Shown here: one piece after another, positions 1-64,000 of the stretch
Numbering within the stretch: the stretch's first letter is position 1
How the letters are laid out: the number at the start of each line of letters is the position of its first letter
Virus record (IMG/VR): IMGVR_UViG_3300025519_000001
Coordinates: 90,760 to 154,759 of that record
Source of the DNA: a virus
DNA: 64,000 nucleotides
Strand: one strand, 5' to 3'
Position numbers and translations under genes: made by a program
The notes under the pieces: model-generated
Seen by the model: the letters and a program-made list of their open reading frames with translations, nothing else
Databases searched by the model: none
What the model was told of the DNA's origin: nothing

Positions 1-2062
1 GAAAATTATAATCAGAACTAATTCCATTCTCGTTTTCTATGGTAAGAGTAATAATATTTTGTCCAATAACTAATTTATTATTTAAAATTGTATATTCAAC
101 TGTTATAGGAGAAGGTTCCAAGTTAGTAAAACCTGAATCTGGATATTCTTGAATTCCGTTAACTATAATTTTATATCTAATATTTAAACCACTCGGTTCT
201 GTAATAATCCCACTTAAAATAACATCTTCACGATTAACGCTTGAGTGGTCAAGTAAACCATCAAATATCGGAGATAGATATTCAATTATTAATACTGGAC
301 GAAAACCATACCCAGTTCCAACAGTGGAAGATACTACACTATAAAATCCTGTAACAGAACTATTTCCTCTTATACTTCTATTTGCTGACGTTCCACTAAC
401 AGTAGAAGATGACCATGAAGCTATTCCACTCCAATTCCATACATTATTATCTCCAGGGGTAATGATTCCGTTTAAATCAGAATTTACAATATACTGATTC
501 CATTCGTTGTCCACATCGGAGCTATTAATACCACCAGTTAACAAGCGTACAGTTACTTTGTCTGTAAACCTGAATGTGTAGACTCCCCAATCGAAAAATC
601 CACCGTACACACCTATATCTGCAACAGTACCATCGGGGTCGCTACCATATCCTGCGTTCTGCCACGTTGCACCAATGATATTCCAATTGGAATCAAAGGT
701 TACATTAAATAGACAACCTAGGTTTACGGATATATTTAAACTACTGTACACCCCACCAAAGGCACAGTTTACGTACCTATAGTTAGTAGAACTTGGAGTG
801 TTTTCAACCAAACCCGGAACAGATGCAAAGGAGCAGTTCTCAAACTTTACGTTAGGGTCATCAGGAGAGTTGTTAGTCCAATAAAACCACCTGTCTGTCG
901 GGTACGTTCCATTAGGACTCTTGGCGAAAGCCACATTCCTGAACCACAACTTAAAGTTGGTGGCGGTAGAAAAGGAATTATACCAGATAACCCTACTATC
1001 TCCAGTAAAAGAATTTGAGGGTCTAATAACCATATTGAAGAAATTTGCACTACTTCCTGTAGGTTGACTGTAGGATATAGGGCAAGAACCTACTTCAAGT
1101 ATAGTGCTTTCCCCTTCACCAACGAAGGTTATTCCTTTAGTGGTACATAATTCGTGTAGATACTTGTTTGCTGTGTTAATAGGGTAAACTCCTGCCAACA
1201 GCTTTATCGCCCAACCTGTACCTGCCAAAGATAAGGCTTTAGAAATAGTCCGAACGGGATAGCTCTCTGTACCTATGTTTGTGTCAAGACCATTGATTGC
1301 ATCAACGTAAACAATCCCACTAAATAGACCTGCCCCTTCAACACTGAGTAGTGGCAATCCGCTTCCAGATGCAACGCCGTTCCCATTCAACGTATCCCAA
1401 CTAATCGAGTGTTGTACGTTTCTATCTGCAACAAGTACAGGTCTATCTAACCTATCCATGTCTACACAAATAGCGTAGAAGTCTCCGTCAGGGTTAGCTA
1501 CGGAAAAAGAAGGAATGAAGTCAGATGTTTCATTACCTACCCCACTAAAAAAACCTACCTTGTTATTATATGTAAAGTAGTGCATCCTAATCCGCTTGCC
1601 TATAGTAAGGTATTTTAGATCTGTTACTTCATCTGGATGAAAGAGACGACCTGTATCATCTATGTCGATAGCATCTATACCAAAATAGGCTGTGCCAGAA
1701 TTTCTTCTCATTGATACAGTATGTCGTCCCTGTGTTAATCCAGTAAGTTCAAACACAAGAGCCTGAGTCACATTTGAAGGACTATATTCACTAAAAGCAT
1801 AGGAAATACCGTCAATAGTAATTACGCAGTCATTAGAGAATGAACTCCAATAATAAGATATAATTCTTATTTTCGTGCCGATGAAATCAAATGAGATAGT
1901 ATCTTCTGCAGCACTGGTATAACTATCTGTTGAGTTATACGCTGCTGGCGAAAATCCTGTTCTGTGCGTCCAAGTACCCACATACTTCAAGGATGGACTC
2001 GTATCATCATACCGCTTCCATCCCGATTCCGGTGCGATAAGTTGTTGTCCAATCGAGGCCAT
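1..2062 (-). CDS. Tail fibre/adhesin-like protein, runs off the window start; split lectin-like (FGE/CLec-like) domain with an inserted beta-helix-like passenger
   Basis: Not in ORF track. Manual translation from ATG 2062 (SD AAGGAGG) gives MASIGQQLIAPESGWKRYDD..., open to base 1, with LVADRNVQHSISWDTLN...VRLLTGG...NEWNQYIV...GFRPVL. Confidence 0.8.
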   Translation of the reverse strand, partial: MASIGQQLIAPESGWKRYDDTSPSLKYVGTWTHRTGFSPAAYNSTDSYTSAAEDTISFDFIGTKIRIISYYWSSFSNDCVITIDGISYAFSEYSPSNVTQALVFELTGLTQGRHTVSMRRNSGTAYFGIDAIDIDDTGRLFHPDEVTDLKYLTIGKRIRMHYFTYNNKVGFFSGVGNETSDFIPSFSVANPDGDFYAICVDMDRLDRPVLVADRNVQHSISWDTLNGNGVASGSGLPLLSVEGAGLFSGIVYVDAINGLDTNIGTESYPVRTISKALSLAGTGWAIKLLAGVYPINTANKYLHELCTTKGITFVGEGESTILEVGSCPISYSQPTGSSANFFNMVIRPSNSFTGDSRVIWYNSFSTATNFKLWFRNVAFAKSPNGTYPTDRWFYWTNNSPDDPNVKFENCSFASVPGLVENTPSSTNYRYVNCAFGGVYSSLNISVNLGCLFNVTFDSNWNIIGATWQNAGYGSDPDGTVADIGVYGGFFDWGVYTFRFTDKVTVRLLTGGINSSDVDNEWNQYIVNSDLNGIITPGDNNVWNWSGIASWSSSTVSGTSANRSIRGNSSVTGFYSVVSSTVGTGYGFRPVLIIEYLSPIFDGLLDHSSVNREDVILSGIITEPSGLNIRYKIIVNGIQEYPDSGFTNLEPSPITVEYTILNNKLVIGQNIITLTIENENGISSDYNF

Positions 2063-2065
2063 TTA

Positions 2066-3424
2066 TCACGCCTCCTTATATTCAAAAACTGGACGAAATC
2101 CTTGTGAAACACCATTCCAAACCGTATTCCAATTTGATTGTGCCCAAGCTAGATCGGTGGTATTCGTTGTATTAGTTGGTCTTGCCATACCCCTGTGAAT
2201 TCTTCCGGTATTTGACGATGGGTTTGGAGATCCGCCTAGCGGATGAGTCATTCCGTTTATTGGAGTATCTTGACACCACGTTACTACATTTTGATCATGG
2301 TGCCACACATTTGGATCATTGGGAATTGCTTTACCTCCAAGAGCACTTCTAACAATATATTTATCCCATTCGTTATTCGTAGGCCACCCTCCATATCCTT
2401 GATCTGTTGTTGAACTGTTTCCATTAGCATCTGCAAAAGCCACTCCACCCGCAAGGGATCTGACTATGCCTATCGGGATATTATCTAAATCAACATCATA
2501 AGGAGCACTAGGCGGTTCAAAGTTGCTTTCCCACCTAGCAATACCTTTTACAAAACAAAATTCATCAATATAACTATTGCTTTGCGCTTCAGGTGCATTT
2601 AATGCTATACCACCAATAAATAAAGTTTTATCAGAAACATTAATATCAACTGTATGCGTTATGCTGGCATCTAATTTTCCGTTTATATACAAAGATAATG
2701 TTGTTCCGCGTTTTACTACTGCTAAATGATACCAAGTATTATCTTGAGCAATAGTTGTTCCAATTAATTGAGGTCCACCATAAGTTTGAACACTAAAAAC
2801 AGATGGGTAAGAATTATGTCTATCTAATAAAGCCAGTACGCCCTGTTTCCAACCCGTTCCTACTTGCCAAACTCTCGGATATGGGTTTATTTTTGACTTG
2901 GAATAATACCAGCAATCAATAGTCCAATCAATACCATTTGGTAACGAATAATCATTAGAAACACCACAGTCTATCCAACTATTCGCACTACCATCGAAAG
3001 AAGCACTACCAATTCCAAATTTCTTATTATCCAAAGAGAAATATACATTTGTTAAATGACTTATAGTATGCCCAAGCTCATCTTTGAATGTAGTATCATC
3101 CATGTGCATCAAAACTTTTTGAGGTTTTAATGCATTTCTCATTCCTTCTACAAATTTTCCTGAATTCAAAGTATCCCATGAGATATTGTATTGGACTACT
3201 CTATCAGCAATCAACAATCCCCTATCAACTTTAACAAAATAGAAATAGCCATTTGGAGTTGCTGACCCGTTTACAGGAATTTCTGTTCCTGCTGTACCTC
3301 CAAGGTTACTAAATGTCCCCGCCGCCCCACTTGATGCTTGGTAATTACAAACAATATAATCTCCAATCTGCATATCTTCAATTCTTGTACGCAAAGACCC
3401 CGTTGTTGCAGGTACAGGACTCAT
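2066..3424 (-). CDS. Virion adhesin with LamG/concanavalin-like domain inserted in a lectin-like domain
   Basis: LamG motifs (DWTIDCW, NTWYHLAVVKRG, LYINGKL, YIDEF) inside LIADRVVQYNISWDTLN...NEWDKYIV...GFRPVF. Confidence 0.75.
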   Translation of the reverse strand: MSPVPATTGSLRTRIEDMQIGDYIVCNYQASSGAAGTFSNLGGTAGTEIPVNGSATPNGYFYFVKVDRGLLIADRVVQYNISWDTLNSGKFVEGMRNALKPQKVLMHMDDTTFKDELGHTISHLTNVYFSLDNKKFGIGSASFDGSANSWIDCGVSNDYSLPNGIDWTIDCWYYSKSKINPYPRVWQVGTGWKQGVLALLDRHNSYPSVFSVQTYGGPQLIGTTIAQDNTWYHLAVVKRGTTLSLYINGKLDASITHTVDINVSDKTLFIGGIALNAPEAQSNSYIDEFCFVKGIARWESNFEPPSAPYDVDLDNIPIGIVRSLAGGVAFADANGNSSTTDQGYGGWPTNNEWDKYIVRSALGGKAIPNDPNVWHHDQNVVTWCQDTPINGMTHPLGGSPNPSSNTGRIHRGMARPTNTTNTTDLAWAQSNWNTVWNGVSQGFRPVFEYKEA

Positions 3425-3438
3425 ATTAACTAGCCTCC

Positions 3439-4179
3439 TTATTGTTTTTTTAGATATATCTCGACTTCTTTAATATATTTTCCAACAGTTTGTCTATTAA
3501 GTCCGTACATTTCTGCTATCTGAATTCGAGTTAATTTATCTTTCTTGTTTAACTCATACATTTTAAGTTTTTCATCGAAAGTGAAATACTTTCCAGGGAA
3601 GCGAGCTTTTATCATATTTTCCACATGCTCTTTACTTTGCTTTCTTCCAGTTAATGCTCTTCTCATATTCTCAATATGTTGCGGCGACAATCCACCATAA
3701 TTTACATTATTTTTACCCTTGCGCAATTCACTTAATTTCTTTCTTGTCTCTTCACTATGTTTAAATCCTTTTAATTTTTTCCTGATTTTTTCACGATGTT
3801 CTAAAGTTATAACCTTACCTTTGTTTGACTCGCTAATTTTTCTTCTAACTTCTTCTGGCCATTCAAAATTATCATATCCACCGTGTCGATTATTGAAACC
3901 ATGCTGCAATGAATCATAGTAGTCAATATAGTATTTTTCTTTTTCATCAAGTTCTTCTATTGAACAGTATTCTAACACTTCAAATTTAAAGTAATTTTCA
4001 CCATGTTTATTATAAGAATTCTGAAGATGTTTATTTGGATGACAATTGTATTTTAACCATCTTTTATGAGTTTCTAATCTCATGTTTACATTCTTACTTA
4101 CACCGATATAACACTTTCCATTTGCTGTATTTGTTATCTTATATACACCACTGACAATAAGAGTCGCCGGAACTGGCAT
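3439..4179 (-). mobile_element. Free-standing GIY-YIG homing endonuclease with NUMOD3 repeats and C-terminal HTH
   Basis: SGVYKITN...CYIG, E..YI..Y...GFN, HSEETRKKLSE repeats; ATG 4179 follows SD GAGGTG. Confidence 0.9.
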
Positions 4180-4193
4180 TAAAACCACCTCAA

Positions 4194-5735
4194 TTAAACA
4201 GCATCAGCCTCTACTTTAATATCAAAAGTGCCACTACCAACTGCCGTATCACTAGTGCTTAATCTTACATAAAATTCAATTGTTTCATCAAAATTTAATT
4301 GTTGATCATATATCAAATAACTTTCCGCAACAAATGGATTATTAGATTTGCTCAATTCTATCGTTAATCCCTCAACATCTGTTTCTGTAGTTAGTCTAAT
4401 ATTTTTTACATTAAAAGGATATGTGTTTGTCAAAATAACCTTTACATCTAATGAGGTTTGACCAGAAATCATAGTATTAAAATCAAGATATTGAAGAATC
4501 TCTCCAAATGATGTTGAATAGTATTGTTGGGATGTATCCATGAACATTAGACCTGAATATTTCTTATCAAGCTCGCTATAATTAATTGTTATTGATGATA
4601 CAGTTGGTGTAATAGTAGTGATTTTAGAATTTGCAGATAATGAGTTTACTTCTAAAACTTCATTTGAATTGTTTTGCTCTAAATAATAAGCAAAGCGAAT
4701 GTTATTACTGTATAAACCAAGTTCTTCCCATTGAGATTGAGTTATTGCATTAAATTCTGCACTTGTCATCCCATTTTCTTTTATATCTAATAAATTAGTA
4801 ACATCTACAAAAATCCAATTATTACTTTTAAAAGATTTCCACGAGTTTCCATTATCATTACTAGTAATAATTTTAAAAATTGGCCCTGATTCTTCAATAT
4901 CTTCTAATTGGATGTTTTGTAATTCTCCATTAAAACTAACATCTTTAATCTGTTTAACAATCTGTGGCTTAGGTATGGCATTTATTGTAATTGCATTTAA
5001 ATCATTACTAGCCTCATTCCAAATCAAAATTTCAAAATTAGAAAGTTCTAAGACTGTATTAGAAGCATATGATAATTCATATTCGCTCAATCCATAATTC
5101 ACAAACAAATCTTTATTTAATGAATTGCTTGTGCTTATAATTTCCCAAGAAGCATTAGAAGAATTATAAGTTAAAATATTATTTTCTTTTTCAACTAGTA
5201 TAAGAGGATTGTTACCATATGGCAAAAAACCAACTGGAGGCGTATATGAAAAGCTTGTTTGTCCGAAATTAGCATAATATGTAATACTACCATTAGAGGT
5301 TCCACTCGTACAAACTGGATAAATTGTTCCTAATGTTTTAATATCTGTATGTGAAATACCTTGACTAACACCATTTTTCCAAAACTCTAAAGTTCCATTA
5401 TCCAAATCCACAAGAACACTTATTATGTCTCCATTTGTATAAGATGCTCCGTATGATTTTCCACCAGGAGATGTTGTTCCATTATAACCATAATATATCC
5501 TAACATTTGCATTTGAAGAAACTCCATTAGACATAGATACAGTTGAACTTGCTATTCCAATAAATTTGGCTGATGCACCACTTACATTTGTAACTTCCCA
5601 ATACCATTTTCCATAACTTTTACCAACTGTTGTTCTGATTCCCTGACTTATCGCATTAATAGTGACTGTATAATTGTCACTACTTAATGTAACGTTACTT
5701 CCTTTATTATTTGGGTCCCATGTGACAATCGCCAT
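4194..5735 (-). CDS. SPRY/B30.2-domain virion protein
   Basis: GKWYWEV, GDIISVLVDLDNGTLEFWKNGVSQG, ANFG...PPVGF motifs. Confidence 0.8.
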   Translation of the reverse strand: MAIVTWDPNNKGSNVTLSSDNYTVTINAISQGIRTTVGKSYGKWYWEVTNVSGASAKFIGIASSTVSMSNGVSSNANVRIYYGYNGTTSPGGKSYGASYTNGDIISVLVDLDNGTLEFWKNGVSQGISHTDIKTLGTIYPVCTSGTSNGSITYYANFGQTSFSYTPPVGFLPYGNNPLILVEKENNILTYNSSNASWEIISTSNSLNKDLFVNYGLSEYELSYASNTVLELSNFEILIWNEASNDLNAITINAIPKPQIVKQIKDVSFNGELQNIQLEDIEESGPIFKIITSNDNGNSWKSFKSNNWIFVDVTNLLDIKENGMTSAEFNAITQSQWEELGLYSNNIRFAYYLEQNNSNEVLEVNSLSANSKITTITPTVSSITINYSELDKKYSGLMFMDTSQQYYSTSFGEILQYLDFNTMISGQTSLDVKVILTNTYPFNVKNIRLTTETDVEGLTIELSKSNNPFVAESYLIYDQQLNFDETIEFYVRLSTSDTAVGSGTFDIKVEADAV

Positions 5736-6751
5736 TATATCACCTTAAATTTTTCAATAGTCTTAAAATTAGATACATCTATACTCTTTCTAAACAAAGC
5801 GCCATCATATGTCCAAGATAAATCTTTTTCTAATTGCTCTTCATATGTTGTTTTTAATTTTAAACTACCATCAAAATCAACATATGGATTTTCTTCAAAT
5901 TGAGTTTTCTCGGCTTCTGTAAAATCATTTACAATCATATTGTATATTTTATTATCACCAACCAACTCAACTTTTACTTTAATATATCTTCCCTGTGGAG
6001 ATGTGATATTTCCATTATCATCAATCAATGACCATTCTGAAAAATTCACATAATCATTTGATGTAGATGTATAGATATTTATAGTGGTTCCCGTTGGAAT
6101 TGTACTAACATTGGTGACTGAACCTATTTGTCTTACATATTGACTAAAATCGATAATGTTTGACTCAAAATATCCATTATTTTTATAGAAGGATGTTTTT
6201 TCAAACATTTCAATATAAGCTATATTAACATATATATCATTTTTATTTGTTATATAAATTCTATAATATAAAAAACTGTCATTGTTATTAAGTGTAAATG
6301 TTTTTTTGTTTACACTTGTGTCCCAAGAATGATTACTCTGCGTATCTAAAGTCGTCCAATTACTGTTATCATTTGATCCTTGAAATTCCCAGTCTCTTGG
6401 TGAATAATTAGGGTATGAAGGGTCTATGGTGATTGAATATCTTTTAATTATTTTAGGTAAAGTAAATTTGTACCCAATATAACTAGGATTAGTGTCTGTT
6501 TGCCAATAATTATTACTAGATTCAAAAGCGTAATAGCCCGGATATCCATGCATAAAACTATTACGAATTACTTGCCCACTTGGTGTTCCATCAGAAGTCA
6601 TTTCTGGAATTGATGTTTCGGATAAAATAATTTCTCCCACAAACGTTAATTGCAACTTTTCATCGACAACTTCAACATCAATTTTGTTGCCTCTATTCCA
6701 ATCTAGGCTTTTATTACTATCAATAATAACCGCCATTAGCTTACCACCCAA
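5735..6751 (-). CDS. Discoidin (F5/8 type C) domain virion protein
   Basis: YIGYKF, SPRDWEFQGSND..WTTLD, YYRIYIT motifs; likely start 6736. Confidence 0.75.
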   Translation of the reverse strand: MGGKLMAVIIDSNKSLDWNRGNKIDVEVVDEKLQLTFVGEIILSETSIPEMTSDGTPSGQVIRNSFMHGYPGYYAFESSNNYWQTDTNPSYIGYKFTLPKIIKRYSITIDPSYPNYSPRDWEFQGSNDNSNWTTLDTQSNHSWDTSVNKKTFTLNNNDSFLYYRIYITNKNDIYVNIAYIEMFEKTSFYKNNGYFESNIIDFSQYVRQIGSVTNVSTIPTGTTINIYTSTSNDYVNFSEWSLIDDNGNITSPQGRYIKVKVELVGDNKIYNMIVNDFTEAEKTQFEENPYVDFDGSLKLKTTYEEQLEKDLSWTYDGALFRKSIDVSNFKTIEKFKVI

Positions 6752-7350
6752 TTCATCTCATAAGCATGATTGGCTTGCATGGGTGCATCATATTCGAAAG
6801 TTTCAAGACTATTTTTCTTAACAATAAATACCCCTTTATCAAAATCTCTATCGGAAACAAGTCTAAAATTCAAATAAACGTTACCACCATAGGGAACACA
6901 ACAAATGGCTTTAAAATTAAAATTAACATCATTTATTTTTAAATTTTGTTTATATCCAAAGTTATATTGCGAAATATTAGACCTAAGTGATCCATTTTCA
7001 CCAGAAGGAGTGAAATCAGAAAAAGCATTTTTAAATTGAATTATATCATTATATGAAATAAACGGTTGACCAGTCAAATAATATTCTGCGCTTGTTGTTT
7101 TATCTTTGTAGATAATTTCAATCATTCGGCCACAAATCTTAAAGTAACCACCATAAACCTCATAGTACATATTTAAACCCATTCCAACTAAACCAAAACG
7201 AATCAACGAAGAACGATCAATATCTTGAAAGTTATTTGGAGAACCATCTTCAAAAGAATATTCAGGGAAAAATGTGCCATTACTCATAGCCGCAACCCAG
7301 ATAAAATCTTGATCTTGAACTGGGCTATTTAAATATAATTTATCTCTCAT
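6736..7350 (-). CDS. Phage protein of the tail/fibre module
   Basis: 204-aa ORF with SD, co-oriented; no motif recognised. Confidence 0.6.
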   Translation of the reverse strand: MRDKLYLNSPVQDQDFIWVAAMSNGTFFPEYSFEDGSPNNFQDIDRSSLIRFGLVGMGLNMYYEVYGGYFKICGRMIEIIYKDKTTSAEYYLTGQPFISYNDIIQFKNAFSDFTPSGENGSLRSNISQYNFGYKQNLKINDVNFNFKAICCVPYGGNVYLNFRLVSDRDFDKGVFIVKKNSLETFEYDAPMQANHAYEMNWVVS

Positions 7351-7390
7351 ATATAATTAATCAACTCCCATTGTATTGTGAGCCAAAACA

Positions 7391-7420
7391 AAAAGGGCTA
7401 GATAAAAAATCTAGCCCCAA
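7391..7420. terminator. Intrinsic terminator hairpin
   Basis: GGGCTAGAT-aaaaa-ATCTAGCCC flanked by A/T runs. Confidence 0.6.
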
Positions 7421-7429
7421 AAACGAAAC

Positions 7430-7903
7430 TTATTGATACGTATAGAAAACACGTAACAAGAAATCAACAGTACCAGCAGTTGCCGTTACAGATGGCATTG
7501 CAAAAGCCGTAACTTGTGCAAAATTACTAGCTGAATTAGCTACTGTACCATCATTTGCAGTACCTTTTATAACTCCAGCAGGTGCAGTACCGCCAGCTTT
7601 AATAGGTCTTGCAGTATCTCCACCAATCGGGGAAAAAGTTTGCTCATTCATTGTGTCACATTTTACTTGAACCCACTTTTCAGTAATGATGTCGCCATTA
7701 TTACCGCCAGTAATGTCTTTTGTGGTGATCATACAACCTTCAGCGTCAGCAACATCCGTAGAGCCACCACGATTGTTCCAGATAAGGAATATTGCACTCT
7801 CAGAAGAAGTACCTGCGTCTACCGTTTTAAGATCCCATAACGTCCATTGTTCTGTGTTTCCTTGTTTCCACCAACTAATTACAGGACTAGCCATAATTAT
7901 CAT
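7430..7903 (-). CDS. Small beta-rich virion protein
   Basis: 157 aa, G/T/A-rich, in fibre module. Confidence 0.55.
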   Translation of the reverse strand: MIIMASPVISWWKQGNTEQWTLWDLKTVDAGTSSESAIFLIWNNRGGSTDVADAEGCMITTKDITGGNNGDIITEKWVQVKCDTMNEQTFSPIGGDTARPIKAGGTAPAGVIKGTANDGTVANSASNFAQVTAFAMPSVTATAGTVDFLLRVFYTYQ

Positions 7904-9084
7904 TCCTCCAAAGTATTAGAATTTGTTTTTATATCCAAATTAACTGTTATTCCCTTTATGTTTCCATCATATTGATAAACATTAATCCTAAAATAATCGC
8001 CTTTTGTTACATTTACATCTTCAACAACGCCACCTGTTGCAATTATATTATTTGGTTCAAAAGATAAATTTTCCGAAAAAATATTATCCCATGTGCCACT
8101 TAAAAATTCACTTTCCGATATTTTTTCAATACCAATTTGGGTACTAACCGAAATACCACTTTCCACACAATCAGCTTTAATATTTACGATTTCGCCGTCA
8201 AATGGAATTTGACTAAAACCAACAACATATTGAACACCTTGATCAATTATTTTGGGAATTTTAAATAAAACCCTTCTTAAAATAAAATTCTGATAATCTT
8301 CTTTGTGCAGAAGACCATCAGAATTTTCGGAGACATATGGAATTGCTTCTCCGATGATATTTCCAACCAATTGCCATTGATATGATACAACACCATCATA
8401 ACGATAAATATCGCCCGTTGTATTTATTAATACCTGCCATCCATTTTCGGGTTCAGGATAAACTGTTTCTAAATCATCATATGTGTCTACAGCAGGTTTT
8501 CTAATTACTACTGTTGTAGTTGCTGCATCGTAAGCAGCCTGCGCCGCTTGATTTGCATGATCTGCGGCCACATTAGCATTGTCAGTAGCAACATTGGCAT
8601 TATTGGTAGCATCTCTAGCATCGGAGATTGCTTTATTTATCTCGATTATTTTTTCGTTTATTGTTTTCGTGTAATTTACAAGTTGATCTACATAGTCCTG
8701 CAAAGTAACCAACACATCTGGATTATTTCTTGCAATGGCGTAGATTCTGCTGGCTGGATAAAGAATCAAGCCTCTCCCTAGATAAGAGCAGACTAATGTA
8801 TTACCTTCTTGTGAAGGGTGAAATTGAATAATCCCTACTGCATAGTTGACAACAAATTCATTTTCTTTGAGTGCCTTTGTCTTTTTGTAAACTTCCTCTG
8901 GAACTTCCACGAACCCTGTTATTTGAACTTTATGAGTATATGAGGGAACTTCTAAAAGAGTAATTTTATTGTTGATAACCGGAAGAGAATCGGAACGTGG
9001 AATATAAGGATCTTCTGGCGTTCCTTTTCGCCAAACAATAACGCTTGAATCGATGTGTTCAAGATATGTTTTTAACTCAGGCAT
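7900..9084 (-). CDS. Baseplate/fibre-attachment protein with coiled-coil
   Basis: NEFVVNY..GIIQF N-domain, Ala/Asn-rich heptads, YPEPENGW motif; follows tail tip genes. Confidence 0.6.
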   Translation of the reverse strand: MPELKTYLEHIDSSVIVWRKGTPEDPYIPRSDSLPVINNKITLLEVPSYTHKVQITGFVEVPEEVYKKTKALKENEFVVNYAVGIIQFHPSQEGNTLVCSYLGRGLILYPASRIYAIARNNPDVLVTLQDYVDQLVNYTKTINEKIIEINKAISDARDATNNANVATDNANVAADHANQAAQAAYDAATTTVVIRKPAVDTYDDLETVYPEPENGWQVLINTTGDIYRYDGVVSYQWQLVGNIIGEAIPYVSENSDGLLHKEDYQNFILRRVLFKIPKIIDQGVQYVVGFSQIPFDGEIVNIKADCVESGISVSTQIGIEKISESEFLSGTWDNIFSENLSFEPNNIIATGGVVEDVNVTKGDYFRINVYQYDGNIKGITVNLDIKTNSNTLEE

Positions 9085-9101
9085 CTATGCACCTCCTTTC
9101 A

Positions 9102-9596
9102 TTAGTTGGGGATATTTAATTTTGTATTTCCATTTGCAATTGTTGTTGTTGTCCCAAGACATGTGGTTACTTGAGAGCCAATCAAAGCTATAGGCTGTCC
9201 ACCTAACTTTGCTTTTGAACTTCCCGATATAATTCTTCCATTCCCAGAACCAGACGTAGGAGAAGTTGGAATATACCTAGTTGTTGATGTATTCGAAGGA
9301 ATGGGGGGATCGGCAACCCAAGTTTCAACTGTCTGATCACCAACTTTTGCAACATTAGTTCCGCCAATTTTCATTTTTGAAGAAGGGACAGATACATAGC
9401 CAGTAATTTTAGCTCCTGTGCTACCCGATCCTGACGGAACCCATCCATAATCATCTTGCCAAGCAATACAGTTTCCTTCTTCGTCCGTTTCCACACAATG
9501 GCTACCAATTACTTGCCAAGTTTCAATGTTGTATGTGACATATCCGGGTTTTGTTGAAGGTGCTATTGTTGAACCATTTACTGCAACTCCAGACAT
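9102..9596 (-). CDS. PAAR-like spike-tip protein
   Basis: Repeated IGGTNVAKVGD / LGGQPIALIGS, IISGSS..K, terminal TTCLG. Confidence 0.6.
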   Translation of the reverse strand: MSGVAVNGSTIAPSTKPGYVTYNIETWQVIGSHCVETDEEGNCIAWQDDYGWVPSGSGSTGAKITGYVSVPSSKMKIGGTNVAKVGDQTVETWVADPPIPSNTSTTRYIPTSPTSGSGNGRIISGSSKAKLGGQPIALIGSQVTTCLGTTTTIANGNTKLNIPN

Positions 9597-9732
9597 ACTG
9601 AATCACCTAATCTAATAAAATGACAAAATAAAAAAGCCTTGATTTTTAAGGCTTTTTTAAAATTAAAAAGTGCATGAAATTACACTTTCATGCACTAAAA
9701 ATAAAAACCACCTATAAAAGAATAAATAGTTA

Positions 9733-10155
9733 TTAATTAATAAAAGCTATTTTATGATTAATACTTGCTACCTCAATTGGATCTAAATCTTCACACATAA
9801 AATCTTCATGTTGAATTTTCTGCATAATATCTGTAAACAATTCAACACATATATCTTTTCTGTTTGTTGTTAATAATTCTCTACTTATTACTACATTATT
9901 AACTCTAAATTTCTTATCACAATCGATTATTGAAGTATGATTAAATGGATTTCGATTAATATCCGCCGATTCAATAATAAATACATATGGAGGCTCACCA
10001 GAAAGGTGTTTTAACGGCTTGTAAGTTTGACATTTAATAAATTCTTTTTCTAAACCTTCTTTTATACATATATACATATGAGAATATACAGCCAATGACG
10101 AATTTATGTCGGGAAAAGGAATTCTCATCCTAACCACATCTTTTTGTTCAATCAA
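9733..10155 (-). CDS. Putative toxin (possibly PemK/MazF-like fold)
   Basis: N-term KDVVRMRIPFPD resembles MazF-like GDIV.V.FPF.D; overlaps antitoxin stop by 8 nt. Confidence 0.45.
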   Translation of the reverse strand: MIEQKDVVRMRIPFPDINSSLAVYSHMYICIKEGLEKEFIKCQTYKPLKHLSGEPPYVFIIESADINRNPFNHTSIIDCDKKFRVNNVVISRELLTTNRKDICVELFTDIMQKIQHEDFMCEDLDPIEVASINHKIAFIN

Positions 10156-10819
10156 CCAAAATCACTCCGTCTTCATCTATTGATAAATAAACCGGATTGG
10201 TTAATTCTTTATTATACGAAAGCTTTTCAATAACTTCTATGTGTTCTGATGTTAATCTATTTAAATCTTTTTTAGGAATGAGAAAATTTTTTGAATCTAC
10301 GTTTAAAACTTCAGTTGAATTAATAAAATCTGGCGTATAAATTTCTTTAAAAAATAGAAGTTTTTGAATATCGTTTTCACTTAAAAACTCTTCATATAAA
10401 GGTACTTGTAATTTACCTCTATTTATTTCATCTTCTTTTGAATTCCATATATTAAATCCATGGGTTAATTTTGATAATTCCATTTCCGTATGAACTCTAA
10501 CTAAAAAACAACTAAGTTCTGCTCTATCCTCATTTACGTCTGAAGAATACATTCTAAATTGATCCAAAGCATTTGCTGCAAAATCTAAATATTCATATGT
10601 GTAATCCCCATAAACATCACTAAAAACAGGGCCATGAATATATCCCTTTAAAGATCTTAACTCATAAATATCATTTTCAATCTTCGAATACAATTCGTAG
10701 AAAAATAAAAATTTTTGTAATTTAAGTGGTGAATTAAATTCTCTTTCATGGTTATTTCTTAGCCAACCACATAAAATACGCTTTCTGGAACTAGAATTTA
10801 GGCCCGGATACCTATACAA
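10148..10819 (-). CDS. Panacea/SocA (DUF4065)-like antitoxin
   Basis: SPLKLQKFLFF, HGPVFSDVY, ELSKLTH..W motifs. Confidence 0.7.
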   Translation of the reverse strand: MYRYPGLNSSSRKRILCGWLRNNHEREFNSPLKLQKFLFFYELYSKIENDIYELRSLKGYIHGPVFSDVYGDYTYEYLDFAANALDQFRMYSSDVNEDRAELSCFLVRVHTEMELSKLTHGFNIWNSKEDEINRGKLQVPLYEEFLSENDIQKLLFFKEIYTPDFINSTEVLNVDSKNFLIPKKDLNRLTSEHIEVIEKLSYNKELTNPVYLSIDEDGVILVD

Positions 10820-10865
10820 ATTTTCACCCCCAAATTAAAGATAACGCAATACGAACACCTGAACT

Positions 10866-10894
10866 ATTATAGCATTGCGCTTTTAAAAAGTAAA
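10866..10894 (-). promoter_or_regulatory. Sigma-A promoter of the TA moron
   Basis: TTTACT-17-TATAAT with extended TG. Confidence 0.7.
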
Positions 10895-10924
10895 CATTTG
10901 GAAGCTAAATTTTTATTAAGACTT

Positions 10925-10960
10925 AAATAGAGGCCGATCACCATGACCAGCCTCTATTTT
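10925..10960. terminator. Terminator after surface-protein moron
   Basis: AAATAGAGGC...GCCTCTATTT hairpin. Confidence 0.5.
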
Positions 10961-10972
10961 GGTTACACGGTT

Positions 10973-11674
10973 TTAGAACATGCCTTTTGTATCGATATAA
11001 AACGAGTACCCCTTACCATTAATAATCAAGTGGAATAGTAGATTCTCTGTACCAGCATCTACCTTGCTTTTCCTGATCGTCCCAGTCACAGTGGTTCCAG
11101 CTTTTACGGGGGAAGAGAATTCGTTCTTTTCTCCTATTGTTCCATAGGTTTTATATTCTTTACCCGGAATATTATAATTAGCACCAAGAACGTTTGATCC
11201 ATAGTTAACCTGAAGATCCTTATCAGAATTATTCACAATCGTAACATTAAAGTCAGTCGAATACTCCCCAAGAGAAACCGAATTAACTGTTACCGAAACA
11301 TCATCATGAGTAACTGTAATAGGAAGTTTTTTGAATTCAAATCTTGGTTTATCTGTTGATGAATCTGTTGATGATGTAGAAGAATTATCTTGATTAACCG
11401 TACTTGAACTCGTAGCTGAATTTACACTATCCAATGAAACAACACCGCCTTTGTAATCAACCCTATATCCCGTAATAGTTCCAATATCACGCACAGGCAA
11501 ATATGTCTTGTTGTTAATGACAACTGGTTTTTCTGACAATGTTTTTTCTTGTCCATTTACTACGATTTTTAGGCTAGTTACTGTTACTGTTAGATTGCTT
11601 GCAGCATAAGATACACCACTGAAAAATAAGGCCCCACATAGAAACGCAGTAAGTAGTTTAAGTTTTTGGTTCAT
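10973..11674 (-). CDS. Secreted/surface protein with copper-amine-oxidase N-terminal (stalk) domain; moron
   Basis: Signal peptide (FLCGALFFSGVSYA), IVVNG...PVVINNKTYLPVRDIG...GYRVDY, Ser/Thr linker, Ig-like C-domain. Confidence 0.75.
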   Translation of the reverse strand: MNQKLKLLTAFLCGALFFSGVSYAASNLTVTVTSLKIVVNGQEKTLSEKPVVINNKTYLPVRDIGTITGYRVDYKGGVVSLDSVNSATSSSTVNQDNSSTSSTDSSTDKPRFEFKKLPITVTHDDVSVTVNSVSLGEYSTDFNVTIVNNSDKDLQVNYGSNVLGANYNIPGKEYKTYGTIGEKNEFSSPVKAGTTVTGTIRKSKVDAGTENLLFHLIINGKGYSFYIDTKGMF

Positions 11675-11716
11675 TATGATTCCTCCATTTTATATATTTT
11701 GTTTTATTCATAATTA

Positions 11717-11745
11717 ATTATATTAAAAATCGGAGGAAATGTCTA
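11717..11745 (-). promoter_or_regulatory. Sigma-A promoter of the surface-protein moron
   Basis: TAGACA-17-TATAAT. Confidence 0.7.
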
Positions 11746-11750
11746 CCTTT

Positions 11751-14700
11751 TTAAGAGAAATTATATTGAGTTCCTGATATATTAACTGTTCCTGTTGCAG
11801 TCAAATTAATATTTCCAGTTATATTTGCCGTCATTCCGCTAGTATTAATTGTAATAGAACCTGATGTTTTATGGGTCATTGTAATATCATTTCCGTTTTG
11901 AGTAATTATAAAATTTGTTCCACTATCATGTTCTAACTTAATAATTCCATTACTACAATGTAAAGTAATCCCCAAATCTTTTAGTAATAGTGAACGCTCA
12001 AGTCCGGTTGACCGTGCATATGATTTAACTTCCAATCCGTCTGCTGGTTTAGTGATAATAGCTTTACCAGAAAATTGAGAAAACCCATCACCAATACCCA
12101 TATAAATAGAAGGATAAGCATCAAATCCACTACCTTCAAAAGTAATTATCATTTTTTCCTTTTCATTCATTGAGTATTGCATTACAGGCCAAGCAGTAAC
12201 TTCAGTAGTCATTAAACCTGTTTGAGAAGAATTAACCCAATACAAAGGTCTTCCATCAGGCAAAGTTACTTGCGTACCGGAACCTTGAACTGTACCAGTT
12301 ATCCATCTTGCAACATTCTCTTGAATGACAATATAGTTAGACCAATCAGAAAGAGCGGCATTTGTGAGGGTAGATAATCTTCCAGCCGTCAAATCACTAA
12401 TAAAACCAACATCAGCAGTTACAAACTTTGCGCTTATCAGTTGAGCATCAACTGCCCCTGCACCAACAATGTCAAAATTATTCATATACATTTTCTTATT
12501 CTCCGAATCAATTATGACATTGTTATCTCCATCTTTAACTATCAATTTCTTAAATATAGCAGTACCATCAGGCTTTATCCATGTTGGTGCATTCGTAGCA
12601 TCTTCAGCACCAGCCCAAAATCCCTGCGAAGGATAGATTTTAACGACTCCACCTTGACCATCGCGAAGGATGATGTAACTTCCCTCGATTCCTCCGTCTA
12701 CAAAGAAACTGTTCGCAATCTGTATATCTTGCGCGTGAACCACACCATCCAAATCAGCCCAAAAAACATCTTTCCAGTTTGGATTTTCAGCAGTTCCAAT
12801 ATTCTTTTGTATTACGAACCCTCTAGTTCCACTCATATTTGAGCGGTACATATTATCACTTCTTGTAGCTGTGATCCCAGATGTATAATCTATAATGACA
12901 TCATTAAAGTAGGCACCAAATTGTACTGACGAATATTTGATTGAGTCATTAATAGCATTGACGATGTTTACAACTTCATCGTAATAATTCTTGAATTTTG
13001 ATATAAATTCATCTCGATCTATAATTGAAGTCTCGTCCATATTAACTAACAAAGGATTAAGATAATTCATAAGATCATTGTAGGCATTCGTAAAATTAGT
13101 TGGATTAATACGAATCGAGTTATCTCTTGTGGTGGTGGCATATGCCTGTGCTTGTGCTAGGAGTTTTTGATATTCTGATTTAATCCGTTCTCTTTCTCCA
13201 AGTATCTGAAGTTTTTCAATGGCTGTTAATTTCCCATCTGTGATGATATTGTCGAACTTCCCAATATCCATAAATTTTGTATAACTATCAAGCAGAAGTT
13301 CGTCAGTATCACTAACTATCTTAAGTCGTTTTGTTGTCATGTCTTCTGAATAAAGCAGACCTTCATTATCAACATAAAATTTGTCTTTATATTCGACGCC
13401 ATTCCATTGTTGAATTTTAAAGCCTACTTCAGAATTTATGATGATTTTATTGATGATCCTCGCATTAGGATCATCTGAAGCATAACGATTAACGAGAATG
13501 CCATATTGGTCAGGATTTTCTTCATATAGACCAATCTTCATGGCTTCGCGGCCAAAACGATCTGTAATAGTAGTCTTTGGGCCTTCGGTCAACCAGATGC
13601 CGTCACTGTCTCCGATGGTGACACGCTGGCCTAGGATCAGTTTCCCTAAAACCATTTCAGCAATGAGTCCATCGGCTGTGATGGCTGTCTCGTACCGCAA
13701 CCCTCCAGATCTGGTCAAACCAAGTGCGCCGTTGGTCAAACGAAGAAATCTTAAAGGATCATTTGGATCAGTAATCGTGATACCCTTACCATCAATAGTT
13801 ACAGTCTGGTTAACGGCCATATTAATTTGATTAGTAACCTTATCCCAAAAATTCTCAAACAACTGAGAAAACTCGCTAGTATCAACAACGGCCTGACCCC
13901 ATCTGGATTTATTTAAATCAACGACAGATGTAGTGTTTTTAGCATCGTGCATAAATTTTTCAAGCTGCAAAGCACCAGTTTTTAAATCCTTAAATTGAGC
14001 GATAGTTAATTTAACTGTCCCTTGTTCGTAATCAAATTCCATTTCTATTATTTTAGCTTCTACAAGAAGATCAAACATTTCATATTTAATAATTACTTTA
14101 TCTCCTAAAAACAATTGATTCCAATTTCTTTGCTCCTCTAGAACCTCTAAGAAATTAACAATATCAATATCTAATGTAAGCTTAGGGACTTTTAATTCAT
14201 CAAATCTCTTTTTAGCTTCTTCATATAAATCTGTGTCTTCAATAAATGTATCATCTTGCCAATCATATTCAATAATAAACCGATCTAATTCCATCCATTG
14301 TTCCGGCGTAAAATTATTTTCAACAGACAATAAATCTCGTATAGCATCAATATTTTGATCGACAGAATTTATTTGAGAATTTACGCTATCTATCTCCGCT
14401 TGTTTGGCATTAATCTGTATTTGCTTATTATCAAAATTATATTTTTCAACAATTTGCTCTTCGTTTCCGCTAGTATTAAATTCATCTTCACTAATATTTG
14501 CAACCTGAATAAAAACACCCGTATTACCTGAACCGGAGATGGTTACAGTTAATGTTGTTGTTTGTGGTACATCGGAACCAGTCGAAACTTTTTTTGAGAC
14601 AACCCAATATCCACTCATCATATACGATGATTGTCCATTGATAGTTAAAGTTTTTCCGACCACATCATCTACTTTAACCAAAACAGCATATTTATATGGA

Positions 14701-15779
14701 TTTCTTAAATTAAATGTTTTAGTAACAGTTGTTCCAGTAAAATTAAACTGTTCAAAAAACATTACACCATCAAATTGTTGTGCTAATTGGATTTGCGTTA
14801 TAGCGGCTAATTCATTTTTAAAGTCATTTAATTCTGTTGTTTTTTGTGATAAACTTTCCGTTAAAGTATCTCTTTGACTTGCTAAATCTCCAAATTGTCC
14901 TTCGTTTGCTTCTAATAATTCTTTATAATCAAGCAAAGCATTACATAAACTATCACTCATATGATAACTATGACTAATAATATTTTTGTTTTCATCTCGT
15001 TCAAAAGGAAAGAGGAAATATGAAAAATCCTCCAAATACCCCTGACCCGTTGGATTAAGTCTCTGAATACCCAATCCATCTTTCCCTGTTGGTTTAAATC
15101 TAGTTGCAATAATTTCAGCATTCGACTCTCTATTTAATGATTTTAGATATTTTTTATAAGAAATAGTCCCAAGACGATTTAAGCCATGTAGTTCAGGTTT
15201 AACCAATCTGAATGTGCGATTTACCGTATCCCATTCGATTATTGCATTGTACGTATCAACCACAGTAAAGATAGCTTCTAATAAAGTGTTATCATTGAAT
15301 TCAAATGAACGATAAGTTAATTCAAAGTCTGCATCTAAATATTCGATTGACCAATTTGCTGTAAGTGACAGTATATCATTTAAAACTTCTCTTGCGTTTT
15401 TAGCATCTTCTTTATAACCACTTATTTTTTTATCATTTAGTTCTTGTGGGAGATAAACACATTCAATTTCTTTTGCATCTCCATCTTCACTCGCCACATC
15501 AGTAATTTTGCTAATAATATACCATTCTGTTTTATTGCCAATGTCTACTTTTACATGATACCGCTCTCTGATTATGTCCGCGTTTCTATTCCTAACTAAT
15601 GTGCTATTTTCTTCGACATAATAGGGGATTTTAAAGGAAAAAGAAAAAATCTCTAATAGCGAAGTTTTTCTTGTAATATCATATGCTTCGCTAACCTTAG
15701 CGATAATTTCTCTATTTGCTTTAGCGATATGAATTTTTGGCCTAATTGGCTTTAAATTAAAATCTAAATCTCCTAACAA
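11751..15779 (-). CDS. Tal / tail spike-hub protein (prophage tail endopeptidase family) with C-terminal beta-helix
   Basis: Follows Dit; ATRFKPTGKDGL, LFLGDKVII, TAITADGLIAE motifs; gp5-like terminal strands ITGNINLTATGTVNISG. Confidence 0.8.
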   Translation of the reverse strand: MLGDLDFNLKPIRPKIHIAKANREIIAKVSEAYDITRKTSLLEIFSFSFKIPYYVEENSTLVRNRNADIIRERYHVKVDIGNKTEWYIISKITDVASEDGDAKEIECVYLPQELNDKKISGYKEDAKNAREVLNDILSLTANWSIEYLDADFELTYRSFEFNDNTLLEAIFTVVDTYNAIIEWDTVNRTFRLVKPELHGLNRLGTISYKKYLKSLNRESNAEIIATRFKPTGKDGLGIQRLNPTGQGYLEDFSYFLFPFERDENKNIISHSYHMSDSLCNALLDYKELLEANEGQFGDLASQRDTLTESLSQKTTELNDFKNELAAITQIQLAQQFDGVMFFEQFNFTGTTVTKTFNLRNPYKYAVLVKVDDVVGKTLTINGQSSYMMSGYWVVSKKVSTGSDVPQTTTLTVTISGSGNTGVFIQVANISEDEFNTSGNEEQIVEKYNFDNKQIQINAKQAEIDSVNSQINSVDQNIDAIRDLLSVENNFTPEQWMELDRFIIEYDWQDDTFIEDTDLYEEAKKRFDELKVPKLTLDIDIVNFLEVLEEQRNWNQLFLGDKVIIKYEMFDLLVEAKIIEMEFDYEQGTVKLTIAQFKDLKTGALQLEKFMHDAKNTTSVVDLNKSRWGQAVVDTSEFSQLFENFWDKVTNQINMAVNQTVTIDGKGITITDPNDPLRFLRLTNGALGLTRSGGLRYETAITADGLIAEMVLGKLILGQRVTIGDSDGIWLTEGPKTTITDRFGREAMKIGLYEENPDQYGILVNRYASDDPNARIINKIIINSEVGFKIQQWNGVEYKDKFYVDNEGLLYSEDMTTKRLKIVSDTDELLLDSYTKFMDIGKFDNIITDGKLTAIEKLQILGERERIKSEYQKLLAQAQAYATTTRDNSIRINPTNFTNAYNDLMNYLNPLLVNMDETSIIDRDEFISKFKNYYDEVVNIVNAINDSIKYSSVQFGAYFNDVIIDYTSGITATRSDNMYRSNMSGTRGFVIQKNIGTAENPNWKDVFWADLDGVVHAQDIQIANSFFVDGGIEGSYIILRDGQGGVVKIYPSQGFWAGAEDATNAPTWIKPDGTAIFKKLIVKDGDNNVIIDSENKKMYMNNFDIVGAGAVDAQLISAKFVTADVGFISDLTAGRLSTLTNAALSDWSNYIVIQENVARWITGTVQGSGTQVTLPDGRPLYWVNSSQTGLMTTEVTAWPVMQYSMNEKEKMIITFEGSGFDAYPSIYMGIGDGFSQFSGKAIITKPADGLEVKSYARSTGLERSLLLKDLGITLHCSNGIIKLEHDSGTNFIITQNGNDITMTHKTSGSITINTSGMTANITGNINLTATGTVNISGTQYNFS

Positions 15780-15807
15780 CGTTTAACCCCCTTCCCTTCG
15801 TATTAAA

Positions 15808-16446
15808 TTAAATTAATTTAAATTGATAACGAAATTGAATTCTTGCACTTCCGTTCACCCGAAACACATTTTCTCCTACTGGTAAATTCAAATAATTATC
15901 ATTGAAATTCAAATAACGATAAGTTGCCGCTAAATCTGTTTCAATATATTCCCGCTCATTATTTACATAAACCGTCTCATTATTGTTTAATCCAGTGAAT
16001 TTGAATTCTTCATTGTTGTTTGAGATATTAATTAATGAGAAATCTCCTGCTCCCTTTTTGGTTATCCATATCTCAGGTTGACAGAATGTATCTCCTTTAT
16101 TGTCAAACACGATTACTGGTTCAAATTCAAAAGTAATACTCGCCAATATAGGTTTATCATTTATATTTTTTGTTTTTAAAAACGCTCTAAATTTTAAAAC
16201 AGCATTTTTTAATGGAGAACTAGGCAAAACATCAGGTATTGTTCCGCCTTGAGTACACTGTTTCCAATCCGTCCAATCATAACCACCATCATAAGAAACG
16301 CTCGTATAAATCTTTAAGGACGTATTCTCAGTACCCGTTTCCGTCCACGTAACTTTACTAATCGCACCATCGCCCTCTAAAGAAAAGGGAATAGGCGAGG
16401 ATTCGTAATAACCCCCTAAACCCGATACATCCACCCACGTTGTCAT
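15808..16446 (-). CDS. Distal tail (Dit) C-terminal-like protein
   Basis: NKGDTFCQPEIWI...NNETVYVN...FNDNYLNLPVGENVFRVNG. Confidence 0.65.
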   Translation of the reverse strand: MTTWVDVSGLGGYYESSPIPFSLEGDGAISKVTWTETGTENTSLKIYTSVSYDGGYDWTDWKQCTQGGTIPDVLPSSPLKNAVLKFRAFLKTKNINDKPILASITFEFEPVIVFDNKGDTFCQPEIWITKKGAGDFSLINISNNNEEFKFTGLNNNETVYVNNEREYIETDLAATYRYLNFNDNYLNLPVGENVFRVNGSARIQFRYQFKLI

Positions 16447-16455
16447 TTAACCACC

Positions 16456-17091
16456 TTATTCGATTTTCCCAAAGTTTTTAAAATAAGCTGCTGTACCTGA
16501 TTCCTGCCATTTCACAATTTTGTAAGTTACCCAAACCACCTGATTATCAGATGTTGCAACACCGTCCGTTGTAGCCCATGTAGGCTCAGAAACACTTGAA
16601 GTCCCAGGAACCGTACAAAGATAAAAACGATTATTAGAAACTGTTGGGAAAACTATGTCATTAATGTTGTAGTACTTTGAAGGTTGCCATACTGATCCGT
16701 TCTTCGTATCATCTGTAATTGTTTGTGTAGCAACTTTAAAATCAGGCTGAAGAAAACCGCTTTTACCAGATTGAACACAAGTGTAATAATGACCATTATC
16801 GTTAACTGGAACAACTACATCTCCAACATTATAATTTTTCAACGACTCCCATTTTGGGGCAGCTTTCCCTGCGCGAACATTTACAGCCCCAATATAACCA
16901 CCAGAAACGGGAGTTTTGTATAATACCTGCCTATGTAAAGGCCAATCCCCACTTGTTGGAATAGCATCTACATAAACGGGAATATTGTCGGCAATCTTTT
17001 GGAAATTGGATGCTAGATCCATAATCGTTTGATAAATGTTATCATCAATATCAGGCTTAACTAGTTCAAGGTTAGAAGTTATCTCGGACAT
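16456..17091 (-). CDS. Carbohydrate-binding (CBM5/12-like repeat) tail protein
   Basis: Two W....Y.VGD.V.....YY.C repeats. Confidence 0.65.
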   Translation of the reverse strand: MSEITSNLELVKPDIDDNIYQTIMDLASNFQKIADNIPVYVDAIPTSGDWPLHRQVLYKTPVSGGYIGAVNVRAGKAAPKWESLKNYNVGDVVVPVNDNGHYYTCVQSGKSGFLQPDFKVATQTITDDTKNGSVWQPSKYYNINDIVFPTVSNNRFYLCTVPGTSSVSEPTWATTDGVATSDNQVVWVTYKIVKWQESGTAAYFKNFGKIE

Positions 17092-17107
17092 TTATATCCT
17101 CCTTTCA

Positions 17108-17725
17108 TTAAGGGTTTACGTATAAATCACGCCAAGTCCAATTTGGAGGTATATCACTCCACTTTTTTAATCCTGAACTTAAAGTGATCTGATTGTTACT
17201 ATTCAAAACTACACCACCATTCAAATCTCCACCTGAAAAATTGAATTTCCCAATCGTAAGCGGACTTTCATCCCAGTCATAAATTTCTGAAGTGGTTAGA
17301 GGAGAATAAGCATACGCGTCATTACATCTAAAATTTAATTCTATATATCCTTGTTTAAGTGAATTATGAATTAAAGATGAATCATCAACACAAAGAGCAT
17401 AATAAATCTTCTCTGGTTCATTTGAAAAAATCAAAGGCTTATAGTAATCAACTTCTGTTAGCCAACGCCGAACTTGTCTAATCAAATCATCGTCCCATGT
17501 ATTTTCAAAAGCAAAACTAACAGTTAATTTTAATGGTTGTTTTTTTAAATTAAAAAAATATGGCTTGCTTCTCCATCTAGTTTCTTGTTCTTCAATTGAT
17601 CTGTTATAAGCAAAATATTCTTCTTGCATACCGGAATTAATATTAATGTTCACAATCCCAAAATTTTTACTTGGTATATCGTTATATATAAAATAAAGCG
17701 AATCTCTGATTGTCAAAAAAATCAC
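17108..17725 (-). CDS. Distal tail (Dit) N-terminal-like protein
   Basis: Directly after TMP; F.YN...S..FGI, RWL....YKPLIF...PEKIYY, GYIELNFRCND.YAYS. Confidence 0.75.
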   Translation of the reverse strand: MIFLTIRDSLYFIYNDIPSKNFGIVNININSGMQEEYFAYNRSIEEQETRWRSKPYFFNLKKQPLKLTVSFAFENTWDDDLIRQVRRWLTEVDYYKPLIFSNEPEKIYYALCVDDSSLIHNSLKQGYIELNFRCNDAYAYSPLTTSEIYDWDESPLTIGKFNFSGGDLNGGVVLNSNNQITLSSGLKKWSDIPPNWTWRDLYVNP

Positions 17726-17748
17726 CTCAATTAAAAAGGGGAGAGGTT

Positions 17749-20700
17749 TTAGCCTCTCCCAATACGAACGCCTTTCTTGTTTAGACTACTGATAAAGTCA
17801 TTGGCAAAAGAGGAGCCATTTTTAGGTGTAGAAGGGAAGTTCATTGTTATATTTTCAATATTTGTGGTTACTGTAGAAGAAGCACTTGCCTGTTTTGGAG
17901 TAATAGCGCTCATTCCAACAGCAACACGATTTACAAGACTATTTATAAAACTTACTGGATTATCAAGGACAACTTCACCCTTTTTTAAAATGGCAGGTAT
18001 TTCATTAGATTTGAGAATTCTATCTAGCCACTTCTGAGTGGTAGTTCCTTCAACGCCCACTTCCCCGCCTTGATGATACACTTGAAGATTTTTTAATTGA
18101 TCATAACTTCCATCGGGGAAAGAAAACTTATCTCTATATTCCTGATTTATAGAGCGTAATTGCTCCATTTGATTTCTTATAGTGGCTATTTGAGATTGTG
18201 ATAAACCACCCGATTGAATTTCCTTTGCCAAAGAATCATATTTTTGTTTGTTGCTTAAATATTCTTTCCAAGCATTTTCTCTAATTGCATTTTGAGCGGT
18301 ACTCGTAACTACGCTACCAATAGAGCCATTAGAAATGCTAGAATTACTTGAACCACTTGAATTGCTTGAATTTCCTGTGGGTATTGGAAAATCATTTAAT
18401 TTTTCATAATCCATTTGGAAGTTACTATTTATCGTCGAAAACATATCTCCAAGTAAACTTGCATTATTTTTTAAATCGGCAAAAAACTCATCATACTGCC
18501 CACGAATAAGGTTTAAGGTGCTTTCGACTTTTGTCGCATCTTGACTCATCAAGTCTTGCTTTAGCTGATAAAAATAACGCTCATCCTCTAATATCGAATC
18601 ATAATAGTCTTCTCTTTCTTGCTTTTCGTCTTCTAGCTGTTTTGAAACTGAATCATGATAATTGTCTTCAAGTTCCTTTTGCTCGTCAATATAATCTTTT
18701 CGATCATCTAACTGATCTTGAAGGGCATTTTTGGTCAATTCTCTTTCGCGATCTCGCTGTTTTTCAGCGATTTGCTCATCAATATCACTTAATTGTTGTT
18801 GCAAATCGGCTCTTCTTGCTTTCGCCTCAAAGGAATCGTCTTTAAGCAGAGTGTTATACTGTGCTTGTATTTTTGCACGCTCGTCGAGCAACTTTTGTAA
18901 ATCTTGTTGGTAATCTTCTGTGCTATTTGCTCTATCCAATGCTTCCATTTGGGCATTTATATATTCCTCGAATTTATTATACTCGTCATCGAGATTTTTC
19001 ATTTTTTGGTCATGGCGTTCATTCTCGGCATCAATTTGTGCATCAATTGCTTTGAGCGCTAAATCCTTTTGTTGCTCAAGCATTTTTTTGTAAGCATCAA
19101 TGTAATCGTCTACTTGGCTTTCAAGATCAGATTCAATTTGGTCATCTAATTGAACCATCTGAGTTTGATAATCTCTAACATAACTCTTTAATTCCTCAAG
19201 TTTTGCCTGAGCACGATGACGTTCTTCTTCAGTTAATGTGGTAGTTAACTTTCTTTCGAGTTCAACAATCTGAGAATTATAAGACTTAATTCCTGCTAAC
19301 AAAGTATCTCGTATTTGACTGTTAATTTGTTGTGCTTGCTTTTTCTCTTCATCTGTATCAATATTTCCAAGAAGTGTCTTTTGAAAATCTAAATCACTTA
19401 ACGTTTCATTAAATCCTTCTGCCAAAGCTTCTGCTTGTTGTTTACCTACAGTCTCAGCCTGTGAAATAAGATCAGCACTTACAGAATCAAGAGCGGACAT
19501 GAGCGATTGTAAATAAATCTTATTTGCTTCTTTAATTGCGCTTGTCGCATTGCTGTTAATAATCGTTTTTGCCTTTGCAATTTCAGACAGAATTTTATTT
19601 TTTTCAGTTACTAAGGCACTCAATATTTCATTTGAATCATTTGCCAATGCAGCTTTTTCTTCTTTAGTATTGATCTCGCCCAACAAGGATATTTTATTGT
19701 TTGCCAAAGATTTAGATCTTTCTGCAACGCTCTGGATTTTGTCCAATCCCATTTGGAGAGTGTCTGCAATATCTGTTGTTGCCTGTTCTAGCTGAGATTT
19801 TGTATCGCCAAGTTTATTATCGAGTTCAAGAAAGCGCTCAACCATACTTTCAAGCTGACTGGCCGTATAACCCAGACGAGCAGAAGCTTTAGATTTTGAA
19901 AGAGCAACAAGTTTATCTTCTACATTATCTACAACCTCACCATTTTGAACCAATCCGACTCTTGTAAGTTTTGATTGAAGTGAACTTTTCTCTGAAAGCT
20001 GTTCTTTATTAAGATTATTTAAGGCGACTGTCAGTTTCGAATAGAGTGTTAGACGATCAGATAATAGTTTATCGTAAGATTCATTTTTAGCTTTTGCTTC
20101 ATCAATCTTTTTTGAATTGTCATCTAGTAGACGATTATATTTATCAACTTCAAGTTGTGCTTTGCTTATATTCAGATTAGGTTCGTATTGATTTGTTGAC
20201 GATGATTTGGATGACGATACTCCATAATTAGGATTTGAAAATATATCTTGAAATTTCTTTTTATAATTATCTTGAAGATCAACTAATTCGTGAATAAGAT
20301 TAATGGTATTTTGCGCATCTTGATTTAATGCTTTTACATGCACATTTCCCATTGTAATTTCTTCGCCAGTTTGAGAAATAGGATTATTATAAATATTTGC
20401 AATAGCTTGTTGTGCTGTCGCAAGGTCAGTGATCGAATCAATTTCAAGACCATAATATTTTAAACGATTTTGTAACTGCTTATATACTTCACTGGTCTTT
20501 GCGGCTTCCGCTGCTTTCGTTTGGGCTAACAGGTCAGCTTGCGATACTCTCAACGCATCTAGGGCGCTTTTTTCTAACGTCCATCCATCTTTTGTTTGCC
20601 TGATATATTGAATTAATTCTGGATACGATGAAATTAATTCACCAATTGATTTAGCATCTAACGATTTCCCTTTTGAAGAATCATACAATGCTTGATTTAA

Positions 20701-23700
20701 TGCTTTAAGTTCAGATTCGGCAGACGAAGCTTCCTTAGACAAATCATCCAATAAAGGTGATGTATCATCAAGAGTATTTAGAAATTCTTGTAATGATTGA
20801 GTTGTTTGAGAAGAACCTTTCTTTAACCCATCAATAAATGATTTTGTTTTTGAATCTGCGATGCCAATTGAATTACCATATTTTACTAAATCTTCTGATA
20901 AAATTTTAAATTGATTTTGATCTTTTATATTTTTTAGTGAATTTAATTTATCAAAAAACGCCGCCAGAGCATTTGCCTTATCATATAATTGATCACTTGA
21001 TAAATTTACATCCAAGTTACGAGAGATGTCCTCTAATTCTTTACTTAAATTATCATCAAGTTTAACGTGATTTTGTTCTAAAATGGTTTGAGTTAATCCA
21101 TTTAAGCTATCACGAATATTATTTGTTGAGGTTGCAACTTTATATTGAGCTTGAATTAATTTAGTTTGTAGTTCATTTAATTCTGAATCGGTGTATTTAA
21201 TAAATGTACCGAATCCTCCATCAGCAACAATATATCCACCCATTGCTATTTTGGCTTGAATATCTGCTACTTCTTTTTGGTCTTTTTTTAGTTGCTCTAA
21301 TTGATCTTTAAAGTTATCTTTTGCGTCGAGGATATTTTGTTTTGCTTCTTGATCAGCAAGTTGTTGAGCGTATTCAAGCTCTTGTTTTATAGCATCAGCA
21401 TTTTTTAAGTGTGCTTGCCCTTTATCGTCAATAGACTGAACAAGATTAGGCATTAAGTCGGCTAATTGTTGAACGGTGTCTTTATATTTGGTTTCTTGAT
21501 CAATATCAGAAAATACTTTTCCACCGTTAGTTGCTTTATCTAATTCATTATATGTATTAAGTAAATCATTAATATGATCCTTTTGATTCGCATAATTATC
21601 AGCAATTTGTTTTTGTTGTTGCTGAAACTCTTTTTCTTGCTGAATATTTTTCTGATGTTGAGTGTAAAGGGCTGATAGACCAGCTACCACACCCGTAATA
21701 GCAAGAGATAATCCCAATGTTAATGTCGCTTCTAAAGCGGCAGCAGCAACTTGTGTACCAATTAATGCAAGTCTTAAAGCACCTAGACTTACACCAGCCG
21801 CTTGTGCTGTTCTAGGAAATCTTGTTAATGCAGTAGAGATTACATTTATTCTATCCTTAAGAGAATCAATTGTTGTATTTAATTTTAATGCTCCAGGAAC
21901 TATCATTGTTAATGATTTAGAAAGGGAGTTTCCAACACTAGTGAATTTTAAAAACGACGCTGTTGTAGCAAACACAACTATGTTTAATCCACCGAATGTG
22001 TCAGTTAGACTTTTTAGAACATTAATTGCGCTTGTACCAATATCTACAATATCTTTTAGAGCATCAGAAGTAATATTAGAACTCCAAAAATCATTAATAG
22101 CATTTCTAAATTTAGCAATATGACCCTGCAAACTATCAAGATATTTTGCATTTTCTCTAGCCGCAGAACCAAAACTATCCAATCCTGCTTGTAATGCACC
22201 TTCTGCATCTTTCCAGTTTTCAATCAAAGATGCTGCAACGTTTGCTTGTTCTTTACCTGCGATAAGTTCAAGAATATCTGATTTTTGAAAATCAGAAAGT
22301 TTATTCCAAACTCCCGCTAATTCTTGAAAAATTTCATATGTACTTTTGAAAGAATTATTATCATTCTTTAAACTCAAACCAATAGAATTAAATTTTTCTT
22401 CTAAAGTTGGAACTAGATTAGCAACTTCTTCTCCATCTTCAGAAATACCGCGAAGACGAAGTGAAAGCGTTTTCAAGGCATTTCCTACACGTTCTGGGTC
22501 TTGTATTGAAGCATTAGCAGCGGTTATAAGCGCAATGCTCTGCTCCATACTGTTTCCGGCTTCTGTTAATGCTGAAGCAGAGCGTTTGGCCGCTTCACCA
22601 ATACCAGCAGAGCTAATAGCAAATTTGTTACCAACTTCATTATAAACATCTACTAGATGCTGAATATTTTTTCCCTGATTATCTACTTCAATTCCAAAAC
22701 CCTTAATAGCGGCAATAAGATCGGTTGAGGCTTCTTCAGCACTTGAAATATCACCAACATTCTGATAAATAACAGTTTCTTTTGCTAATTGTTGCGCTTG
22801 TTGAAGGCTATATCCAAGTCTCGTCCATTCTGTTGTTGACTTTATGACATCAAGAGTAAGCGCTCCAACAGAATTTGCGGTTTGCGTGGCTTGTTTAGCA
22901 AAAGAAGCAAAGTTCTCTTTTGTTAAATCAGATGTCTTAGTTAAGTCAGTTAACGCAGTATCAAGATCGTATACATATTTAATTCCGCCTTCTAAAGCAT
23001 GAAGGGAACCGTAAACCGCAGTTGTAGCAATACCCCACTGAGTTATACGAGTTAGGGCGATTCTTAATGCTTCTCCAAATGATAAAACATTAGAACCGGC
23101 AGTTTTAGCAGAAGCAGTAATATTTTTTAATTGAATATCTATATCTTTCAATGCAGTTTTATAACTTCCACTAATTCCAGTTAACCCATTATTACCACTA
23201 AAAGTAATACCAGAGAGTTGCTTATTAACTTCTTTTAATTGTTGGGCTACATTTTGATCAGCCCCAAACCTCCTCATCAAATCATCGATTTTTGCTCTTC
23301 TAGAGGCGATTGATTGTTCAAAATCTAAATTTTTTTTTATGTTTTCTTGATGAGCTAGATAATATAATTTTTCTTCTTCTAGTGCAGATTTATAATTTTT
23401 TAGATATTCTTCAATTTGGGAATAATTAGTTATAAAACCTTGTTTGTCTGTTTTAACCACAAGTTTATTATTATTTATTTCATCTTGAAGTGTATGAATA
23501 GCACCAATTACTTCTCCAAATTGATTATAATTTAATTTTGTTCTTACATTTTTGCTAAATTGGCTGTATTCAATTAATAACATTTCAAGCGTTTTTCGTT
23601 GATCATCTAATGCTTTGGTTTCTTGCTGAACCGATCTTTTATTTTCATCGTGAACAACACGGACATTTTTTACAACTTCGCCCATTTTATTTGTTTTTTC

Positions 23701-23964
23701 CGTTATGGTTACTACTGTTCCATCAAGCTTTTTATAGATATGTTGATTTTCTTCAACAACTTGGTTGGCGTTATCAATAACACTTTTGATTTTATCAAAT
23801 GAATTTATAGATTTGTTTAATGTTTCTGTGTCAATACCAATCTTTAAATCTAATGCTGATACCTTTTTAGATAATTCGGCAATTTGCTTATTTAAGTCAG
23901 TAATTGCTTGTGTAGATGTATCAATCTTTGTTTTTATCAAAATCGAAAGATCATTTTCGTTCAC
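17749..23964 (-). CDS. Tape measure protein
   Basis: 2071 aa helical/coiled-coil, TP901-type core (DVYNEVGN..AISS.GIGEA, VGNALKTLS.RL), central hydrophobic segments, YHQGG...EIPAILKKGEVVL end. Confidence 0.92.
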   Translation of the reverse strand: MNENDLSILIKTKIDTSTQAITDLNKQIAELSKKVSALDLKIGIDTETLNKSINSFDKIKSVIDNANQVVEENQHIYKKLDGTVVTITEKTNKMGEVVKNVRVVHDENKRSVQQETKALDDQRKTLEMLLIEYSQFSKNVRTKLNYNQFGEVIGAIHTLQDEINNNKLVVKTDKQGFITNYSQIEEYLKNYKSALEEEKLYYLAHQENIKKNLDFEQSIASRRAKIDDLMRRFGADQNVAQQLKEVNKQLSGITFSGNNGLTGISGSYKTALKDIDIQLKNITASAKTAGSNVLSFGEALRIALTRITQWGIATTAVYGSLHALEGGIKYVYDLDTALTDLTKTSDLTKENFASFAKQATQTANSVGALTLDVIKSTTEWTRLGYSLQQAQQLAKETVIYQNVGDISSAEEASTDLIAAIKGFGIEVDNQGKNIQHLVDVYNEVGNKFAISSAGIGEAAKRSASALTEAGNSMEQSIALITAANASIQDPERVGNALKTLSLRLRGISEDGEEVANLVPTLEEKFNSIGLSLKNDNNSFKSTYEIFQELAGVWNKLSDFQKSDILELIAGKEQANVAASLIENWKDAEGALQAGLDSFGSAARENAKYLDSLQGHIAKFRNAINDFWSSNITSDALKDIVDIGTSAINVLKSLTDTFGGLNIVVFATTASFLKFTSVGNSLSKSLTMIVPGALKLNTTIDSLKDRINVISTALTRFPRTAQAAGVSLGALRLALIGTQVAAAALEATLTLGLSLAITGVVAGLSALYTQHQKNIQQEKEFQQQQKQIADNYANQKDHINDLLNTYNELDKATNGGKVFSDIDQETKYKDTVQQLADLMPNLVQSIDDKGQAHLKNADAIKQELEYAQQLADQEAKQNILDAKDNFKDQLEQLKKDQKEVADIQAKIAMGGYIVADGGFGTFIKYTDSELNELQTKLIQAQYKVATSTNNIRDSLNGLTQTILEQNHVKLDDNLSKELEDISRNLDVNLSSDQLYDKANALAAFFDKLNSLKNIKDQNQFKILSEDLVKYGNSIGIADSKTKSFIDGLKKGSSQTTQSLQEFLNTLDDTSPLLDDLSKEASSAESELKALNQALYDSSKGKSLDAKSIGELISSYPELIQYIRQTKDGWTLEKSALDALRVSQADLLAQTKAAEAAKTSEVYKQLQNRLKYYGLEIDSITDLATAQQAIANIYNNPISQTGEEITMGNVHVKALNQDAQNTINLIHELVDLQDNYKKKFQDIFSNPNYGVSSSKSSSTNQYEPNLNISKAQLEVDKYNRLLDDNSKKIDEAKAKNESYDKLLSDRLTLYSKLTVALNNLNKEQLSEKSSLQSKLTRVGLVQNGEVVDNVEDKLVALSKSKASARLGYTASQLESMVERFLELDNKLGDTKSQLEQATTDIADTLQMGLDKIQSVAERSKSLANNKISLLGEINTKEEKAALANDSNEILSALVTEKNKILSEIAKAKTIINSNATSAIKEANKIYLQSLMSALDSVSADLISQAETVGKQQAEALAEGFNETLSDLDFQKTLLGNIDTDEEKKQAQQINSQIRDTLLAGIKSYNSQIVELERKLTTTLTEEERHRAQAKLEELKSYVRDYQTQMVQLDDQIESDLESQVDDYIDAYKKMLEQQKDLALKAIDAQIDAENERHDQKMKNLDDEYNKFEEYINAQMEALDRANSTEDYQQDLQKLLDERAKIQAQYNTLLKDDSFEAKARRADLQQQLSDIDEQIAEKQRDRERELTKNALQDQLDDRKDYIDEQKELEDNYHDSVSKQLEDEKQEREDYYDSILEDERYFYQLKQDLMSQDATKVESTLNLIRGQYDEFFADLKNNASLLGDMFSTINSNFQMDYEKLNDFPIPTGNSSNSSGSSNSSISNGSIGSVVTSTAQNAIRENAWKEYLSNKQKYDSLAKEIQSGGLSQSQIATIRNQMEQLRSINQEYRDKFSFPDGSYDQLKNLQVYHQGGEVGVEGTTTQKWLDRILKSNEIPAILKKGEVVLDNPVSFINSLVNRVAVGMSAITPKQASASSTVTTNIENITMNFPSTPKNGSSFANDFISSLNKKGVRIGRG

Positions 23965-24000
23965 CTTTATTCACTTCCTTTTTCAAAAAATTTATAGAGT

Positions 24001-24501
24001 GTGCAGGAATTATTATTTCACCGTCGAATCTTGTTAATGGTGATAATAGTGCGTTTCATAATATTTGCGATTGTATTAATAATCTGTATAGCACGTCCAA
24101 TTTTACTTATTTTTCCGTTAACATTTATCTCCATTTATTTACTTTTAAAATATCATGATAAATTTAACAAAGGATATTTGTACACTATACATGGATTTGT
24201 TGAAGGAAATTCTTGTATAGTCTATTTATACAAAGACAAAATCGTATTAGATAATAAGAAAATAATTCCATTAGATAGAGTTATATTTTCTGAAACAACT
24301 GAAAGACATAATGACATTTATGGTGGTATGGGATACCATGTTGATCATGCTACATATTTTTTAGATATTCATTGTTTAAACAAAAACAACCAAAAAGAAC
24401 TTCTGATAATTAGTTCTAAAATCAATGGTCATCGACAATATAAGACTTACAAAAAATTTAGTAGGGAATTAAATAGATTGACAAAACATAAAAACAGTTA
24501 A
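24001..24501 (+). CDS. Membrane protein moron, counter-oriented
   Basis: N-terminal hydrophobic helices; only credible plus-strand gene in the late block; start may be 24037. Confidence 0.6.
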   Translation: MQELLFHRRILLMVIIVRFIIFAIVLIICIARPILLIFPLTFISIYLLLKYHDKFNKGYLYTIHGFVEGNSCIVYLYKDKIVLDNKKIIPLDRVIFSETTERHNDIYGGMGYHVDHATYFLDIHCLNKNNQKELLIISSKINGHRQYKTYKKFSRELNRLTKHKNS

Positions 24502-24671
24502 TTGCCGTTGACACTCCCCACACAGATTACGGCAATGGATTATAAATCATCTAATACATAAATTTTATCCAAAAGAAAAGAGCCAATATCTTTGGCTCCT
24601 TTGTTTTGAATGAAATTTATATTTCATGCCAAAAATCCGATAATATCCGACTTTTGTGTTAGGCGACAGGG

Positions 24672-25097
24672 TTAATAAATATCATCAAACAGTCTACAAA
24701 CAGCTTCATACTTTAATGCGTCTTCGCCTTGCCACTCAATAGGGCATTCTTCTACGCATTTCTTCAAGATCAACAGCATTTCTTTGTTTGTTTCATTTTC
24801 TTCAACAACAAACTCTTCCAAATTTAATTCCATTAACTCCTTAAAAAATTTTTCTTTATCGATAATATCTGCTTCTCCAGCACCGTTTTTATCCACATTT
24901 AAAATAACGATATTTCCATTTTCATCTAATCTAGAATTTTCTTTTATTAGCTGATAACGATGCTTCTCATATTCTTGTTTGTTGTTTTGTAGGATTTCTA
25001 AAAACTTCATCCTCATTCGATTGTTTTTTCCTGATAATTTTAGATTATTTAAAAGCCAATCATAATAAAAGTCAATTTCTCCGTATTTGATTTTCAT
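24672..25097 (-). CDS. DUF1617-like phage protein
   Basis: L.L.GK.NRMR.KF...L, LIKE....DENG pattern. Confidence 0.5.
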   Translation of the reverse strand: MKIKYGEIDFYYDWLLNNLKLSGKNNRMRMKFLEILQNNKQEYEKHRYQLIKENSRLDENGNIVILNVDKNGAGEADIIDKEKFFKELMELNLEEFVVEENETNKEMLLILKKCVEECPIEWQGEDALKYEAVCRLFDDIY

Positions 25098-25109
25098 ATC
25101 ATCTCTCCC

Positions 25110-26132
25110 TTAATCATCCTTCTTTAGATATTCTTTTAATTTATCTAAACCCTTCCATTGTCGTTCTTTGGCTGTTAAATCGTTGTAGATCTTATACATG
25201 TCCGATGATGTCCATCCCATAATTTCAATAATAAAATCAGAATCAAGTCCCAATCTCGTTAAATGAGTAACAATATAATGGCGCAAAGAGTGAAAATAAA
25301 AAGGAACGCCCAAAAACTTTTCCCATTTCTCACTCCAACTACGAATGGTACTTAAAACGGCAGGATCTCCATTTGGTTTAATAAAAATATAATCATGAGC
25401 CTTATTGTTTTCTTTCATAATTTTTTCACGTTCAATTAGCCACTCTTTATAATAGGGAAGAAAATAATCTTTTAAAATATATTTATAAAGCAACTTCCCT
25501 TGCTTTCCATGGCCTTTAGTCTTTATTTTTTTTGTTGTTTCAATAAACATGCCATCAAAAGCCGTATTATTTTCATCAATTAATGAAGTTGTAAATCTAA
25601 GTAATTCTGAAGCTCTAGCTCCACAGCTAATAGCAAGCGCGAGTAAACAAGCTTCTTGTGGACGCTTTAGATCATCCTTAAGATATTTTAAAAGACCATC
25701 TACTTGATCTTCTGTTAAAATTGTTTTTTCTCTTACTGGATTCTTTTTCAAATTCTCAATTGATTTTAAAATTACATTTTTAAAATTTGGATATTCTTCA
25801 TCAAAAAAATTTTCAATAAAATTTGAAAAACTACTCAAACATGCTTTCATCCTACTAAAGCGATTAGGACTCCATTTTAAATCTTCAACTCCATAACTAA
25901 AAAACTCTGAGAATTCTATTTTTTTTATATCAACAAAAAATTTATTGTCGTTATATAAAAGATTCCAAGTAAAAAATATATTTAAGTCACTTCTATAAGC
26001 ATTTACTGTTTCATCTGAACATTTCATATTTTTATCTTTTAGGAAGCGTTCCATCATTTTAATGTTTTTAGGATTTATTTTATTTAAAAGTTCATCATCT
26101 GTTATTTTCTTTTTAAAAGTTTTCCTTGCCAT
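25110..26132 (-). CDS. Tyrosine recombinase in the tail module (SPbeta YomM-like position)
   Basis: Catalytic GARASE, HSLRH, MGW, YKIY. Confidence 0.85.
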   Translation of the reverse strand: MARKTFKKKITDDELLNKINPKNIKMMERFLKDKNMKCSDETVNAYRSDLNIFFTWNLLYNDNKFFVDIKKIEFSEFFSYGVEDLKWSPNRFSRMKACLSSFSNFIENFFDEEYPNFKNVILKSIENLKKNPVREKTILTEDQVDGLLKYLKDDLKRPQEACLLALAISCGARASELLRFTTSLIDENNTAFDGMFIETTKKIKTKGHGKQGKLLYKYILKDYFLPYYKEWLIEREKIMKENNKAHDYIFIKPNGDPAVLSTIRSWSEKWEKFLGVPFYFHSLRHYIVTHLTRLGLDSDFIIEIMGWTSSDMYKIYNDLTAKERQWKGLDKLKEYLKKDD

Positions 26133-26140
26133 TAACTCAC

Positions 26141-26644
26141 CTACTTCACGATAATTCCACGTTTCATCATACCTTCCTTAAAAGCTTCAATATGTACTCC
26201 AGACCTCTTTAAGGCAGCTATTGTTTCAGCGGTAAAGGGTCTGCTTTGAAGGTATCTCCATGATGACCTATCTCTATTATATTTGTATTGATATTCTCCG
26301 TACTGTCCATGATTAACATTACTCATAGAAGGATCGCCATACTCAATAAGTGGTGCAATATATAAATCTTCCTGATCTTGTCCCTTAGCCATATTGACTA
26401 CCGATAAAATAACTTCGTTGCCCCTTTGTTCAACAACAGCAACCATCATATCAACATCTTGCAAACCATCATCAGAATATCTTCTGCGCTTATATGCATT
26501 TGGTTGATAAGGCTCATAAACTACCTTTTCAATTTGTTTCTGTTCTTCAAAACGAACTGAATCTGCAACTTCATCATTTAAGGTTTCTTTTATATTTTTA
26601 TTTATATATTTAAATAATTCATTCAGATTCTTGAATGTCGGCAT
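26141..26644 (-). CDS. HK97 gp10-like tail completion protein
   Basis: VY..Y.P..Y.R, LIEYG, SRPF motifs; start MPTF at 26644. Confidence 0.6.
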   Translation of the reverse strand: MPTFKNLNELFKYINKNIKETLNDEVADSVRFEEQKQIEKVVYEPYQPNAYKRRRYSDDGLQDVDMMVAVVEQRGNEVILSVVNMAKGQDQEDLYIAPLIEYGDPSMSNVNHGQYGEYQYKYNRDRSSWRYLQSRPFTAETIAALKRSGVHIEAFKEGMMKRGIIVK

Positions 26645-27125
26645 CAGAGTCACCTTTTTCATTGATTACAGCATTTACAAATGCTTCACCTAATGCATTG
26701 CCAATAAAATTACTATTTTTGCCAACTTGCTCAATCATATCTTGAACCCTCTTCAATTCTTCTGGATCAAATTGATTTAGAATTTCTTCAAGCAAATCTA
26801 AGTCGATAAGCTTCTCGCAAATAACCACCATTTTTTCAATATCAAGTGGAATAGAGTTGCCCAAACTTGTAAAATGCTTTAATAGGAGCATATAATAAAT
26901 AAAAGTTGCATCTTTAAATACTTCCCATGATACATTTTTATTTTTTAATTGTTCTAGAATATCCGAATAATCCAAAAGTAATCTCTGAATTGAAGTTTTT
27001 TTAAACTTCAATTGAATATCAATATAGTCACCATTTTTCAGTGTAACGCGCTTCATCTGATTAAATTCTGCTGCGTGTTGCTTATTAATTGAAGCAAGCG
27101 ACAAATGCTTTTGTTTTGTTGCCAT
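26619..27125 (-). CDS. Probable tail assembly chaperone
   Basis: Helical ~168 aa between tail tube and TMP, LLKHFTSL motif. Confidence 0.5.
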   Translation of the reverse strand: MATKQKHLSLASINKQHAAEFNQMKRVTLKNGDYIDIQLKFKKTSIQRLLLDYSDILEQLKNKNVSWEVFKDATFIYYMLLLKHFTSLGNSIPLDIEKMVVICEKLIDLDLLEEILNQFDPEELKRVQDMIEQVGKNSNFIGNALGEAFVNAVINEKGDSDADIQESE

Positions 27126-27151
27126 ATTTTTTTTCACTCTCCCTGAAAGAT

Positions 27152-27766
27152 TTAAAACCAACAAAAAGGATGATTTACTTTTCTCTCGAAAATCACAAGT
27201 AATTGTTTATTAGACCAGCAACCCGGACATTGATGAATAACTTTTGTGTATATTTTTGAAAAATTATTTATACGATTTGGAAAACTCTCTTCTAAAAATT
27301 TAAACTTATGTTCCGAATCTTCATTTTCGCAACTTGAATCATTGTAAGGAACAAGAATAATAAGGAATTCGCGCGTATATTCCATCATCTCATTAATCCA
27401 AAAATAAGGATTTTTAAAAAGCTGCAAACAATTGCTTGTTATAATGACATCATAATTAATCCTATAATCTTTTAAAAAACCATTATAAAAAAATAATTCT
27501 GGATGTACTTGACGACATTCAAAAATTGCCTGATCTGAAATATCTAAACCACAAACAAAGGAAGTAGGAAAGTGTCGCATTAAAACTTCAACACCCTGTC
27601 CTAATGCACACCCCCAATCTAATATTTTTTTTCCATTTAAATCTACAAAATTAGGTAAATTCTGAACGATCAACTCCATAAAGTTTTTTGTTTGCTCTTT
27701 ACCATTAAATTCAATCCAGTTTGTTCTAAAACGATTATCCCAATATTCTTTACTATTTATCTCCAC
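27152..27766 (-). CDS. Class I SAM-dependent methyltransferase
   Basis: ILDWGCALGQG motif I, GLDIS, YDVII. Confidence 0.85.
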   Translation of the reverse strand: MEINSKEYWDNRFRTNWIEFNGKEQTKNFMELIVQNLPNFVDLNGKKILDWGCALGQGVEVLMRHFPTSFVCGLDISDQAIFECRQVHPELFFYNGFLKDYRINYDVIITSNCLQLFKNPYFWINEMMEYTREFLIILVPYNDSSCENEDSEHKFKFLEESFPNRINNFSKIYTKVIHQCPGCWSNKQLLVIFERKVNHPFCWF

Positions 27767-27769
27767 ATA

Positions 27770-28741
27770 TCATACCTCCAAAATTGCTTGACGATACATC
27801 GCAAGCACTTGTTTTGCTCTTAGGGTATAATTATGATGCTTGTACACAAATTCTTGCGCCTGTTTAGCTTTTTCTTTTCGCTGTTCATCTGTCATTGAGA
27901 GAATTTCATTTACCATATCAAATAGTTCGTCGGTATTTTTGGGTAAGTATATATAATCATGAAAAAGAAACTCCTGAGCTTTTGTATAGCAAGAAACTAA
28001 TAAAGCTCCTCCACTTCCAAGAACTTCATACATTCTCATTGATGTTTGTGTATAAGAGCAATCATCCAGATTAAACCCCAAAGCAATTTTAGAGGATGAA
28101 TAAACTAAAGGTAGTTTTTCATATGATAAAAGCCCATGATAGCAATCACAGTATTCTCTTATATCGATTTTTCTACTTCCATCTATCCACCAATTATTCC
28201 CGTAAACCCTTACATTGTAGTTATTCTGCAAAAGCGGAATTAGGAAATCAGAAACTTGCTTAGATCTTCTATCATAGTTATTTGCAACCAAAACTATATC
28301 ATTGTCTATATTTACATCTATCTTTTTATGAAAGTTTGGATTGCATCCAAACAACAGCAATTCTGCATTCTTTCCTTTTTTCCAATAGTTAGGTAAGCAT
28401 TCTGCTGTTGTTGTAAAAATATAATCTGTATAATCAGACCAATAATCACCAATCCAATGATCGTTTGGTGTATCTTCAATGGCCCAATAAAAATGAGGAA
28501 TTCCCATCTTATTAGTGTATTCAAAAATTAATTCCGAAAATTCGGCAAAACATTCACTAAAAACCAAATCTGGACGAAATATTTCAATCACTTCTTTAAA
28601 TATTTTAAATTGGAGTTCTTTATTTTTATCCCAAAGTTGATATTCTTTATCCATAATAAAAACATCATGACCCAAGTTACGAAAACCAGAAGAAAGACCA
28701 AACTTAATAAGGGGGGCATTATTTGTAAATAATATTCTCAT
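27770..28741 (-). CDS. CgeB-like GT-B glycosyltransferase
   Basis: YWAIEDTP, DYIFTT, YSSSKIALG, SMRMYEVLGSGG, HNYTLRA. Confidence 0.85.
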   Translation of the reverse strand: MRILFTNNAPLIKFGLSSGFRNLGHDVFIMDKEYQLWDKNKELQFKIFKEVIEIFRPDLVFSECFAEFSELIFEYTNKMGIPHFYWAIEDTPNDHWIGDYWSDYTDYIFTTTAECLPNYWKKGKNAELLLFGCNPNFHKKIDVNIDNDIVLVANNYDRRSKQVSDFLIPLLQNNYNVRVYGNNWWIDGSRKIDIREYCDCYHGLLSYEKLPLVYSSSKIALGFNLDDCSYTQTSMRMYEVLGSGGALLVSCYTKAQEFLFHDYIYLPKNTDELFDMVNEILSMTDEQRKEKAKQAQEFVYKHHNYTLRAKQVLAMYRQAILEV

Positions 28742-29733
28742 AAATGTTTACCACTTCTTTTTGAATACTCATAAATTGCATTTTCAATTTTTGAATATCT
28801 TTGTTCCCAAGTATTATTTTTAGCAAATTCAATTGCTTGTCTTTTAATTTCCGGTTTTTTGGATAATTCAATAGCACGATCTACATTCAATAGAAATTCT
28901 TCATCTGTTTGACTTGGTAATACTACATTAGGATACAATCGAACTTCAGGCCAATCAGTAGAAACTGTTACTTTTCCGCAAGACATATGTTCATAAAGCT
29001 TTATAGGGTCTGCCGCTTGAGTTATTTCTAATTTCGTATTAAAAGGCAGTAAACAAACGTCCAAAGTTTGATAATAATTAATCAAATCCGAATGAGACTT
29101 TACTCCTAAATTTTTTACATTAGATGGACAAACATTTCCAAATTCTCTTCCAATAAAAACTGTTGTATATTTGTCAGCTACTTTTTTAATTAATGAAGTT
29201 TTTACCCAAGAGCCAATTGCGCCCACAAATCCAACAATCGGCCCATTAAATCCAATTAAATCATTTGGTTTTTTAAAGGGCGCATTGATAAAAGACGAAT
29301 CACAGGCATTACGAACTAAATAAACATTATTATGCATTTTCTTTCTCAAATCAAATAAATACTGTGAACTTGTTAATACAATATCTGCTTTTTTACAAGC
29401 TTCGAACTCAAAAGGATGCCATTCTGGAAAAGAGTCAACGCTATCGTATATATTGATTTTTGCTTTAATAATTGGATAATAAACATGAGATTTTGCCCAA
29501 GTCGCATAAGCTACATCAATTTTCAATTTATTTTTTTGAATTTGTTCCACAACATCATGAAAGTTATAATGAACAAATAAATTCTTCTCTACTTCTTCTG
29601 GTTTCCTATTCAATTGTGTTTGATTGCAATAAATCACTCTCCATCCGTTTTTAGCAAATTGAGAAAGAATATGTTGAGGACGTTGTTTTAAAAAATTCCA
29701 ATCAATTGTAGGCATATAAAGAATTGTTCTCAT
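28738..29733 (-). CDS. TuaH-like GT-B glycosyltransferase
   Basis: DWNFLKQRPQH, IYDSVD, LVRNACD, GFVGAI..W, DVCLLPF, DPIKLYE. Confidence 0.85.
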   Translation of the reverse strand: MRTILYMPTIDWNFLKQRPQHILSQFAKNGWRVIYCNQTQLNRKPEEVEKNLFVHYNFHDVVEQIQKNKLKIDVAYATWAKSHVYYPIIKAKINIYDSVDSFPEWHPFEFEACKKADIVLTSSQYLFDLRKKMHNNVYLVRNACDSSFINAPFKKPNDLIGFNGPIVGFVGAIGSWVKTSLIKKVADKYTTVFIGREFGNVCPSNVKNLGVKSHSDLINYYQTLDVCLLPFNTKLEITQAADPIKLYEHMSCGKVTVSTDWPEVRLYPNVVLPSQTDEEFLLNVDRAIELSKKPEIKRQAIEFAKNNTWEQRYSKIENAIYEYSKRSGKHL

Positions 29734-30499
29734 TGTTTTCTCCCTTTAAAAATTTTTTTAACATATCCTTCGACATGATATGATGACAATACGCACTTAT
29801 ATCGCACCACAATTCAAAACCCTTATTTTTACAATCCAAACTCCAGCTTATATCTTCACCTTGAAAATGATAAGAATAAGAGGTTTTTTCACAAACAGAC
29901 TTAGACATTAAACAAATTGCACCTGTAGCATCTACTTTTAGTAATTTGCTTTGTTTTAAGGTTGGCGCATTTTTTACATACCAATTACGAACATGAGTAA
30001 ATCCGCCTTGTTCATTTAAATTGAGAATGTTAGGATACTGCCAATATGTATCAGGATAAGAGATATAACCGTTATAAATTAATGCTGAACATATATCTTT
30101 TTGATGAGATAGCAATTTGTTTAATGTATCTGGTTGCACTAAAATGTCCGAGTCAACAGAAAATAAATAATCTGATTGCACAGAAGATAAGATTTTATTT
30201 CTTAAATTAGAAAGATGTTTATATGTATAATTTTGTCTTACTTTTGGAGTACGCAAATCTTCAAACATATATTTAGAATCAAATTTTTCAATAATAAAAG
30301 ATTTATATTCGTGGCCATATTTTCTTTTAAATTCTTCAAGAATTTTTTGTGATTTATCATTTGAATTATTTAATAAAAAATAAAAAGAAATAAGGTTTTT
30401 AGGATAATTTAAATTACGCAGATGTTCAAGATAAAAAGGAAGAATCCAATCTCTTGAATTAATTGGAGCGCTTATTTGAATTGTTGGCTGTATATTCAT
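29702..30499 (-). CDS. GT-A (GT2-like) glycosyltransferase
   Basis: DYLFSVDSDIL (DxD), VDATGAICL, GEDISW. Confidence 0.85.
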   Translation of the reverse strand: MNIQPTIQISAPINSRDWILPFYLEHLRNLNYPKNLISFYFLLNNSNDKSQKILEEFKRKYGHEYKSFIIEKFDSKYMFEDLRTPKVRQNYTYKHLSNLRNKILSSVQSDYLFSVDSDILVQPDTLNKLLSHQKDICSALIYNGYISYPDTYWQYPNILNLNEQGGFTHVRNWYVKNAPTLKQSKLLKVDATGAICLMSKSVCEKTSYSYHFQGEDISWSLDCKNKGFELWCDISAYCHHIMSKDMLKKFLKGENNENNSLYAYN

Positions 30500-30531
30500 T
30501 AATTTTCAAACATCCTCTCAAATGTTCTTTA

Positions 30532-30612
30532 TCTCTCAAAAAATAAACAAGGGAAGGTGATGAGAGAGTCACCTTATCATATAGAACCGCGTATTCTATA
30601 CTATCCCTTGTT
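30532..30612 (-). ncRNA. Three-way-junction + pseudoknot RNA element, copy 1 (5' of glycosyltransferase cassette)
   Basis: P1 AACAAGGGA/TCCCTTGTT, P2 TATAGAA/TTCTATA, junction TGATAA, P3 GGTGA/TCACC; loop CTCTCTCA complementary to TGAGAGA just 3' of P1. Confidence 0.6.
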
Positions 30613-30630
30613 AAATTAAAATTTTATTTT

Positions 30631-31395
30631 TTAATTGTCATAAATCGTTAAATCATACATAGCCTGACGACCATCTGGTAATTGAGTTGATAGAATATCA
30701 AATACCATTTCAATAGTCGTAGGATCTCCTGAATTAGCTCCACTTAAGGTAAATGTCGGTTGCGCCTTAGCTTTAAAGATATTGAATTGTCCATCCACAA
30801 CCTTATTAGCAAAACGGTCTGTAAAGAACGCTTCAACGACAAGTTTTGTGTAGGGAGGGAATTTACCTGCATCAACCTGAATTGTATAAGTGTCGTTTGT
30901 GGTTTGCCACTGATAGAAAACTTGAACTTCTTCTCCAGCAGAAACAGTCAAAGGATCAAGTTCAATTTCGTTGCCATTTACCCCTAAAACTCCAACAGGG
31001 GTTGTAATAACACCATTCACAAATTTAAATACTGCCGGTAAAACATCTGATGGTGTTTTACCAAGAGTTATAATCAAATCACCAGCGACATTTTTAACCT
31101 GACCATTTTCTACTTCATAAATATCCGTTTGACCTTTAATAATTTCGGAGCCAGTCATAACAGCAATTGAAGATAGCGTAAAAATTTGACTAGAAATAGT
31201 GAGCGTAGCTGTTTTAGCCCCATTAAATGTCAAAACACGGGGACCGCCGCGTCCGCCAGTGGCATACACAGTATCGGCACCATTTTGAAGTGACACACTG
31301 TTTACAAAATCGAGATAAATAAGAGGAGTGCTATTCTCAAGATTAATAACTTGAGTATACATCACTTCTCTCAAACCATATTGACCTAATTCCAT
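30631..31395 (-). CDS. Major tail tube protein
   Basis: YATGGRGG, FPPY.K, IFKAK....FTLS....GDP....M.FDIL; position after tail terminator. Confidence 0.75.
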   Translation of the reverse strand: MELGQYGLREVMYTQVINLENSTPLIYLDFVNSVSLQNGADTVYATGGRGGPRVLTFNGAKTATLTISSQIFTLSSIAVMTGSEIIKGQTDIYEVENGQVKNVAGDLIITLGKTPSDVLPAVFKFVNGVITTPVGVLGVNGNEIELDPLTVSAGEEVQVFYQWQTTNDTYTIQVDAGKFPPYTKLVVEAFFTDRFANKVVDGQFNIFKAKAQPTFTLSGANSGDPTTIEMVFDILSTQLPDGRQAMYDLTIYDN

Positions 31396-31444
31396 TTATA
31401 AATCCTCCTTATTTTGAGAAAAATAAAAACCTCTCAAAGAGAGG

Positions 31445-32176
31445 TTAAAAATTAGTTCTAACAATCCAATCTTCCAATTTAGTTCCTTCTTTTAACGAAA
31501 ATGTATTAGCCCACAAAGCCAACATTCGCTTATGATTTTCCATAATATTTACTCTTTCAAAATGCTCATAAACTTGATAAACAGTAAGCTTTCCCACATT
31601 AAAGATATTAATACCATTTCCTTCTGCGTTACACAAAACAGACAGCATATCTTTAAGTTCAAATTCTTTTTTCTTCATCATAGCCTTTTTTCGATTCATG
31701 TGTTGTTCATATTTTTTCTTTACTCTATCATTTTTAAACTGTAATTTTTCTTTTTCTTGGTTTATACCGTTTATTTTTTTTATTACATTTATAATCTGCT
31801 TATAATTTTCTTTTTGAATTAAAACGTGTTTATTTGAAATAAATATTTTTGATATATTATCAAATTTTACTTCTTCTTTTGTAAAAAACGAATAGGCACT
31901 TGCAATATATCCAGCAATCATATCATTTAATGTCAAAACATCATAATCGTCTAATTGCTCAATTTGCTTATATTCTTCATCTGATACCTGATATAATTGT
32001 TTGAAAATATTTTCCTTATCGAACATTGCAAAATTTAAATGCACATGATACATTATTTCGCCAATTTCGCTAATCTCATCAATAGTAGGGGAATAAAACA
32101 AAACTCCATTAAATTCAACTGGCTTACCTAAAAATAAAGTTAGGCGATCAATAACCATAGACAAATCACCTAACAT
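31445..32176 (-). CDS. Conserved tail-module protein of SPbeta-like phages
   Basis: YSPTIDEI..IGE, LTVYQ.YE.F motifs; synteny. Confidence 0.55.
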   Translation of the reverse strand: MLGDLSMVIDRLTLFLGKPVEFNGVLFYSPTIDEISEIGEIMYHVHLNFAMFDKENIFKQLYQVSDEEYKQIEQLDDYDVLTLNDMIAGYIASAYSFFTKEEVKFDNISKIFISNKHVLIQKENYKQIINVIKKINGINQEKEKLQFKNDRVKKKYEQHMNRKKAMMKKKEFELKDMLSVLCNAEGNGINIFNVGKLTVYQVYEHFERVNIMENHKRMLALWANTFSLKEGTKLEDWIVRTNF

Positions 32177-32645
32177 TAAATTCTTTCGGTAAATAGCAAA
32201 TTGTTGAACCTTGAAACATATCGTTTACAACAATGTCATCTAAATAACCAAATTCTAATTGTCCTAAACCTAACAAGCTTCGTTTCCGATTCATCAATTG
32301 ATCTATTTTATTTATTATAAAATCAACTCTAGTTGCATTATAATCTGTTCTAAATAAATCACGATGTGTAAAAACATTTAAACAGAATCTTTCAGATTTA
32401 ATGGTCGAAGATGATGCAGTAATCCTTCCAAACGTCAAAGTAATAAAGGTTTTTTGAGTTTGGGCGGCATCAGGAATAAACCTAAAAGGAAAAATATTAT
32501 TATAAATTAATAATGAAGTGTCAAAATCATCTTGATCTAAAAAATTTTGATTATTGTAATAAACTGCCTTGCATAAATCCATGTCACTAATTAATATTTC
32601 TACAACTTTCTCTTTATATTTAGACAATTCTTCCAAAAAGGCCAT
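32166..32645 (-). CDS. Probable tail terminator
   Basis: IFPFRFIPD, R.D.I...ID, GLGQLEF; synteny. Confidence 0.55.
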   Translation of the reverse strand: MAFLEELSKYKEKVVEILISDMDLCKAVYYNNQNFLDQDDFDTSLLIYNNIFPFRFIPDAAQTQKTFITLTFGRITASSSTIKSERFCLNVFTHRDLFRTDYNATRVDFIINKIDQLMNRKRSLLGLGQLEFGYLDDIVVNDMFQGSTICYLPKEFNVR

Positions 32646-32661
32646 TCCTAATCACCTCCCA

Positions 32662-33918
32662 TCAAAATAAGCCCTTTATCTGAATTCGTTTGAATGAAAT
32701 GACAGTTTCATCATCTATTAATCTTGCTTGCAATTGAACATACCCATACTGTTGATTATTATTTGCTTTTATGGTACAGCTTGTACCCGTTTGTAGCGTA
32801 ATTAAAGCTAATGCTGTAGAACTTGATTTATCATCAGCCAATAATGACCATTCTACTGATTTACTATTATCAACAACACCATTGTTTCTTACTTCTGCTG
32901 TGTATGTTTGAGTTTGATTGGATTTACACACATCAGAACCGGAAATAGTAATAACATAATTATCTTCAGCAACAGCATTGACTTGGATATTGATTTTACT
33001 AAATACCTTATTATCATCTGTCAAAGAAGCAGTAATCACCACATTACCTTCGGACAAACAAACAATAAGTCCGTTTTCATCAACAGTAGCAATAGATTCA
33101 TCAGAACTTTCAAATTCAATAGGTTTATCTACAACAATTCCATTATCAATAACTTGAACATTTAATTGAGTAATATCGCCAACAGACAGTTGAATAAAAT
33201 CCCCATTTAAAATTTTAATAATCTTCTCGTGAACGCTATTATAGTAATCGGCAATCCTAAGTTCCACATTATCTCTAGCAGGATCAATCTGATGCTCTTC
33301 AAGTGTTAAGGTTATGATGCCGTCAACAAGACGGTCAATATTCAATGTTCTCCAAGCACGACCATCAAAAATGAATCGCTGCTCTTTCTTAATCAATTCA
33401 GTAAATTGATTATTCTGAATCGTAATTTGCCGTCTTTCGCTAGGCATAATTAGAACTTGCCCATCATTTAACCCGAGAACAGATGAATTTGTGCTTAGTT
33501 GACAGAATTGTGCTTCTCGAATATCTCCATTCTCATCAAGCCACTTAATAGATGAAAAGCAACGCATTGCAGTTCCACGGCTATAAATATCACCTAAATT
33601 TTTATCTGCGATATAAGTTAGATAGTATTGATCCATATCAGGCCAATAAAATAAATATCCACTATCTAATTCTTGCGATGGGTGAGATATAAATTGCTTT
33701 TGAAACTTTGAATCACTATCATCAAGTATCCACACTTCTAGCGGAGTAGACGAAAGTGGAGTAGAAGGGAGATATGCATCTACCCGATAATATGATGGAC
33801 TAGCGAAAAAATCAGATTCAATAGACCTTTTCGTTAATGCAATACGAGAATCCCTTGGAGTTGATTTTTGAACGGATAATATGGCATTATAAGCATCATA
33901 ATATCCCATAATTCTCAA
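32662..33918 (-). CDS. Head-closure-like protein with Ig-like (Big_2) domains
   Basis: FESSDESIATVDENGLI...EGNVVITA. Confidence 0.65.
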   Translation of the reverse strand: MRIMGYYDAYNAILSVQKSTPRDSRIALTKRSIESDFFASPSYYRVDAYLPSTPLSSTPLEVWILDDSDSKFQKQFISHPSQELDSGYLFYWPDMDQYYLTYIADKNLGDIYSRGTAMRCFSSIKWLDENGDIREAQFCQLSTNSSVLGLNDGQVLIMPSERRQITIQNNQFTELIKKEQRFIFDGRAWRTLNIDRLVDGIITLTLEEHQIDPARDNVELRIADYYNSVHEKIIKILNGDFIQLSVGDITQLNVQVIDNGIVVDKPIEFESSDESIATVDENGLIVCLSEGNVVITASLTDDNKVFSKINIQVNAVAEDNYVITISGSDVCKSNQTQTYTAEVRNNGVVDNSKSVEWSLLADDKSSSTALALITLQTGTSCTIKANNNQQYGYVQLQARLIDDETVISFKRIQIKGLF

Positions 33919-34370
33919 CTCCCTTCGGGATTATAGTTTTTATAACTGTACTGAATCATCAGTCCATTGGCACGTTCCATAATGCTATCGCGTTCATCCA
34001 TTTTTGCTTTTAAATTTTGCGATTCAGCATAACGTTTAAAATCTGAATTTGACAAAGCCAATCTCATTTGCTCAATATTATTTACTTCTCTGTCCATCCA
34101 ATGATATTGCATAAGAGTTGCAAGAATCTCTTGCTCTATACCATTTAAATCAACATTGAAAATTTGTGCATCATCATCTCGATCTTCTAAGTCTTTTTGA
34201 CAATACACAAAAAATGGAATTGCGCTAATCAAAAAACCCTTTAAAAAAGATTCATAAGAATCAACAGATTTTTGATATAAAGCATCAAGATTGTAATCTT
34301 GAACTTTTGTTGAGAAACGAGAATAAATTGTCTGATAGGGTGTCATAAATAGCCCCCTATAATCATACAC
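33915..34370 (-). CDS. Head-tail adaptor
   Basis: TPY..IY.RF, FN.DL...E.EILA..M...W, DFK.Y; synteny. Confidence 0.6.
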   Translation of the reverse strand: MYDYRGLFMTPYQTIYSRFSTKVQDYNLDALYQKSVDSYESFLKGFLISAIPFFVYCQKDLEDRDDDAQIFNVDLNGIEQEILATLMQYHWMDREVNNIEQMRLALSNSDFKRYAESQNLKAKMDERDSIMERANGLMIQYSYKNYNPEGS

Positions 34371-35025
34371 TTAATTCCATTGCTAATTGATAAATATCTG
34401 TGCCAACATGATCACTTAATACAGCTAATTTGTTACGATCAAGATATTTAGGATTACCCTTTGCAATCTCAGTGATAAATTGATGTACAATTGCTTGCAG
34501 TTGAACCTTAGTAACTTTTTTAAGTAATTCTTCCAAATAAATTGCGCTTGTATTTACAATTTGCTCAATATCGCTTCTGTTTAACAAATTTTTATAATCA
34601 TTTTCAAGATATAATGCCTTAACTGCCTTTTCGTTCAAAATAATAAAGGCTCCATCCCTTGCGAGATCTGGATGGTTGTTAACTATATAACGCAAATCTT
34701 CAAAAGAAACTGTAATACTATTGCCAAAATCAGGGATTCTCACAATATGATGAAGAGCACGAAGATTTAGTCCGCCGACTGTTAAACTTACAAGTCTAAT
34801 TCGAGCAGTAGGAGAGATGTCTATTTCTTCTTCAATATCTGAATAGATACTCTTTTTATAATTATCTTTTTGTTCTTCTTGATTATTATTTGATTTATTA
34901 GCTTCTATAAGCGATTGAACAAGTTGTTTTAATTGTTCAATTTCATTTTTCATACTTTCCTTTTCAGGATCAACTTGAACAGTATCTTGTACTTGATTTT
35001 CAATTTTTGTTTTTTGTGTAGCCAT
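34363..35025 (-). CDS. Conserved protein downstream of capsid gene
   Basis: 220-aa ORF with SD; synteny. Confidence 0.55.
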   Translation of the reverse strand: MATQKTKIENQVQDTVQVDPEKESMKNEIEQLKQLVQSLIEANKSNNNQEEQKDNYKKSIYSDIEEEIDISPTARIRLVSLTVGGLNLRALHHIVRIPDFGNSITVSFEDLRYIVNNHPDLARDGAFIILNEKAVKALYLENDYKNLLNRSDIEQIVNTSAIYLEELLKKVTKVQLQAIVHQFITEIAKGNPKYLDRNKLAVLSDHVGTDIYQLAMELSV

Positions 35026-35051
35026 CGTTTGATTCTCCCTTTTGATAAAAT

Positions 35052-35076
35052 AAAGAGGAGGATTGCTCCTCCTCTA
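35052..35076 (-). terminator. Terminator after major capsid gene
   Basis: AGAGGAGGA-(4 nt)-TCCTCCTCT followed by T-rich run on minus strand. Confidence 0.65.
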
Positions 35077-35097
35077 ACTTTTATTTTTTACAAATTA

Positions 35098-36213
35098 TTA
35101 AGAAATGTTTTGCCATAGAGCATAACGGCCAGAAGTGACGATCTTCATATCCCACTTCTTATAAATAGTGTAATCCATGCTATTATCAGCGTTTTGATTG
35201 ATGTCACTTTGAGTGATAACTGTTTCTCCTTCAAAGCCAATTTTAACAAGTTGCTTAGAAGGAGCAGACACAATTACAACCGTTTGATTATCAATTGCAA
35301 ACTCATCGGTATTAGGAATGAGACGTTGTTCGAGAGCGAACAGATCCGTACCTTGGAAGTTAGTTAGATAACCAGTACGGTTGTACTCTTCTCCAAGTCC
35401 AAAACGGAAATACTGATCTGCAGGAACAATTTTCGATAACGCATATCGAGTGCCAAATGCAGAAGCCTTAGAACCAAGATTGAACGCAGTTACACGGTCA
35501 ACAAGATTGATAAATTTACCTTGGTCGAATGCGCCAGTTTCCTTATATTTGGCTCCAAGAGAAGAATAACTACCGAAAATAGCGTCTGCAATTTCAACAG
35601 TAATTTCAGTTTCAATACTGCCAACGATACGCATAGCGAAGTCGCCCCAGTTAACCTTACCAGCAAGAATACGGTACATGTCTTCACCAGCAGTAATCCG
35701 ATGGCCTACAGGATTTAGAACTACGTCCGTGCCAAGAATACGTTGACGAACACCAGTCTTAATACCGTCAGCAGCCTTAGAAACAACGAATAAATCATTG
35801 GAAGGAACATTGAATACAAGATTATCTCCCCAACCAACATTTTTTACTTCAGAGAATTGATAAAAATCTTCAAGTACAGTTTCAGGAATAATAATATCAA
35901 TCATTTGGCTAATAACTGCAAAAGTAGCCATTTTTACAGTTGGGTGCATAGCTGCATAGGTTTCGCCAATAGGAGAATCCACACCTAGTCCAGCCATCTT
36001 ATTTGCAAATGCACGAAGGCTCTTATTGAAAATTGCTTCCTTTTCTTGATACTTGCCTTGAGCATATTGAGAATATTTACTTTTGATTTCAGGATTTTGA
36101 ACCGTATCATGACGATAGTGATAGAAAAGTTCTACTCCAGCTTGAACAATTTCCTTAAAGTCATTAGGCATAGAATAGTATGCTTTGTTAAAACGTTGTA
36201 CTTTGTTTAGCAT
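35098..36213 (-). CDS. Major capsid protein
   Basis: 371 aa after protease and decoration genes; F.EVKNV.WGD...F.V, VKIGFEG motifs; followed by terminator. Confidence 0.8.
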   Translation of the reverse strand: MLNKVQRFNKAYYSMPNDFKEIVQAGVELFYHYRHDTVQNPEIKSKYSQYAQGKYQEKEAIFNKSLRAFANKMAGLGVDSPIGETYAAMHPTVKMATFAVISQMIDIIIPETVLEDFYQFSEVKNVGWGDNLVFNVPSNDLFVVSKAADGIKTGVRQRILGTDVVLNPVGHRITAGEDMYRILAGKVNWGDFAMRIVGSIETEITVEIADAIFGSYSSLGAKYKETGAFDQGKFINLVDRVTAFNLGSKASAFGTRYALSKIVPADQYFRFGLGEEYNRTGYLTNFQGTDLFALEQRLIPNTDEFAIDNQTVVIVSAPSKQLVKIGFEGETVITQSDINQNADNSMDYTIYKKWDMKIVTSGRYALWQNIS

Positions 36214-36249
36214 TTTGTATATTCCTCCAATATGTATAATTTACTTTAA

Positions 36250-36762
36250 TTAAAGTGAGCGAACACAAAGTAGACGATAAGCTGTTTTACGATTTTGACC
36301 GACAGTAATAGTTGTCTGTGCAATAACTTCAAAAGCAATTAACGTATTGCCTGAAAGATCGTCAGCAGGAGCAAAAGTCAATTGACCATTCGCAGGAACC
36401 GCATATTTACCAACAGTTGGAGTGCTAGAAAATCCTTCGGTAGTAAGAGTAATATCGTCGCCAACTTTAAGATGGATTGCACGAGTGGGACGATTAGCCG
36501 GATTAACGAAATTAGATACATCAGTTAGTGGTACACGAAGACCATTAACCTCGATAATTTCAGGACCATGTACAAGAAGAACCTCTTGTTTAGTAACGTC
36601 AGCTACAGGAGTAGCTGCATAAACATCATTCTGACCACTTACTAGACCAGCGAGAGCAACAAGGCTACCATTAGGCATATCAAAAGGTGCCTGAACATCC
36701 TTGTTGTAAGATTCAACATTTTTAGCAGCATATTTGCCAACATTAAGTACCGTATAAGCCAT
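36250..36762 (-). CDS. Head decoration/cement protein
   Basis: NGSLVAL.GL, L.VGD.I.LT; sits between scaffold and capsid. Confidence 0.65.
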   Translation of the reverse strand: MAYTVLNVGKYAAKNVESYNKDVQAPFDMPNGSLVALAGLVSGQNDVYAATPVADVTKQEVLLVHGPEIIEVNGLRVPLTDVSNFVNPANRPTRAIHLKVGDDITLTTEGFSSTPTVGKYAVPANGQLTFAPADDLSGNTLIAFEVIAQTTITVGQNRKTAYRLLCVRSL

Positions 36763-36781
36763 TTTTTACATTTCTCCTTTA

Positions 36782-38755
36782 TTATTCTTTTTCAAATTTA
36801 TTTTTTAGTCTTGAGAAAACATCAGATTCATCTTGTGACTTATCCTCTGTTTTCTCAATAAATGCAAAGCGTTTTTCAGATTTATCATTACCAATAAATT
36901 CTTTAATCTTTGAGAAAGCAGCAAGTTTAAATTCTTTTTCAAATGACTCATAAGAATCACATTCTTTACCTTTGTTGCGCCATTCATCAATTTCTTCAAC
37001 AGAGAAAAACTTAGAATTTTCTTCAATTAACGAATCAACTTTTTCATTTTTCTCTTGTTCAAGTTTAAACGCTTTAAACTCAGAAAGTTCTGCTAATTGT
37101 GCTTTAAGTTGTTCAATTTCAGCATTTGCAGATTCTAGTTTAGATATAGCTACAAATGCAGTATCTTGATGTTCTTGTAATTTTGCTTCGCATTCTTGTT
37201 TTAGAGAAGCAATTTGTGCTTCATATTCTTGTTTTGTAGATTCGTGCTGTTGTTTGATAGCGGAAAATTTTTCTTTTGCTTCACTGTCAATTTTACGAGC
37301 ATAATCTTGAACAGAGTCAATGATTACATCATTGTCGTAGTCAGGATCATCCTCAACGCCACCTTCCCAATCAACAGGCGTATATTTAATACGAGTTGCG
37401 CTAGAATAATCAATCTTAATATTGTCACCTTCGACAGTGTAAGAAAGTTTCATATCCATGCAATCGTTAGCAAAGTCAACAACATATACGAATGATTCAT
37501 CATAATCTTTAAGGAAAAAACGAGGACGCTCTACTAATTGACCAGTCCACCAATCTTCGGTTTTATATGTTACCTCACTTAAAACTCTGTTGAACTCATC
37601 AAACATTTGACCAGCAGTTAGTTTGAATTTTGTTAATAGGTCTTTTTTAGACAAACTGTCTCCCTCCTTTGTGAAATTTGATGTGTCCAAGCCTAGTTTT
37701 CGATAAATTTTTTTCAATTTATCAATTGGAGAACCAGATGTGATTCCCTCCTGATGTAATCTCTGTAGAGCGGCTTGAACTCCATTGATGTTATATACAA
37801 GTTTGCCATTTTTGATTTGGCAAACTGGGTATTTTAAATGATTAGAGGGAGCGTCCTCCCATCCACCTTCAACTATGAGATAACATTTAGTGACGAGGGT
37901 TTTATAATTGGATGCTTTAAGGATATCGTTTCGAAGCTTGGTCTTATCAACATCTCCCCATGCATCGTTTGAAGCAGCCTCTTTGGACAGATCAATTTCG
38001 ATTTTCTCTCCAGTACCCCAGTCTTCTTTTTTGAGAAAATTTTCTTTATTAGACACCTTGCTCTCACCTCCTTCAAGTGATTTAGAAGCCTTATTTGAAA
38101 AATAAACATTAAATTCTTCGAACATAGTTTTAAGATGCTTATTGAAATTTTTCATATTAAATTTTTCTATAGTTGAAAATGGAATTCCGGGTTCCACATC
38201 ATTTCCTAAAACACACAATCCGTCGAAGACAGCAGAAGTAAAGTGAAATAATTTATCATTTTCATCAATATATCCTTCGCAATTTGTTAGTTCCATTGAA
38301 TGCTTCTTAGACCAGCCGTCACGTTCGAATATATCAATAACGTCTGACCATTTTTTCCACAAGTAAACCACACAAGTCAAATATTCTCGTGTAACTCCGT
38401 CTGGACACAGTTTAAACTCAAAATTCCATTCAGGATCGGCGGGTACTAGCCCATATGCGAATCCCAAGTACTTAAATTTATAATCTGTTTCCCCACTATC
38501 AGGATCAACAATTTTAATCAAATCTTCCTCATGAGCACGAAAATCAATTTCATTAAATTGATTTTTGCCAATAAATCCGGTAAGAGGGGTATAAGGAAGG
38601 GTTTCAGCCATCTTTGATAAAACATCTTTTGAAAAATAAGAAGCGTTATAATTCTCCCCAACATTTGCGATATAAACCTTCATTTTTATAAATTTATCTA
38701 ATGAATCTTCTATTTTTTCAAACCTTACAGGTATAATGTTTCGATTGTTATCCAA
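36782..38755 (-). CDS. Prohead protease-scaffold fusion with internal starts
   Basis: G.NYN.S.F, AYG.VP, YLWK, HSMEL, GLCVLG..VEP protease region; acidic coiled-coil C-term. Confidence 0.8.
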   Translation of the reverse strand: MDNNRNIIPVRFEKIEDSLDKFIKMKVYIANVGENYNASYFSKDVLSKMAETLPYTPLTGFIGKNQFNEIDFRAHEEDLIKIVDPDSGETDYKFKYLGFAYGLVPADPEWNFEFKLCPDGVTREYLTCVVYLWKKWSDVIDIFERDGWSKKHSMELTNCEGYIDENDKLFHFTSAVFDGLCVLGNDVEPGIPFSTIEKFNMKNFNKHLKTMFEEFNVYFSNKASKSLEGGESKVSNKENFLKKEDWGTGEKIEIDLSKEAASNDAWGDVDKTKLRNDILKASNYKTLVTKCYLIVEGGWEDAPSNHLKYPVCQIKNGKLVYNINGVQAALQRLHQEGITSGSPIDKLKKIYRKLGLDTSNFTKEGDSLSKKDLLTKFKLTAGQMFDEFNRVLSEVTYKTEDWWTGQLVERPRFFLKDYDESFVYVVDFANDCMDMKLSYTVEGDNIKIDYSSATRIKYTPVDWEGGVEDDPDYDNDVIIDSVQDYARKIDSEAKEKFSAIKQQHESTKQEYEAQIASLKQECEAKLQEHQDTAFVAISKLESANAEIEQLKAQLAELSEFKAFKLEQEKNEKVDSLIEENSKFFSVEEIDEWRNKGKECDSYESFEKEFKLAAFSKIKEFIGNDKSEKRFAFIEKTEDKSQDESDVFSRLKNKFEKE

Positions 38756-38836
38756 TATCTCACCTCCTTTAAAGTGTTTTAAAATTAAAACGAAAATGAC
38801 TTTGACCAGTATCTTTGGGTAAATATTTATTTGATT

Positions 38837-40420
38837 TTAGCGAATATTTGATTCATTATCTCGTGTTGCTTCTGAATTTTCATTCTCTAAATCGTCAGAT
38901 TGTGGTCTACCATTCTTCTTGTTTGAAACAGTATGAGCAGAGACAAGTGGTTGCATTTTCTCACGCATCCCAAGCGCTGATTCAAGATTAAGCATATTGA
39001 TAAACTCTTGTTGAGTTCTTCCTTGTGCAACCGCGACATAACTAATTGGAGCACCAAATTGAATAAGTTTCATTGCTCTTTCAATACGATCTTCGCGATC
39101 AAAAATTGTTCCTTCAAAATGTATTCTCCATTGGTATTTTCCACTAATCTCTTTGAATTTGTAATTATAAAACCTAGCGAATTGACGATACAAATGGGTC
39201 ACAAATGTTTCATCTGTTCGTAAAGAAGCTTTCATCGTTGAGGCATTCATTCTGTCTCCGCTAAATAGAAGGGAAGTTGTACCAGAAGTATCCCAAAACT
39301 CTTTGTTACCAAGACCAACAATACTATCTTTTGTTTCTGCCTGATTAAGATTGATTGCTTCAATTTCCATCGGAGAAGTGACAATACGAATTCCTTGCTG
39401 AATTACATTTTGAATTGCAGCCATATATTTGCCTGCGGTTTCAGGATGTATGGAAAAATTATCCTTCTTGTTAGTTTTATTTTCACTTTTTTCCAAAGGA
39501 ATTTTTGCAACAAGGAGTTTATATACATCTAAAGCTGTTTTGCTTTTAAGTAATTCTTTAAACGTAGCAATTTCATTAGCATCTAAAAATAAACCTGCAT
39601 ACACAGGAGTTTGTCCAACACGATTCTGATCATATTTAAAAACAACAGCGCGTGATGGGTCTAAAGTTTGCCAATAAAACCATCTACGCTCTTTAAATTT
39701 ATTTTTATTATTTTTATAGTCTTCCCCATTAATAAAATTATCAAAATAAACTTTGAACTCAGGAGGGAAATCATCAAGTGAAATGCCGGGACGTAAGAAA
39801 TAGGTGAGATCGAAAGCATACTCATAACCCATTTCGCCTTTTTTCCATATTTTGCAGTAATCACTCGGAAGTTCCTTGAAATAATATCCATTTTCACCTT
39901 CGCAGAGATACATAAACTTTGCATCTTCAAGTAACATACCTTGTACAATATCAGGGAGATGCATCTTCGGATCTAAGTCATACATAAATTGTGTAACTCT
40001 TTTCAATGACTTTAAAAATGCTGGTTTTGTCATTTCATCAGGATCAACTCCGATTGGCTCTAAAAGCCAATCAAAGGTTAACATCTCGGACATATAAATA
40101 ATGAGTCGTTTCATCTGCATCGTTATATCGAAAAGATATTGACTTAGTTCTCTAAGTTCTTTTTCATGCGCTCTAGGATTGGCGATAAGTTCTTTTATGC
40201 GATCTCTTGAAAACTTCTGAGGATGCATGTTTATATCCTTAAGGATCTCATTCGTCCAAATAGGATTGAATAACCATGCAGCATTGCCACTCATCATGTT
40301 TTGCATTGCAGAAAAAAATTTCTTTGCATAATCTTCGCCAACAAAATTTTCATTCTGAACATTTTTATTTTCGTTTTCTTTTTTTGCGTTTGCATTCTTT
40401 CGTGGTCTTCCTCTAGGCAA
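38837..40420 (-). CDS. Portal protein
   Basis: 527 aa after TerL; ELP.DYCKI, AFDL.YF, C-term PL.S.HT.S...GRP. Confidence 0.8.
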   Translation of the reverse strand: MPRGRPRKNANAKKENENKNVQNENFVGEDYAKKFFSAMQNMMSGNAAWLFNPIWTNEILKDINMHPQKFSRDRIKELIANPRAHEKELRELSQYLFDITMQMKRLIIYMSEMLTFDWLLEPIGVDPDEMTKPAFLKSLKRVTQFMYDLDPKMHLPDIVQGMLLEDAKFMYLCEGENGYYFKELPSDYCKIWKKGEMGYEYAFDLTYFLRPGISLDDFPPEFKVYFDNFINGEDYKNNKNKFKERRWFYWQTLDPSRAVVFKYDQNRVGQTPVYAGLFLDANEIATFKELLKSKTALDVYKLLVAKIPLEKSENKTNKKDNFSIHPETAGKYMAAIQNVIQQGIRIVTSPMEIEAINLNQAETKDSIVGLGNKEFWDTSGTTSLLFSGDRMNASTMKASLRTDETFVTHLYRQFARFYNYKFKEISGKYQWRIHFEGTIFDREDRIERAMKLIQFGAPISYVAVAQGRTQQEFINMLNLESALGMREKMQPLVSAHTVSNKKNGRPQSDDLENENSEATRDNESNIR

Positions 40421-40460
40421 TATATTACCTCCTTTCTTTTGTTATTAAAATATAATTTAT

Positions 40461-42296
40461 TTAACAAATGTATAAATAATCTAAAACGTTTACTTCTTCT
40501 TCTGCTTTTTGTAAATTTTCTTGTTCAAGAATTCTTGCTACGTAATTAGCATAACCTAAACTAGAATATCTGTCTTTTCTAGATCTACCTCTCTCTGTAA
40601 GTTTAATAAACCCATTTCTAACTTCTGAATCAAGATTAATTAATTCATTAACTAAGGCCGTTGTTTGTACATAAGGTCTTAGCAACATAGCATGTTCATA
40701 TGGAGTTTTATTCATTAGTTCATGTTTTTCAATTAAATATTCTTTCCCTTCAGCATCATTTACTAATAGTCTAATCAATCTTTTTTCAAAAGCCGTCTTA
40801 AGCCATACAGCAATTTCATGGTTTACTTCTGCCTTGACAACTTTCATAGAATATACAACTGGAAGAGCATTAGGGTCTGTCACACGATCTTTCATATCAT
40901 CATTATTAATAGCTGTCCAAGGCAGATATTCCACATCTCTTTCCTTGTCATATAAGATCCGAGAACAATAATCATAAATTGACATACCACTACCGTTGGT
41001 ATCCATCACAACATAATCTGCTTCAAAATCTGTATAAAGTTGTTTTAAACGAATGGCTTGATCTTCTGAATGAATTCCATGCATACTCTCTATATAAGGT
41101 ACTTGTCTTATATAATTAGTTCCATCTGGCAATAATCTCATACACGTAAAGATTGTGTTGTCGTTATCATTACCACTCATTAACGCAACGTCCATTGATA
41201 CAAGCCTTATTTCGCCTGCTTGCTTTTCAAGACCTATTATATTTTTCTTTCCTCTTAATTTTGGTTTATCTTTATTTTCTAAGAATGACACGCTGTCCAT
41301 AGGATAAAATGGTTTTACTATAGTTCGACATTTTTCAATATCATTTAATTTAAAAAATGCCTTTTCGGATTCTCCATAAGGTAGAGTATCCATTTCCATC
41401 TGCCAACCAATTGCATCTAAATCCCCTTCTGTTCGCATTTGCTCCACGCGACTTTCAGACAGCAATCCATGATGTATAGCAAGTTGATAGGGAAAGGCAC
41501 AAGTGAAATAATTTCTACCTTGCAACATTGAAGTTAAAAATGACTGAAATTTAGTATAACTCCAATGAGAAGAAAACCACGCTGAACTCAAATACACTTC
41601 TTGCGGCTCTTCAAATTTTGCAAATTCCTTTTGTCTATCTTTATATTGCGGCAAATTTAAAAATTTAGGTTTTCTAATGTAATTCAAGAATGGCCTTAAA
41701 ACACGAGTAATAACCTCTTCTTTTACAAGACGAAACTCGTCCACGACTAGAATTCCAGCACGTAAACCCCTTGAATTATCATTACTAGCTGCCGCATGAA
41801 TTGTACTTCCATTATGAAGTATACATACAGTTTCATCTGCGCCCGTTTTTACTTGTTTTATTTCTCTTGCTATATTTGGATATTTTAAACGTAACTCTTT
41901 ATCAATCTTTACTGTTATTACTGATTTGGCTTGGCCTTTTGTCCCAGAAGCGATTACTATTGGTAGGCCAGGTTTTAAACTAGCCATTGCCAAACAGTAA
42001 AGTGCAACAATAAAACTTTTGCCCAATCCACGGCTTGCCCACCAAAGAAAGAAAGAATTCTTACTCATCATATATAAAATTATTTTTTGGAACGTATGTA
42101 ATCTAACTCCAAAATAATCTTCAATATAACGATGAATATTGCTTCGATAAAAAGAAGCCCACAACTTAATTCCATTTCTTAAGCGCTCGTCCTTGGATAA
42201 ATTCTTTACCATATTATTTACTTGTTTCTTTTTCTCATAGATATTTAATTCATTACTTTTGTTTCTTTTAACTTGAAAATTTGAATAACCAGCCAT
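40461..42296 (-). CDS. terL: Terminase large subunit
   Basis: Walker A SRGLGKS, RGLRA.ILVVDEFR, nuclease SMDVA, VMDTNG.G, RKDRYSS. Confidence 0.93.
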   Translation of the reverse strand: MAGYSNFQVKRNKSNELNIYEKKKQVNNMVKNLSKDERLRNGIKLWASFYRSNIHRYIEDYFGVRLHTFQKIILYMMSKNSFFLWWASRGLGKSFIVALYCLAMASLKPGLPIVIASGTKGQAKSVITVKIDKELRLKYPNIAREIKQVKTGADETVCILHNGSTIHAAASNDNSRGLRAGILVVDEFRLVKEEVITRVLRPFLNYIRKPKFLNLPQYKDRQKEFAKFEEPQEVYLSSAWFSSHWSYTKFQSFLTSMLQGRNYFTCAFPYQLAIHHGLLSESRVEQMRTEGDLDAIGWQMEMDTLPYGESEKAFFKLNDIEKCRTIVKPFYPMDSVSFLENKDKPKLRGKKNIIGLEKQAGEIRLVSMDVALMSGNDNDNTIFTCMRLLPDGTNYIRQVPYIESMHGIHSEDQAIRLKQLYTDFEADYVVMDTNGSGMSIYDYCSRILYDKERDVEYLPWTAINNDDMKDRVTDPNALPVVYSMKVVKAEVNHEIAVWLKTAFEKRLIRLLVNDAEGKEYLIEKHELMNKTPYEHAMLLRPYVQTTALVNELINLDSEVRNGFIKLTERGRSRKDRYSSLGYANYVARILEQENLQKAEEEVNVLDYLYIC

Positions 42297-42302
42297 ACTA
42301 AA

Positions 42303-43181
42303 TCAATCTTCCTTTGTGACTGTTTGCATCTTTTCATCATATTCCTCCATTGTCTCGTTTGTTAGTCCGAGGAATCGACGCATATGATGCAAAAACCATT
42401 TATCAATGTACTTTCCAATACCATCTACGTCTTTAAATTCATCTCTTGGTTCAGGTATTGGCTCGGTTTCCTCAACCATTTTTATAAATTCACCAAAAGA
42501 AGAAATACCATTTGCTTCTGCACCCGTCTCTTGTACAGGCTTAATATTTGCATCATTCATAAGTCTACTTAAGGTATCCATAAGTTCTTTATATTTTTTA
42601 TGGTCAGAATTAGCGATAGCATCATTTGCTTGAATTTGAGTTATCGCAATATTTCTGTATAGGTTTCTTTGAATTGGAGTACCATGTTCATATGTAGATA
42701 TTAATTCCTGATAAAAATTTTCTAATTTACGTATCTTTGATGGTTCAAAGCCTTCCCATCTAGATAGCACCTCTTGAGAAAATTCTTGAACAGAATCAAT
42801 TTCATCCAAAAAACTAATTATTGATTTATTATTTTCAAATATACTATCTTTATAAGTTAATCCTTTATATTGAGGAAGTGATGATACTTGAGTAACATAT
42901 TTTGACCAAATGCCATCCGTACTTTCCCAAAGCGTTGGTATAAACGGACGATCAAGTAGAGAAAGCATCATATAAACACGATTTATAAATGTAGCGTCTT
43001 TTTCTCCTATGTAATTTGTAATACATTCTTTACACACAGGAAACTTATCACAATTTGAGAATAAAGGATGCGTATTATTGTAAAAATTTGCATGTGTCGA
43101 TGCTTTCTCTTTCCCACAATTTAAGCATTCTATTTTTTTAATAGTCTCATTGCTAATAATTTTACTTTTTTTACCTGCCAT
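42303..43181 (-). CDS. Probable terminase small subunit with Zn-finger
   Basis: CLNC...CKEC, LDRPF...W, FG..I...E..EPIPE; directly upstream of TerL. Confidence 0.6.
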   Translation of the reverse strand: MAGKKSKIISNETIKKIECLNCGKEKASTHANFYNNTHPLFSNCDKFPVCKECITNYIGEKDATFINRVYMMLSLLDRPFIPTLWESTDGIWSKYVTQVSSLPQYKGLTYKDSIFENNKSIISFLDEIDSVQEFSQEVLSRWEGFEPSKIRKLENFYQELISTYEHGTPIQRNLYRNIAITQIQANDAIANSDHKKYKELMDTLSRLMNDANIKPVQETGAEANGISSFGEFIKMVEETEPIPEPRDEFKDVDGIGKYIDKWFLHHMRRFLGLTNETMEEYDEKMQTVTKED

Positions 43182-43201
43182 TTAATTTTTCTCCACCTCA
43201 T

Positions 43202-43281
43202 TTTCTCCCTAAATATAGATGGGGGATGGCCGGGAGAAAGCCAACTTACGAAATCTGCTTAAGCAGACTTTCCCCCATCTA
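43202..43281 (-). ncRNA. Three-way-junction + pseudoknot RNA element, copy 2 (5' of terminase genes)
   Basis: P1 TAGATGGGGGA/TCCCCCATCTA, P2 AAGTCTGCT/AGCAGATTT, junction CGTAAG, P3 TGGC/GCCA; loop TTTCTCCC complementary to GGGAGAAA just 3' of P1. Confidence 0.6.
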
Positions 43282-43393
43282 AAAACAAAAACAAACAAAA
43301 AAGAGTACAAAGAGGATTTGTACTCAATTTTCTATGTTCTTATTTATTTTATCCCTATTGGGAATAGGGTAGGGAGGGTATGAAATTATTATT

Positions 43394-43972
43394 TTATTTG
43401 ATTATCTCGTCAACAAATCCCATTTCTAGTGCTTCTTCTGCACCAAAAAACCAATCCAATTGTTTTTTCTTTACTGAATCTAATTTTTTCTGATCTACTT
43501 TTGTTTTGCTTGTTATAATATTGTCGTACATTTTTTGAATACGTTTTCCTTCTGCTGTAGCGCGTTCAATTTCACTATTTCGACCCGAAGCTCCATGCAT
43601 CACTTCATGATACATAAAATTTGTATATGGATATGCAATTCTTTTATGAGCACTAACAAAAATTGCGAGAGCCATTGACATTGCATATCCTGAACAAATT
43701 GCGTGAACTGGCGTTTTGCTTGTGATTATTTCATTTACGGCAGCAAAACCGTCATACGCTGAACCTCCGGGACTATTAATAATTAATTTTATCGGCTTTC
43801 TTTGTTCAATCGGAAAATCTTGATCTTCTTCATTAAAATGTCGGATCATTACGCATACAAGCTCAATTACCGTAGATTCAATATCTTGATTTAAAATAAT
43901 TTTGCGCTCTTTTAAATTTTCAATATAGATTTTGTCTAATAAATCGCTTGGTTGTTCAACTTCCAAGATCAT
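43394..43972 (-). CDS. clpP: ClpP-family protease subunit
   Basis: IINSPGGS, GYAMSMA (Ser), FMYHE (His), DWFFGAEEALEMGFVD. Confidence 0.9.
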   Translation of the reverse strand: MILEVEQPSDLLDKIYIENLKERKIILNQDIESTVIELVCVMIRHFNEEDQDFPIEQRKPIKLIINSPGGSAYDGFAAVNEIITSKTPVHAICSGYAMSMALAIFVSAHKRIAYPYTNFMYHEVMHGASGRNSEIERATAEGKRIQKMYDNIITSKTKVDQKKLDSVKKKQLDWFFGAEEALEMGFVDEIIK

Positions 43973-44047
43973 ATCTCTTACACCCCCAGTATTTTATGCA
44001 TATTGGCATTGGCTGACTGGAGGCCAGCATACCGAGAGTAGCTGCTC

Positions 44048-44293
44048 TCATTTATTCCATTTATCACAAATTACATCTTCTTCTTGAAACATAGAAGCAA
44101 TTGTCCTGTCTAAAACATCCAGACGCCCCATATCAAATGCTACATCATATAATCTACTTAAGGCTTGTATGAAATCTTCAGTATCCAATCTTCCAGTTAG
44201 ATCATAAATAGCTTTTAATTGATCTACACCAAATATTACTATCTCAAACTTCTGTTGTTTTAGATAGTTTTCATATTTTTCTGCTCCTGTCAT
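44048..44293 (-). CDS. Hypothetical protein
   Basis: 81-aa ORF in operon. Confidence 0.5.
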   Translation of the reverse strand: MTGAEKYENYLKQQKFEIVIFGVDQLKAIYDLTGRLDTEDFIQALSRLYDVAFDMGRLDVLDRTIASMFQEEDVICDKWNK

Positions 44294-44299
44294 AAGTAA

Positions 44300-45493
44300 T
44301 CACTCATCAAATGTAATATCGATTGTATATTCTATATTACCTTTTTCATTAAAAATGTGCATTTTTTGCATTGGCTCCGCATAAAAGCGATTAGCCATTG
44401 CATATGAATCAGAACCAATCAAGGAACCATTTGTAATAACCTTTGTACGCCCATATTCCTTGACTGTATCATGATGAATGTGTCCTGCGAAAATATAACG
44501 GGGAACAATACCTAAAATTTGTGGTAAATTTTTTGCCACATTAGATACATTATCTAAATCTCCATGAACATAAACATGTGCAGGATCAAATGTTTTATCA
44601 ACGAAATATCCATCAACATCTCGATAGATTTCAATGTTTTTAAAATCTTTTAAGCGACTTTCAAGATACCACGGAATAAGATTTTCGAGATTTTCAGTAA
44701 ATATTGACTCCGTTTTATTTGGGATTAACCGAGCATGATTTCCTATAATATTAATAAAACGAACGAATCTAAAATGTTTGGACAATTCCGCTAATGATTC
44801 TGCAAAAACCTCAGAGACAACTTGAATTTGTTTAATAATATTTTCGTTAGCTTCAACACGAGTAGATACATGTATTAAACCAGACACAAAATCTCCAAGT
44901 GCGCCAACAGTTAGAGTGTCTACATTATGATTTAATCCATATTCAATTATTTTGCTAACAAGTATTTCAACTCTTTCACGAAAAACTTCTGGATTATATG
45001 TATTGAGAGAATTAGAAAAATCCATTCCGTAATGCCAGTCTGACCATAAAACATTAGCTCTAACTCTTGAAGGTTGAATATTTTTATACTTAAATACCAA
45101 TGGCTTTTGTTTTGAAACTTCTAATATTGCTTTATTAATTTCTTCTTTGAGATGTTCAAAACGAGCTTGTTTACGAACGAGATTATTAAATTCTCGTTTC
45201 TGATCTTGAAATTTTACTTTTTCTTTTTGAAGATTCAAGGAAGCATCTTCAATCTCTTTTATGTATTCGTCACTTTTAATTAATTTTTCAGTTAAGAATT
45301 CCTTCCAGCGAAGATAAGACGCATAATCCTTACGCCATTTTGCTTCGCTATATTCTTCTCCACATTCTTCATTCAAGAGTTCGGCGACTTGAGTCCAAGT
45401 GAGTTCATAAAGCTCCAAATTATCTCCAAGTCTTATCAAATATGAATTTAAATCTTCTGTTGGTTTTCGCTTAACTTCAGGAGTGATTTTCAT
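44300..45493 (-). CDS. Calcineurin-like metallophosphoesterase (YonJ-like)
   Basis: SDWHYG, LGDFV.G, GNH, HGD, GHIHH, NGSLIG. Confidence 0.85.
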   Translation of the reverse strand: MKITPEVKRKPTEDLNSYLIRLGDNLELYELTWTQVAELLNEECGEEYSEAKWRKDYASYLRWKEFLTEKLIKSDEYIKEIEDASLNLQKEKVKFQDQKREFNNLVRKQARFEHLKEEINKAILEVSKQKPLVFKYKNIQPSRVRANVLWSDWHYGMDFSNSLNTYNPEVFRERVEILVSKIIEYGLNHNVDTLTVGALGDFVSGLIHVSTRVEANENIIKQIQVVSEVFAESLAELSKHFRFVRFINIIGNHARLIPNKTESIFTENLENLIPWYLESRLKDFKNIEIYRDVDGYFVDKTFDPAHVYVHGDLDNVSNVAKNLPQILGIVPRYIFAGHIHHDTVKEYGRTKVITNGSLIGSDSYAMANRFYAEPMQKMHIFNEKGNIEYTIDITFDE

Positions 45494-45497
45494 CTAA

Positions 45498-45680
45498 TCA
45501 CCCCTTCGGTTCCACAGGAAATTCTTCCTTAATTGAAATGGCTACACACTTTCCATCAAATCTCCGAAGTTCAGAAAGAAGGTCGTAAACAAAAACGCCT
45601 TCTTTCGTTTCTTCTGTTATTTCCATGGTATCAACTTCAAGATTTCCTTTAAATAAAACAGAATTGTTTCGTTTTGCCAT
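45498..45680 (-). CDS. YonK-family small protein
   Basis: MAKRNNSV.FKG.L....ITE.TKE...YDL...L..FDGK.V.ISIKEE. Confidence 0.65.
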   Translation of the reverse strand: MAKRNNSVLFKGNLEVDTMEITEETKEGVFVYDLLSELRRFDGKCVAISIKEEFPVEPKG

Positions 45681-45702
45681 TATCAATCTCCCTTTTTTAT
45701 TT

Positions 45703-47022
45703 TTATAGTATATCAGCACATAATTGAGCCAAGGTTGAACGCTCACCGCGAGATAAAGTGATATGACCAGAAATACTATAATTTTTTAATTTTTCAATTA
45801 CATAAGTCAATCCATTTGAATACATGTCCAGATATGGGCTATCAATCTGATAAGGATCACCACAAAGCACTAACTTGCTACCTTCGCCAATTCTGGTGGC
45901 TATTGTTTTAACTTCATGCTGACTTAAATTTTGTGCTTCATCAATAATAATAAATTGTTTTGGAATCGAACGTCCGCGAATATAAGTGAGCGCTTCTATA
46001 TGTATAATATTTTCATAACCCTGAAGTGTTTTATCTAAATCATCATCAGAATTACAGTCAAATAGAAATTCCAGATTATCATATATAGGTTGCATCCAAG
46101 GACGCAATTTTTCTTCTTTTTCTCCCGGCAAATATCCAATGTCTTTACCCATTGGCACAATAGGTCTAGCAACAAGAACCTTATTATATTTTTGCAAATC
46201 TAATTTTTGATGAAGACCAGCAGCTAAAGAAATGAGTGTCTTTCCAGTTCCCGCTTTTCCCGAAAGAGTTACAATAGGAACTGAATCATCTAAAAGTAAA
46301 TCTAAAGCCATTAATTGTTGAACGTTTTTATGTCTTAATCCAAAAACATCACTTTTCCCGGTATAATTATATAAGGGGACAATTTTATTTTTAACTTTTC
46401 TTCCAATAGCAGTTTTATTTTCATTTAAATCAGATTTCAAAATGAAATAATGATTATCAGGAAAATTTTCAAGTTTAGAATTAACTTTAATAAATTTTTC
46501 TTTATAGAAAAAATCAATTAATTCATCCTCAACATAAATCTCAGAATAACCTTTATATAACTCGTCTTCTGAATCAACAATTTTGTCAAACTGATAATCC
46601 TCTGATTTTACAGAAACAATATCAGCTTTAACTCGAACTAATACATCTCTACTAACAAGAATTGTATTAGGGTTATCTTTTGACAAATCTTTGGCAACCG
46701 AGATTATTGCATTATCATTTTTATTATCGTAGAAAATATCAAAAATATCTGAATCCTGCTTATGTATAATAACCTGCAAAAAACCACCATTTTGTAATAA
46801 AACTCCATCATGAAGACTGGACTTTTGACGAAGTTCATCCAACATTCTAGAAATATAACGTGCATTCCTGCCAATCTCATCCATTAATTTTTTCTTTGCA
46901 TCAAGTTCTTCAAGAACTACGCTAGGAAGCACAATATTATTATCTCCGAATGAATAAATAGCATTTGGATCAGATAAAAGAACATTTGTATCTAAAACAT
47001 ATATCGTCTTATTTTTATTCAT
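45703..47022 (-). CDS. phoH: PIN-PhoH (PhoH2/YlaK-like) protein
   Basis: YVLDTNVLL PIN domain; GKAGTGKT, IGYLPG..EEKL.PW, RGRS, IIDEAQN. Confidence 0.92.
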   Translation of the reverse strand: MNKNKTIYVLDTNVLLSDPNAIYSFGDNNIVLPSVVLEELDAKKKLMDEIGRNARYISRMLDELRQKSSLHDGVLLQNGGFLQVIIHKQDSDIFDIFYDNKNDNAIISVAKDLSKDNPNTILVSRDVLVRVKADIVSVKSEDYQFDKIVDSEDELYKGYSEIYVEDELIDFFYKEKFIKVNSKLENFPDNHYFILKSDLNENKTAIGRKVKNKIVPLYNYTGKSDVFGLRHKNVQQLMALDLLLDDSVPIVTLSGKAGTGKTLISLAAGLHQKLDLQKYNKVLVARPIVPMGKDIGYLPGEKEEKLRPWMQPIYDNLEFLFDCNSDDDLDKTLQGYENIIHIEALTYIRGRSIPKQFIIIDEAQNLSQHEVKTIATRIGEGSKLVLCGDPYQIDSPYLDMYSNGLTYVIEKLKNYSISGHITLSRGERSTLAQLCADIL

Positions 47023-47051
47023 TCAGTTACCTCATTATTTAGGTGGTATAG

Positions 47052-47083
47052 ATGAAAGGGGGACGATAAGTCGTCCCCTTCAT
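47052..47083. terminator. Terminator after HU gene
   Basis: AGGGGGACG-ataagt-CGTCCCCTT hairpin. Confidence 0.55.
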
Positions 47084-47089
47084 AAATAA

Positions 47090-47365
47090 TCAACCTTTAA
47101 CGGATTCCTTTAGGGCCTTAGCTGCTTTAAAAATCGGCTTCTTAGAAGCTTCAACTTTGACTTCTTCGCCAGTCTTTGGATTCCTAGCCGTACGCTCCTT
47201 TGTTTGCTTCACGCCAAAACGACCAAAACCGGACACATTAACTTCTTCGCCAGAAGCAAGAACTTCACCAATTGTTTCAAAAACAGCAGATACTACTGCT
47301 TCAGAATCCTTCTTTTGAATACCTAGTTTTTCAGCAACTACCTTAGAAAGTTCAACTTTATTCAT
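47090..47365 (-). CDS. hup: HU DNA-binding protein
   Basis: MNK.EL, GFG.F, R.ARNP.TGE, P.FKA.K.LK..V. Confidence 0.97.
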   Translation of the reverse strand: MNKVELSKVVAEKLGIQKKDSEAVVSAVFETIGEVLASGEEVNVSGFGRFGVKQTKERTARNPKTGEEVKVEASKKPIFKAAKALKESVKG

Positions 47366-47566
47366 TTTATCAATCTCCCTTTTATTTTTTATTTAAGCGG
47401 CATAGCCGCCTAAGATATTTTTTTGTATGTATATCCATACTGTAAGTATAGAAGTTTAAAAACTCTTAATAAAATAAACAATTACAATGCTTTTTCATAT
47501 ATTATAAATTGACCAAAAACCCTTAACATTTATGGGTATTCGGATTTTATAGTTGAAATCGACAAA

Positions 47567-48109
47567 TCAATTTCCAACGGGAGGTTCATCTTCTTTTCCT
47601 GTCATTACCTTCAAAAGTTGCACATACCATAGATTGTTTATGTCCTCGGATGTTATTTCTTTGAAGTCCTCGGGGCTTTCAATTTCTCCCCACCAGCTTT
47701 CACAACCGTAGATAATCTTTTTCAACTCTGGAACGAATATAGCTGGATTACAGAGCGGACTTATATGCAGTTTTTGGTCATCATGATGAAAAGAAATAAA
47801 CGCACCTATTGGCAGATCGCCAAGCAGTATGCCTAAATAGGTTTTGTTGCTGTATTCTTCCCCACAAGGGCTGATCTTTACCAACGTGCCGCAGTCATAC
47901 ATATTTCGCATTCCATCTTTAGTAAAGTTGTTTTGTATACCTTGAATGGTCAAAGGATACTCAATGTACCTCGACTTAAAATGCTCACAATCTTCATCTT
48001 CTGGTTTGTGAAATTGCTCCATGTCCAATCTACATTTAGCCTCCAATTTTTTGTAATATCTATTTTTACATTTATTGCATTTATCCATTGATGACACTCC
48101 TTTAGCCAA
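47567..48109 (-). CDS. Hypothetical Cys-containing protein
   Basis: 180 aa, TYLGILLGDLP, NPAIFVPELKKIIYGCESWW. Confidence 0.6.
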   Translation of the reverse strand: MAKGVSSMDKCNKCKNRYYKKLEAKCRLDMEQFHKPEDEDCEHFKSRYIEYPLTIQGIQNNFTKDGMRNMYDCGTLVKISPCGEEYSNKTYLGILLGDLPIGAFISFHHDDQKLHISPLCNPAIFVPELKKIIYGCESWWGEIESPEDFKEITSEDINNLWYVQLLKVMTGKEDEPPVGN

Positions 48110-48151
48110 TCCATTTTTTGTAATAATGGATGTTGATATTTTGGTTTCAAC

Positions 48152-49033
48152 TCAATAATCCGAATAGCCACATTTATTTTCTCTTTTTCTTCTCATACTC
48201 TCTCTAGCATACTCTCTATTTTTTTCTTTTTGTTTTTTAATACTACAGTCTTTGCACATACGATGATTTCTTCCAACTACCTTAAACAACTTCCCGCAAA
48301 CATCACATGACTTCAATTTATCATTTTTCTTAAAGCCCAAGCAGTTTCTCTTATAATCTCTTAAATATCCACTCAGGCTTTTACAAAAATATCGAACCGT
48401 AAAATGATCATCATCCCAACCATCAATTGATACATTCAATTCCCATCCATGTTTTTTTTCGTATTGTTCAATGGGAATATAATTATCAAATGTTTTTCTT
48501 AAAAACCCGTTAATTAATTTTTTATACTCTGACCATGACAAATCAAGTTTTCTATTAATACTTTTTTGTTTAATGATTTCGGATTGCTTTAAAGATGTTT
48601 CAATTTTGTTTTTAATTTCTTCAAAATTGATCTCGATTCCATTTTTTAATCCACTAATTGTTTCATAATATTTTTTCTTAGGAACTTTCAATAGTTCATA
48701 ATACTTTTTATCATAATATGATTCTTTGTCAAAATATATCGCATACAAATTATTAATTGTAATTCTTATTGTATCAATTGGAGGGATTAACTTATAGTAA
48801 AAAGAACTTCGCACAAAATCACATTCAATATTCTGATACTTCTTAAATAGCTCAATCAAATCTTCTCTATAATTTAATGCTTTTTCATTTATTTTGAAAT
48901 TATATTTTTTCTTGTATTTAGTTAGCCGATATTTGCTTTTCCACAGTTGATCTGTAAACTGCTTAAATAACTCATCCTTTACTTGCTCATCATCAGTCAT
49001 CTGATATTCTTCAATTAATTGGTCAAGATGCAT
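48152..49033 (-). CDS. RNAP-coupled protein with sigma-region-2-like segments and C-terminal Zn ribbon
   Basis: Overlaps RNAP stop; LIEEYQ..DD, FD...FTVRYFCKSLSGYLRDY, CDVC..CKDC. Confidence 0.5.
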   Translation of the reverse strand: MHLDQLIEEYQMTDDEQVKDELFKQFTDQLWKSKYRLTKYKKKYNFKINEKALNYREDLIELFKKYQNIECDFVRSSFYYKLIPPIDTIRITINNLYAIYFDKESYYDKKYYELLKVPKKKYYETISGLKNGIEINFEEIKNKIETSLKQSEIIKQKSINRKLDLSWSEYKKLINGFLRKTFDNYIPIEQYEKKHGWELNVSIDGWDDDHFTVRYFCKSLSGYLRDYKRNCLGFKKNDKLKSCDVCGKLFKVVGRNHRMCKDCSIKKQKEKNREYARESMRRKRENKCGYSDY

Positions 49034-51614
49034 TTCTACCTACACCAACTTCAACAATTTTGTAGTATCTACCCAAAAACTCCTTACCTTCTGGATCACC
49101 CGATGAAACTTCAATAATTTTTTTCTGAATATTTTTGGGCGAATTTGTTCTTAAATTCTCTAACATCTCATCCCCAAATATAACCCAACATAAATGTTTC
49201 TCTTCACTAATTGAACGATAGGCTACTTTTATGCAATAGTTTGCTAATAGCTTTTTATCAATATTAATTTTAAATATTTTTTCTTTATACTTGTCATAAA
49301 GAATATCTAAAGCATCTTCATCATCCAACTTTATTACTTCCAAAAATTCTTTCTTAAAATCACTATATATACTCTTTATTTTGTTTATAATATGTTGATT
49401 TGATAAATCAAGCGTATTATCTATAAGCAAATAACCATTATTAGAAACTTTATTGTCCCATTTAATATTTTGTCTTTCCCATTGACATATATACTCACAA
49501 AGTTCATTCATTGCAGTTTGCGATTTGAATGAATTATAAGGAATCCTATCCTCTGGATCACTCTGCTTATTAATTTCTTTAATTCGATTATATACCCTTA
49601 ATTTCTTAGGATAATTGTAAAGTATAAAATGAGGAAGACGTTTTAAATATCTACGTAAGTTTTTCGTGATAACCCATCTAAAACCTGTCTTCACAAAATC
49701 GATTTCTTTTCCTTGATACAATCTGAGAAGTGCAACATTGTCTTGGTTAATTTTCTTCCACACTGGATCTTCTGTATATTGATTTAAAATAGAAGTCGCA
49801 ATATTTGTTATTTCTCCAATTCGACTATCTCTGCTATTACACTCATATTTAATTATATTTTCTAAATTATATTCGACTTCATCAACCGATTTTTTGTCTT
49901 CAATATCAACCACAATAGGTAAATCTATCTTTGCATCAACAAGAATTTTATTGGGACAAAGGAGGATAATATCTCCGTCCATATCTGCTCCGCCTTGTTG
50001 TTGCATCGACAAATCATGCATATTCACCATACAAACGTCTTGGTCTTTAAAATGAGATAAATATTTTTTTGTTATTTGATTTTCAACAATCTTCACTTTG
50101 TTAACTTCAGATGGATCTACAAGAGGACTTCTAAATGACAAACAATTTTCTTGTTTCAAATTTTTTGAATAAAACTCGCCTGCATTTAAACATCCAACAG
50201 GTTTTAGTCCTCCCGCATACTCTAAATATCCAATAATATCACCAACAACTATATGATAAAAGCCCTCCGCATATATCTTTCCATATTTCATTTGAGTTAT
50301 TGTTTTGTTCAATTTTCTTTTTAATGTATTTTTTATACAAGGGTCTTTTAACATTTCTGTGTTAATTAATATTGCTTCAACAAATTTACTAGAAATATTT
50401 GCTTTTCCTGTATTATTGATTCCTAAAAATTTTAAAGTGTATAATAATTCTCCATTAATTATCTTCTCTAATAGTTCTGTAGAGTAACTTGCCACCTTAA
50501 TAATTTTATCCTGATTTGTTAGATCAAGCGTATTAAATTTTCTTTCTTTGTTTTTAAATTGTTCCATATATTTAGGATTTATCAAATTCAAACATTGAAG
50601 ATATTGAAAATTTAATTTGGTATATAAATCTAGAAATTTTTTATTGTGACTATATTTACTGATACCGATTGGATATTGATATTTATTTACTCTTTTTAGA
50701 TATTCATTCCATGCTTCACTACCAAAATTCTTCTTAAATATCCCATGTGCTTTCCACATCGTAACATTCCAGATGCAATCAATTTTTTCAACATCATGCC
50801 AATTTCCAAATATATCTTGGATTTTATTTATACCGTGTTCTTTATAAAATTCCCTAAAAGGAACTTCAACCGTCATTCCTTTCAAAAAGGGTAATCTGAT
50901 TTGGAACGCGATAGAATTATTTTCATTGTCCAATGTTTTATTAAACCAATCGCTAATTTCTTTCGTATGTACTCCAAAACCGTCAAAGGGTGATTGAGAA
51001 ATATCTTTAAAACCTTCTTCAATAACCCTTTGTTTCTTTAAAGTTTTTACAATACCTGAGTTTTTATCCGTATACTCAATATCTTTTTCTACAGCATATC
51101 GTACATATTGATTTGGAAGAATCTTTTTAAATTCATCAACCATAACTATGTACGGTAAATTTCCTTCTACAAATAGACAAGAACTTAAAATCAAATTTCT
51201 ATAACTTTCATATTTAGAAATGTTGCATTTATCAATACTAACTCCAAGTTGACTACGTTCCATCAAACGCTCAAAATATTCTTCATCAATAAAAACTGTA
51301 ATTCCTTCTTTAGCCTGAGAAGCACTCTTACCAAAACGTACATATTTCTTGTCATTATAATAAAAACCTTCTCGCAATAACTTCTTTAAATGTTCTTCAC
51401 GTTTTTTGTTGTGCTTCGCTTCCACATATATTAATTCATTAATTCTTTGAGTGTCATATCCACGCTCAATCCTTAATTGATTAAAGAGATGAGTATTTTG
51501 CTGTCTTATGATAAAATTTAATTCTTCTTCTGGACTCAAATTAATTCTAAAATCACATTTTATAATATCTTGAATTTTTATTTTTAAAATATCGTACATT
51601 CGGATTTTTTGCAA
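49023..51614 (-). CDS. yonO: YonO-like single-subunit DNA-dependent RNA polymerase
   Basis: FDGFG, FQIRLPFLKG, FRSP, catalytic GGADMDGD, IGEITN, EIDFVKTG; 863 aa heading the late block. Confidence 0.88.
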   Translation of the reverse strand: MQKIRMYDILKIKIQDIIKCDFRINLSPEEELNFIIRQQNTHLFNQLRIERGYDTQRINELIYVEAKHNKKREEHLKKLLREGFYYNDKKYVRFGKSASQAKEGITVFIDEEYFERLMERSQLGVSIDKCNISKYESYRNLILSSCLFVEGNLPYIVMVDEFKKILPNQYVRYAVEKDIEYTDKNSGIVKTLKKQRVIEEGFKDISQSPFDGFGVHTKEISDWFNKTLDNENNSIAFQIRLPFLKGMTVEVPFREFYKEHGINKIQDIFGNWHDVEKIDCIWNVTMWKAHGIFKKNFGSEAWNEYLKRVNKYQYPIGISKYSHNKKFLDLYTKLNFQYLQCLNLINPKYMEQFKNKERKFNTLDLTNQDKIIKVASYSTELLEKIINGELLYTLKFLGINNTGKANISSKFVEAILINTEMLKDPCIKNTLKRKLNKTITQMKYGKIYAEGFYHIVVGDIIGYLEYAGGLKPVGCLNAGEFYSKNLKQENCLSFRSPLVDPSEVNKVKIVENQITKKYLSHFKDQDVCMVNMHDLSMQQQGGADMDGDIILLCPNKILVDAKIDLPIVVDIEDKKSVDEVEYNLENIIKYECNSRDSRIGEITNIATSILNQYTEDPVWKKINQDNVALLRLYQGKEIDFVKTGFRWVITKNLRRYLKRLPHFILYNYPKKLRVYNRIKEINKQSDPEDRIPYNSFKSQTAMNELCEYICQWERQNIKWDNKVSNNGYLLIDNTLDLSNQHIINKIKSIYSDFKKEFLEVIKLDDEDALDILYDKYKEKIFKINIDKKLLANYCIKVAYRSISEEKHLCWVIFGDEMLENLRTNSPKNIQKKIIEVSSGDPEGKEFLGRYYKIVEVGVGRNAS

Positions 51615-51748
51615 TGAACCACCTCATCATCTTGTTGATTACTAAAACGTATGATCTTTTGAGAATCCTCATCAAATGTCTCATATTGATCATCGATAAA
51701 ACCGTCATAATAAACATCTTGCCAAGTTAATCTAGAAAATCCCTTCAA
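51584..51748 (-). CDS. Small acidic ORF upstream of and overlapping the RNAP gene
   Basis: Manual: TTG after AGGTG, MKGFSRLTWQDVYYDGFIDD..., 54 aa. Confidence 0.5.
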   Translation of the reverse strand: MKGFSRLTWQDVYYDGFIDDQYETFDEDSQKIIRFSNQQDDEVVHCKKSECTIF

Positions 51749-51811
51749 ACAAATCACCTGCAATTCACGTTATTTTTAAAATACGCCCCCTTTTATTTTA
51801 GTGGTGCGTGA

Positions 51812-51935
51812 TAGAGAAATACTTGACAGCATTTCTCTTTAATGATAATATATAAAAATTTACATTCAAAAGTCAAGGTTTTTTGAAAATAAATTTTGCG
51901 AATAGTTGACAAAAGAATTTTAATCTTGCTATAAT
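51812..51935. promoter_or_regulatory. Divergent sigma-A promoter cluster with operator-like palindrome
   Basis: + TTGACA 51823; - TTGACT ~51876; + TTGACA(51906)-18-TATAAT(51930); AGAGAAAT...ATTTCTCT brackets the first -35. Confidence 0.65.
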
Positions 51936-51969
51936 CCAGATATAGCAAGATTATTTTAGGAGGGATAAA

Positions 51970-53016
51970 ATGCTTGCGATTAAAAATGTAGGAATCATAA
52001 GAAATCAATCTGTTTTCGAAAATATTCAATCTTTTCTGAGGAACTATGAGAAAAGAAGTAAAAATACAGGAATTGCTTATGAAAATGATATTCGTTTATT
52101 TTTTAGAGTTCTAAAGCACAAAGAATTGGAACAATTATCTGAAGAAGATTTGAAGGTTTCTTTGCCAGAAATTTTTCAATATCAAAATCTGTTGATTGAA
52201 TCTGGAGAATATAAAAACAGCACAATTAATCGTAAAATTAATACTATCAAGAGTTTGTATTCATATCTTAAAGGATGCGAATATGACGTAAACCCTTTTG
52301 TTTTCAAACAAATAAAGGATCTTCCGAACGACACAAAAAATATAGGATTTTTGACCCCTGATGAAGTTTGGTTGCTTGCTGATCTGGCATTACAGGAACA
52401 AAGAGACGGTCTTAAAAAAAGAGCGCTTATTCTTACCGCAGGAACCACAAGTATCAGAAAAAGCGCCATTAGAAAGTTAAAAATGTCACATTTCAGAAAA
52501 AGTGAAGACGATGATCACACGTACATTATTGAATCTGACTTCTTCGACAAATCAAAATTAATCGAAAAAAGAATACATGAAAAATTATATTTTTTGATCA
52601 AAGAAGCACATGGAGATAAAGGTGAAGATGAATTAATTTTTGATATTAGCGATACAGCAATTGATGATATGATGAAACGCTTAATTAAAAAAGCTGGATT
52701 TGACCCAAAAAGAAACTTAAGTTTTCATAGTCTACGTAAAGCTGCGATTATGTGGGTTGATGAATTTACAAACGGAGATATGGTAGCTATTACAGCACAG
52801 GGAGATTGGACAAGTCCTACGGTAGCATACAATAACTACATCAATAAAAAACGTAAAACAAACTTAGCTGGCATTGGAATGTTTGAAGATAGCGATAATA
52901 GCATATATGACGAATTAACTAGAGAAGAAATGCTTTGTTTATTAAAGTCGATTGGGAACGGCCTTGGAGCACAATTGAGAAGTAAAGCTAAAGAAATTTT
53001 AAAAAATAGAAATTAA
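51970..53016 (+). CDS. Tyrosine-recombinase-fold protein (resolvase or recombinase-derived repressor)
   Basis: SAM-like N-domain (NSTINRKINTIKSLYSYL), SIRKS, SFHSLRK, QGDW, YNNY. Confidence 0.8.
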   Translation: MLAIKNVGIIRNQSVFENIQSFLRNYEKRSKNTGIAYENDIRLFFRVLKHKELEQLSEEDLKVSLPEIFQYQNLLIESGEYKNSTINRKINTIKSLYSYLKGCEYDVNPFVFKQIKDLPNDTKNIGFLTPDEVWLLADLALQEQRDGLKKRALILTAGTTSIRKSAIRKLKMSHFRKSEDDDHTYIIESDFFDKSKLIEKRIHEKLYFLIKEAHGDKGEDELIFDISDTAIDDMMKRLIKKAGFDPKRNLSFHSLRKAAIMWVDEFTNGDMVAITAQGDWTSPTVAYNNYINKKRKTNLAGIGMFEDSDNSIYDELTREEMLCLLKSIGNGLGAQLRSKAKEILKNRN

Positions 53017-53030
53017 AATTTTAAAAAAGG

Positions 53031-53062
53031 TTGACTTTTAAAATGAAAAAATGATATATATT
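53031..53062 (+). promoter_or_regulatory. Sigma-A-like promoter of HTH-recD2 operon
   Basis: TTGACT then TG-A-TATATA; resembles the minus-strand RNAP promoter. Confidence 0.5.
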
Positions 53063-53135
53063 AAGTGCCAATTTATATTGGTGCTTTTTTGTTATCGGTA
53101 AACAAAAGTTTAACCAAAAAGAGGTGATTAATGGA

Positions 53136-53300
53136 TTGGAGTACAAAAAACTAATAAGAGACAAAGGATTAAAGCAAAATTTTATTGCTCAAAAAATTGG
53201 TATAAGTAAAACAATGATGTCTTTATTTCTATCCGGGAAAAGAAATTTATCTCCAGAAAATAAGTCAAAGTTACATAGAATTTTAGATATTAACGAATAG
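53136..53300 (+). CDS. Cro/XRE-family HTH protein
   Basis: Manual: TTG after GAGGTG, EYKKLIRDKGLKQNFIAQKIGISKTMMSLFLSGKRNLS, 54 aa. Confidence 0.8.
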   Translation: MEYKKLIRDKGLKQNFIAQKIGISKTMMSLFLSGKRNLSPENKSKLHRILDINE

Positions 53301-53310
53301 GAGGAATTGA

Positions 53311-55584
53311 ATGTCTCAAATTGAAACAACATTAGTACCAGAAAAATTGGTATATTCAAACGGAGATTTTAAAATTTATGCTTGTACCACAAATAACTGC
53401 GAAATTAAATTAAACAATTGGGGTAACTGCTCAATTAAGGGAGTTATGCCACGTTTAGACCTTGGGATTGAATATAAAGCGATTATTGAATTAGATGAGA
53501 TGCATCCTAAATATGGAGCAAGCTATAAATGCATTTCGATTTATCAAGATATTCCAGAATCAACAGAAGGACAAAAGGAGTATCTTGCTACACTAATGAC
53601 TCCTTTACAACTTGAAGAAGTATATAAGGTGTATAGTGAAAATGACGATATAATTGAACTTATCAAAGAAAGAAAATTTGATTATGAAAAAGTACATGGT
53701 TTTGGTCCCATTGTATTTGAGCGAATCTATCAAAAAGTAATGGAAACATTAGAATATAAAGAGATATTAGGTAAGTTTGGGAAATACGGAATTACATACG
53801 AAGCTATTTTAAAACTTGCACAGGAATTAGGCGGAACCAGACAATATGCTGTTCAAAAGCTTGAAGAAAATCCATACATCATCACTTTAGTAAGTGGATT
53901 TGGATTCAAAAAAGCAGATGTTATTGCAAAAAAAATGGGTATCAAGCATAACGATCCAAATAGAATTAGGTGCGGTATAAAATACACCATTGAGGAAAAC
54001 CAGCAAAACGGTCATACATACATAAAAAGAAATGAGCTATTAGAATCAGCTAGTGAAATCCTTGAGTTAAGCGAAAGTGAAATTGAAAAAGAAATTGAAA
54101 GTACCGATGGATTAAAAATAATTGATAATAAGATCGCTTTACAAAGGACATATAATGCAGAGTATTTTATCGCTAAAAAACTAAAAGAAATGCTTGCAGA
54201 CAACGAAGAATTACACTTTGAAGTTAATGATTTTATTGAACGTATGGAAAAGAAATATGGATTTAGTTTAACTGATCAGCAACGTGGCTTTTTTGAAATG
54301 ATTAAGAAGTATAGAGTTGGTATGCTCATTGGGTATGCCGGATCGGGCAAAACGCAAATGTTAAAATTCCTAGTAGAACTTCTTAATGAACTTAAACTTA
54401 CATATACGTTTATGTCTCCATCTGCTCAAGCAGCTAAAGTCTCTACAAAATATACTGGTGTAAAAGCAACAACCATACATAGAAAAATTGGATGGGGTCA
54501 AGATAAAAATGAAAGAATGTTAGTTGAAATAACTGAAGATTTTATAATTGTTGATGAAGCTGGCATGATGGACATTTTTATTGGAAGTATGATGTTAGGA
54601 AAAATTAAAAACCCGAAAGCAAGAATATTATTTGTAGGCGATGTATTCCAACTTCCAGCAGTAGGATCAGGAAATATTTTACATGATTTAATTGAATCCG
54701 GAGAGATTCCTAAAACTGTTCTTGATATTATTTTCCGCCAAAAAGAAGGTGGAATCATCGATATTGCAACAAAGATAAGACTAAAAGAAAAGTTTATTTC
54801 AAATGATTTCTCTGGAAAAAAGTTATTTGGAAATGACTTTATTCTTCACTGTGTAGAACAGGGACATATGGAAAATGGATATAAACATTACTATGATGCT
54901 TATTTAAAAATGTACCCAGCCGAAGATATTATGCTTTTATCTCCAACCAAAAAAGGTAAAATTGGAACAGTAGAAATAAACAAATACGTTCAAGAAAAAG
55001 TAAATCCTCAAGATGGTTATAAGAAGGAGCATTCTTATGGGGATATTACTTTATTTAGAGTTGGAGATTACATAATTAACACACAAAACATGTATGATAT
55101 CTGCAATTACAATGATGAAGCTATTGAACTTGTAAATGGAGATAAAGGCGTTCTTGTTGATATTGTTAAAGATGCAGAAGAAAACTTAAGCAAAAATAGA
55201 CATAAATATGATCCTGAAGAATATGAGCTAGAAAAACGTAAAGAAAAAAATAAAAATGGGATAATCATTGATTATAACGATATTGGAAAGGTCAGAATGA
55301 ATTTCAATGAAATAGGACAATTACTTCATGCTTGGTGTATTACTATACATAAAAGTCAAGGTGATGCTGCTCCAGCCGTTCTAATTGTCGCTGATAGATC
55401 CCACAAATTTCAATTGAGTGCAAATTTACTTTATACTGCTATCACAAGGGCCAAAGAAAAATGTGTACTGCTTACCCAAGCTGAAACATTGAACTATGCT
55501 ATTGGGAAAGTTGAGAATTTTAGAAGGCATACTTTTCTTCAAGAACTGTTGAAAATGGACTTCAATAAAAACAACAAGAACTAA
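53311..55584 (+). CDS. recD2: RecD2-like SF1B helicase
   Basis: ENPY, GFGFKKAD HhH, GYAGSGKT, ATTIHR, VDEAGM, GDVFQLPAVG, ITIHKSQG, LLYTAITRAK. Confidence 0.93.
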   Translation: MSQIETTLVPEKLVYSNGDFKIYACTTNNCEIKLNNWGNCSIKGVMPRLDLGIEYKAIIELDEMHPKYGASYKCISIYQDIPESTEGQKEYLATLMTPLQLEEVYKVYSENDDIIELIKERKFDYEKVHGFGPIVFERIYQKVMETLEYKEILGKFGKYGITYEAILKLAQELGGTRQYAVQKLEENPYIITLVSGFGFKKADVIAKKMGIKHNDPNRIRCGIKYTIEENQQNGHTYIKRNELLESASEILELSESEIEKEIESTDGLKIIDNKIALQRTYNAEYFIAKKLKEMLADNEELHFEVNDFIERMEKKYGFSLTDQQRGFFEMIKKYRVGMLIGYAGSGKTQMLKFLVELLNELKLTYTFMSPSAQAAKVSTKYTGVKATTIHRKIGWGQDKNERMLVEITEDFIIVDEAGMMDIFIGSMMLGKIKNPKARILFVGDVFQLPAVGSGNILHDLIESGEIPKTVLDIIFRQKEGGIIDIATKIRLKEKFISNDFSGKKLFGNDFILHCVEQGHMENGYKHYYDAYLKMYPAEDIMLLSPTKKGKIGTVEINKYVQEKVNPQDGYKKEHSYGDITLFRVGDYIINTQNMYDICNYNDEAIELVNGDKGVLVDIVKDAEENLSKNRHKYDPEEYELEKRKEKNKNGIIIDYNDIGKVRMNFNEIGQLLHAWCITIHKSQGDAAPAVLIVADRSHKFQLSANLLYTAITRAKEKCVLLTQAETLNYAIGKVENFRRHTFLQELLKMDFNKNNKN

Positions 55585-55648
55585 ATGAAACAGAGTCGGC
55601 TTCATAAGCCGATTCTGTACTTGAATTTTTTGCATATGGGGGATTTTA

Positions 55649-55876
55649 ATGAACTTCTTTTATTGCTACGACAGACGACTTCTTACATTTCTGTTAAATA
55701 AAAAGTTCAAATATATATGTGCTGGTCTACATATGAAAACATCATTACCGTTTTGGCAATTTCAAATTACAGACGAACTACAAAAAGCCATTCAAGAGTA
55801 CAATGACAAAATGAAAAAAACGGAGCAAAGTACAACCAAAAACTTTGACAAAATGACTTTTAAAAAAACCTTATAA
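55649..55876 (+). CDS. DUF5659-like small protein
   Basis: FYCYD..L..FL...F.YI....H......FW.F..T.EL..AI.EY. Confidence 0.6.
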   Translation: MNFFYCYDRRLLTFLLNKKFKYICAGLHMKTSLPFWQFQITDELQKAIQEYNDKMKKTEQSTTKNFDKMTFKKTL

Positions 55877-56127
55877 ATCAAGGCTTTTTTAATGGTGTTT
55901 TGACAAAATGCTCAAAATGACCCATTTTACCCCCAAAAAGTTTGACAAAATGCTCAATTTGACGTAAATTTGGGGTCAAAACTTTGACAAAATGGCCGAA
56001 ATACGGACAGGGACGGTACATTCAAAAAAACCTTATGTACTAATGGGAAAATGAGAATATGGAAAATATTAACTTTGACAAAATGACTTTTTTGACGCAT
56101 TTTTGAAGCCAAAAGTTTGACAAAAGG
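55802..56127 (+). repeat. Iteron array, probable replication origin
   Basis: TTTGACAAAATG-like units at 55802, 55844, 55899, 55941, 55983, 56074, 56116 (spacings 42,55,42,42,91,42); AT-rich tract ~56145-56185 follows. Confidence 0.8.
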
Positions 56128-56344
56128 TCGTTTTTACGGATGTACTTAATTATTATAATAATTAGTACTAATATATATAATAAATTCAGTTCGCTATCAC
56201 AGATAGCTCACTTGGTACGCTTCGCTTTGTTTTGGGATATGAGAATGAGAATATGAATATGAGAACAAGTTACAAGAAACAAAATACAAAAATAGATGTA
56301 ATATGGCTTAGTCAATCACGTGTTAATCAAAGGAGATACAAAAA

Positions 56345-57202
56345 ATGAATTTTGTTGACGATCATGTGTTATTAAAATCCAATTGGTTTGATAAAGGTGG
56401 ACTAATATCAAAAACAAACTGTAATGTATTGTTATTGTATTTGATTCTATATAAATTCAGAATACATAATCAGGAACATGAACACATGTTTTTAACAAGC
56501 ATGAAAATGCTCAAAAAAGAAACAGGATTTACACTTGAAAAAACATATGAGTTATTCAAATTGCTTATCAGGCATAAAATAATCAGTTGTGATGTTACAA
56601 GATGGGACAGATACACAGATAATGAAATCATGACTGTGAAATCATTGGAATTTCCGAAAACAGAAAGGATTCAAAATAAAGATGAAGAATGGCAAGATAA
56701 GCCTTTGAGTGAAGATGATCAGTACGTTTCTGTGGATTTAAAATTGATGCAATATTATTTGGATCTTGGATTGTCTGGTGAAGAAATTGCTTTGTATTGT
56801 TTATTGAAGAAGGGCAGAAATAAAACAGAAGGAAAAACACTATGGTCTATTGATACGATGTCACAGATGCTTGGTTTAAGTAAGGATAAGGTTCATAAGA
56901 TTATTATGAAATTAAATAGGTTGTATTTATTAGCTTCTGTATTGAAGGTTTCTGGGAGTAAAGTAGTTCAAGGAAAGAGTGTTAGGGTTTATAAATATGA
57001 ACATTATATTTTCCCACGGTTTAATGATTTAGAGGAATATAGGAGCAGTTGGCTTAAGGATGTTATTGAGGGCAATATTAAAAGATGGGATGGGAGCAAG
57101 GGCAAAAAGGGAAATGGAAGGACGAGAGGTAAAAGAAAAAATAGTGGAATTGACGAGATAGATGAATCAGTGAATGAACTTGAGCTTGTGTTTGATGATT
57201 GA
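56345..57202 (+). CDS. Probable replication initiator (tandem winged-HTH)
   Basis: Two LY..L / S...L....G HTH-like repeats; directly downstream of iterons. Confidence 0.6.
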   Translation: MNFVDDHVLLKSNWFDKGGLISKTNCNVLLLYLILYKFRIHNQEHEHMFLTSMKMLKKETGFTLEKTYELFKLLIRHKIISCDVTRWDRYTDNEIMTVKSLEFPKTERIQNKDEEWQDKPLSEDDQYVSVDLKLMQYYLDLGLSGEEIALYCLLKKGRNKTEGKTLWSIDTMSQMLGLSKDKVHKIIMKLNRLYLLASVLKVSGSKVVQGKSVRVYKYEHYIFPRFNDLEEYRSSWLKDVIEGNIKRWDGSKGKKGNGRTRGKRKNSGIDEIDESVNELELVFDD

Positions 57203-57209
57203 TTAGTGA

Positions 57210-58060
57210 ATTGATTGGTGATTTAATATTAAAATAGCGGCCATTTATGGTCGTTTTTTATTTTTGGTGGATGATTGATGGTTGTATTGGCGATGAGATT
57301 ATTAGTGTTTTTAATGATGGATGATGTAATCGTGGTGAATCGGATGGTGGATTTAGGGGTGTATAGGAACGAAATTTGGGAGTTTTGGATGGATGTGAAA
57401 TGTGAGATTTTTTGTTGAAAAATAAGTGGTTTTCGAGCGTTTTTGGATGGTTTTTGGAGAAAAATCATTAAAATTTGGTGTTTTTTAATCGCAAAAAATA
57501 TTGATTTTTAAGGGATTTTTGATGGTTGAATGGGGGTTGTTACGGAATTGGAAATTGCCTTGGTTGTTATTTTTGCATTTGTTTATGGTGTGTTTTCGAT
57601 TATGATTGCGATATATTTGTGGCTGTTTTTATGGATGATTTGGTATATGATGGTATTTTTGTTGAATCGCTCGTTTTGTGTATTGGGTGTGGTGATGGAT
57701 GTGCTGACGGTAGAAATTATGGAAAAAATGGAATAAAATGTGTAAACTATCCCCCCTACCTATGGTAGCATTTAGCACCCAAAAAGCTAGGAAAATCCGG
57801 CCATAATATGAGTTATAGACGGATTGCCGGATTGCGATAGTATCCAGGCGAGCGAAATAGTACTTTCATTCTTTATGGCGTTAAAGCATTAAAGTTTAGT
57901 ATATTAAAGTTCTAAAGTTAAAATGGCGACAAAATACTAGCGAAATAAAAATGGAAATAATCGCCATTGTAACAAGCCGCGTTTTGGTAGTGTCTTAGGT
58001 GTATTAAGTGAACTAATACACTAATACACTAGTGCACAAAAGCCAATCAAAAAAACATCA
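57210..58060. other. Non-coding strand-skewed region with CCCCCC switch point; possible packaging start or genome end
   Basis: G/T-rich to ~57745, CCCCCCTACC at 57751, then A-rich DNA with TAAAG and ACTAATAC mini-repeats. Confidence 0.4.
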
Positions 58061-58079
58061 AAAAAAATATAAAAAGTGT

Positions 58080-58108
58080 TTGACATTATGCGATGCCGCG
58101 AGTATAAT
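58080..58108 (+). promoter_or_regulatory. Perfect consensus sigma-A early promoter with A-tract UP element
   Basis: TTGACA-17-TATAAT with upstream A tracts. Confidence 0.9.
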
Positions 58109-58114
58109 TAAAAA

Positions 58115-58560
58115 TGTAAGGAACAACGGACACCAGCGAACGCTAGATGCGAGCCGACCGCACACAATGGTGGGATGCTGCCAGCCAGTAGGCTCGATGA
58201 TGCTAAGTGGGAATGTCCGCATAAAAGCAAAATATCGCAACGGCAGGGCGGACGTGCCTAGATAGCTAGGCAATCCATCCGGGAGCGCCTAACAGCGCGA
58301 CAGTCATGCACTTTGATAATTACATATCGGCCCATCCGTTGATCGTCAACGTTAAAACGCTACGCGAAACAGCGCGGCAAGCACTAGGCAGGAAATGGGA
58401 AGCCTGTCTAGGCGACTGTCCCGGAGGAAGCGTCTCCTCTACTATCGCCCGCTATCGGACATAGATAGGGGAGGCGACGACCGACGCAAGGCAGGCAGGG
58501 TAGGAGTCCCGCACAAAACCCATAGCAACGATAAGAAGGTTATAACGCCCCACAATGCTT
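58115..58560 (+). ncRNA. Large structured leader RNA of the early operon
   Basis: GC-rich, no credible ORF, many nested helices; boxA-like GCACTTTGATAA at 58308. Confidence 0.6.
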
Positions 58561-58736
58561 TTTATGTTAGTTTTGCCTTTCCTCGCTTCGCAATCCTCGA
58601 TTCAAAAGCTGCACATAACGATATTTGCTCATGTAACACAATTGTTATAGTCTTCTTATCGCTGTTGCTAGCACTAGACAGTCTCAGCCTTTTGGCTGTC
58701 TTTTGTGTCCCCTGTTTAAAAAGGAGAATGTTACAT

Positions 58737-58970
58737 ATGGAAAAAAATGACATTGAAAAAATATGTGACAAAATGAACAGAGGCGAATTGAAAAATACAT
58801 TTGACGCGATGGTAAATCAAGCAGATTACCATGAATTGAGGCAAATGTTATTTGCAGCCAACGATTTGATGACGAGTGTCCAAAGAAGGATATATCTCAA
58901 AAAAATATGCCATAATAGGATTGCAGATTTTATAACGGCTGTTGAAGAAAATGGGATTTTAGAATTCTAA
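58737..58970 (+). CDS. Small early protein (77 aa)
   Basis: SD AAGGAG at 58721, MEKNDIEKICDKM...; real part of track ORF 58395-58970. Confidence 0.65.
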   Translation: MEKNDIEKICDKMNRGELKNTFDAMVNQADYHELRQMLFAANDLMTSVQRRIYLKKICHNRIADFITAVEENGILEF

Positions 58971-59062
58971 ACCAAAAACCAAAAACAGGGGACACAAAAG
59001 ACAGCCAAAGATATTTTTGGCTGTCTTTTGTGCTTCCCTGTAAAAAAATGGAGGAATAAAAA

Positions 59063-59248
59063 ATGCGTAGAACTTTTACGGAAGAAGTCGCCTACTATGA
59101 CGCAAAAAAAGTTATGCCAAATGTGTATGTTGGCACAAAAAACATCAAAACAGGCTACCGCATTATTACAGGTAGCGAATCAGGTTATACGTCCGTTATC
59201 GTATCTCATCAACAGGTTGATGCCATTAGAAAATTCTTGAATATATAA
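59063..59248 (+). CDS. Small early protein (61 aa)
   Basis: SD TGGAGG. Confidence 0.7.
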   Translation: MRRTFTEEVAYYDAKKVMPNVYVGTKNIKTGYRIITGSESGYTSVIVSHQQVDAIRKFLNI

Positions 59249-59339
59249 CACAAAAAACAAAAAACAGGGAAGCAGAAAAGACAGTCAAAAAACAATAACA
59301 AAACATCATCTTATAACGCTATAAGGAGAGTGACACACA

Positions 59340-59435
59340 ATGACGCAACGTCAACTAATCCTAGCGATTAGCCGTCTCCAACGGCGACAAATGCTCAAAA
59401 GCCTTTTCGTACATGGTCGCTTGACCATGCGCTGA
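59340..59435 (+). CDS. Small basic peptide (31 aa)
   Basis: Manual: SD AAGGAG, MTQRQLILAISRLQRRQMLKSLFVHGRLTMR. Confidence 0.45.
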   Translation: MTQRQLILAISRLQRRQMLKSLFVHGRLTMR

Positions 59436-59462
59436 AAAAAGCAAAAAATGGAGGAATAACAA

Positions 59463-59741
59463 ATGACAAAAAACCAAACGATCATCCTTTCGGAACTTGC
59501 TCGTCTTGGAATTAAATTCCAATACGACGGCCAAAACCTCCTCACGTTCCAAGAATGGAAAAAGCGCGGCTTTTACGTTCGGCGCGGCGAAAAGGCGTTT
59601 CTCCAAGTGCCTTTGTGGACGCCATGCGAAAAAACCGTTACAAAAGACGGAAAAGAAGAAAAGCAATTCTATTTTATTCTCAAAAAGGCTTCTCTCTTTG
59701 CGCCTTCTCAAGTTGAACGCCTTATAGTAAAAGGCGCATAA
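59463..59741 (+). CDS. ArdC-N-like ssDNA-binding domain protein
   Basis: TFQEWKKRGFYVRRGEKA...LW...F..SQV. Confidence 0.7.
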   Translation: MTKNQTIILSELARLGIKFQYDGQNLLTFQEWKKRGFYVRRGEKAFLQVPLWTPCEKTVTKDGKEEKQFYFILKKASLFAPSQVERLIVKGA

Positions 59742-59857
59742 CAGGAGGTAAAATATACTACAAGAGATAAAAAAATTTGAGTTGATCGACGGAACGAAAA
59801 AATATATAAGCCGTGATAAAATAATTGATATTATGATATGAAGGGAAGGAAATAAAT

Positions 59858-60079
59858 ATGCATAAGTACAATCCCACTACTAACGCAATTGTTATAGGCG
59901 ATTCGTTCCCGTTCCTCTTTTCACGTATCCGTTGCAAGCTGACGGATACAATTTACAAGGCAAAAAACGCCTACCGGTCGCCGGAAGGAGACGATATCTA
60001 TACATTCGTTTCTGATTGCGGAAAATCGTTTGACTCCGCGATCTATGTCGGATTTTTTGACAAGTACGAAAGCGTATAG
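59858..60079 (+). CDS. Small early protein
   Basis: SD AAGGA, 73 aa. Confidence 0.55.
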   Translation: MHKYNPTTNAIVIGDSFPFLFSRIRCKLTDTIYKAKNAYRSPEGDDIYTFVSDCGKSFDSAIYVGFFDKYESV

Positions 60080-60117
60080 ATCTAGGAGCTCGCTCGAGAG
60101 TGTCGGACAGCCACCAT

Positions 60118-60144
60118 AGAAGCCTAATAATAGGCTTCTTTTTT
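60118..60144 (+). terminator. Intrinsic terminator inside the early operon
   Basis: AGAAGCCTA-ataa-TAGGCTTCT-TTTTT. Confidence 0.7.
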
Positions 60145-60180
60145 ATAAAAACAAAAAAACAAAAAATGGAGGAATCTACA

Positions 60181-60438
60181 ATGTCCGAAAACAAAAAGAA
60201 AGCTATTCTGTCCGCTGCTCGCGGAAGCTGGCAGTACAATGTAGCTAGCATGTTGGCATCTGGTCGGCCTATCCAGTCTCCCTTTTCAACGTTGCGCGGA
60301 AAAGCAAAAAATTACGAGTTACATTACAAATCATCTTTCCTGTCGCTCCTCTCCCGTCTCCAAGCAGCAGGAATCCGCATTGAGCGGACGCCGGGAGTCC
60401 GCGGCGGCGAGTATACTGCTACATATCGAGTAGTATAA
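60181..60438 (+). CDS. Small basic early protein
   Basis: SD TGGAGG, MSENKKKAIL... Confidence 0.7.
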   Translation: MSENKKKAILSAARGSWQYNVASMLASGRPIQSPFSTLRGKAKNYELHYKSSFLSLLSRLQAAGIRIERTPGVRGGEYTATYRVV

Positions 60439-60535
60439 CGGTCGCGATATGCTAGGACGCATAACTAAAATATGATATTATGGTTGTGCGTCCGATGGAT
60501 AGCGCGACTATCCAAAAAAAAGAAGGAGGAATAGT

Positions 60536-60682
60536 ATGAAACCTTTGACGCTGAGCGACATTATAAAAGCCTTCGACACTCAGAACAAAGACAAGCCCCA
60601 AAAGCATATTTTTTATGACGGCTTTCCCGGTCTGCCGCGCATAACGGCAGACGATTTGCGCGACTATCAGCGGCCCTTTTAA
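60536..60682 (+). CDS. Small early protein (48 aa)
   Basis: Manual: SD AAGGAGG, MKPLTLSDIIKAFD... Confidence 0.6.
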   Translation: MKPLTLSDIIKAFDTQNKDKPQKHIFYDGFPGLPRITADDLRDYQRPF

Positions 60683-60793
60683 TTGTTTTTACCATGCTAC
60701 TAGGACGCATAACAGCAACATGATACAATTACACACAGTATAGGCGCTGTTGTGCGTTCAAAAACCTATATTGGAAAATGGAGGAACAAAAAA

Positions 60794-60940
60794 ATGAGAA
60801 ATACGATATTAAGAGATATGGATACTTTGCATCATGATCCTGTTAATGGCTTTTATGACAAATCTTTAGACATGTTTTTTTCTGACTTGGGCGAATGGTT
60901 AAAATTTAAATATGAGAAAAAATGGAGTGATATTTTATGA
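60794..60940 (+). CDS. Small early protein
   Basis: SD TGGAGG, MRNTILRDMD... Confidence 0.6.
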   Translation: MRNTILRDMDTLHHDPVNGFYDKSLDMFFSDLGEWLKFKYEKKWSDIL

Positions 60941-61197
60941 ACATAACAATTGAACAATATCATGAGTATATGTTTTTAATCGAACAAGAAATGCTTAATA
61001 ATAAAATGCTATATAACAAAGCAGCCAACGAAAAGTGGGATGGATGGGAAGAAACATGTAACAATTTAAGAGAAAGAAATAAGCAATTGAGAAATACTTG
61101 GTTCATGCTCAATAAACCCGAAAATGGAACGCCGAATGGATGCGCAGAATTTTATGCGCCAGAAAAGCAACGATATATAAATAATCTTATTCCTTGA
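60937..61197 (+). CDS. Small early protein
   Basis: ATGA overlap with previous gene, SD GGAG. Confidence 0.65.
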   Translation: MNITIEQYHEYMFLIEQEMLNNKMLYNKAANEKWDGWEETCNNLRERNKQLRNTWFMLNKPENGTPNGCAEFYAPEKQRYINNLIP

Positions 61198-61311
61198 TCA
61201 TTTATTCTACCATGCTAGAACGCACAAATGGCCGTTCGTGCGTTCAATGAATGGTAAAAACATCCACTATAAAAATAAAATATTACATATCACAAAAAGG
61301 AGTAATGAAAA

Positions 61312-61839
61312 ATGGAAATCAGAATCTATGTTGCTAACCTTGCCGCTTATAACGCCGGCTTTCTTGTCGGAGAGTGGATCGACCTTCCACTTTCTGACGA
61401 AGAACTGCGCGAAAAAATCCAGTCCATTCTCGACGCCTGGAACGATGGCTTTTCGCCGTCGGAAGAATATGCCATTCATGACTATGAAGCGCCTTTCTCC
61501 ATTGGCGAATATGACAGTCCGTATAAAATCAATGAATGGGCAGAAAGACTGTCAAACATCAGCGAAGATGAAGAAGTAATAAATGCCATTATTAACCATT
61601 TTTCGACTGTAGAAGAAGCGATAGAAACCATTGAAAACGGCGAATATCGAATTTATAATGATTGTGATGACATGGCGGACGTAGCATTCCAATTATGGGA
61701 GGAATCCGGCAGACTTGCAGAAGTCGAAAAAGTCATTTCTCCCAGTTATATCGACTGGGAAGCAATCGGAAGGGATATGGAAATTGAAGGAACGTTTATA
61801 AAAACAAATTATAATACGTTTGTTGAAATTATTGGATAG
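61312..61839 (+). CDS. ardA: ArdA antirestriction protein (type I R-M DNA mimic)
   Basis: IYVANLAAYNAG.LVGEWIDLP, EEYAIHDYE, YIDWEAIGRDM; very acidic. Confidence 0.93.
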   Translation: MEIRIYVANLAAYNAGFLVGEWIDLPLSDEELREKIQSILDAWNDGFSPSEEYAIHDYEAPFSIGEYDSPYKINEWAERLSNISEDEEVINAIINHFSTVEEAIETIENGEYRIYNDCDDMADVAFQLWEESGRLAEVEKVISPSYIDWEAIGRDMEIEGTFIKTNYNTFVEIIG

Positions 61840-61851
61840 AGGGTGGTTTAA

Positions 61852-62046
61852 ATGGGCGTATTCAATGGCGTTATTAAAGGACAAAACAAAACTGTAACTT
61901 ATATGACGTCGGATGGATTGAAGGATACTATAAATCTTGTAATAACAAATGTAAATGAAACGCATATTTGCGGACTTCAAGAAGTTTGCGGAGGCAGAAA
62001 AATCGAAAGAATAATTTACGGCGATTATATTATTAGTATCCAATAA
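61852..62046 (+). CDS. Small early protein
   Basis: SD GAGGG, 64 aa. Confidence 0.55.
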   Translation: MGVFNGVIKGQNKTVTYMTSDGLKDTINLVITNVNETHICGLQEVCGGRKIERIIYGDYIISIQ

Positions 62047-62154
62047 CCAGTTACAACGCTTTTCAGCCGCATAACAGGCATACAAGCCTATTGTGCGGCT
62101 TATAAAGCGTTGTAGTAGCGCAAGCAGCGCCATAATAACAGGAGGCGATATAAC

Positions 62155-62583
62155 ATGTCCAAATATGCACTTGTAACCAACGCCAACAATCAAACAATCA
62201 AAATGGTCTATAACAGCCAGGCCATAGGAGTAATGGATTCTGCTACATATCGCGCTACTAAATCTTATTTAAAGCGTTACCTTTTCCATGAAACAAATCA
62301 AGCGGGAATTCCGCTTGAGTACCACAGACACATAACAGATTCGTTTCCGAATTTCGAAATTGTTTTTGAAAATGAACAGGATTCACAAGCTTGCGCGAAG
62401 CTTGCGCTTCTTTTCAGGCTTCAAAAAGGCGTTCATGACGTTAATAAAATTTTTCTAATGGCGCAGCGCATAGAAAATTTCACAAGAGAGGAGGCGGCCT
62501 ATTGGCTTTCTAGGACGTTGCATGGCACGGACGAACATAGGAAATGGGCAGTAAAAGGCTTGCGGATTATGTTGGCTGGATGA
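62155..62583 (+). CDS. Early protein with FTREEAAYWL helical domain
   Basis: SD AGGAGG; LALLFRLQ...FTREEAAYWL...WA..GLRIML. Confidence 0.65.
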   Translation: MSKYALVTNANNQTIKMVYNSQAIGVMDSATYRATKSYLKRYLFHETNQAGIPLEYHRHITDSFPNFEIVFENEQDSQACAKLALLFRLQKGVHDVNKIFLMAQRIENFTREEAAYWLSRTLHGTDEHRKWAVKGLRIMLAG

Positions 62584-62703
62584 TGTTATGATAATCTAAC
62601 AACAGATAGAACCGGCAAATGTTCGGTGCGCCGGTTCTATTAAAAACAAAGTAGGCGAGAGGGGCCTACCAAATTGACTCGTGATATCAAGGAGGAAAAT
62701 CAC

Positions 62704-63156
62704 ATGAAAAAATGGTATATCGATGATGTTTTTGTGCGCGAAGGCCGCATGTATGATCGCGGCTACTACATTGCGCAGAATGACGCGAAGGCATGGGTCG
62801 AGTGGCGAGAGCCTATTCCAAACGGCGAGACATACACATTTCCGCTCTCGGAATGCGCACATGAAGATGGTACGCCGATCCAAGTTGAGGACGGCGAACT
62901 AATTGGTACAATAGTCGAAGTCTCTGTGGATCGTCTCGAAATCCGCGAAGACTTTCCAAATCGGGACGAGGCATACGCTATTCTGACGGACGGCCAGCAC
63001 TTTGCCTTCGCGTGGGGGCCGAAATACCCCTACGCCGAAATAGTTCCGGCGCAGGATGTGAGGGACGGCGAGAGCGGGCTGGAGTGGTACGCCACCGAGC
63101 ATGAGGCTCGGGCGGCGATGAACGAGGCGACGGATGCCTGGAACACGCAGGGCTAG
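62704..63156 (+). CDS. Acidic early protein
   Basis: SD AAGGAGG, MKKWYIDDV...; higher GC than flanks. Confidence 0.7.
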   Translation: MKKWYIDDVFVREGRMYDRGYYIAQNDAKAWVEWREPIPNGETYTFPLSECAHEDGTPIQVEDGELIGTIVEVSVDRLEIREDFPNRDEAYAILTDGQHFAFAWGPKYPYAEIVPAQDVRDGESGLEWYATEHEARAAMNEATDAWNTQG

Positions 63157-63211
63157 GGACTGTCTCGCGCAAGCCGAGACCGCCGGGAAACCGGCGCTCC
63201 GCTCAACCTGC
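63147..63211 (+). ncRNA. Twister-sister-like self-cleaving ribozyme (three-way type), copy 1
   Basis: GCAGG-GCTAG-GGA-CT-GTCTCG CGCAAGC CGAGAC-CGCCGG GAAA CCGGCG-C-TCC-GCTCA-A-CCTGC; predicted cut C63204/A63205. Confidence 0.8.
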
Positions 63212-63271
63212 TATAACAGGCGGCGCGTAAGACCGCACCAAATGGGCGGCGGCGCGAAAGGAGAATGAAAT

Positions 63272-63874
63272 ATGACTTGGGATGCATGGGATTATTACAA
63301 TAATTGCCCCGTTTGTGGCGAGGCAAACTATACCAGTCATGGTTATTGCTCGGACGAGCACTACCTGACTTCGCTCAATAATGAGGAAAAATTTGCATAT
63401 CTATCCCAAAAAGCAGCCAAAGACGCTGCCGAAAGGGAGCGAGAAGCGAAGCAAGTACAGCGCATTATTTCATTCATTAACACCCATAAACCCGTATACC
63501 AAATGCCGGCAGATTCTGTCTGCTTTTGGTGGGAAGATCGCTATCGCCCTGATTTTACGGATTTTCTCGGGAGATGGCAACGTAACAAATGCTTTTGTTA
63601 CGGTCGCGTGGTTTACGGTGATAGAGGCATATGGGCGGAAAGTCTCCTTGAACTGGAGGAGGCTTTCCACCAAAAGAAAGTAAAAATTGTCTACGACATT
63701 AAAGATCATTTGGGTAATTTAGTGTCGTGGGAAGACTTCCTGTATTACGCGGTTACGGCCTGCGTCAATACGGAAGAGCAGTTCCTTGGCATCAAAAATT
63801 CCGCCAAAGAATTCATTCTTGGGCGGAATAGCAAAATCCAGAGGTATTCTTTTGCAGATGGGCTAGAACCCTGA
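63272..63874 (+). CDS. Early protein with N-terminal Zn finger
   Basis: CPVC...YCS..H; SD AAGGAG. Confidence 0.7.
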   Translation: MTWDAWDYYNNCPVCGEANYTSHGYCSDEHYLTSLNNEEKFAYLSQKAAKDAAEREREAKQVQRIISFINTHKPVYQMPADSVCFWWEDRYRPDFTDFLGRWQRNKCFCYGRVVYGDRGIWAESLLELEEAFHQKKVKIVYDIKDHLGNLVSWEDFLYYAVTACVNTEEQFLGIKNSAKEFILGRNSKIQRYSFADGLEP

Positions 63875-63939
63875 GCAGGGCTAGGCCCAGTCCCGTGAAA
63901 GCCGGGGCCGCCCCGAAAGGGGCGCGGCGCTCAACCTGC
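63875..63939 (+). ncRNA. Twister-sister-like self-cleaving ribozyme (three-way type), copy 2
   Basis: GCAGGGCTAGGCCCAGTCCCGTGAAAGCCGGGGCCGCCCCGAAAGGGGCGCGGCGCTCAACCTGC closely matches, from memory, the crystallised three-way twister-sister; predicted cut C63932/A63933. Confidence 0.88.
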
Positions 63940-63972
63940 TATAACAGCAGGAAAAATTTAGGAGGGATTCAC

Positions 63973-64000
63973 ATGGAAAAGACTATTCAAATTAAGAGTG
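63973..64000 (+). CDS. Start of next early gene (truncated by window end)
   Basis: SD AGGAGG, MEKTIQIKS... Confidence 0.5.

Follow-up and report, generated by a model that had tools for sequence, protein, structure and literature searches.

Late transcripts of phage T7 carry intergenic RNase III processing hairpins, and the polypurine 5' stabiliser of Hue et al. 1995 reportedly came from phage SP82. In SPbeta, the late genes form one operon made by YonO and beginning upstream of yonK, with a promoter that is undefined (PMC5467207). Control of mRNA decay by leader sequences is known from hbs mRNA, in which ribosomes on a strong Shine-Dalgarno (SD) sequence block RNase J1 (PMC5737220), and from the STAB-SD and the polypurine stabiliser, which PMC3997798 lists under Agaisse & Lereclus 1996 and Hue et al. 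1995. RNase J1 is also blocked in vitro by flavivirus xrRNAs (PMC8374639, PMC5760640), the ring of which is a tight 15-16 nt (PMC8374639). Finally, UCCC-motif sRNAs and the icaR 3'-UTR anti-SD of Staphylococcus act on SDs (PMC3868564).

Here we describe two structured elements, E1 and E2, in a 64,000-nucleotide stretch (the window) of a 155-kb viral genome with a G+C content of 33.6%. E2 represents, in this genome, a conserved RNA motif that a clade of SPbeta-like phages and prophages carries directly upstream of a yonG-like terS gene.

Results

Two three-way junctions and their neighbourhood

The first-pass annotation had placed two elements on the minus strand (30532-30612 and 43202-43281), each with a helix P1 closing two further arms, P2 and P3, with UAAG in the junction, and with a P3 loop rich in C and U that is complementary to a downstream purine tract. 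The positions hold, the layout is borne out in the MFE folds of both elements, and the complementarity extends over 8 bp in E2 and 7 bp in E1 (Table 1). E1 (81 nt) has an MFE of -24.2 kcal/mol (z = -3.07) and E2 (80 nt) an MFE of -32.2 kcal/mol (z = -3.65). A structural descriptor, which was written after both elements had been seen, with the homologues as the independent evidence, scores each of them 24, and E1 and E2 are the only two high scorers in the genome with a loop-tract match of at least 7 bp. On 40 dinucleotide shuffles of the window, the mean top score of the descriptor was 17.6, with a score of at least 24 in 1 of the 40. A tRNA-like origin of the elements was rejected, as ARAGORN found no tRNA in the window.

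Table 1. Positions of the elements, their parts and neighbouring features in the window
Feature	Position	Strand	Evidence or remarks
E2 three-way junction	43216..43281	minus	MFE fold, covariance models, stem covariation
E2 P1	43281-43271 / 43226-43216	minus	MFE fold
E2 P2	43270-43263 / 43258-43251	minus	MFE fold
E2 junction J2/3 CGUAAGU	43250-43244	minus	MFE fold
E2 P3	43243-43239 / 43231-43227	minus	loop UUCUCCC
E2 purine tract 1 GGGAGAAA	43202..43209	minus	6 nt past P1; SD-like, 3 nt ahead of an out-of-frame AUG
E2 tract 2 GGAGAAA	43188..43194	minus	SD region of the terS-like gene; 7 bp to P3 loop
E1 three-way junction	30546..30612	minus	MFE fold, descriptor score 24, R2 match
E1 P1	30612-30604 / 30554-30546	minus	MFE fold
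E1 P2	30601-30593 / 30587-30579	minus	MFE fold
E1 junction J2/3 GAUA(AG)	GAUA = 30578-30575	minus	MFE fold
E1 P3	30574-30569 / 30560-30555	minus	loop CUCUCUCA
E1 U tail UAUUUUUU (30545-30538) into purine tract 1 UGAGAGA (30538-30532)	30532..30545	minus	
E1 tract 2 UGAGAGG	30514..30520	minus	likely SD of the glycosyltransferase gene; 6 WC + one G-U to loop
T1, plain terminator hairpin	43303..43325	minus	9-bp stem, loop UCCUC, long U run; terminator scan
yonG-like small-terminase-type gene	42303..43181	minus	292 aa, zinc-ribbon CxxC motifs; start codon 43181-43179
YonO-type single-subunit RNA polymerase gene	49026..51614	minus	BLASTP

The terminator T1 lies just upstream of E2, after a ClpP-like gene, and the same order of terminator and then element is found in most relatives. 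The yonG-like gene downstream of E2 matches phrog_3314 (2.5e-77) and, by tblastn, SPbeta yonG and Thrax-phage genes annotated "terminase small subunit"; it is the first gene of the packaging/morphogenesis block, with the large terminase gene next. The gene on the upstream side of the element varies, being ClpP-like here, yonH in SPbeta, and small ORFs or tRNAs elsewhere. E1 follows a tail-tube-like gene and is itself followed by a GT2-family glycosyltransferase gene (start 30499), the protein product of which found no relative when searched against viral contigs.

The window also encodes a polymerase that aligns by BLASTP with SPbeta YonO at 24% identity over 778 aa (E = 1e-26), with the DxDGD motif in common, and this YonO-type polymerase likely transcribes the late operon holding E1 and E2. 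As the late genes of SPbeta make up one YonO operon that starts upstream of yonK, both elements are probably internal to a long transcript, and the earlier description of them as lying in late 5' UTRs was an assumption, given that single operon (PMC5467207).

A conserved motif upstream of terS

The same architecture stands ahead of terS homologues of 39-66% protein identity (loci L001/L007, L003, L008, L010-L015, L087-L098, L100-L103, L138 and L154-L157), and the loci of the relatives fold individually into P1, P2 and P3. Covariance model R1, built from relatives only, finds E2 at 18.5 bits, and R2, which has E2 in its seed, scores it 49.7 bits and recovers L011, L155, L156 and L154, all of which were outside its building set. 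Such a search had been proposed in the first-pass annotation; it recovers E2 and its relatives and, in each of five relatives with genomes of 65-194 kb, gives a single match, which lies before terS every time.

In alignment A6, 97% of the cells were paired, compared with 78% in shuffles, and both sides had changed in 13 of the 17 pairs, a result equalled in none of 500 shuffles and lost when the alignment was slid as a control. Covariation was found in all three helices, P1, P2 and P3. As G-U pairs outnumber A-C mismatches by about 15 to 4 on the coding strand, the structure is that of a sense-strand RNA. The A-rich J2/3 (UAAG, UAAAG or UUUAAAC) and the CUCCC loop are kept across terS proteins that are about 40% identical, and E2 has every family feature: the three helices, the A-rich J2/3, the CUCCC loop, and a position directly before the yonG-like gene. 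The SPbeta element, the sole hairpin between yonH and yonG, is without P2, and in an SPbeta relative (L129) the element is reduced to a simple hairpin. RNA-library Logan contigs from 20 runs span the SPbeta-type element, and the one run with raw reads had none that fell on this stretch. MAFFT alignments of divergent members (A2, A4) were not structure-aware and were left out of these results, and reverse-strand rows were dropped from the model-made alignments A5 and A7 before use.

This terS-leader motif is apparently undescribed before. A gathering-threshold scan of the whole window with Rfam and E-value scans of E1, E2 and the loci of 11 relatives gave no family match, with nothing at E = 1 on E1, E2 and the 11 loci except noise and true tRNAs; no known family with another function was thus matched among those of Rfam 15. 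The Rfam scans also gave two twister-sister ribozymes elsewhere. DNA similarity searches with both regions against 50,697 phage records gave no match, and the literature on yonG/yonH leader RNAs or bacterial xrRNAs held nothing relevant that we found. Searches of Paenibacillales genomes added four new loci only; about 150 closer TerS homologues exist as proteins.

E1 has the family architecture and a CUCUCUC loop, but sits in another position. R2, from the building set of which E1 was absent, scores it at 18.9 bits (E about 0.003), which does not set it apart from a generic terminator: the plain one at 35076-35046 reaches 18.1 bits in the same model from P1 and the tail alone. The reverse strand of E1 scores 19.2 bits in R1 and 15.7 bits in R2, and a segment antisense to the polymerase gene (50982-51041) scores like E1; the specificity of the covariance models is limited. 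The E1 spot is taken up in relatives by an ordinary hairpin terminator or by a tRNA gene, and in one of them (G003) a simple hairpin with a U run is followed by a homologous glycosyltransferase gene. E1 is a lineage-specific look-alike after the tail-tube-like gene, and probably a diverged second copy of the terS-leader family.

Loop-tract complementarity

The E2 loop UUUCUCCC can pair with tract GGGAGAAA (43209-43202) over 8 bp, with a duplex energy of -12.9 kcal/mol, and the E1 loop UCUCUCA with tract UGAGAGA (30538-30532) over 7 bp, at -10.0 kcal/mol. Each element has two loop-complementary tracts, the second of which overlaps the true SD, and loop and boxes change in parallel between the two (CUCUCUCA with UGAGAGA and UGAGAGG in E1; UUUCUCCC with GGGAGAAA and GGAGAAA in E2). 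Compared with shuffles of the downstream region alone, the loop-tract match has p = 0.024 for E2 and p = 0.146 for E1. The pseudoknot is the weaker part of the observation.

Across the family, all P3 loops keep CUCCC or CUCUC, a GGGAG-like box lies downstream in nearly all lineages (the leader of L087 has no box of this type), and nearly all members show 4-8 bp of complementarity between the loop and the downstream sequence. Past the invariant core, loop-box pairing within a locus was no better than in cross-locus controls (p = 0.14). Between P1 and the purine tract lies a linker of 5-46 nt, into which hairpins are inserted in L102 and L154. The box is separate from, and upstream of, the true SD in E2, L100, L007, L102, L008, L010, L014, L015 and L154, and is the SD itself in L155, L156 and SPbeta. 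Pairing of the loop with the true SD is found in E2 (7 bp), E1 (6 WC pairs and one G-U), L155 and L156. As the loop in most lineages matches a separate box, and not the GGUGA-type true SD of terS, direct SD masking is not the conserved feature.

In sequence, the P3 loop is an anti-SD mimic, with a (Y)CUCCC that resembles the anti-Shine-Dalgarno end of 16S rRNA. The suggested role of the elements in translation or stability of the downstream gene is plausible to this extent, with an anti-SD loop that matches SD-like boxes and, in E1 and E2, the true SD. Many late-gene SDs of the phage are of the GGGAG type, and many of its intergenic hairpins have SD-like or anti-SD-like arms.

Terminator-like features of P1

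A U-rich tail usually follows P1: in 12 lineages, the 8 nt next to the helix contain 4.9 U on average, and the R2 consensus tail is UUUUU. The tail is UAUUUUUU in E1 and the weaker UAUUUAGG in E2, and is weak also in L102, L154 and L155. The elements thus share with terminators a G/C-rich helix with a U-rich tail within 0-2 nt, but they are not simple uninterrupted short-loop hairpins, as P1 closes a two-arm multiloop. The first-pass annotation had overlooked this tail and the terminator-like behaviour of P1 in the model, as well as the plain terminators at the E1 spot in relatives. Along with the weak tails named above, two observations speak against reading the element as a terminator: a branched stem is unusual among intrinsic terminators, and a plain terminator already stands just upstream in most members, so a second one would be redundant unless it had another function.

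Discussion

The explanation we tentatively prefer, at somewhat less than even confidence, is that the element is a branched terminator or insulator at block boundaries of the late operon, whose anti-SD loop would pair with SD-like boxes in read-through mRNA and so tune ribosome loading. Its core would be a hairpin of the intrinsic-terminator type, G/C-rich P1 plus U tail, with the interior split into a variable P2 and a loop-presenting P3. It would mark the boundaries of expression blocks, with E2 ahead of the first packaging gene and E1 behind the tail-tube-like gene. When the host RNA polymerase transcribes the region, P1 and the U tail would end or attenuate read-through from the upstream DNA-metabolism genes, and the packaging and structural genes would stay off until read through by the phage YonO-type polymerase, YonO being presumed to ignore such hairpins, as it lacks the flap domain through which hairpin-dependent termination works. 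Once read-through mRNA is made, the junction, when folded, would position the anti-SD loop for pairing with an SD-like box from a few to about 45 nt downstream and, in E1, E2 and some relatives, possibly with the true SD as well. This pairing would set the ease with which ribosomes load on the leader and would in this way control how the first gene downstream is translated; a secondary effect could be to shield the mRNA from 5' decay.

The elements could also have no function beyond that of plain terminators in tandem or of 3'-end hairpins, their branches a tolerated decoration and their CU-rich loop matching boxes only since SD-like sequences stand before genes everywhere in this phage. Generic terminators that score nearly like E1, the simple hairpins at the E1 spot in relatives, the shrunken element of L129, the SD-like and anti-SD-like arms of many other intergenic hairpins and the weak pseudoknot statistics all fit this account. 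We consider it unlikely, as terminator hairpins normally drift, whereas here three arms, an A-rich junction and a CUCCC loop persist, with compensatory changes in all stems, at a fixed position and in single copy. The invariance of the loop next to covarying stems, together with the single copy fixed before the first packaging gene, would equally suit a binding site in the P3 loop and junction for a protein (an antiterminator, a translational repressor such as the terS product, or a nuclease), or release of the element as a small RNA that acts in trans on SDs through its C-rich loop, with P1 and the U tail defining its 3' end and the common GGGAG-type SDs of late genes as targets. No promoter is evident in the 10-25 nt gap between T1 and P1, though, and the varying upstream gene leaves no conserved neighbour to encode a dedicated partner, which makes this quite unlikely. 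Pac sites and late promoters of many Gram-positive phages typically adjoin terminase genes, and the position of E2 beside such genes would agree with a signal at the DNA level, be it an origin, a pac site or a promoter hairpin used by the YonO-type polymerase. We hold this highly improbable: only the sense strand tolerates G-U pairs, E1 is far from the packaging genes, and YonO starts upstream of yonK (PMC5467207). A pac site was rejected, as the SPbeta-like pac lies between yonR and yonP, about 8 kb off (bioRxiv 10.1101/2021.11.22.469490).

The first-pass annotation had compared the elements with flavivirus xrRNAs and suggested an RNase J roadblock. Of that comparison the three-way junction stands, while PK1 and a match to a curated model do not, and the analogy does not hold up in the majority of the feasible tests (PK1, linker length, covariation and the P2 of SPbeta). 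For PK1-type pairing, the longest complement between the 10-nt 5' flank and J2/3 averaged 2.9 bp at own loci and 3.0 bp in cross-locus comparisons, and consisted of A/U stretches only; an xrRNA ring is a poor fit, as the linker from P1 to the tract varies so widely and sometimes holds a whole hairpin. In a looser form, the junction, whether xrRNA-like or simply a 5' structure, would stop RNase J1 and so stabilise the mRNA segment of the terminase and structural genes: an endonuclease would cut in the U-rich linker behind the upstream terminator, and the junction would then halt 5'-to-3' decay, latched by the loop-tract pseudoknot or aided by a ribosome on the SD-like box as in STAB-SD. The junction with its loop-downstream complementarity in almost all members, the single-stranded U-rich linker between T1 and P1, and an SD-like box without a usable start codon in most leaders, comparable to STAB-SD and polypurine stabilisers (PMC3997798), agree with this, and a single long late operon needs segmental stability control (PMC5467207). 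Even so, we think a barrier rather unlikely: besides the missing PK1, the variable linker, the SPbeta group without P2, the non-significant pseudoknot covariation and the lack of a match to an Rfam xrRNA, it leaves the conserved U tail unexplained, and one copy per genome is fewer than expected of a device that stabilises a 40-kb operon in general. The full version, in which junction and loop-box pseudoknot would form a phage exoribonuclease-resistant RNA, a protein-free or ribosome-assisted RNase J1 barrier that determines where the packaging/structural part of the YonO-made late transcript begins and how long it lasts, is distinctly improbable. If true, natural xrRNA-type elements would have their first example beyond the RNA viruses of eukaryotes, reached via a fold unlike the flavivirus ring, and xrRNA-type biology would extend to phages.

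The element offers a concrete putative control point for the roughly 40-kb SPbeta-like late operon made by YonO and is a candidate new RNA family absent from Rfam 15, and its close variant in SPbeta itself makes it testable in B. subtilis 168. The combination of a terminator-type helix with an anti-SD loop is a candidate novelty, in that it was not found described in the literature searched.

Comparison with known systems

With flavivirus class-1 xrRNAs the element shares a three-way junction of about 65-75 nt whose last-arm loop is complementary to sequence 3' of P1 (PMC8374639, PMC5760640), in a virus whose host has a 5'-to-3' exonuclease. Unlike them, it has no pairing of the 5' end with the junction, no shared conserved nucleotides and no Rfam match, its linker varies in length and is often long, SPbeta does without P2, and a U tail is present. 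The STAB-SD of cryIIIA (B. thuringiensis), the B. subtilis phage polypurine stabiliser and hbs likewise have an SD-like leader box that does not start the main ORF (PMC3997798, PMC5737220), also in Bacillota, where a bound 30S can block RNase J1; unlike in STAB-SD, the box here is potentially paired with an upstream anti-SD loop. In the 3'-UTR:5'-UTR interaction of S. aureus icaR, an exposed C-rich motif pairs with the SD of the same mRNA and gates ribosomes (PMC3868564), whereas the phage anti-SD is part of a terminator-like junction upstream in the leader, and its partner is in most lineages a decoy box. Like the RNase III hairpins of T7, which set segment stability, the element lies between genes in long transcripts whose phage-encoded polymerase passes over host terminators, but its predicted fold has no continuous helix of at least 20 bp. 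Intrinsic terminators and insulators differ from it in that its interior forms a conserved three-way junction in which a loop is conserved in sequence, that most elements follow an ordinary terminator, and that the architecture is conserved far past the terminator norm. With them it has in common a G/C-rich closing helix and then a U tail at a gene end; at the E1 site it is interchangeable with plain hairpins in relatives, and the phage polymerase would be expected to ignore it.

Genomic setting of the two elements

The window, with 33.6% G+C, is the right-hand 64 kb of the 154,759-bp record of a large SPbeta-like siphophage. Its long minus-strand block is headed by a YonO-type RNA polymerase gene and continues through PhoH-like, exonuclease and ClpP-like genes to the yonG-like small-terminase-type gene (terS), the large terminase, portal, capsid and tail genes and, after these, a glycosyltransferase cassette and the tape-measure gene. 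Elements E1 (after the tail-tube-like gene) and E2 (before terS), which had been placed in late 5' UTRs, are probably internal to a long late transcript rather than at primary 5' ends. In a distant relative (G003; terS protein 42% identical), a homologue of the first glycosyltransferase occupies the same place, and the cassette has therefore long been part of the tail module. Given two twister-sister self-cleaving ribozymes among the early genes (RF02681; gathering score 34), RNA processing seems to take place in the early operon too.

Coordinates of features in the window
Feature	Position	Strand	Remarks
E1	30612-30546	-	after tail-tube-like gene
E2	43281-43216	-	before terS
T1, plain terminator hairpin	43303-43325	-	just upstream of E2; loop UCCUC
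YonO-type RNA polymerase gene	49026-51614	-	24% identity over 778 aa to SPbeta YonO, E = 1e-26
yonG-like small-terminase-type gene (terS)	42303-43181	-	
Glycosyltransferase cassette	25110-30499	-	three to four glycosyltransferase genes and an integrase-like gene, between tail-tube-like and tape-measure genes
Twister-sister ribozyme 1	63145-63215	+	49.4 bits; starts ~10 nt before end of ORF 62674-63156, extends into gap before next early gene
Twister-sister ribozyme 2	63873-63943	+	62.2 bits; starts at stop codon of ORF 63272-63874
SD/anti-SD-like hairpin	43975-44047	-	late intergenic
SD/anti-SD-like hairpin	35054-35075	-	late intergenic
SD/anti-SD-like hairpin	31428-31446	-	late intergenic
Plain terminator	35076-35046		R2 18.1 bits, from P1 and tail alone
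Site antisense to polymerase gene	50982-51041	+	P1-plus-U-tail structure, UUUAAA junction; 22.4 bits (R1), 17.7 (R2)

A structured RNA conserved before terS

The first-pass annotation's observation is confirmed, with real comparative support gained for E2. Both elements lie exactly where they had been placed and, folded alone, each forms helix P1 closing P2 and P3 (E1, -24.2 kcal/mol, z = -3.07; E2, -32.2 kcal/mol, z = -3.65), with the reported UAAG in the P2-P3 junction. The P3 loop is complementary, as claimed, to a purine tract 6-7 nt after P1, over 8 bp in E2 (loop UUCUCCC, -12.9 kcal/mol) and 7 bp in E1 (loop CUCUCUCA, -10.0 kcal/mol). Each element has in addition a second loop-complementary tract, absent from that annotation, which overlaps the real Shine-Dalgarno (SD) sequence of the next gene. 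A hand-written structural descriptor scored 24 for each element, and no further site in the whole 155-kb genome had both a high score and a match between loop and tract; among 40 dinucleotide shuffles of the window the top score averaged 17.6, one reaching 24 or more. Because this descriptor was designed after seeing E1 and E2, the evidential weight is carried by the homologues.

Relatives of the terS-like protein were drawn from viral contigs, metagenomes, one Paenibacillus genome and Paenibacillales genomes, and the element was found directly upstream of terS wherever this protein was ~39-66% identical to that of the window. The members share a P1 that encloses a P2 hairpin, a junction rich in A (UAAG, UAAAG or UUUAAAC) and P3 with (Y)CUCCC in its loop; 3' of P1 there is in most cases a U-rich tail and then a GGGAG-like box. 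Divergent members each fold into this layout on their own. A covariance model seeded from one subgroup only (R1) recovered E2 at 18.5 bits, and a second (R2), whose seed took in E2, L100, L102 and L007 and left out E1, recovered the non-seed loci L011 (24.9 bits), L155 (23.3), L156 (20.3) and L154 (16.2). In a 12-sequence alignment, fitted to the model and hence biased in favour of structure, 97% of cells were paired, against 78% after shuffling, and changes on both sides were seen in 13 of 17 pairs. None of 500 shuffles matched these values, and the signal was destroyed when partners were slid. Read on the coding strand, the stems contain more G-U pairs than A-C mismatches (~15 to 4), which points to structure at the level of the sense-strand RNA, not the DNA. 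Covariance-model searches of five relatives' records (65-194 kb) yielded exactly one copy each, always before terS, and no Rfam 15 family, a check proposed at the outset, matched any member. On this comparative sequence record, E2 belongs to an apparently undescribed structured RNA that is tied to one position in SPbeta-like phages.

In SPbeta and its close relatives the site is occupied by a smaller version, with P1 around the P3 hairpin alone (loop UACUCCCCUU) and without P2, and at L129 even this is lost. The terS leaders of L008 (1100-1200), L014, L015, L089 and L093-L096 have a conserved hairpin (UCUUCU...AGAAGG) masking the terS SD. A short upstream ORF, (A/G)UG-UUC-UUC-UAU, lies 5' of this hairpin; at L094 and L096 an extra U brings its AUG into the terS frame, so the GGGA box may act as an SD there. 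Two tRNA genes (Rfam, 61.8 and 44.6 bits) lie just upstream of the element at L156 (1057-1209).

Origin of E1

R2, built without E1, scored it at 18.9 bits (E ~0.003) with an alignment spanning all parts; the plain terminator at 35076-35046 came close, at 18.1 bits, and E1's reverse strand and the site antisense to the polymerase gene gave similar model scores. The antisense site may terminate antisense transcripts or match by chance, and it is a sign of the limited specificity of R1 and R2. At the equivalent spot, G003 has a simple hairpin and U run before its homologous glycosyltransferase gene, G004 (another relative) a tRNA gene (a cloverleaf resembling a tRNA, as judged by eye, ~100-180 nt downstream of the tail-tube-like gene), and Paenibacillus prophages other hairpins. 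From these equivalents, E1 is read as a lineage-specific, three-armed version of an elsewhere ordinary terminator, and both intergenic sites, that of E1 and the terS leader, appear to tolerate different structured RNAs. E1 more probably descends from an E2-type copy than resembles it by convergence.

Possible functions and comparison with known systems

The best mechanistic reading, a tentative one with every functional step inferred, is a branched terminator or insulator whose anti-SD loop tunes ribosome loading. The P1 hairpins would stop host polymerase arriving from the upstream DNA-metabolism genes, late transcription by the phage's YonO-type polymerase would read through, and in the read-through mRNA the loop would pair with the SD-like boxes, tuning loading on the first packaging gene. 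Several observations favour a terminator-type core: the 8 nt 3' of P1 contain a mean of 4.9 U across 12 lineages, the model consensus has a terminal U run, E1 and the SPbeta element are each the sole hairpin between their flanking genes, and relatives have plain terminators at the E1 site. That the element is nothing more than a plain terminator is rather improbable. A factor-binding site or small RNA is more doubtful still; the gap between T1 and P1 is too small for an obvious promoter, and there is no conserved neighbour gene able to encode a partner. A pac site was rejected, that of SPbeta-like phages being located between yonR and yonP (bioRxiv 10.1101/2021.11.22.469490), as were a tRNA, by tRNA finding in the window, and a known ribozyme, although the window has two among its early genes.

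In several late intergenic hairpins the arms resemble SD and anti-SD sequences; the ClpP-like gene has its SD masked by CCUCCAGU...ACUGGGGG, AGAGGAGGA/UCCUCCUCU and CCUCUC/GAGAGG arms form terminators, and T1 has UCCUC as its loop. Pairing of this kind may be widespread among the late leaders of the phage.

For the loop-box pairing, the CUCCC:GGGAG core is nearly universal in the family, which amounts to conservation rather than covariation. Judged by eye, the nucleotide just 5' of CUCC matches the one just 3' of GGAG in 10 of 10 lineages with an identifiable GGAG box (A:U, U:A, G:C and one U-G); own loops and boxes paired over 5.77 bp versus 5.49 across loci (p = 0.14), and loop-tract shuffle tests gave 0.024 for E2 and 0.146 for E1. 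L087 has no box. SPbeta in B. subtilis is a system in which the deciding experiments are feasible.

Four features define the exoribonuclease-resistant RNAs (xrRNAs) of flaviviruses, whose topology had been invoked: a three-way junction, a pseudoknot of the 5' end with the junction, a second pseudoknot acting as a latch, and a ring of 15-16 nt encircling the 5' end (PMC8374639). The family clearly shares the three-way junction, and its loop-box complementarity is a candidate latch; no specific pairing of the 5' flank with the junction was found, and the box lies anywhere from 5 to 46 nt beyond P1, with a whole intervening hairpin in L102 and L154. Classifying the element as an xrRNA is not warranted. 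It may still act as a nuclease barrier in the looser Bacillus sense, although this is less likely than the main reading; stable structure and SD-like box would together form a 5' barrier, as in STAB-SD, the polypurine stabiliser and hbs (PMC3997798, PMC5737220).

What the first reader, a model, noticed from the sequence alone, without database searches (positions are those of the whole stretch)
58080..64000. Early anti-defence operon apparently cut into per-gene mRNAs by a layered RNA-processing programme
Seen: one perfect sigma-A promoter, a ~450-nt structured leader, and many gene boundaries carrying an RNA device - gene-enclosing 27-28 bp stalks, four related long hairpins, two twister-sister-like ribozymes - plus an internal terminator. 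Established: T7 and SPO1/SP82 early mRNAs are cut at RNase III stems; ArdA and ArdC-type genes act just after DNA entry. Inference: this phage combines antitermination, host dsRNA cleavage and self-cleavage to make many stable, separately translated anti-defence mRNAs. I do not know this combination as a described system.
Basis: partly seen in the sequence, partly recalled or inferred. Interest (0 to 1): 0.9.

Follow-up and report, generated by a model that had tools for sequence, protein, structure and literature searches.

The report
Self-cutting phage early operon, polar motif
The first ~20 kb that this temperate Paenibacillus-type phage transcribes is dotted with self-cutting RNAs and double-stranded RNA stems that probably cut one long message into gene-sized pieces (a known phage trick, here in an unusually mixed form), and the same stretch is saturated with a six-letter DNA word that the rest of the genome avoids on that strand, for reasons unknown.

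Summary
The devices are real: a 12/12 sigma-A promoter, two twister-sister ribozymes above Rfam cut-off, two 27-28-bp gene-enclosing stalks, four long bulged hairpins and one terminator. The operon continues past the window (circle closed by 107 bp) to ~19.5 kb, with a third twister-sister plus pistol- and hammerhead-like RNAs. Related phages keep the layout with other parts: pistols and hammerheads, stalks with compensatory changes, a boxA-like site, and a ~170-nt covarying leader RNA absent from Rfam. Processing into gene-sized mRNAs is likely but untested. Each layer is known (T7/SP82 RNase III; ribozymes flanking prophage genes including ardA, 2011), and this scan saw ribozyme arrays in other phages. 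'Stable' and 'anti-defence' are weakly supported: 2 of ~15 window genes are Ard proteins. Enrichment recurs in four related phages and depletion in four (two only partly). That points to a direction-of-travel DNA signal with no known reader. New variant of a known kind.

The parts
57741..57755 (+). 15-bp site conserved in four phages at the switch from GT-rich to AC-rich DNA, ~330 bp before the promoter; candidate pac or origin (function inferred)
   Evidence: same letters in L031, L037 and L152; SPbeta pac is mapped between or around yonR and yonP, next to yonO (PMC8270828)
58080..58108 (+). sigma-A consensus promoter, 12/12
   Evidence: promoter-like sites stand at the same place in relatives (seen)
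58250..58276 (+). leader hairpin with AUAG loop, shared with R2 and R4 with compensatory stems
   Evidence: alignment A7
58308..58319 (+). boxA-like site (TTGA.AA core aligned in four leaders; R2 has GATCTTTGAAAA)
   Evidence: a Paenibacillus rRNA leader has CCTTTGAAAA ~164 nt before the 16S probe site
58360..58523 (+). conserved ~170-nt structured leader module, no Rfam family; four stems, invariant UAGGAGU loop, possible GGG/CCC pseudoknot
   Evidence: 20 pairs with double changes, 0/500 shuffles, only 4 sequences; pseudoknot not significant
58523..58670 (+). long hairpin, about 25-bp stem
58691..59009 (+). stalk 1 (27 bp) enclosing the 77-aa gene 58737-58970; its 5' arm overlaps a weak terminator-like hairpin 58685-58707
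   Evidence: a strain variant skips 58726 to 58974, i.e. lacks this gene
59014..59291 (+). stalk 2 (28 bp) enclosing the 61-aa gene 59063-59248; arm 59014-59041 can also pair with arm 58983-59009
59245..63946 (+). 15 co-oriented ATAACA sites in the window (none in the leader); the array continues to about C1:13600
59463..59741 (+). ArdC N-terminal-domain protein (92 aa)
   Evidence: PF08401, 28.9 bits over cut-off 22.6; homologues in R1 and R4
60118..60144 (+). intrinsic terminator candidate
   Evidence: in two other runs a twister-sister ribozyme follows 60075 instead
60441..60508 (+). long bulged hairpin H1, RNase III-like shape; holds an extended -10 promoter-like site
   Evidence: (z -7.25)
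60703..60759 (+). long hairpin H2, related to H1; a further copy at L001:927-1012
   Evidence: (z -5.56; copy z -8.05)
61208..61256 (+). hairpin H3 with 4x5 internal loop, upstream of ardA
   Evidence: z -4.15
61312..61839 (+). ArdA anti-restriction protein; second copy at L001:1067-1591 (76% identical)
   Evidence: PF07275 E 1.8e-36
62051..62115 (+). long hairpin H4 with 2x3 internal loop; same build recurs in R1, R2, R4
   Evidence: (z -7.33)
63145..63215 (+). twister-sister ribozyme 1; expected cut after C63204
   Evidence: RF02681 49.4 bits; cut site by analogy to the family (own knowledge)
63272..63874 (+). 200-aa gene of unknown function bracketed by the two ribozymes
63873..63943 (+). 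twister-sister ribozyme 2; expected cut after C63932; the 3' product refolds into a 6-bp hairpin 2 nt from its 5' end, then the ribosome-binding site
   Evidence: RF02681 62.2 bits

Best explanation
This is the head of the ~19.5-kb, ~50-gene early accessory operon of a temperate, SPbeta-like (YonO-encoding) phage of Paenibacillaceae. Host sigma-A polymerase starts at 58080. The leader's boxA-like site and conserved RNA module probably make the polymerase terminator-resistant, as in rRNA operons (inferred). The long transcript is then cut at a subset of gene boundaries, by self-cleaving ribozymes (family membership shown, activity inferred) and by host RNase III at stalks and bulged hairpins (inferred from shape), giving one- to few-gene mRNAs, each with its own strong ribosome-binding site and often an end hairpin. 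The same repeated devices act as swap points for gene cassettes (strain joins seen). Laid over this is a polar ATAACA(G) signal that marks the early region on one DNA strand and is avoided on that strand elsewhere; I read it as a separate, DNA-level layer whose reader is unknown.
For: Ribozymes above cut-off at stop codons or spacers, all on the sense strand: 3 twister-sister here, plus a type II hammerhead and a pistol variant just under cut-off; 3 pistols in R1, 1 in R2, 2 in R4, 1 in G057; a type I hammerhead in R2. Different classes at equivalent places imply that cutting, not a sequence, is selected. Gene-enclosing stalks recur in R2 and R4 with compensatory changes, and R1 has the stalk closed by a 14-nt loop. 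Non-terminator hairpins are enriched in early spacers. Leader module covaries; boxA-like core aligns in four leaders. Precedent: clustered hammerheads flank single prophage genes, including ardA, and cleave in vitro and in vivo (PMC3088659); SP82 early RNAs are RNase III targets (PMC4838370). Phage type.
Against: No RNA run was available, so no end is shown. Most boundaries lack a strong device. Extended -10 sites in three hairpins and an 11/12 promoter at 61631 could restart transcription after the terminator. Stalk arms can form a local hairpin instead. Ribozyme cuts can destabilise mRNA in Firmicutes (glmS, PMC6765202). Covariation rests on four related sequences. Most genes have no known function.
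Confidence: 0.65

Rival explanations
1. Promoter-stem-loop cassettes (PeSL-like): the hairpins are mainly internal promoters and recombination handles; transcription stops at 60144 and restarts, and RNase III plays little part.
For: Three related hairpins carry TG-extended -10 hexamers, the first ~300 bp after the terminator. Strain variants join or skip at the devices: 58726>58974, 59741>60126, 60520>62152, 61799>62052, 62618>63895, 63939>63222. Precedent PMC2839356.
Against: Their -35 match is poor (8 of 12 overall). H3 and H4 lack the -10 site but keep the stems (one search lists none there); by eye the relatives' hairpins lack it too. The hairpins have no U-tract, unlike PeSLs. Ribozymes are not explained.
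Confidence: 0.2
2. Timed destruction rather than stabilisation: cuts create entry points for RNase J1 and 3' exonucleases so that toxic early products are made only briefly; MazF sites add to this.
For: glmS precedent (PMC6765202). TACAT within 40 nt upstream of 8 of 50 early starts vs 1.7 expected; the Bacillota MazF site is UACAUA (bioRxiv 10.64898/2026.08.06.743204); the phage encodes its own PemK/MazF just after the operon.
Against: All three twister-sister 3' products refold a hairpin 2 nt from the new end, which should shield them from RNase J1 (own knowledge). MazF-site enrichment is stronger in the middle genes than in the early ones.
Confidence: 0.25
3. For ATAACA(G): an RNA-level or transcription-oriented site (antiterminator reloading, RNase target, or stoperator-like repressor site) rather than a DNA-traffic signal.
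For: Strictly co-oriented with the early transcript; often placed in hairpin and ribozyme loops and over stop codons. Avoided on the sense strand of middle genes (7 vs 32.8). In G057 the late-half depletion is weak (16 vs 24).
Against: In the late half it is depleted on the antisense strand (9 vs 34.1) and normal on the sense strand (33 vs 32.9), also after synonymous-codon shuffling; pooled late halves 40 vs 109, other strand 105 vs 108. It also sits inside paired stems.
Confidence: 0.35
4. For ATAACA(G): a host chromosome polarity motif (Chi- or SRS/KOPS-like) exploited by the phage.
For: Chi sites are known to cluster near ends or origins of some temperate phages (own knowledge).
Against: No enrichment or leading-strand skew in 400 kb of a Paenibacillus chromosome, where an SRS-like word did stand out. 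Would not predict genome-wide avoidance. The true host genome was not tested.
Confidence: 0.07

Closest known systems
Clustered hammerhead ribozymes flanking prophage genes (Perreault et al. 2011, PMC3088659; review PMC6765202)
   Same: Several self-cleaving ribozymes on the sense strand bracket single genes in a temperate phage operon that includes ardA; same proposed purpose, single-gene mRNAs.
   Different: Here twister-sister, pistol-like and hammerhead RNAs are mixed and swapped among relatives, and interleaved with dsRNA stems; ardA itself is preceded by hairpins, not ribozymes.
RNase III processing of T7 and SP82/SPO1 early mRNA (SP82 cited in PMC4838370; T7 from own knowledge)
   Same: Host-polymerase early polycistron with anti-restriction genes and long bulged intergenic stems followed by strong ribosome-binding sites.
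   Different: Temperate SPbeta-like phage; gene-enclosing stalks like rRNA processing stems; ribozymes added; no cleavage shown; SP82 site sequences could not be compared.
rRNA-operon (Nus/boxA) and lambdoid antitermination (own knowledge)
   Same: boxA-like site in a long structured leader, followed by stalks that enclose genes.
   Different: No N-like protein identified; the adjacent 170-nt RNA module matches no Rfam family and was not found in cultured phages or plasmids.
T4-type PeSL cassettes (PMC2839356)
   Same: Repeated intergenic stem-loops in a hypervariable early region serve as shuffling points.
   Different: PeSLs are strong promoters plus terminators; these hairpins lack U-tracts and have at most weak promoters.
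Mycobacteriophage L5 stoperators (own knowledge)
   Same: Many asymmetric, co-oriented sites in a temperate phage, often at gene boundaries.
   Different: Stoperators are 13 bp and follow transcription direction; this motif is 6-7 bp, confined to one region, and its avoidance follows the genome strand.
pLS20 EGeRS1 leaders of establishment genes (PMC8708921)
   Same: GC-rich, 400-600-nt structured leader ahead of ardC-type genes in Bacillales.
   Different: EGeRS1 has no sigma-A promoter and blocks read-through; no sequence match in plasmids.

Membership tests
Twister-sister ribozyme (RF02681) | Sequence and structure score above the curated cut-off | tested here: met
   62.2, 49.4 and 42 bits vs 34, full model
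Twister-sister ribozyme (RF02681) | Self-cleavage at the conserved C-A step | not testable with these tools
   no RNA run listed
Clustered ribozymes in prophage operons (Perreault 2011) | Several co-oriented ribozymes flanking single genes | tested here: met
   two consecutive genes each bracketed by twister-sisters; pistols in relatives
Clustered ribozymes in prophage operons (Perreault 2011) | Processing of the transcript into gene-length RNAs in cells | not testable with these tools
   needs RNA end mapping
T7/SP82-type RNase III-processed early operon | Host promoter driving a long co-oriented early operon | tested here: met
   (sequence level only)
T7/SP82-type RNase III-processed early operon | Long intergenic dsRNA stems with internal loops, beyond chance | tested here: met
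   z -4 to -9; enrichment p 0.04 here, 0.0008 pooled
T7/SP82-type RNase III-processed early operon | Cleavage by RNase III | not testable with these tools
   shape only; SP82 site papers not held in the library
boxA/Nus antitermination | boxA sequence in the leader | tested here: inconclusive
   core aligned in four leaders, close match in R2, two mismatches in the core region here
boxA/Nus antitermination | Nus-dependent read-through of terminators | not testable with these tools
   needs reporter assay
PeSL cassettes | Strong promoter in each cassette | tested here: inconclusive
   8 of 12 with TG extension in three hairpins only
PeSL cassettes | Stem-loop is an intrinsic terminator | tested here: not met
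   no U-tract after H1-H4
PeSL cassettes | Gene gain and loss at the cassettes | tested here: met
   strain joins at the devices (contigs, some with short sides)
Stoperators | Orientation follows transcription across the genome | tested here: not met
   avoidance follows the genome strand in both gene orientations
Stoperators | Bound by the phage repressor | not testable with these tools
   candidate repressors at 51970-53300 not assayed
Host Chi/SRS motifs | Over-represented and replichore-skewed in the host chromosome | tested here: not met
   one Paenibacillus genome, not the proven host
pLS20 EGeRS1 | Sequence similarity and absence of a sigma-A promoter | tested here: not met

The most novel reading that the evidence does not exclude
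ATAACA(G) is a polar DNA code read by a machine that travels the whole genome in one direction (DNA ejection or uptake, the packaging motor, or a replication fork). It marks the ~20-kb early anti-defence region as a functionally distinct, probably first-entering segment and must be absent in that orientation elsewhere, and the rRNA-operon-like transcription and RNA cutting serve to express that segment quickly.
Probability: 0.3. Interest if true: 0.85.

Novelty: new variant of a known kind. Interest (0 to 1): 0.58.

Why it matters
The purpose of bacterial and phage ribozyme clusters is still open (PMC6765202). Here strains and relatives carry a terminator, a stem or one of three ribozyme classes at equivalent boundaries, so the effect of each cut on expression can be tested directly. 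The leader module is an uncatalogued structured RNA beside a boxA-like site and a candidate phage antiterminator in Firmicutes. The polar hexamer, enriched about six-fold in one region and the most avoided word on the same strand elsewhere regardless of gene direction, suggests an undescribed directional signal in phage DNA traffic.

Tried and rejected
No RNA holder listed among sequencing runs; this says nothing about expression. Contig depth gave no doubling over the early region (837-894 vs 1012 on 50329-60729 in the probable source run); contig depth cannot map ends, so this was not used as evidence. No RtcB in the record, so no support for circularising the ribozyme-bracketed mRNA by a phage ligase. 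DNA pattern scans of viral contigs for the ribozyme tail, hairpin core and leader found nothing or chance hits. Cultured phages have no similar region. The leader model found no match in seven Paenibacillaceae genomes with distant SPbeta-like prophages, and six of the seven lack the ATAACA array in the 40 kb examined. PMBT24 and 50 kb of SPbeta lack any such localised word. A first hairpin census by helix length did not separate early from other spacers; only the z-score census excluding terminators did. The leader pseudoknot is not significant (76/500; misregistered). Palindrome avoidance is only slightly stronger in the early region, so two-step injection is not supported by that test. Atlas searches gave no lead for DUF7680 or the bracketed gene. 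My hammerhead descriptor missed three hammerhead-like RNAs seen by eye in R1, R2 and R4, so ribozyme counts are lower bounds. A literature search for the motif returned only primer noise.
Full report
Setting. The window is the last 64 kb of a 154,759-bp virus record. Other assemblies bridge its end to its start with 107 bases, so the region flagged is the first 6 kb of an operon of about 19.5 kb and 50 small genes. The phage encodes a YonO-like polymerase and a serine recombinase. A relative is a provirus next to a gene closest to Paenibacillus ppiB. I infer a temperate, SPbeta-like phage of Paenibacillaceae. Relatives used: R1 (L031), R2 (L037, L034, G001), G002, R4 (G008, L152) and a prophage in G057.

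Observation. Every listed device is present. The promoter at 58080-58108 is the only perfect one. Stalks are 27 of 27 and 93% paired. Four hairpins fold with z -4.2 to -7.3. Both twister-sisters pass Rfam's cut-off over the full model. Caveats: the whole leader is only mildly more stable than shuffles; arms 2 and 3 of the stalks can pair with each other; and strong non-terminator hairpins occupy a minority of spacers, though more than elsewhere (5/28 vs 2/54; pooled 20/81 vs 4/74). Only two window genes have an anti-defence annotation, ArdC-N and ArdA. Beyond the window lie a second ArdA, a weak Cas_VVA1548 match just under cut-off and a GmrSD N-terminal domain protein.

Ribozymes. Past the window come a third twister-sister (42 bits), a pistol variant (30.3) and a type II hammerhead (33.9), the last two just under cut-off. 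Relatives use other classes at gene boundaries: three pistols in R1, one in R2, two in R4, one in G057, and a type I hammerhead in R2. In two other runs a twister-sister follows 60075, where this strain has its terminator. This interchangeability suggests that cutting is what is selected. The arrangement and its interpretation are published: clustered hammerheads flank single prophage genes, including ardA, and were proposed to give single-gene mRNAs (PMC3088659); the purpose is still unproven (PMC6765202). After the expected cut each twister-sister product refolds a hairpin 2 nt from its end, which favours protection, but glmS shows that such cuts can also start decay.

Stems. R2 and R4 enclose their first gene in a 26-27-bp stalk with compensatory changes between them; R1 has the stalk with a 14-nt loop, and a strain of this phage lacks the gene inside stalk 1. 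So the stalk is a hairpin whose loop can carry a gene. The hairpins have a lower stem, a small internal loop and an upper stem of about one helical turn, the shape of T7 and SP82 RNase III sites (own knowledge; SP82 targets cited in PMC4838370). Cleavage is inferred. Three hairpins also contain extended -10 sites, so internal restarts after the terminator remain possible. Strain joins at many devices show a second role as shuffling points, as for PeSLs (PMC2839356).

Leader. A boxA-like core aligns in four leaders and resembles a Paenibacillus rRNA leader. It is followed by a 170-nt module with 20 doubly changed pairs in four sequences, with no Rfam, phage or plasmid match. Promoter, boxA and stalks together recall an rRNA operon. 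Antitermination is plausible but untested, and four related sequences are thin support for covariation.

The polar motif. ATAACA occurs 78 times on the operon strand of the early region (13.6 expected) and 12 times on the other; ATAACAG 52 vs 1. It lies in genes, over stop codons, in loops and in stems. Outside the region it is the most depleted of 3,787 hexamers on that same strand (16 vs 66): 7 vs 33 where genes run forward and 9 vs 34 where they run backward, while the opposite strand is normal. Synonymous-codon shuffles confirm this (z -3.6 and -4.7). Enrichment recurs in R1, R2, R4 and G057. Depletion recurs in R2 (11 vs 32), G002 (4 vs 19) and the G057 middle genes (11 vs 34), and only weakly in R4 (16 vs 25) and the G057 late genes (16 vs 24). 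Pooled values are 40 vs 109 and 34 vs 92, with opposite strands 105 vs 108 and 86 vs 100 (genomes are related). A signal read on mRNA should follow gene direction; this one follows the genome strand. It is not skewed in a Paenibacillus chromosome and is absent from PMBT24 and the part of SPbeta examined. A conserved 15-bp site lies just upstream of the promoter, and SPbeta's pac is mapped near the start of yonO (PMC8270828), so the operon may sit near a virion end. I therefore favour a DNA-level signal read by something that moves along the genome in one direction (about 0.5 among readings of the motif), ahead of a transcription-level site (0.35). Which machine reads it is unknown. I found the enrichment; another first-stage note on this genome records it too, and the scan has noted polar words in early operons of two other phages.

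Verdict. Observation confirmed; interpretation partly supported. The processing model is the best reading (0.65) but assembles known parts, so it is a new variant of a known kind. The uncatalogued leader RNA and the strand-polar enrichment and avoidance of ATAACA are the fresher elements. Interest 0.58.

Noticed in passing
G000:C1:20001-87000 and G008 middle genes: The MazF target word TACATA is enriched on the sense strand of middle genes (50 vs 22; 49 vs 13) and near other Paenibacillus prophage recombinases, recalling MazF control of SPbeta-like lysis-lysogeny.
   Followed up: partly
G000:C1:16353-16676 (L039); L034:18659-19069: Phage-encoded PemK/MazF gene just after the early operon in this phage and in R2.
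   Followed up: no
L001:218-760: Weak match to Cas_VVA1548 (24.4 bits, cut-off 25), which I recall as Csx16; Csx16 is a cA4 ring nuclease, rare in phages (bioRxiv 10.1101/2024.09.24.614671). Possible anti-type III CRISPR gene directly after twister-sister 3. R2 has a similar-looking small protein at L040:6800-7171 (by eye).
   Followed up: partly
window 60536-61839 and L001:770-1591: Duplicated block (small gene, hairpin, ardA) at about 80% DNA identity within the operon.
   Followed up: partly
window 57185-58050: GT-rich low-complexity tract after the putative replication initiator switches to AC-rich DNA around the conserved 15-bp site; same in R1, R2, R4. Candidate origin or pac.
   Followed up: partly
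window 59340-59435: Unlisted 31-codon ORF with its own ribosome-binding site; R1 has a 29-codon ORF at the matching place.
   Followed up: no
L001:14055-14374: tRNA cluster (three clear, one weak) right where the ATAACA array ends.
   Followed up: no
G001, about 8-12 kb from its integrase end (late genes): Local cluster of six ATAACA sites on the otherwise depleted strand, in a tail-associated gene region.
   Followed up: no
L012, L013, L015: Homologues of the 56345-57202 HTH protein sit in ~17-kb Paenibacillus elements with integrase, capsid, terminase and portal genes, resembling small phages or satellites.
   Followed up: no
L173:938-1066: skipping-rope RNA in the G057 prophage.
   Followed up: no

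Follow-up and report, generated by a model that had tools for sequence, protein, structure and literature searches.

A conserved, structured leader RNA with a boxA-type motif at the head of a putative early anti-restriction operon of a phage

What is the G+C-rich RNA that separates a strong promoter from the first genes of this phage operon, and does it act on the polymerase that makes it? The locus lies in a window (the whole stretch of DNA analyzed here) that forms the final 64 kb of an IMG/VR virus record (154,759 bp; 96% complete according to CheckV). An earlier note, made from the letters of the window, had proposed either a processive antiterminator or a novel large structured ncRNA or leader at this place. 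The second description proved apt: the RNA occurs with covarying helices in three phage lineages, is non-coding and is absent from Rfam 15, and we describe it as a conserved, folded, non-coding leader RNA that represents a small, uncatalogued RNA family. In our best reading, positions 58115–58521 of the + strand are the structured 5′ part of the ~620-nt leader of an early anti-restriction operon. The RNA is ~6 kb from the right end of the record; however, the element is central in a related 174-kb contig and the end of the record is therefore arbitrary.

The early promoter (TTGACA-17-TATAAT, 58080–58108, + strand) matches the sigma-70 consensus at 12 of 12 positions, is the only such match within 9 kb and places the probable start of transcription at about 58115. 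At the equivalent place the two homologous loci, L003 and L057, have the promoters TTGCGT-17-TATTAT and TTGCAT-17-TATATT, respectively. The untranslated leader is ~620 nt long, as the first gene preceded by a ribosome-binding site begins at 58737, and the 5′ part of this leader stands out in its composition, with a G+C content of 56% over 58115–58521 (50–57% across 58100–58550) between flanks of 30–35%.

Searches of phage and plasmid records with the RNA by BLAST returned no match, and its homologs were reached by other routes. L003 was reached via the neighboring ArdC-N-like gene (59463–59738); its match to the RNA is colinear but weak, and a G+C island occupies the equivalent position. L032 (among viral contigs) and L057 (among metagenome contigs) were found by motif scans with nhmmer filtering and are identical to each other in this region. 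Since further motif scans of viral, metagenome and species-genome collections gave nothing beyond L003, L032 and L057 after nhmmer filtering, the family consists of three distinct members, including the window; the contig of the closest relative (L002/L153) stops short of the RNA position. The three loci share the same synteny: a RecD-like helicase, one or more wHTH Rep-like genes, a C-poor, strand-skewed desert, the promoter, the RNA and small early genes. Homologs of the Rep-like protein come from Paenibacillus and from compost, and our guess from these homologs is that the host belongs to the Bacillota, with a Paenibacillus-like bacterium as the candidate. The window sequence occurs in sequencing runs from bioreactor and wood-decay metagenomes, with no RNA dataset among the runs listed.

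The comparison with Rfam that the earlier note had suggested placed the RNA in no known family: there was no match in Rfam 15 for the window, L003 or L057 RNA at the gathering score, and the hits at E ≤ 10 were noise only. EAR, ROOL and GOLLD, which are other large or polymerase-modifying RNAs considered below, are all included in Rfam. The only Rfam hits in the 64-kb window were two twister-sister ribozymes further down the operon (63145 and 63873), and the window has no tRNA or tmRNA genes. A resemblance to RNase P was also considered, as GGGGAAAGTCCATGC in L003 recalls the P4 strand of the type-B enzyme, and was rejected: the motif is absent from the other two RNAs and the RNaseP_bact_b model had no match in the phage genome at E ≤ 10. 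Translation of the region, which the earlier note had named as an outcome that would speak against a leader RNA, was rejected. All six frames of each of the three RNAs contain stops (3–9 per frame), the small ORFs of the window (58306–58464 and 58395–58970) have no start codon in the homologs, and the spacings between anchors differ among the homologs by non-multiples of three. The second of these ORFs is the first gene (58737–58970) with an arginine-rich, low-complexity N-terminal extension.

Comparison of the window, L003 and L057 RNAs (alignment A2) revealed a series of invariant blocks between variable stretches: GGCAGG, AGATAGCT, CATCCGGG, TTGAnAA, ATAT, GGCAGCAC, AGGCGAC, GCTATC, GGTAGGAGTCC and GCACAA. 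The same helices are formed with different letters at homologous places in all three sequences for P2–P8, P10 and P11. Covariation was counted over the 36 pairs of P3, P6, P7, P8, P10 and P11, with the structure derived from these same sequences; 95.2% of the cells hold standard pairs, 14 of the 36 pairs show double-sided changes, and none of 500 shuffles matched any of five measures, although these statistics are thin as there are only three distinct sequences. When the 3′ partners were slid by 1–3 columns as a control, pairing dropped to 28–43% with at most three covarying pairs. Six G-U wobble cells are compatible with the + strand only, in agreement with the direction of the promoter. Unconstrained minimum free energy (MFE) folds of L003 and L057 yield the comparative helices together with a closing helix, P1. 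An A/U-rich long-range helix proposed by RNAalifold (A2 columns 136–146 with 398–408) was discarded because its 3′ strand coincides with the 5′ arm of a gene-enclosing stalk in L003 and L057.

The structure begins with a variable 5′ domain (58115–58240) that is specific to the window; it is missing in L003, and L057 has an unrelated 5′ domain of ~150 nt. The conserved core of ~280 nt (58241–58521) is closed by P1, in which GGG at 58281–58283 pairs with CCC at 58519–58521; the MFE folds of L003 and L057 have GGG(G), right after CAUCC, paired with the CCC(C) tail. Helix P2 (58246–58252 with 58274–58280) surrounds the P3 hairpin (58257–58261 with 58266–58270), which has two covarying pairs and an invariant AUAG loop (58262–58265); the pairings in this region across the three sequences are GGGCGGA/UCCAUCC, GGAUGAUC/GAUCAUCC and GGAUGC/GCAUCC. 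Next is P4 (58285–58298), a hairpin in a boxB-like position 8 nt upstream of the boxA-type motif. A hairpin lies 7–21 nt upstream of the motif in all three sequences, with letters that can be aligned neither to one another nor to anything known. The motif is followed by the P5 hairpin (58337–58351, seen in the three-sequence comparison), by P6 (CGCG-AAACAG-CGCG, 58363–58376), whose arms read CACG/CGUG in L057 and CGUG/CGCG in L003, and by P7 (58384–58411), a 9-bp hairpin with a G-rich loop in which six of the nine pairs have changed on both sides and 100% of the cells are paired. The 3′ domain (58416–58494) is closed by P8 (58416–58420 with 58490–58494), as indicated by comparison, covariation and MFE folding alike, and contains a long, window-specific hairpin (58430–58478) tipped by P10 (58447–58451 with 58456–58460) with its invariant CUAU loop (58452–58455). 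P11 (58495–58512) has an invariant 7-nt loop, UAGGAGU, and a G-C/C-G swap at 58498:58510, and is followed by the tail ACAA..CCC. The P3 loop AUAG and the P10 loop CUAU are complementary, which makes them a candidate kissing-loop pair and suggests a compact tertiary fold; the GGG(G) of the P7 loop could alternatively pair with the CCC tail.

All six helices listed in the earlier note can be read in the sequence; three of them are conserved or extend conserved helices and three are specific to the window. TGCCTAG/CTAGGCA is P3 and CTAGGCAGG/CCTGTCTAG is P7, and both are kept with compensatory changes in the two homologous RNAs. The pairing CGTCTCCTCT/GGGGAGGCG extends the tip P10: the tip is conserved and the extension is window-specific, with structure-preserving changes in a variant contig from a wood-decay run. 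In the P9/P10 hairpin of that contig the changes at 58434, 58439 and 58441 turn C-G or A-U pairs into wobbles, that at 58448 turns a C-A mismatch into a U-A pair, and those at 58428, 58446 and 58477 fall on unpaired sites. CGAGCC/GGCTCG sits in the non-conserved 5′ domain, and the remaining two pairings, which compete with conserved helices, are considered below.

The boxA-type motif TGCACTTTGATAA (58307–58319, + strand) begins ~192 nt after the probable transcription start, at a position that is conserved in all three RNAs. For comparison we took rrn operons of Bacillota from plasmid records: the 16S leaders of P. polymyxa and B. badius both carry the boxA TGATCTTTGAAAAC, and the boxA of the P. 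polymyxa 16S–23S spacer is TGCACCTTGAAAAC (equal to TGCACCTTGAAAA). The L057 motif, TGATCTTTGAAAA, is identical at 13 of 13 positions to the rrn-leader boxA of both species, and TGATCTTTGAAAAT was the top hit in short-word BLAST against both leaders; from base composition we estimate the chance of an exact 13-mer of such composition in a 510-nt RNA at ~4e-5. The window motif (TGCACTTTGATAAT) matches the P. polymyxa spacer type at 11 of 13 positions and the L003 motif (CGCACATTGACAAC) at 10 of 13. Taken by itself the window is less telling, as its motif differs from both rrn types at 2–3 positions, a match of this kind is a ~1-in-100 event for that spot, hits that differ from the leader type at three positions are as frequent as chance predicts, and 64 kb contain seven sites that deviate from the combined consensus at no more than one position vs. 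3.1 expected. The case for boxA is therefore one of positional homology across the family, and on that ground the boxA-like motif pointed out in the earlier note stands, with real counterparts in Bacillota rrn operons. Folding predictions do not clearly place the motif in a single-stranded region (probability of being unpaired 0.40–0.58), and no boxC was recognized. A second boxA-like hit, at 8052 in L003, was set aside as it lies inside a coding sequence.

Directly behind the core there is a long imperfect hairpin (58526–58664, with arms at 58526–58546 and 58644–58664) that is a candidate dsRNA processing site. This is followed by a perfect long-range stalk of 27 bp (58691–59009; 58691–58717 with 58983–59009) that encloses the first gene, 58737–58970, and whose 5′ arm also contributes to a small terminator-like hairpin at 58685–58698. 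A 28-bp stalk surrounds the second gene of the window. In L003 and L057 a stalk of 25–27 bp starts 3 nt after the core and flanks the first gene or genes, and its arms show compensatory changes. Self-cleaving ribozymes also lie among the early genes, of the twister-sister type in the window and of the pistol type in L003 and L057. Further along, the window encodes a protein with an ArdC-N domain match (59463–59738) and, beyond an intrinsic-terminator-like hairpin, ArdA (61312–61836). The hairpin, with a 9-bp stem and a run of six Ts (60118–60139, + strand), is present where the earlier note had reported an intrinsic terminator. Terminator-like sites also occur inside the operon in L003, at 4867 and 5272, and there was no + strand terminator-like site in the first 3 kb of L057. 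Between 60140 and ~61500 in the window we found no promoter-like site matching at 9 or more of 12 positions. The earlier suggestion of a processive antiterminator is plausible in view of this layout, in which ardA lies beyond the terminator with no promoter-like site between them. Antitermination by LoaP or another NusG paralog was rejected as an explanation, since a search of the 154,759-bp phage record for PF02357 was negative at E ≤ 1, with matches in control genomes. The small proteins encoded downstream gave no informative hit to Pfam or PHROG; a partner resembling the lambda N protein would escape such profile searches, given how short and variable N proteins are.

The layout is nearest to that of the T7 early region and of rRNA operon leaders, and for this reason we favor a leader that would act in cis by loading host Nus factors onto RNA polymerase, a reading to which we give somewhat less than even weight. 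Host sigma-A RNA polymerase would start at the consensus promoter, and the nascent RNA would fold into the multi-helix core P1–P11 with the rrn-type boxA displayed in its central junction. We infer that host NusB–S10 would bind this boxA to give a Nus-modified elongation complex, as on rRNA operons and the T7 early leader. Such a complex could cross the long untranslated leader without Rho-type termination, and could go on past the terminator-like hairpins at 58685 and 60118 into the ardC-N gene, ardA and the other small early genes. Held at the polymerase, the leader may also assist the folding of the 25–28-bp gene-enclosing stalks, and cuts in the long dsRNA elements just behind the core, presumably made by RNase III, would then free the RNA.

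The T7 early region, with its host promoters A1–A3, boxA, RNase III site R0.3 and gene 0.3 (ocr), is the nearest precedent. The T7 RefSeq record has no annotated boxA feature, and the precedent is therefore drawn from PMC3709561 (citing Savalia 2010), where a genetically defined boxA antitermination element is described in the untranslated leader behind the early promoters. The two systems have in common one or more strong host-type promoters, a boxA in the leader, sites for dsRNA processing, and first products that include an anti-restriction protein. They differ in that the T7 leader is short and not known as a conserved multi-helix RNA, whereas here the boxA is embedded in a covarying core of ~280 nt, the host is probably a member of the Bacillota, genes are individually enclosed by 25–28-bp stalks, and self-cleaving ribozymes are present.

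The likeness to the rRNA operon leader (boxB-boxA-boxC) consists of a boxA that is identical (L057) or near-identical (window) to that of Paenibacillus and Bacillus rrn operons, a hairpin just upstream of it, and a long-range stalk around the cargo that starts shortly after it. Complexes formed on rrn leaders resist termination and keep the leader attached to the polymerase, which may bring the 5′ strand of the RNase III stalk into place (PMC8632103). In contrast to rrn operons, the cargo here consists of small protein genes, there is one boxA per operon, no sequence similarity to rrn leaders was seen outside boxA, and no rrn counterpart was found for P2/P3 or P6–P11. A functional analog is conAn2 of pLS20-type conjugative plasmids, also a large RNA (260–600 nt) with little sequence conservation, which is situated at the head of a long operon on a mobile element of Gram-positive bacteria and allows read-through of intrinsic terminators (PMC8191782). 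However, conAn2 follows and needs the conAn1 gene, whereas there is no ORF between promoter and RNA here, and no boxA has been described for conAn2. The put RNAs of HK022 and EAR are likewise cis-acting nascent RNAs proposed to modify elongating polymerase, but they are much smaller than the phage leader (PMC8191782) and act without a boxA.

Several points count against a Nus-loading leader. A boxA of 13 nt does not need a conserved core of ~280 nt, so most of the conserved structure is left unexplained by this model. In addition, cleavage of the RNA at the first stalk would leave a single boxA to serve the whole operon. In E. coli, boxA/Nus complexes counter mainly Rho, rather than strong intrinsic terminators, and to our knowledge the function of boxA has been little tested in Bacillota.

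The alternative that survives best, and is unlikely all the same, gives the core a purpose of its own: a trans-acting phage ncRNA, excised at the flanking dsRNA elements and acting alone, with the boxA merely ensuring that the RNA gets made. Such an RNA could act as a decoy or sponge for a host factor involved in defense or RNA binding, or as a scaffold that ties up Nus factors or ribosomal proteins. The at least nine conserved helices in the ~280-nt core speak for it, as do the invariant and mutually complementary tetraloops of P3 and P10, the invariant UAGGAGU loop, the long dsRNA elements that follow the core immediately in all three phages, and the place of the RNA as first product of an anti-defense operon. 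Large structured RNAs are found in Bacillota phages and prophages in the form of ROOL and GOLLD; however, these are free-standing genes, often near tRNAs, unlike an operon leader in a window that has no tRNA genes. Against a stand-alone role, neither a terminator nor a ribozyme bounds the RNA, which is continuous with the mRNA, we identified no target or partner, and the family is very small.

Somewhat less likely again is an ambitious form of the Nus-loading leader, which would assign work to the conserved domains outside boxA as well. The RNA would then be an rRNA-operon mimic, a phage RNA of a new class on which NusB/S10 and partners would gather at the polymerase as a host complex of the rrn type, serving antitermination and RNA chaperoning, while its conserved tertiary fold (the P3–P10 kissing loops and the UAGGAGU loop) binds further host factors, with fast, termination-proof early transcription and chaperoning of the stalks as the outcome; the excised ribonucleoprotein might titrate factors from host rRNA synthesis.

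We consider it improbable that the RNA is instead a 5′ stabilizer and processing platform for the mRNA, that is, a folded leader with a Shine-Dalgarno-like loop that blocks 5′-end-dependent decay (by RNase J1/Y) and sets up ordered processing by RNase III and ribozymes, with elongation unaffected. Known 5′ stabilizers include the STAB-SD elements of Bacillota and the RNase III site of SP82 early RNA, and the RNA does come first in the transcript of an operon rich in processing devices (stalks, and twister-sister or pistol ribozymes) and has an invariant AGGAG-containing loop. That loop, however, is upstream of the first stalk and would thus be separated from the mRNAs that need protection. Simple 5′ hairpins also suffice for stabilization, and the rrn-identical boxA would be left unexplained.

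A regulatory sensor, riboswitch or thermosensor-like, that gates the early operon by alternative folding is very unlikely. The idea draws on the two remaining helices of the earlier note: in the window GTCCGC/GCGGAC competes strongly with P2, and the long-range pairing of TCCGG and GACAGTC with GACTGTCCCGGA (as GACAGTC/GACTGTC) competes strongly with P8, and the small terminator-like hairpin at 58685 overlaps a stalk arm. However, both alternative pairings lack a counterpart in L003 and L057, which also have no conserved terminator/anti-terminator pair behind the core, and the RNA has no similarity to any Rfam riboswitch.

A slighter prospect still is a replication-linked transcript that would serve the neighboring plasmid-like replication module as primer or R-loop RNA, in the manner of ColE1 RNA II or the T4 and T7 origin transcripts. 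The conserved synteny with the RecD-like helicase, the wHTH Rep-like gene (PF13730) and the strand-skewed, AT-rich desert just upstream would fit such a role. The RNA, however, is directed toward the early genes and not toward the replication module, the GC skew of its region is near zero, and neither the RNA nor a G+C island was present at 13 more distant viral loci with a Rep-like gene, so that the RNA is restricted to a narrow group of phages.

Finally, chance structure or a hidden small protein gene is scarcely credible, as the modest single-sequence fold (z-score of −1.9, with one of 20 shuffles folding equally well) and the two ORFs are outweighed by covariation across three lineages, by the stops in every frame, and by ORFs that are unconserved, lack start codons in the homologs and, for 58395–58970, owe their N-terminal part to arginine-rich low-complexity sequence.

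In E. coli, lambda and T7 are established examples of phages that use boxA, and we know of almost nothing on Nus/boxA antitermination in Bacillota or on its use by their phages. Here a boxA identical to that of rrn leaders (in L057) is found inside a conserved, uncatalogued RNA, at the head of an operon whose genes are wrapped in stalks and separated by ribozymes, and the RNA adds a new family for databases. If the Nus-loading mechanism is true, these phages would provide a compact system in which to study how the rRNA transcription machinery of a Gram-positive host is put to use by a phage, and would show what the extra RNA domains add and how transcription, RNA folding and processing are coupled.

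Upstream of the promoter that precedes the leader RNA lies a C-poor, strongly G-skewed "desert" (window 57210-57770; L003:800-2300), a feature also conserved in L003 (with a GC skew as high as 0.78) and in L057, the two large-phage lineages carrying homologues of the leader in the same synteny. In L057 there is also a second, weaker boxA-like string, GACATTGAAAAC (L057:3823-3835), situated in the loop of one hairpin within a 5' domain specific to that lineage. The Paenibacillus polymyxa "plasmid" records that supplied rRNA boxA comparison sequences contain complete rRNA operons, and their leader boxA, TGATCTTTGAAAAC, differs from their spacer boxA, TGCACCTTGAAAAC, at three positions (L167:464-477; L173:326-339).

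Two further observations concern the relatives. L003 has a second G+C-rich island (53-55%; L003:3947-4440) comprising a 141-aa ORF, for which Pfam returned no match, followed by a hairpin-rich stretch, likewise high in G+C (L003:4372-4440), that had no match in Rfam. In L002, the closest relative, 751 matching residues of a RecD-like helicase are spread over 3237 bases (L002:8001-11237), and since this span exceeds their need by about 1 kb, the gene may have been interrupted by an inserted sequence, for example an intein, intron or homing element.

Near-perfect long-range stalks of 25-28 bp, each surrounding a single gene, were found in the window (58691-59291), L003 (L003:3056-3435) and L057 (L057:4218-4453). 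Sequence comparison identified compensatory changes between the L003 and L057 stalks, so selection acts on the duplex itself. A pairing between stalks is also possible in the window, joining the 3' arm of stalk 1 (58993-59012) to the 5' arm of stalk 2 (59013-59032).

The class of self-cleaving ribozyme at gene boundaries of this early operon differs between the related phages, being pistol in L003 (L003:5659-5730 and L003:7901-7973) and L057 (L057:6949-7022) and twister-sister in the window (63145-63215 and 63873-63943). In strain variants from bioreactor metagenomes (contigs of runs X2-X4), the 247 nt between the stalk 1 arms are skipped, leaving gene 1 absent (window 58726-58974), and 44 other letters replace 384 nt around the gene at 59858-60079 (window 59741-60126). 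A loose end of the variant contigs at 60075 is GCAGGGCTAGGG, the core motif of twister-sister. There seems to be swapping of gene cassettes at the boundaries of the RNA devices.

Follow-up and report, generated by a model that had tools for sequence, protein, structure and literature searches.

The closest described counterpart of the phage element analyzed here is the processing stalk of bacterial rRNA operons, in which the leader and trailer sequences of 16S and 23S rRNA pair over more than 20 bp and form long-range helices from the flanks of the looped-out RNA. In E. coli, the RNase III stalk of the 16S rRNA is proposed to form with the help of Nus factors that are bound to BoxA and loop the nascent RNA (PMC4807359). 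Our phage locus has this architecture in common with rRNA operons: long inverted repeats flank a segment that can be looped out, and two such predicted stalks follow each other in tandem with a short linker, after a strong promoter and a boxA-like leader. In silico, the two helices are longer than the ~20 bp characteristic of a processing stalk, with 27/27 and 26/28 positions complementary and a minimum-free-energy fold that encloses the genes. The locus differs from rRNA operons in that the loops hold small protein-coding genes with ribosome-binding sites, that this cargo is exchangeable, and that the boxA-like box lies 250 to 370 nt upstream of the first repeat strand (referred to as an arm in the following).

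A second counterpart is found in the promoter-early stem-loop (PeSL) cassettes of T4-type phages. A PeSL is a direct repeat that combines a sigma-70 promoter with a terminator hairpin of local type; the repeats mark the junctions at which near-identical phages differ by insertion, deletion, or replacement, and recombination between the repeats is the proposed way of shuffling (PMC2839356, PMC4122927). As in these phages, ORFans of a hyperplastic early region in our genome have recurring intergenic motifs on both sides, and the arms coincide with indel and replacement junctions between close relatives. In contrast to PeSLs, the arms alternate in orientation, pair across a gene, and are limited to one locus. 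A promoter scan revealed no promoter-like site in or beside the arms. Because the repeat is without a promoter and the arms are inverted rather than direct, the element falls outside the definition of a PeSL.

Pairing of mRNA ends across a coding region, as predicted here, is also known from the icaR mRNA of Staphylococcus aureus, in which the duplex of 5'UTR and 3'UTR is a substrate of RNase III. There, the 3'UTR masks the Shine-Dalgarno sequence and represses the gene, whereas in our locus the Shine-Dalgarno sequence is free in the loop. The early RNase III sites of phages T7 and SP82, which have strong purine-rich ribosome-binding sites just downstream, are similar to the arms in being conserved intercistronic double-stranded elements of early transcripts; at these sites, the host RNase III cuts the transcripts into stable monocistronic mRNAs. 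However, they are local hairpins between genes, whereas the conserved pairing described here spans a gene (or, in one relative, L045, no gene at all). Processing of early phage mRNA by the host RNase III is established for T7 and the Bacillus phage SP82 (Panganiban and Whiteley 1983, cited in PMC4838370). Furthermore, self-cleaving ribozymes near phage genes have been suggested to process polycistronic transcripts (PMC6765202). Twister-sister and pistol ribozymes are found in the same kind of gap between small early genes, and in the same operons, as the arms, but they are local and cleave by themselves, whereas the arms would need a host nuclease.

By analogy, the element would work most like an rRNA processing stalk and evolve like the PeSL cassettes of T4-type phages. 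We propose that an RNase III-type stalk punctuates the transcript and clamps each mRNA and that the repeats double as recombination junctions, a reading, drawn from sequence comparison, that we judge to be evenly poised between right and wrong. A limited literature search yielded no account of phages in which such stalks loop out protein-coding genes.

Arms, cargo genes, and operon context

The window, that is, the whole stretch of DNA analyzed, comprises the final 64 kb of an IMG/VR phage record of 154,759 bp, which is 96% complete and has a GC content of 33.6%. Structural genes lie on the minus strand until ~51.6 kb, and from ~52 kb on all genes lie on the plus strand, with a Xer-like tyrosine recombinase, a RecD2-like helicase, and a DnaD/HTH replication protein followed by many small ORFs. 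Neither the region nor the DnaD-like protein nor the 77-aa ORF described below has a match among cultured phages at the DNA or protein level, and a search of the genome revealed no RNase III gene encoded by the phage itself. The features of the locus are as follows.

58080-58108, plus strand: predicted consensus sigma-A/sigma-70 promoter, with 12/12 hexamer positions and a 17-nt spacer
58112-58690, plus strand: leader RNA, ORF-less and GC-rich, its 3' end running into arm1
~58308-58329, plus strand: boxA-like box in the leader
58691-58717, plus strand: arm1 (R1, right type), core and TCCCC-type inner part
58737-58970, plus strand: cargo 1, a 77-aa ORFan with its own Shine-Dalgarno sequence GGAG at 58723-58726
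58971-58982: A/C-rich spacer directly before arm2
58983-59009, plus strand: arm2 (L2, left type), perfect complement of R1
59010-59013: centre of the L2-R3 palindrome, 4 nt, asymmetric
59014-59041, plus strand: arm3 (R3, right type), core and CTTCCC-type inner part
59063-59248, plus strand: cargo 2, a 61-aa ORFan found in all relatives of this lineage with 92-100% identity
59264-59291, plus strand: arm4 (L4, left type), with a conserved G.G mismatch to R3
59340-59435, plus strand: conserved 31-aa mini-ORF, following the cassettes in the same operon
59463-59741, plus strand: ArdC N-terminal-domain-like gene (anti-restriction family)
60118-60139, plus strand: intrinsic terminator-like hairpin with T run, the next good plus-strand terminator after the promoter
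63145-63215, plus strand: self-cleaving ribozyme of the twister-sister class, located between genes of this early region
63873-63943, plus strand: second twister-sister ribozyme, also in an intergenic gap
Genome positions 115-186, at the start of the record: third twister-sister ribozyme

The arms thus lie on the sense strand of a predicted early operon with the order leader, cassette 1, cassette 2, 31-aa mini-ORF, ArdC-N-like gene, 73-aa ORF, and terminator; the hairpin at 60118-60139 is the probable end of the operon. The ArdC-N-like gene appears, by sequence likeness, to mark the operon as early or anti-defence. The 77- and 61-aa proteins, like the 79- and 71-aa proteins found at the corresponding place in relatives, gave no credible family or fold lead; the exchanged ORFans are probably anti-defence genes. 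Promoters are present at the equivalent place in the relatives L029, L045, and L046. The leader is ~570 nt long, has a GC content of 53-55% in a genome with 34% GC, and contains no convincing ORF; blocks of it are conserved in L029 and L045. The boxA-like box is invariant in these two relatives and degenerate in the window, where it deviates from the relatives' form; L046 is without it. The putative box matches the Firmicute/mollicute rrn spacer box, whose conserved mollicute form is represented by a Mycoplasma rrn spacer primer quoted in PMC3019172, and also the boxA of Bacillus rrn operons. A scan of IMG/VR with the leader motif gave no match.

The initial annotation of this DNA had described a perfect 27-bp inverted repeat around the 77-aa gene and a 28-bp repeat around the 61-aa gene. 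Indeed, a repeat search recovered arm1 and arm2 as 27-nt sequences that are 100% complementary (27/27) and 265 nt apart; arm3 and arm4, 28 nt long and 222 nt apart, were present as well, with a complementarity of 93% (26/28) and one G.G and one G.U as the mismatches. All four arms have an 18-nt core in common, and their gene-proximal parts differ between the pairs, being of the TCCCC type in pair 1 and of the CTTCCC type in pair 2; the statement that the variable parts match across each gene is therefore true in this genome. The adjacent arms 2 and 3 can form a local hairpin, as had been noted, since they make up a 20-nt palindrome (58993-59012/59013-59032, 95%). A 16-nt core with up to 3 mismatches occurs 7 times in the window, compared to an expected number of 0.69, and none of 100 shuffles reached 7 copies; across all 154,759 bp of the genome, no good copies of the core exist besides the four arms, and no further long clean inverted repeat with its strands within 3 kb emerged when the genome was scanned. 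The arms are not an assembly artefact because the same arms are present in independent ENA, JGI, and Logan assemblies.

The geometry of the cassettes is constant. The right-type arm ends 15-21 nt before the ATG, and therefore, the Shine-Dalgarno sequence stays free in the loop; the left-type arm starts 12-16 nt after the stop codon. Neither the arms nor the leader matched an Rfam family at gathering or permissive thresholds, and the arms contain no ribozyme signature. Scans of IMG/VR, JGI metagenomes, and GTDB genomes with the arm pattern returned only this lineage and chance matches in GC-rich bacteria.

Cargo exchange and pairing in close relatives

Exact-protein look-ups and one metagenome pattern scan yielded ~12 contigs of close relatives from ENA, JGI, and Logan; a search for related loci with the 61-aa ORF gave no match. 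A single ENA assembly contains both L026 and L033. Four relatives (L026, L027, L034, and L035) have the same layout as the window. In L033 and L044 (the latter being the same contig as L038), an unrelated 79-aa ORFan replaces the 77-aa ORF, and the sequence is identical to the 77-aa form until the Shine-Dalgarno sequence and again from just past the stop codon. Cassette 1 is absent altogether in L029-L032 and L041, where arm3, the 61-aa gene, and arm4 come immediately after the leader, and it is also absent in forms present in the metagenome runs X3 and X5.

Comparison of the Logan contigs of four metagenomes with the region revealed the corresponding joints. One bioreactor run contained both cargo forms, with the joint 58726-58974 at a depth of 45 and the 77-aa form at a depth of 38. 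In runs X3 and X5, loose ends were found in which the core of arm1 or its left flank is fused to the inner part of arm3; such a fusion results from an exchange between arm1 and arm3 or is its empty precursor. At low depth, a record of run X5 may have arm3 and arm4 next to each other, with hardly any sequence in between. Alignment of cassette 2 in nine contigs showed that each type of cargo 1 occurs with both downstream haplotypes, the 77-aa form being split between L026 and L034/L035 and the 79-aa form between L033 and L044. With all four combinations of cargo 1 and haplotype present, recombination must, according to the four-gamete criterion, have taken place in an interval that includes the arm2/arm3 palindrome. 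In the 79-aa variant, the asymmetric palindrome centre (59010-59013) is flipped, and the flip travels with cargo 1. The assembled metagenome contigs also revealed further indels at 59741-60301, away from the arms. The whole region around the cassettes is hyperplastic.

These findings would fit conserved intergenic palindromes that act solely as recombination linkers on the DNA level, much like the boundary sequences known from mosaic phages. The arms would then be homology patches, the complementarity of right (R) and left (L) arms would be a by-product of gene conversion, and an RNA helix would have no function. The replacement and loss of cargo and the four-gamete evidence at the arms, the palindrome centre that is flipped between cargo types, and the indels that occur away from the arms in a hyperplastic region are all consistent with such linkers, and the PeSL cassettes of T4-type phages provide a precedent (PMC2839356). 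The distant relatives described in the next section bear on this explanation.

The presence of 27-28-bp terminal inverted repeats around variable cargo, the existence of an empty element (L045), and a tyrosine recombinase gene (51970-53016) ~6 kb upstream of the cassettes could also suggest mobile or invertible DNA cassettes. The cassettes would then be miniature transposons with terminal inverted repeats, with the L045 hairpin as the cargo-less copy, or segments flipped or inserted by a recombinase in the manner of a shufflon or an integron. We consider this to be very unlikely. A TIR transposon or MITE shares the inverted repeats, but there is no target-site duplication at any cassette, and there are no dispersed copies, either elsewhere in the genome or beyond the locus in IMG/VR, GTDB genomes, and JGI metagenomes. 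No integron core-site motif (attC) is present at the borders, and the sole tyrosine recombinase is generic Xer-like and scores far under every equivalog cut-off. Furthermore, all of the ~12 contigs have the genes in one orientation and none has a strand-changing joint, which is a weak test of inversion since contigs drop rare forms; likewise, no circles were seen among the metagenome contig joints, in which rare forms can be missed. The initial annotation had named repeat-bounded cassettes, inserted or inverted, as an alternative, and it had suggested a look for different genes between the same arms. The latter were found, in the form of the 79-aa ORFan of L033/L044 and of the relatives without cassette 1. 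Exchangeable cargo is therefore real; the notion of inversion received no support from the contigs.

The predicted minimum-free-energy fold of 58670-59310 consists of two gene-enclosing stalks (−175.3 kcal/mol, z = −9.9), with duplex energies of −48.3 kcal/mol for R1/L2 and −42.9 kcal/mol for R3/L4. In the window, this enclosing state is predicted to be better than the nested state by ~11 kcal/mol. In L033/L044, arm2 is of the CTTCCC type and arm1 still of the TCCCC type, so that arm2 and arm3 form a perfect 26-bp palindrome, and the arm1/arm2 duplex (−42.7 kcal/mol) contains a bulge and a mismatch. The best fold of these relatives is nested, with arm1 paired to arm4 and arm2 to arm3, and therefore, the exact pairing partner is not fixed. 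Contrary to the earlier claim that covariation favours gene-enclosing over adjacent pairing, the matching of types in the window appears to reflect which arms travelled with which cargo and not a fixed rule. The mismatches, three cases of G.U (window, L029, and L046) versus two of C.A (L026 and L029), have no clear sense-strand bias. Of the proposed likeness to the stalks around 16S and 23S rRNA, the covariation argument is not generally valid; the conserved R...L pairing in L045 and L046 argues for the likeness, and the boxA-like box fits it.

The stability of the local arm2/arm3 hairpin (−40.8 kcal/mol in the window and −48 kcal/mol in L044) raises the question of a terminator/antiterminator switch, in which this hairpin would attenuate read-through into gene 2 or terminate transcription bidirectionally and arm1 would compete for arm2. 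Consistent with this, arm2/arm3 was flagged as terminator-like on the minus strand, a small 5-bp hairpin with a T run (58685-58698) was flagged on the plus strand, and the stem-loops of PeSLs are effective terminators. However, the arm2/arm3 hairpin is without a proper U tract on the sense strand, where only four U follow the core stem and A runs follow the extended stem, and on the minus strand there are no downstream genes to terminate. Moreover, L029, L045, and L046 are devoid of any L-R hairpin, yet the R...L pairing is kept. A role of the arms as such a switch is thus distinctly unlikely; the weak hairpin at 58685-58698 could be an end point for some transcripts.

Right-left pairing in distant relatives

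A more distant relative, L045, was found via a 69-aa homologue of the 79-aa cargo. It has the same arrangement of promoter and leader, with several invariant leader blocks, and homologous R and L arms that form an empty hairpin of 26-31 bp with a loop of 14-24 nt and a predicted energy of −40.9 kcal/mol (z = −7.3). Compared to the window, L045 carries two substitutions in the core, both of which are compensated (GGCTG to TGTTG and CAGCC to CAACA), and its single mismatch, G.G, is the same one that arm4 carries in every relative. Matches of the L045 hairpin to microRNA-precursor families of Rfam reflect only its long-hairpin shape. Upstream of the leader, L045 has an HTH gene.

An even more distant lineage, L046/L047, is syntenic with the window from the integrase to the leader (integrase, RecD2, a DnaD-like protein with 41% identity, a strand-skewed desert, promoter, and leader). 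Its first post-leader gene (71 aa, 10220-10435) lies inside a perfect 16-bp repeat (10189-10204/10451-10466) that is unrelated in sequence to the arms and extends to ~25 bp with G.U pairs (−30.5 kcal/mol). A repeat of this quality was reached by 0/1000 dinucleotide shuffles of 1 kb and by 1/300 shuffles of 2.8 kb. Relatives of the DnaD-like protein in L024/L025, L049-L052, and L054-L062 are without leader and arms; the layout was seen in only three or four lineages.

Every relative retains predicted R...L duplexes, with energies from −38 to −51 kcal/mol. Since the stem is kept while the cargo is swapped, lost, or absent, the R...L pairing is conserved and its content is exchangeable; by sequence comparison, the stem looks like a conserved socket for exchangeable genes. 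Compensatory changes as such are no proof of an RNA helix because gene conversion in palindromes can keep complementarity at the DNA level. However, recombination linkers on the DNA level leave unexplained why L045 retains an empty R-L hairpin with compensated changes, and recombination between direct repeats alone cannot create an R-L hairpin. They also leave unexplained the unrelated repeat of L046, with the same spacing to ATG and stop codon, and an island of invariance at arm4, where a 20-nt inner and core part is identical in 9 contigs although both flanks vary and a local partner is missing. We therefore regard an exclusive role as recombination linkers as unlikely.

Binding of a phage or host regulator is another function that the repeats could have, with the arm2/arm3 palindrome as the site of a dimer and arms 1 and 4 as half-sites for DNA looping. 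The four copies of the 18-nt core, including one 40-bp near-perfect palindrome, and the HTH gene of L045 are compatible with operators. Against this, the arms of L045 come in the order R, then L, which is the reverse of their order in the palindrome; a palindrome is missing in L029, and in L046 it is unrelated sequence that surrounds an ORF in the same geometry. Furthermore, the arms lie downstream of the promoter and not at it; operators are, in our opinion, scarcely credible here. The empty hairpin of L045, the repeat of L046, the constant geometry of the cassettes, and the invariance of arm4 together argue for selection on a helix that closes the translation unit and for genes having entered the loop of a stem that was already there.

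A proposed RNA stalk in an early operon

In the proposed RNase III-type stalk, R and L would pair as the strands of one long, conserved stem located behind the leader RNA of an early anti-defence operon. The ORFans have their own ribosome-binding sites in the loop of the stem, and therefore, each translation unit would be closed by a helix of 26-28 bp; the length of this helix is that of RNase III substrates. The helix would form in the mRNA, and the host RNase III would cut it, detaching the leader. Each small mRNA may then be released with its 5' and 3' ends clamped by the remaining stem and protected against exonucleases; after the cut of a 27-bp stalk, ~10-13 bp would join the ends of each mRNA. 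A consensus of RNase III sites in Bacillus was not found in the literature searched. Through Nus factors recruited by the boxA-like box, the 5' arm could be kept close to the polymerase, in line with the proposal for the 16S stalk. Points that weaken the stalk reading are the mismatches without clear strand bias, the pairing partner that differs between variants, the small number of lineages with the layout, and the deviating boxA-like box of the window. Furthermore, since copies of the arms occur in both direct and inverted order, they would also act as homology patches for the exchange, loss, and gain of cargo between co-infecting relatives.

It is imaginable that the operon, as the first one expressed by the phage, mimics an rRNA operon as a whole: a boxA leader would recruit the Nus machinery, the RNase III stalk would be a plug-in socket from which any small gene in the loop is automatically cut out as an end-clamped, stable mRNA, the repeats would let co-infecting phages swap anti-defence ORFans, and self-cleaving ribozymes would do the same punctuation in sister lineages. 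We offer this wider picture tentatively and hold it to be possible but doubtful.

If the stalks work in RNA, protein-coding messages would be looped out in the style of rRNA, possibly coupled to the boxA leader, and the same element would supply the junctions for the exchange of ORFans. This would link the stabilization of early phage mRNA, the purpose of ribozymes near phage genes, and the shuffling of hyperplastic ORFan regions, and it would provide a compact and portable part for expressing genes from polycistronic transcripts. The stalk would punctuate transcripts as twister-sister and pistol ribozymes may do in other gaps of these phages. L045 has two pistol ribozymes, one of which, at 5902-5969, immediately precedes the homologue of the 79-aa cargo.

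The leader RNA and the DNA upstream of the early promoter

Directly behind the early promoter lies a conserved, GC-rich leader or noncoding RNA of about 500 to 600 nt, with several invariant blocks in a comparison of the window, L029 (a relative without the first cassette) and L045 (a distant relative with an empty arm hairpin). These blocks include a boxA-like box, which is unchanged between L029 and L045 and degenerate in the window. No Rfam family was matched by the leader, and its fold z-score, calculated on a single sequence, is only -2.1. We regard it as a candidate for a new phage RNA.

Upstream, the interval that separates the early promoter from the DnaD-like gene holds an ORF-poor desert whose plus strand is almost without C. 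Its position is kept across three lineages (the window, L045 and the more distant syntenic phage L046), and it could serve as an origin, as a packaging site or as an entry end. In L046, the desert is followed by a C run and then by a G-poor stretch. The three lineages of the window, L029 and L045 also share a short conserved box, starting with ATCGCCAT, ahead of the early promoter.

Features around the early promoter
Window 57260-57740; L045:880-1180; L046:7800-8580 and 8900-9530: C-poor desert, with the G-poor stretch of L046
Window 57962-57979; L029 ~247-264; L045 ~1381-1398: short conserved box
Window 58112-58690; L029:395-880; L045:2072-2700: promoter-proximal leader
Window ~58308-58329; L029 ~627; L045 ~2347: boxA-like box

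Exchange at the arms and variation downstream of the cassettes

The arm2/arm3 palindrome has an asymmetric centre, and in the relatives that carry a 79-aa ORFan in place of the 77-aa ORF this centre reads as the exact reverse complement of the window's (centre and flanks: window 59010-59013; L033:349-356; L044 ~482-489). The sequences give the impression that, in this variant, the opposite strand of arm3 served as the template for the left arm and the centre.

The right arm of L046 has a second possible partner: its 3' part (L046:10196-10216) can pair locally with the Shine-Dalgarno sequence of the enclosed gene, and therefore, it is imaginable that left-arm pairing could free the ribosome-binding site.

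Three genes have a near-identical 23-nt translation-initiation region in common, and A/C-rich spacers are repeated ahead of them; these are additional homology patches in a hyperplastic region. Metagenome contigs revealed that, in relatives, 384 nt are replaced by 44 nt (window 59741-60126), 67 nt are deleted (60233-60301) and a 725-nt back-joint is present (59837-60561). Hence, gene content 3' of the cassettes is variable, too.

Common 23-nt initiation regions
Window 59043-59065
Window 59443-59465
Window 60161-60183

All relatives, L029 (92%-level lineage) among them, have kept a mini-ORF of 31 aa with its own ribosome-binding site (window 59340-59435), which possibly encodes a real micro-protein.

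Ribozymes in early gene gaps and a hint at the host

Three twister-sister ribozymes in the window's phage and two pistol ribozymes in L045 all sit between small plus-strand early genes; the gene at 63272-63874 has a ribozyme on either side.

Self-cleaving ribozymes
Window 63145-63215: twister-sister
Window 63873-63943: twister-sister
Genome 115-186: twister-sister
L045:5902-5969: pistol
L045:8319-8392: pistol

L025, a distant relative that has the DnaD-like protein in common (48% identity), contains a BsrG toxin-antitoxin RNA of the SPbeta prophage family (L025:505-752), a hint that the wider group has a Bacillus-type host range.
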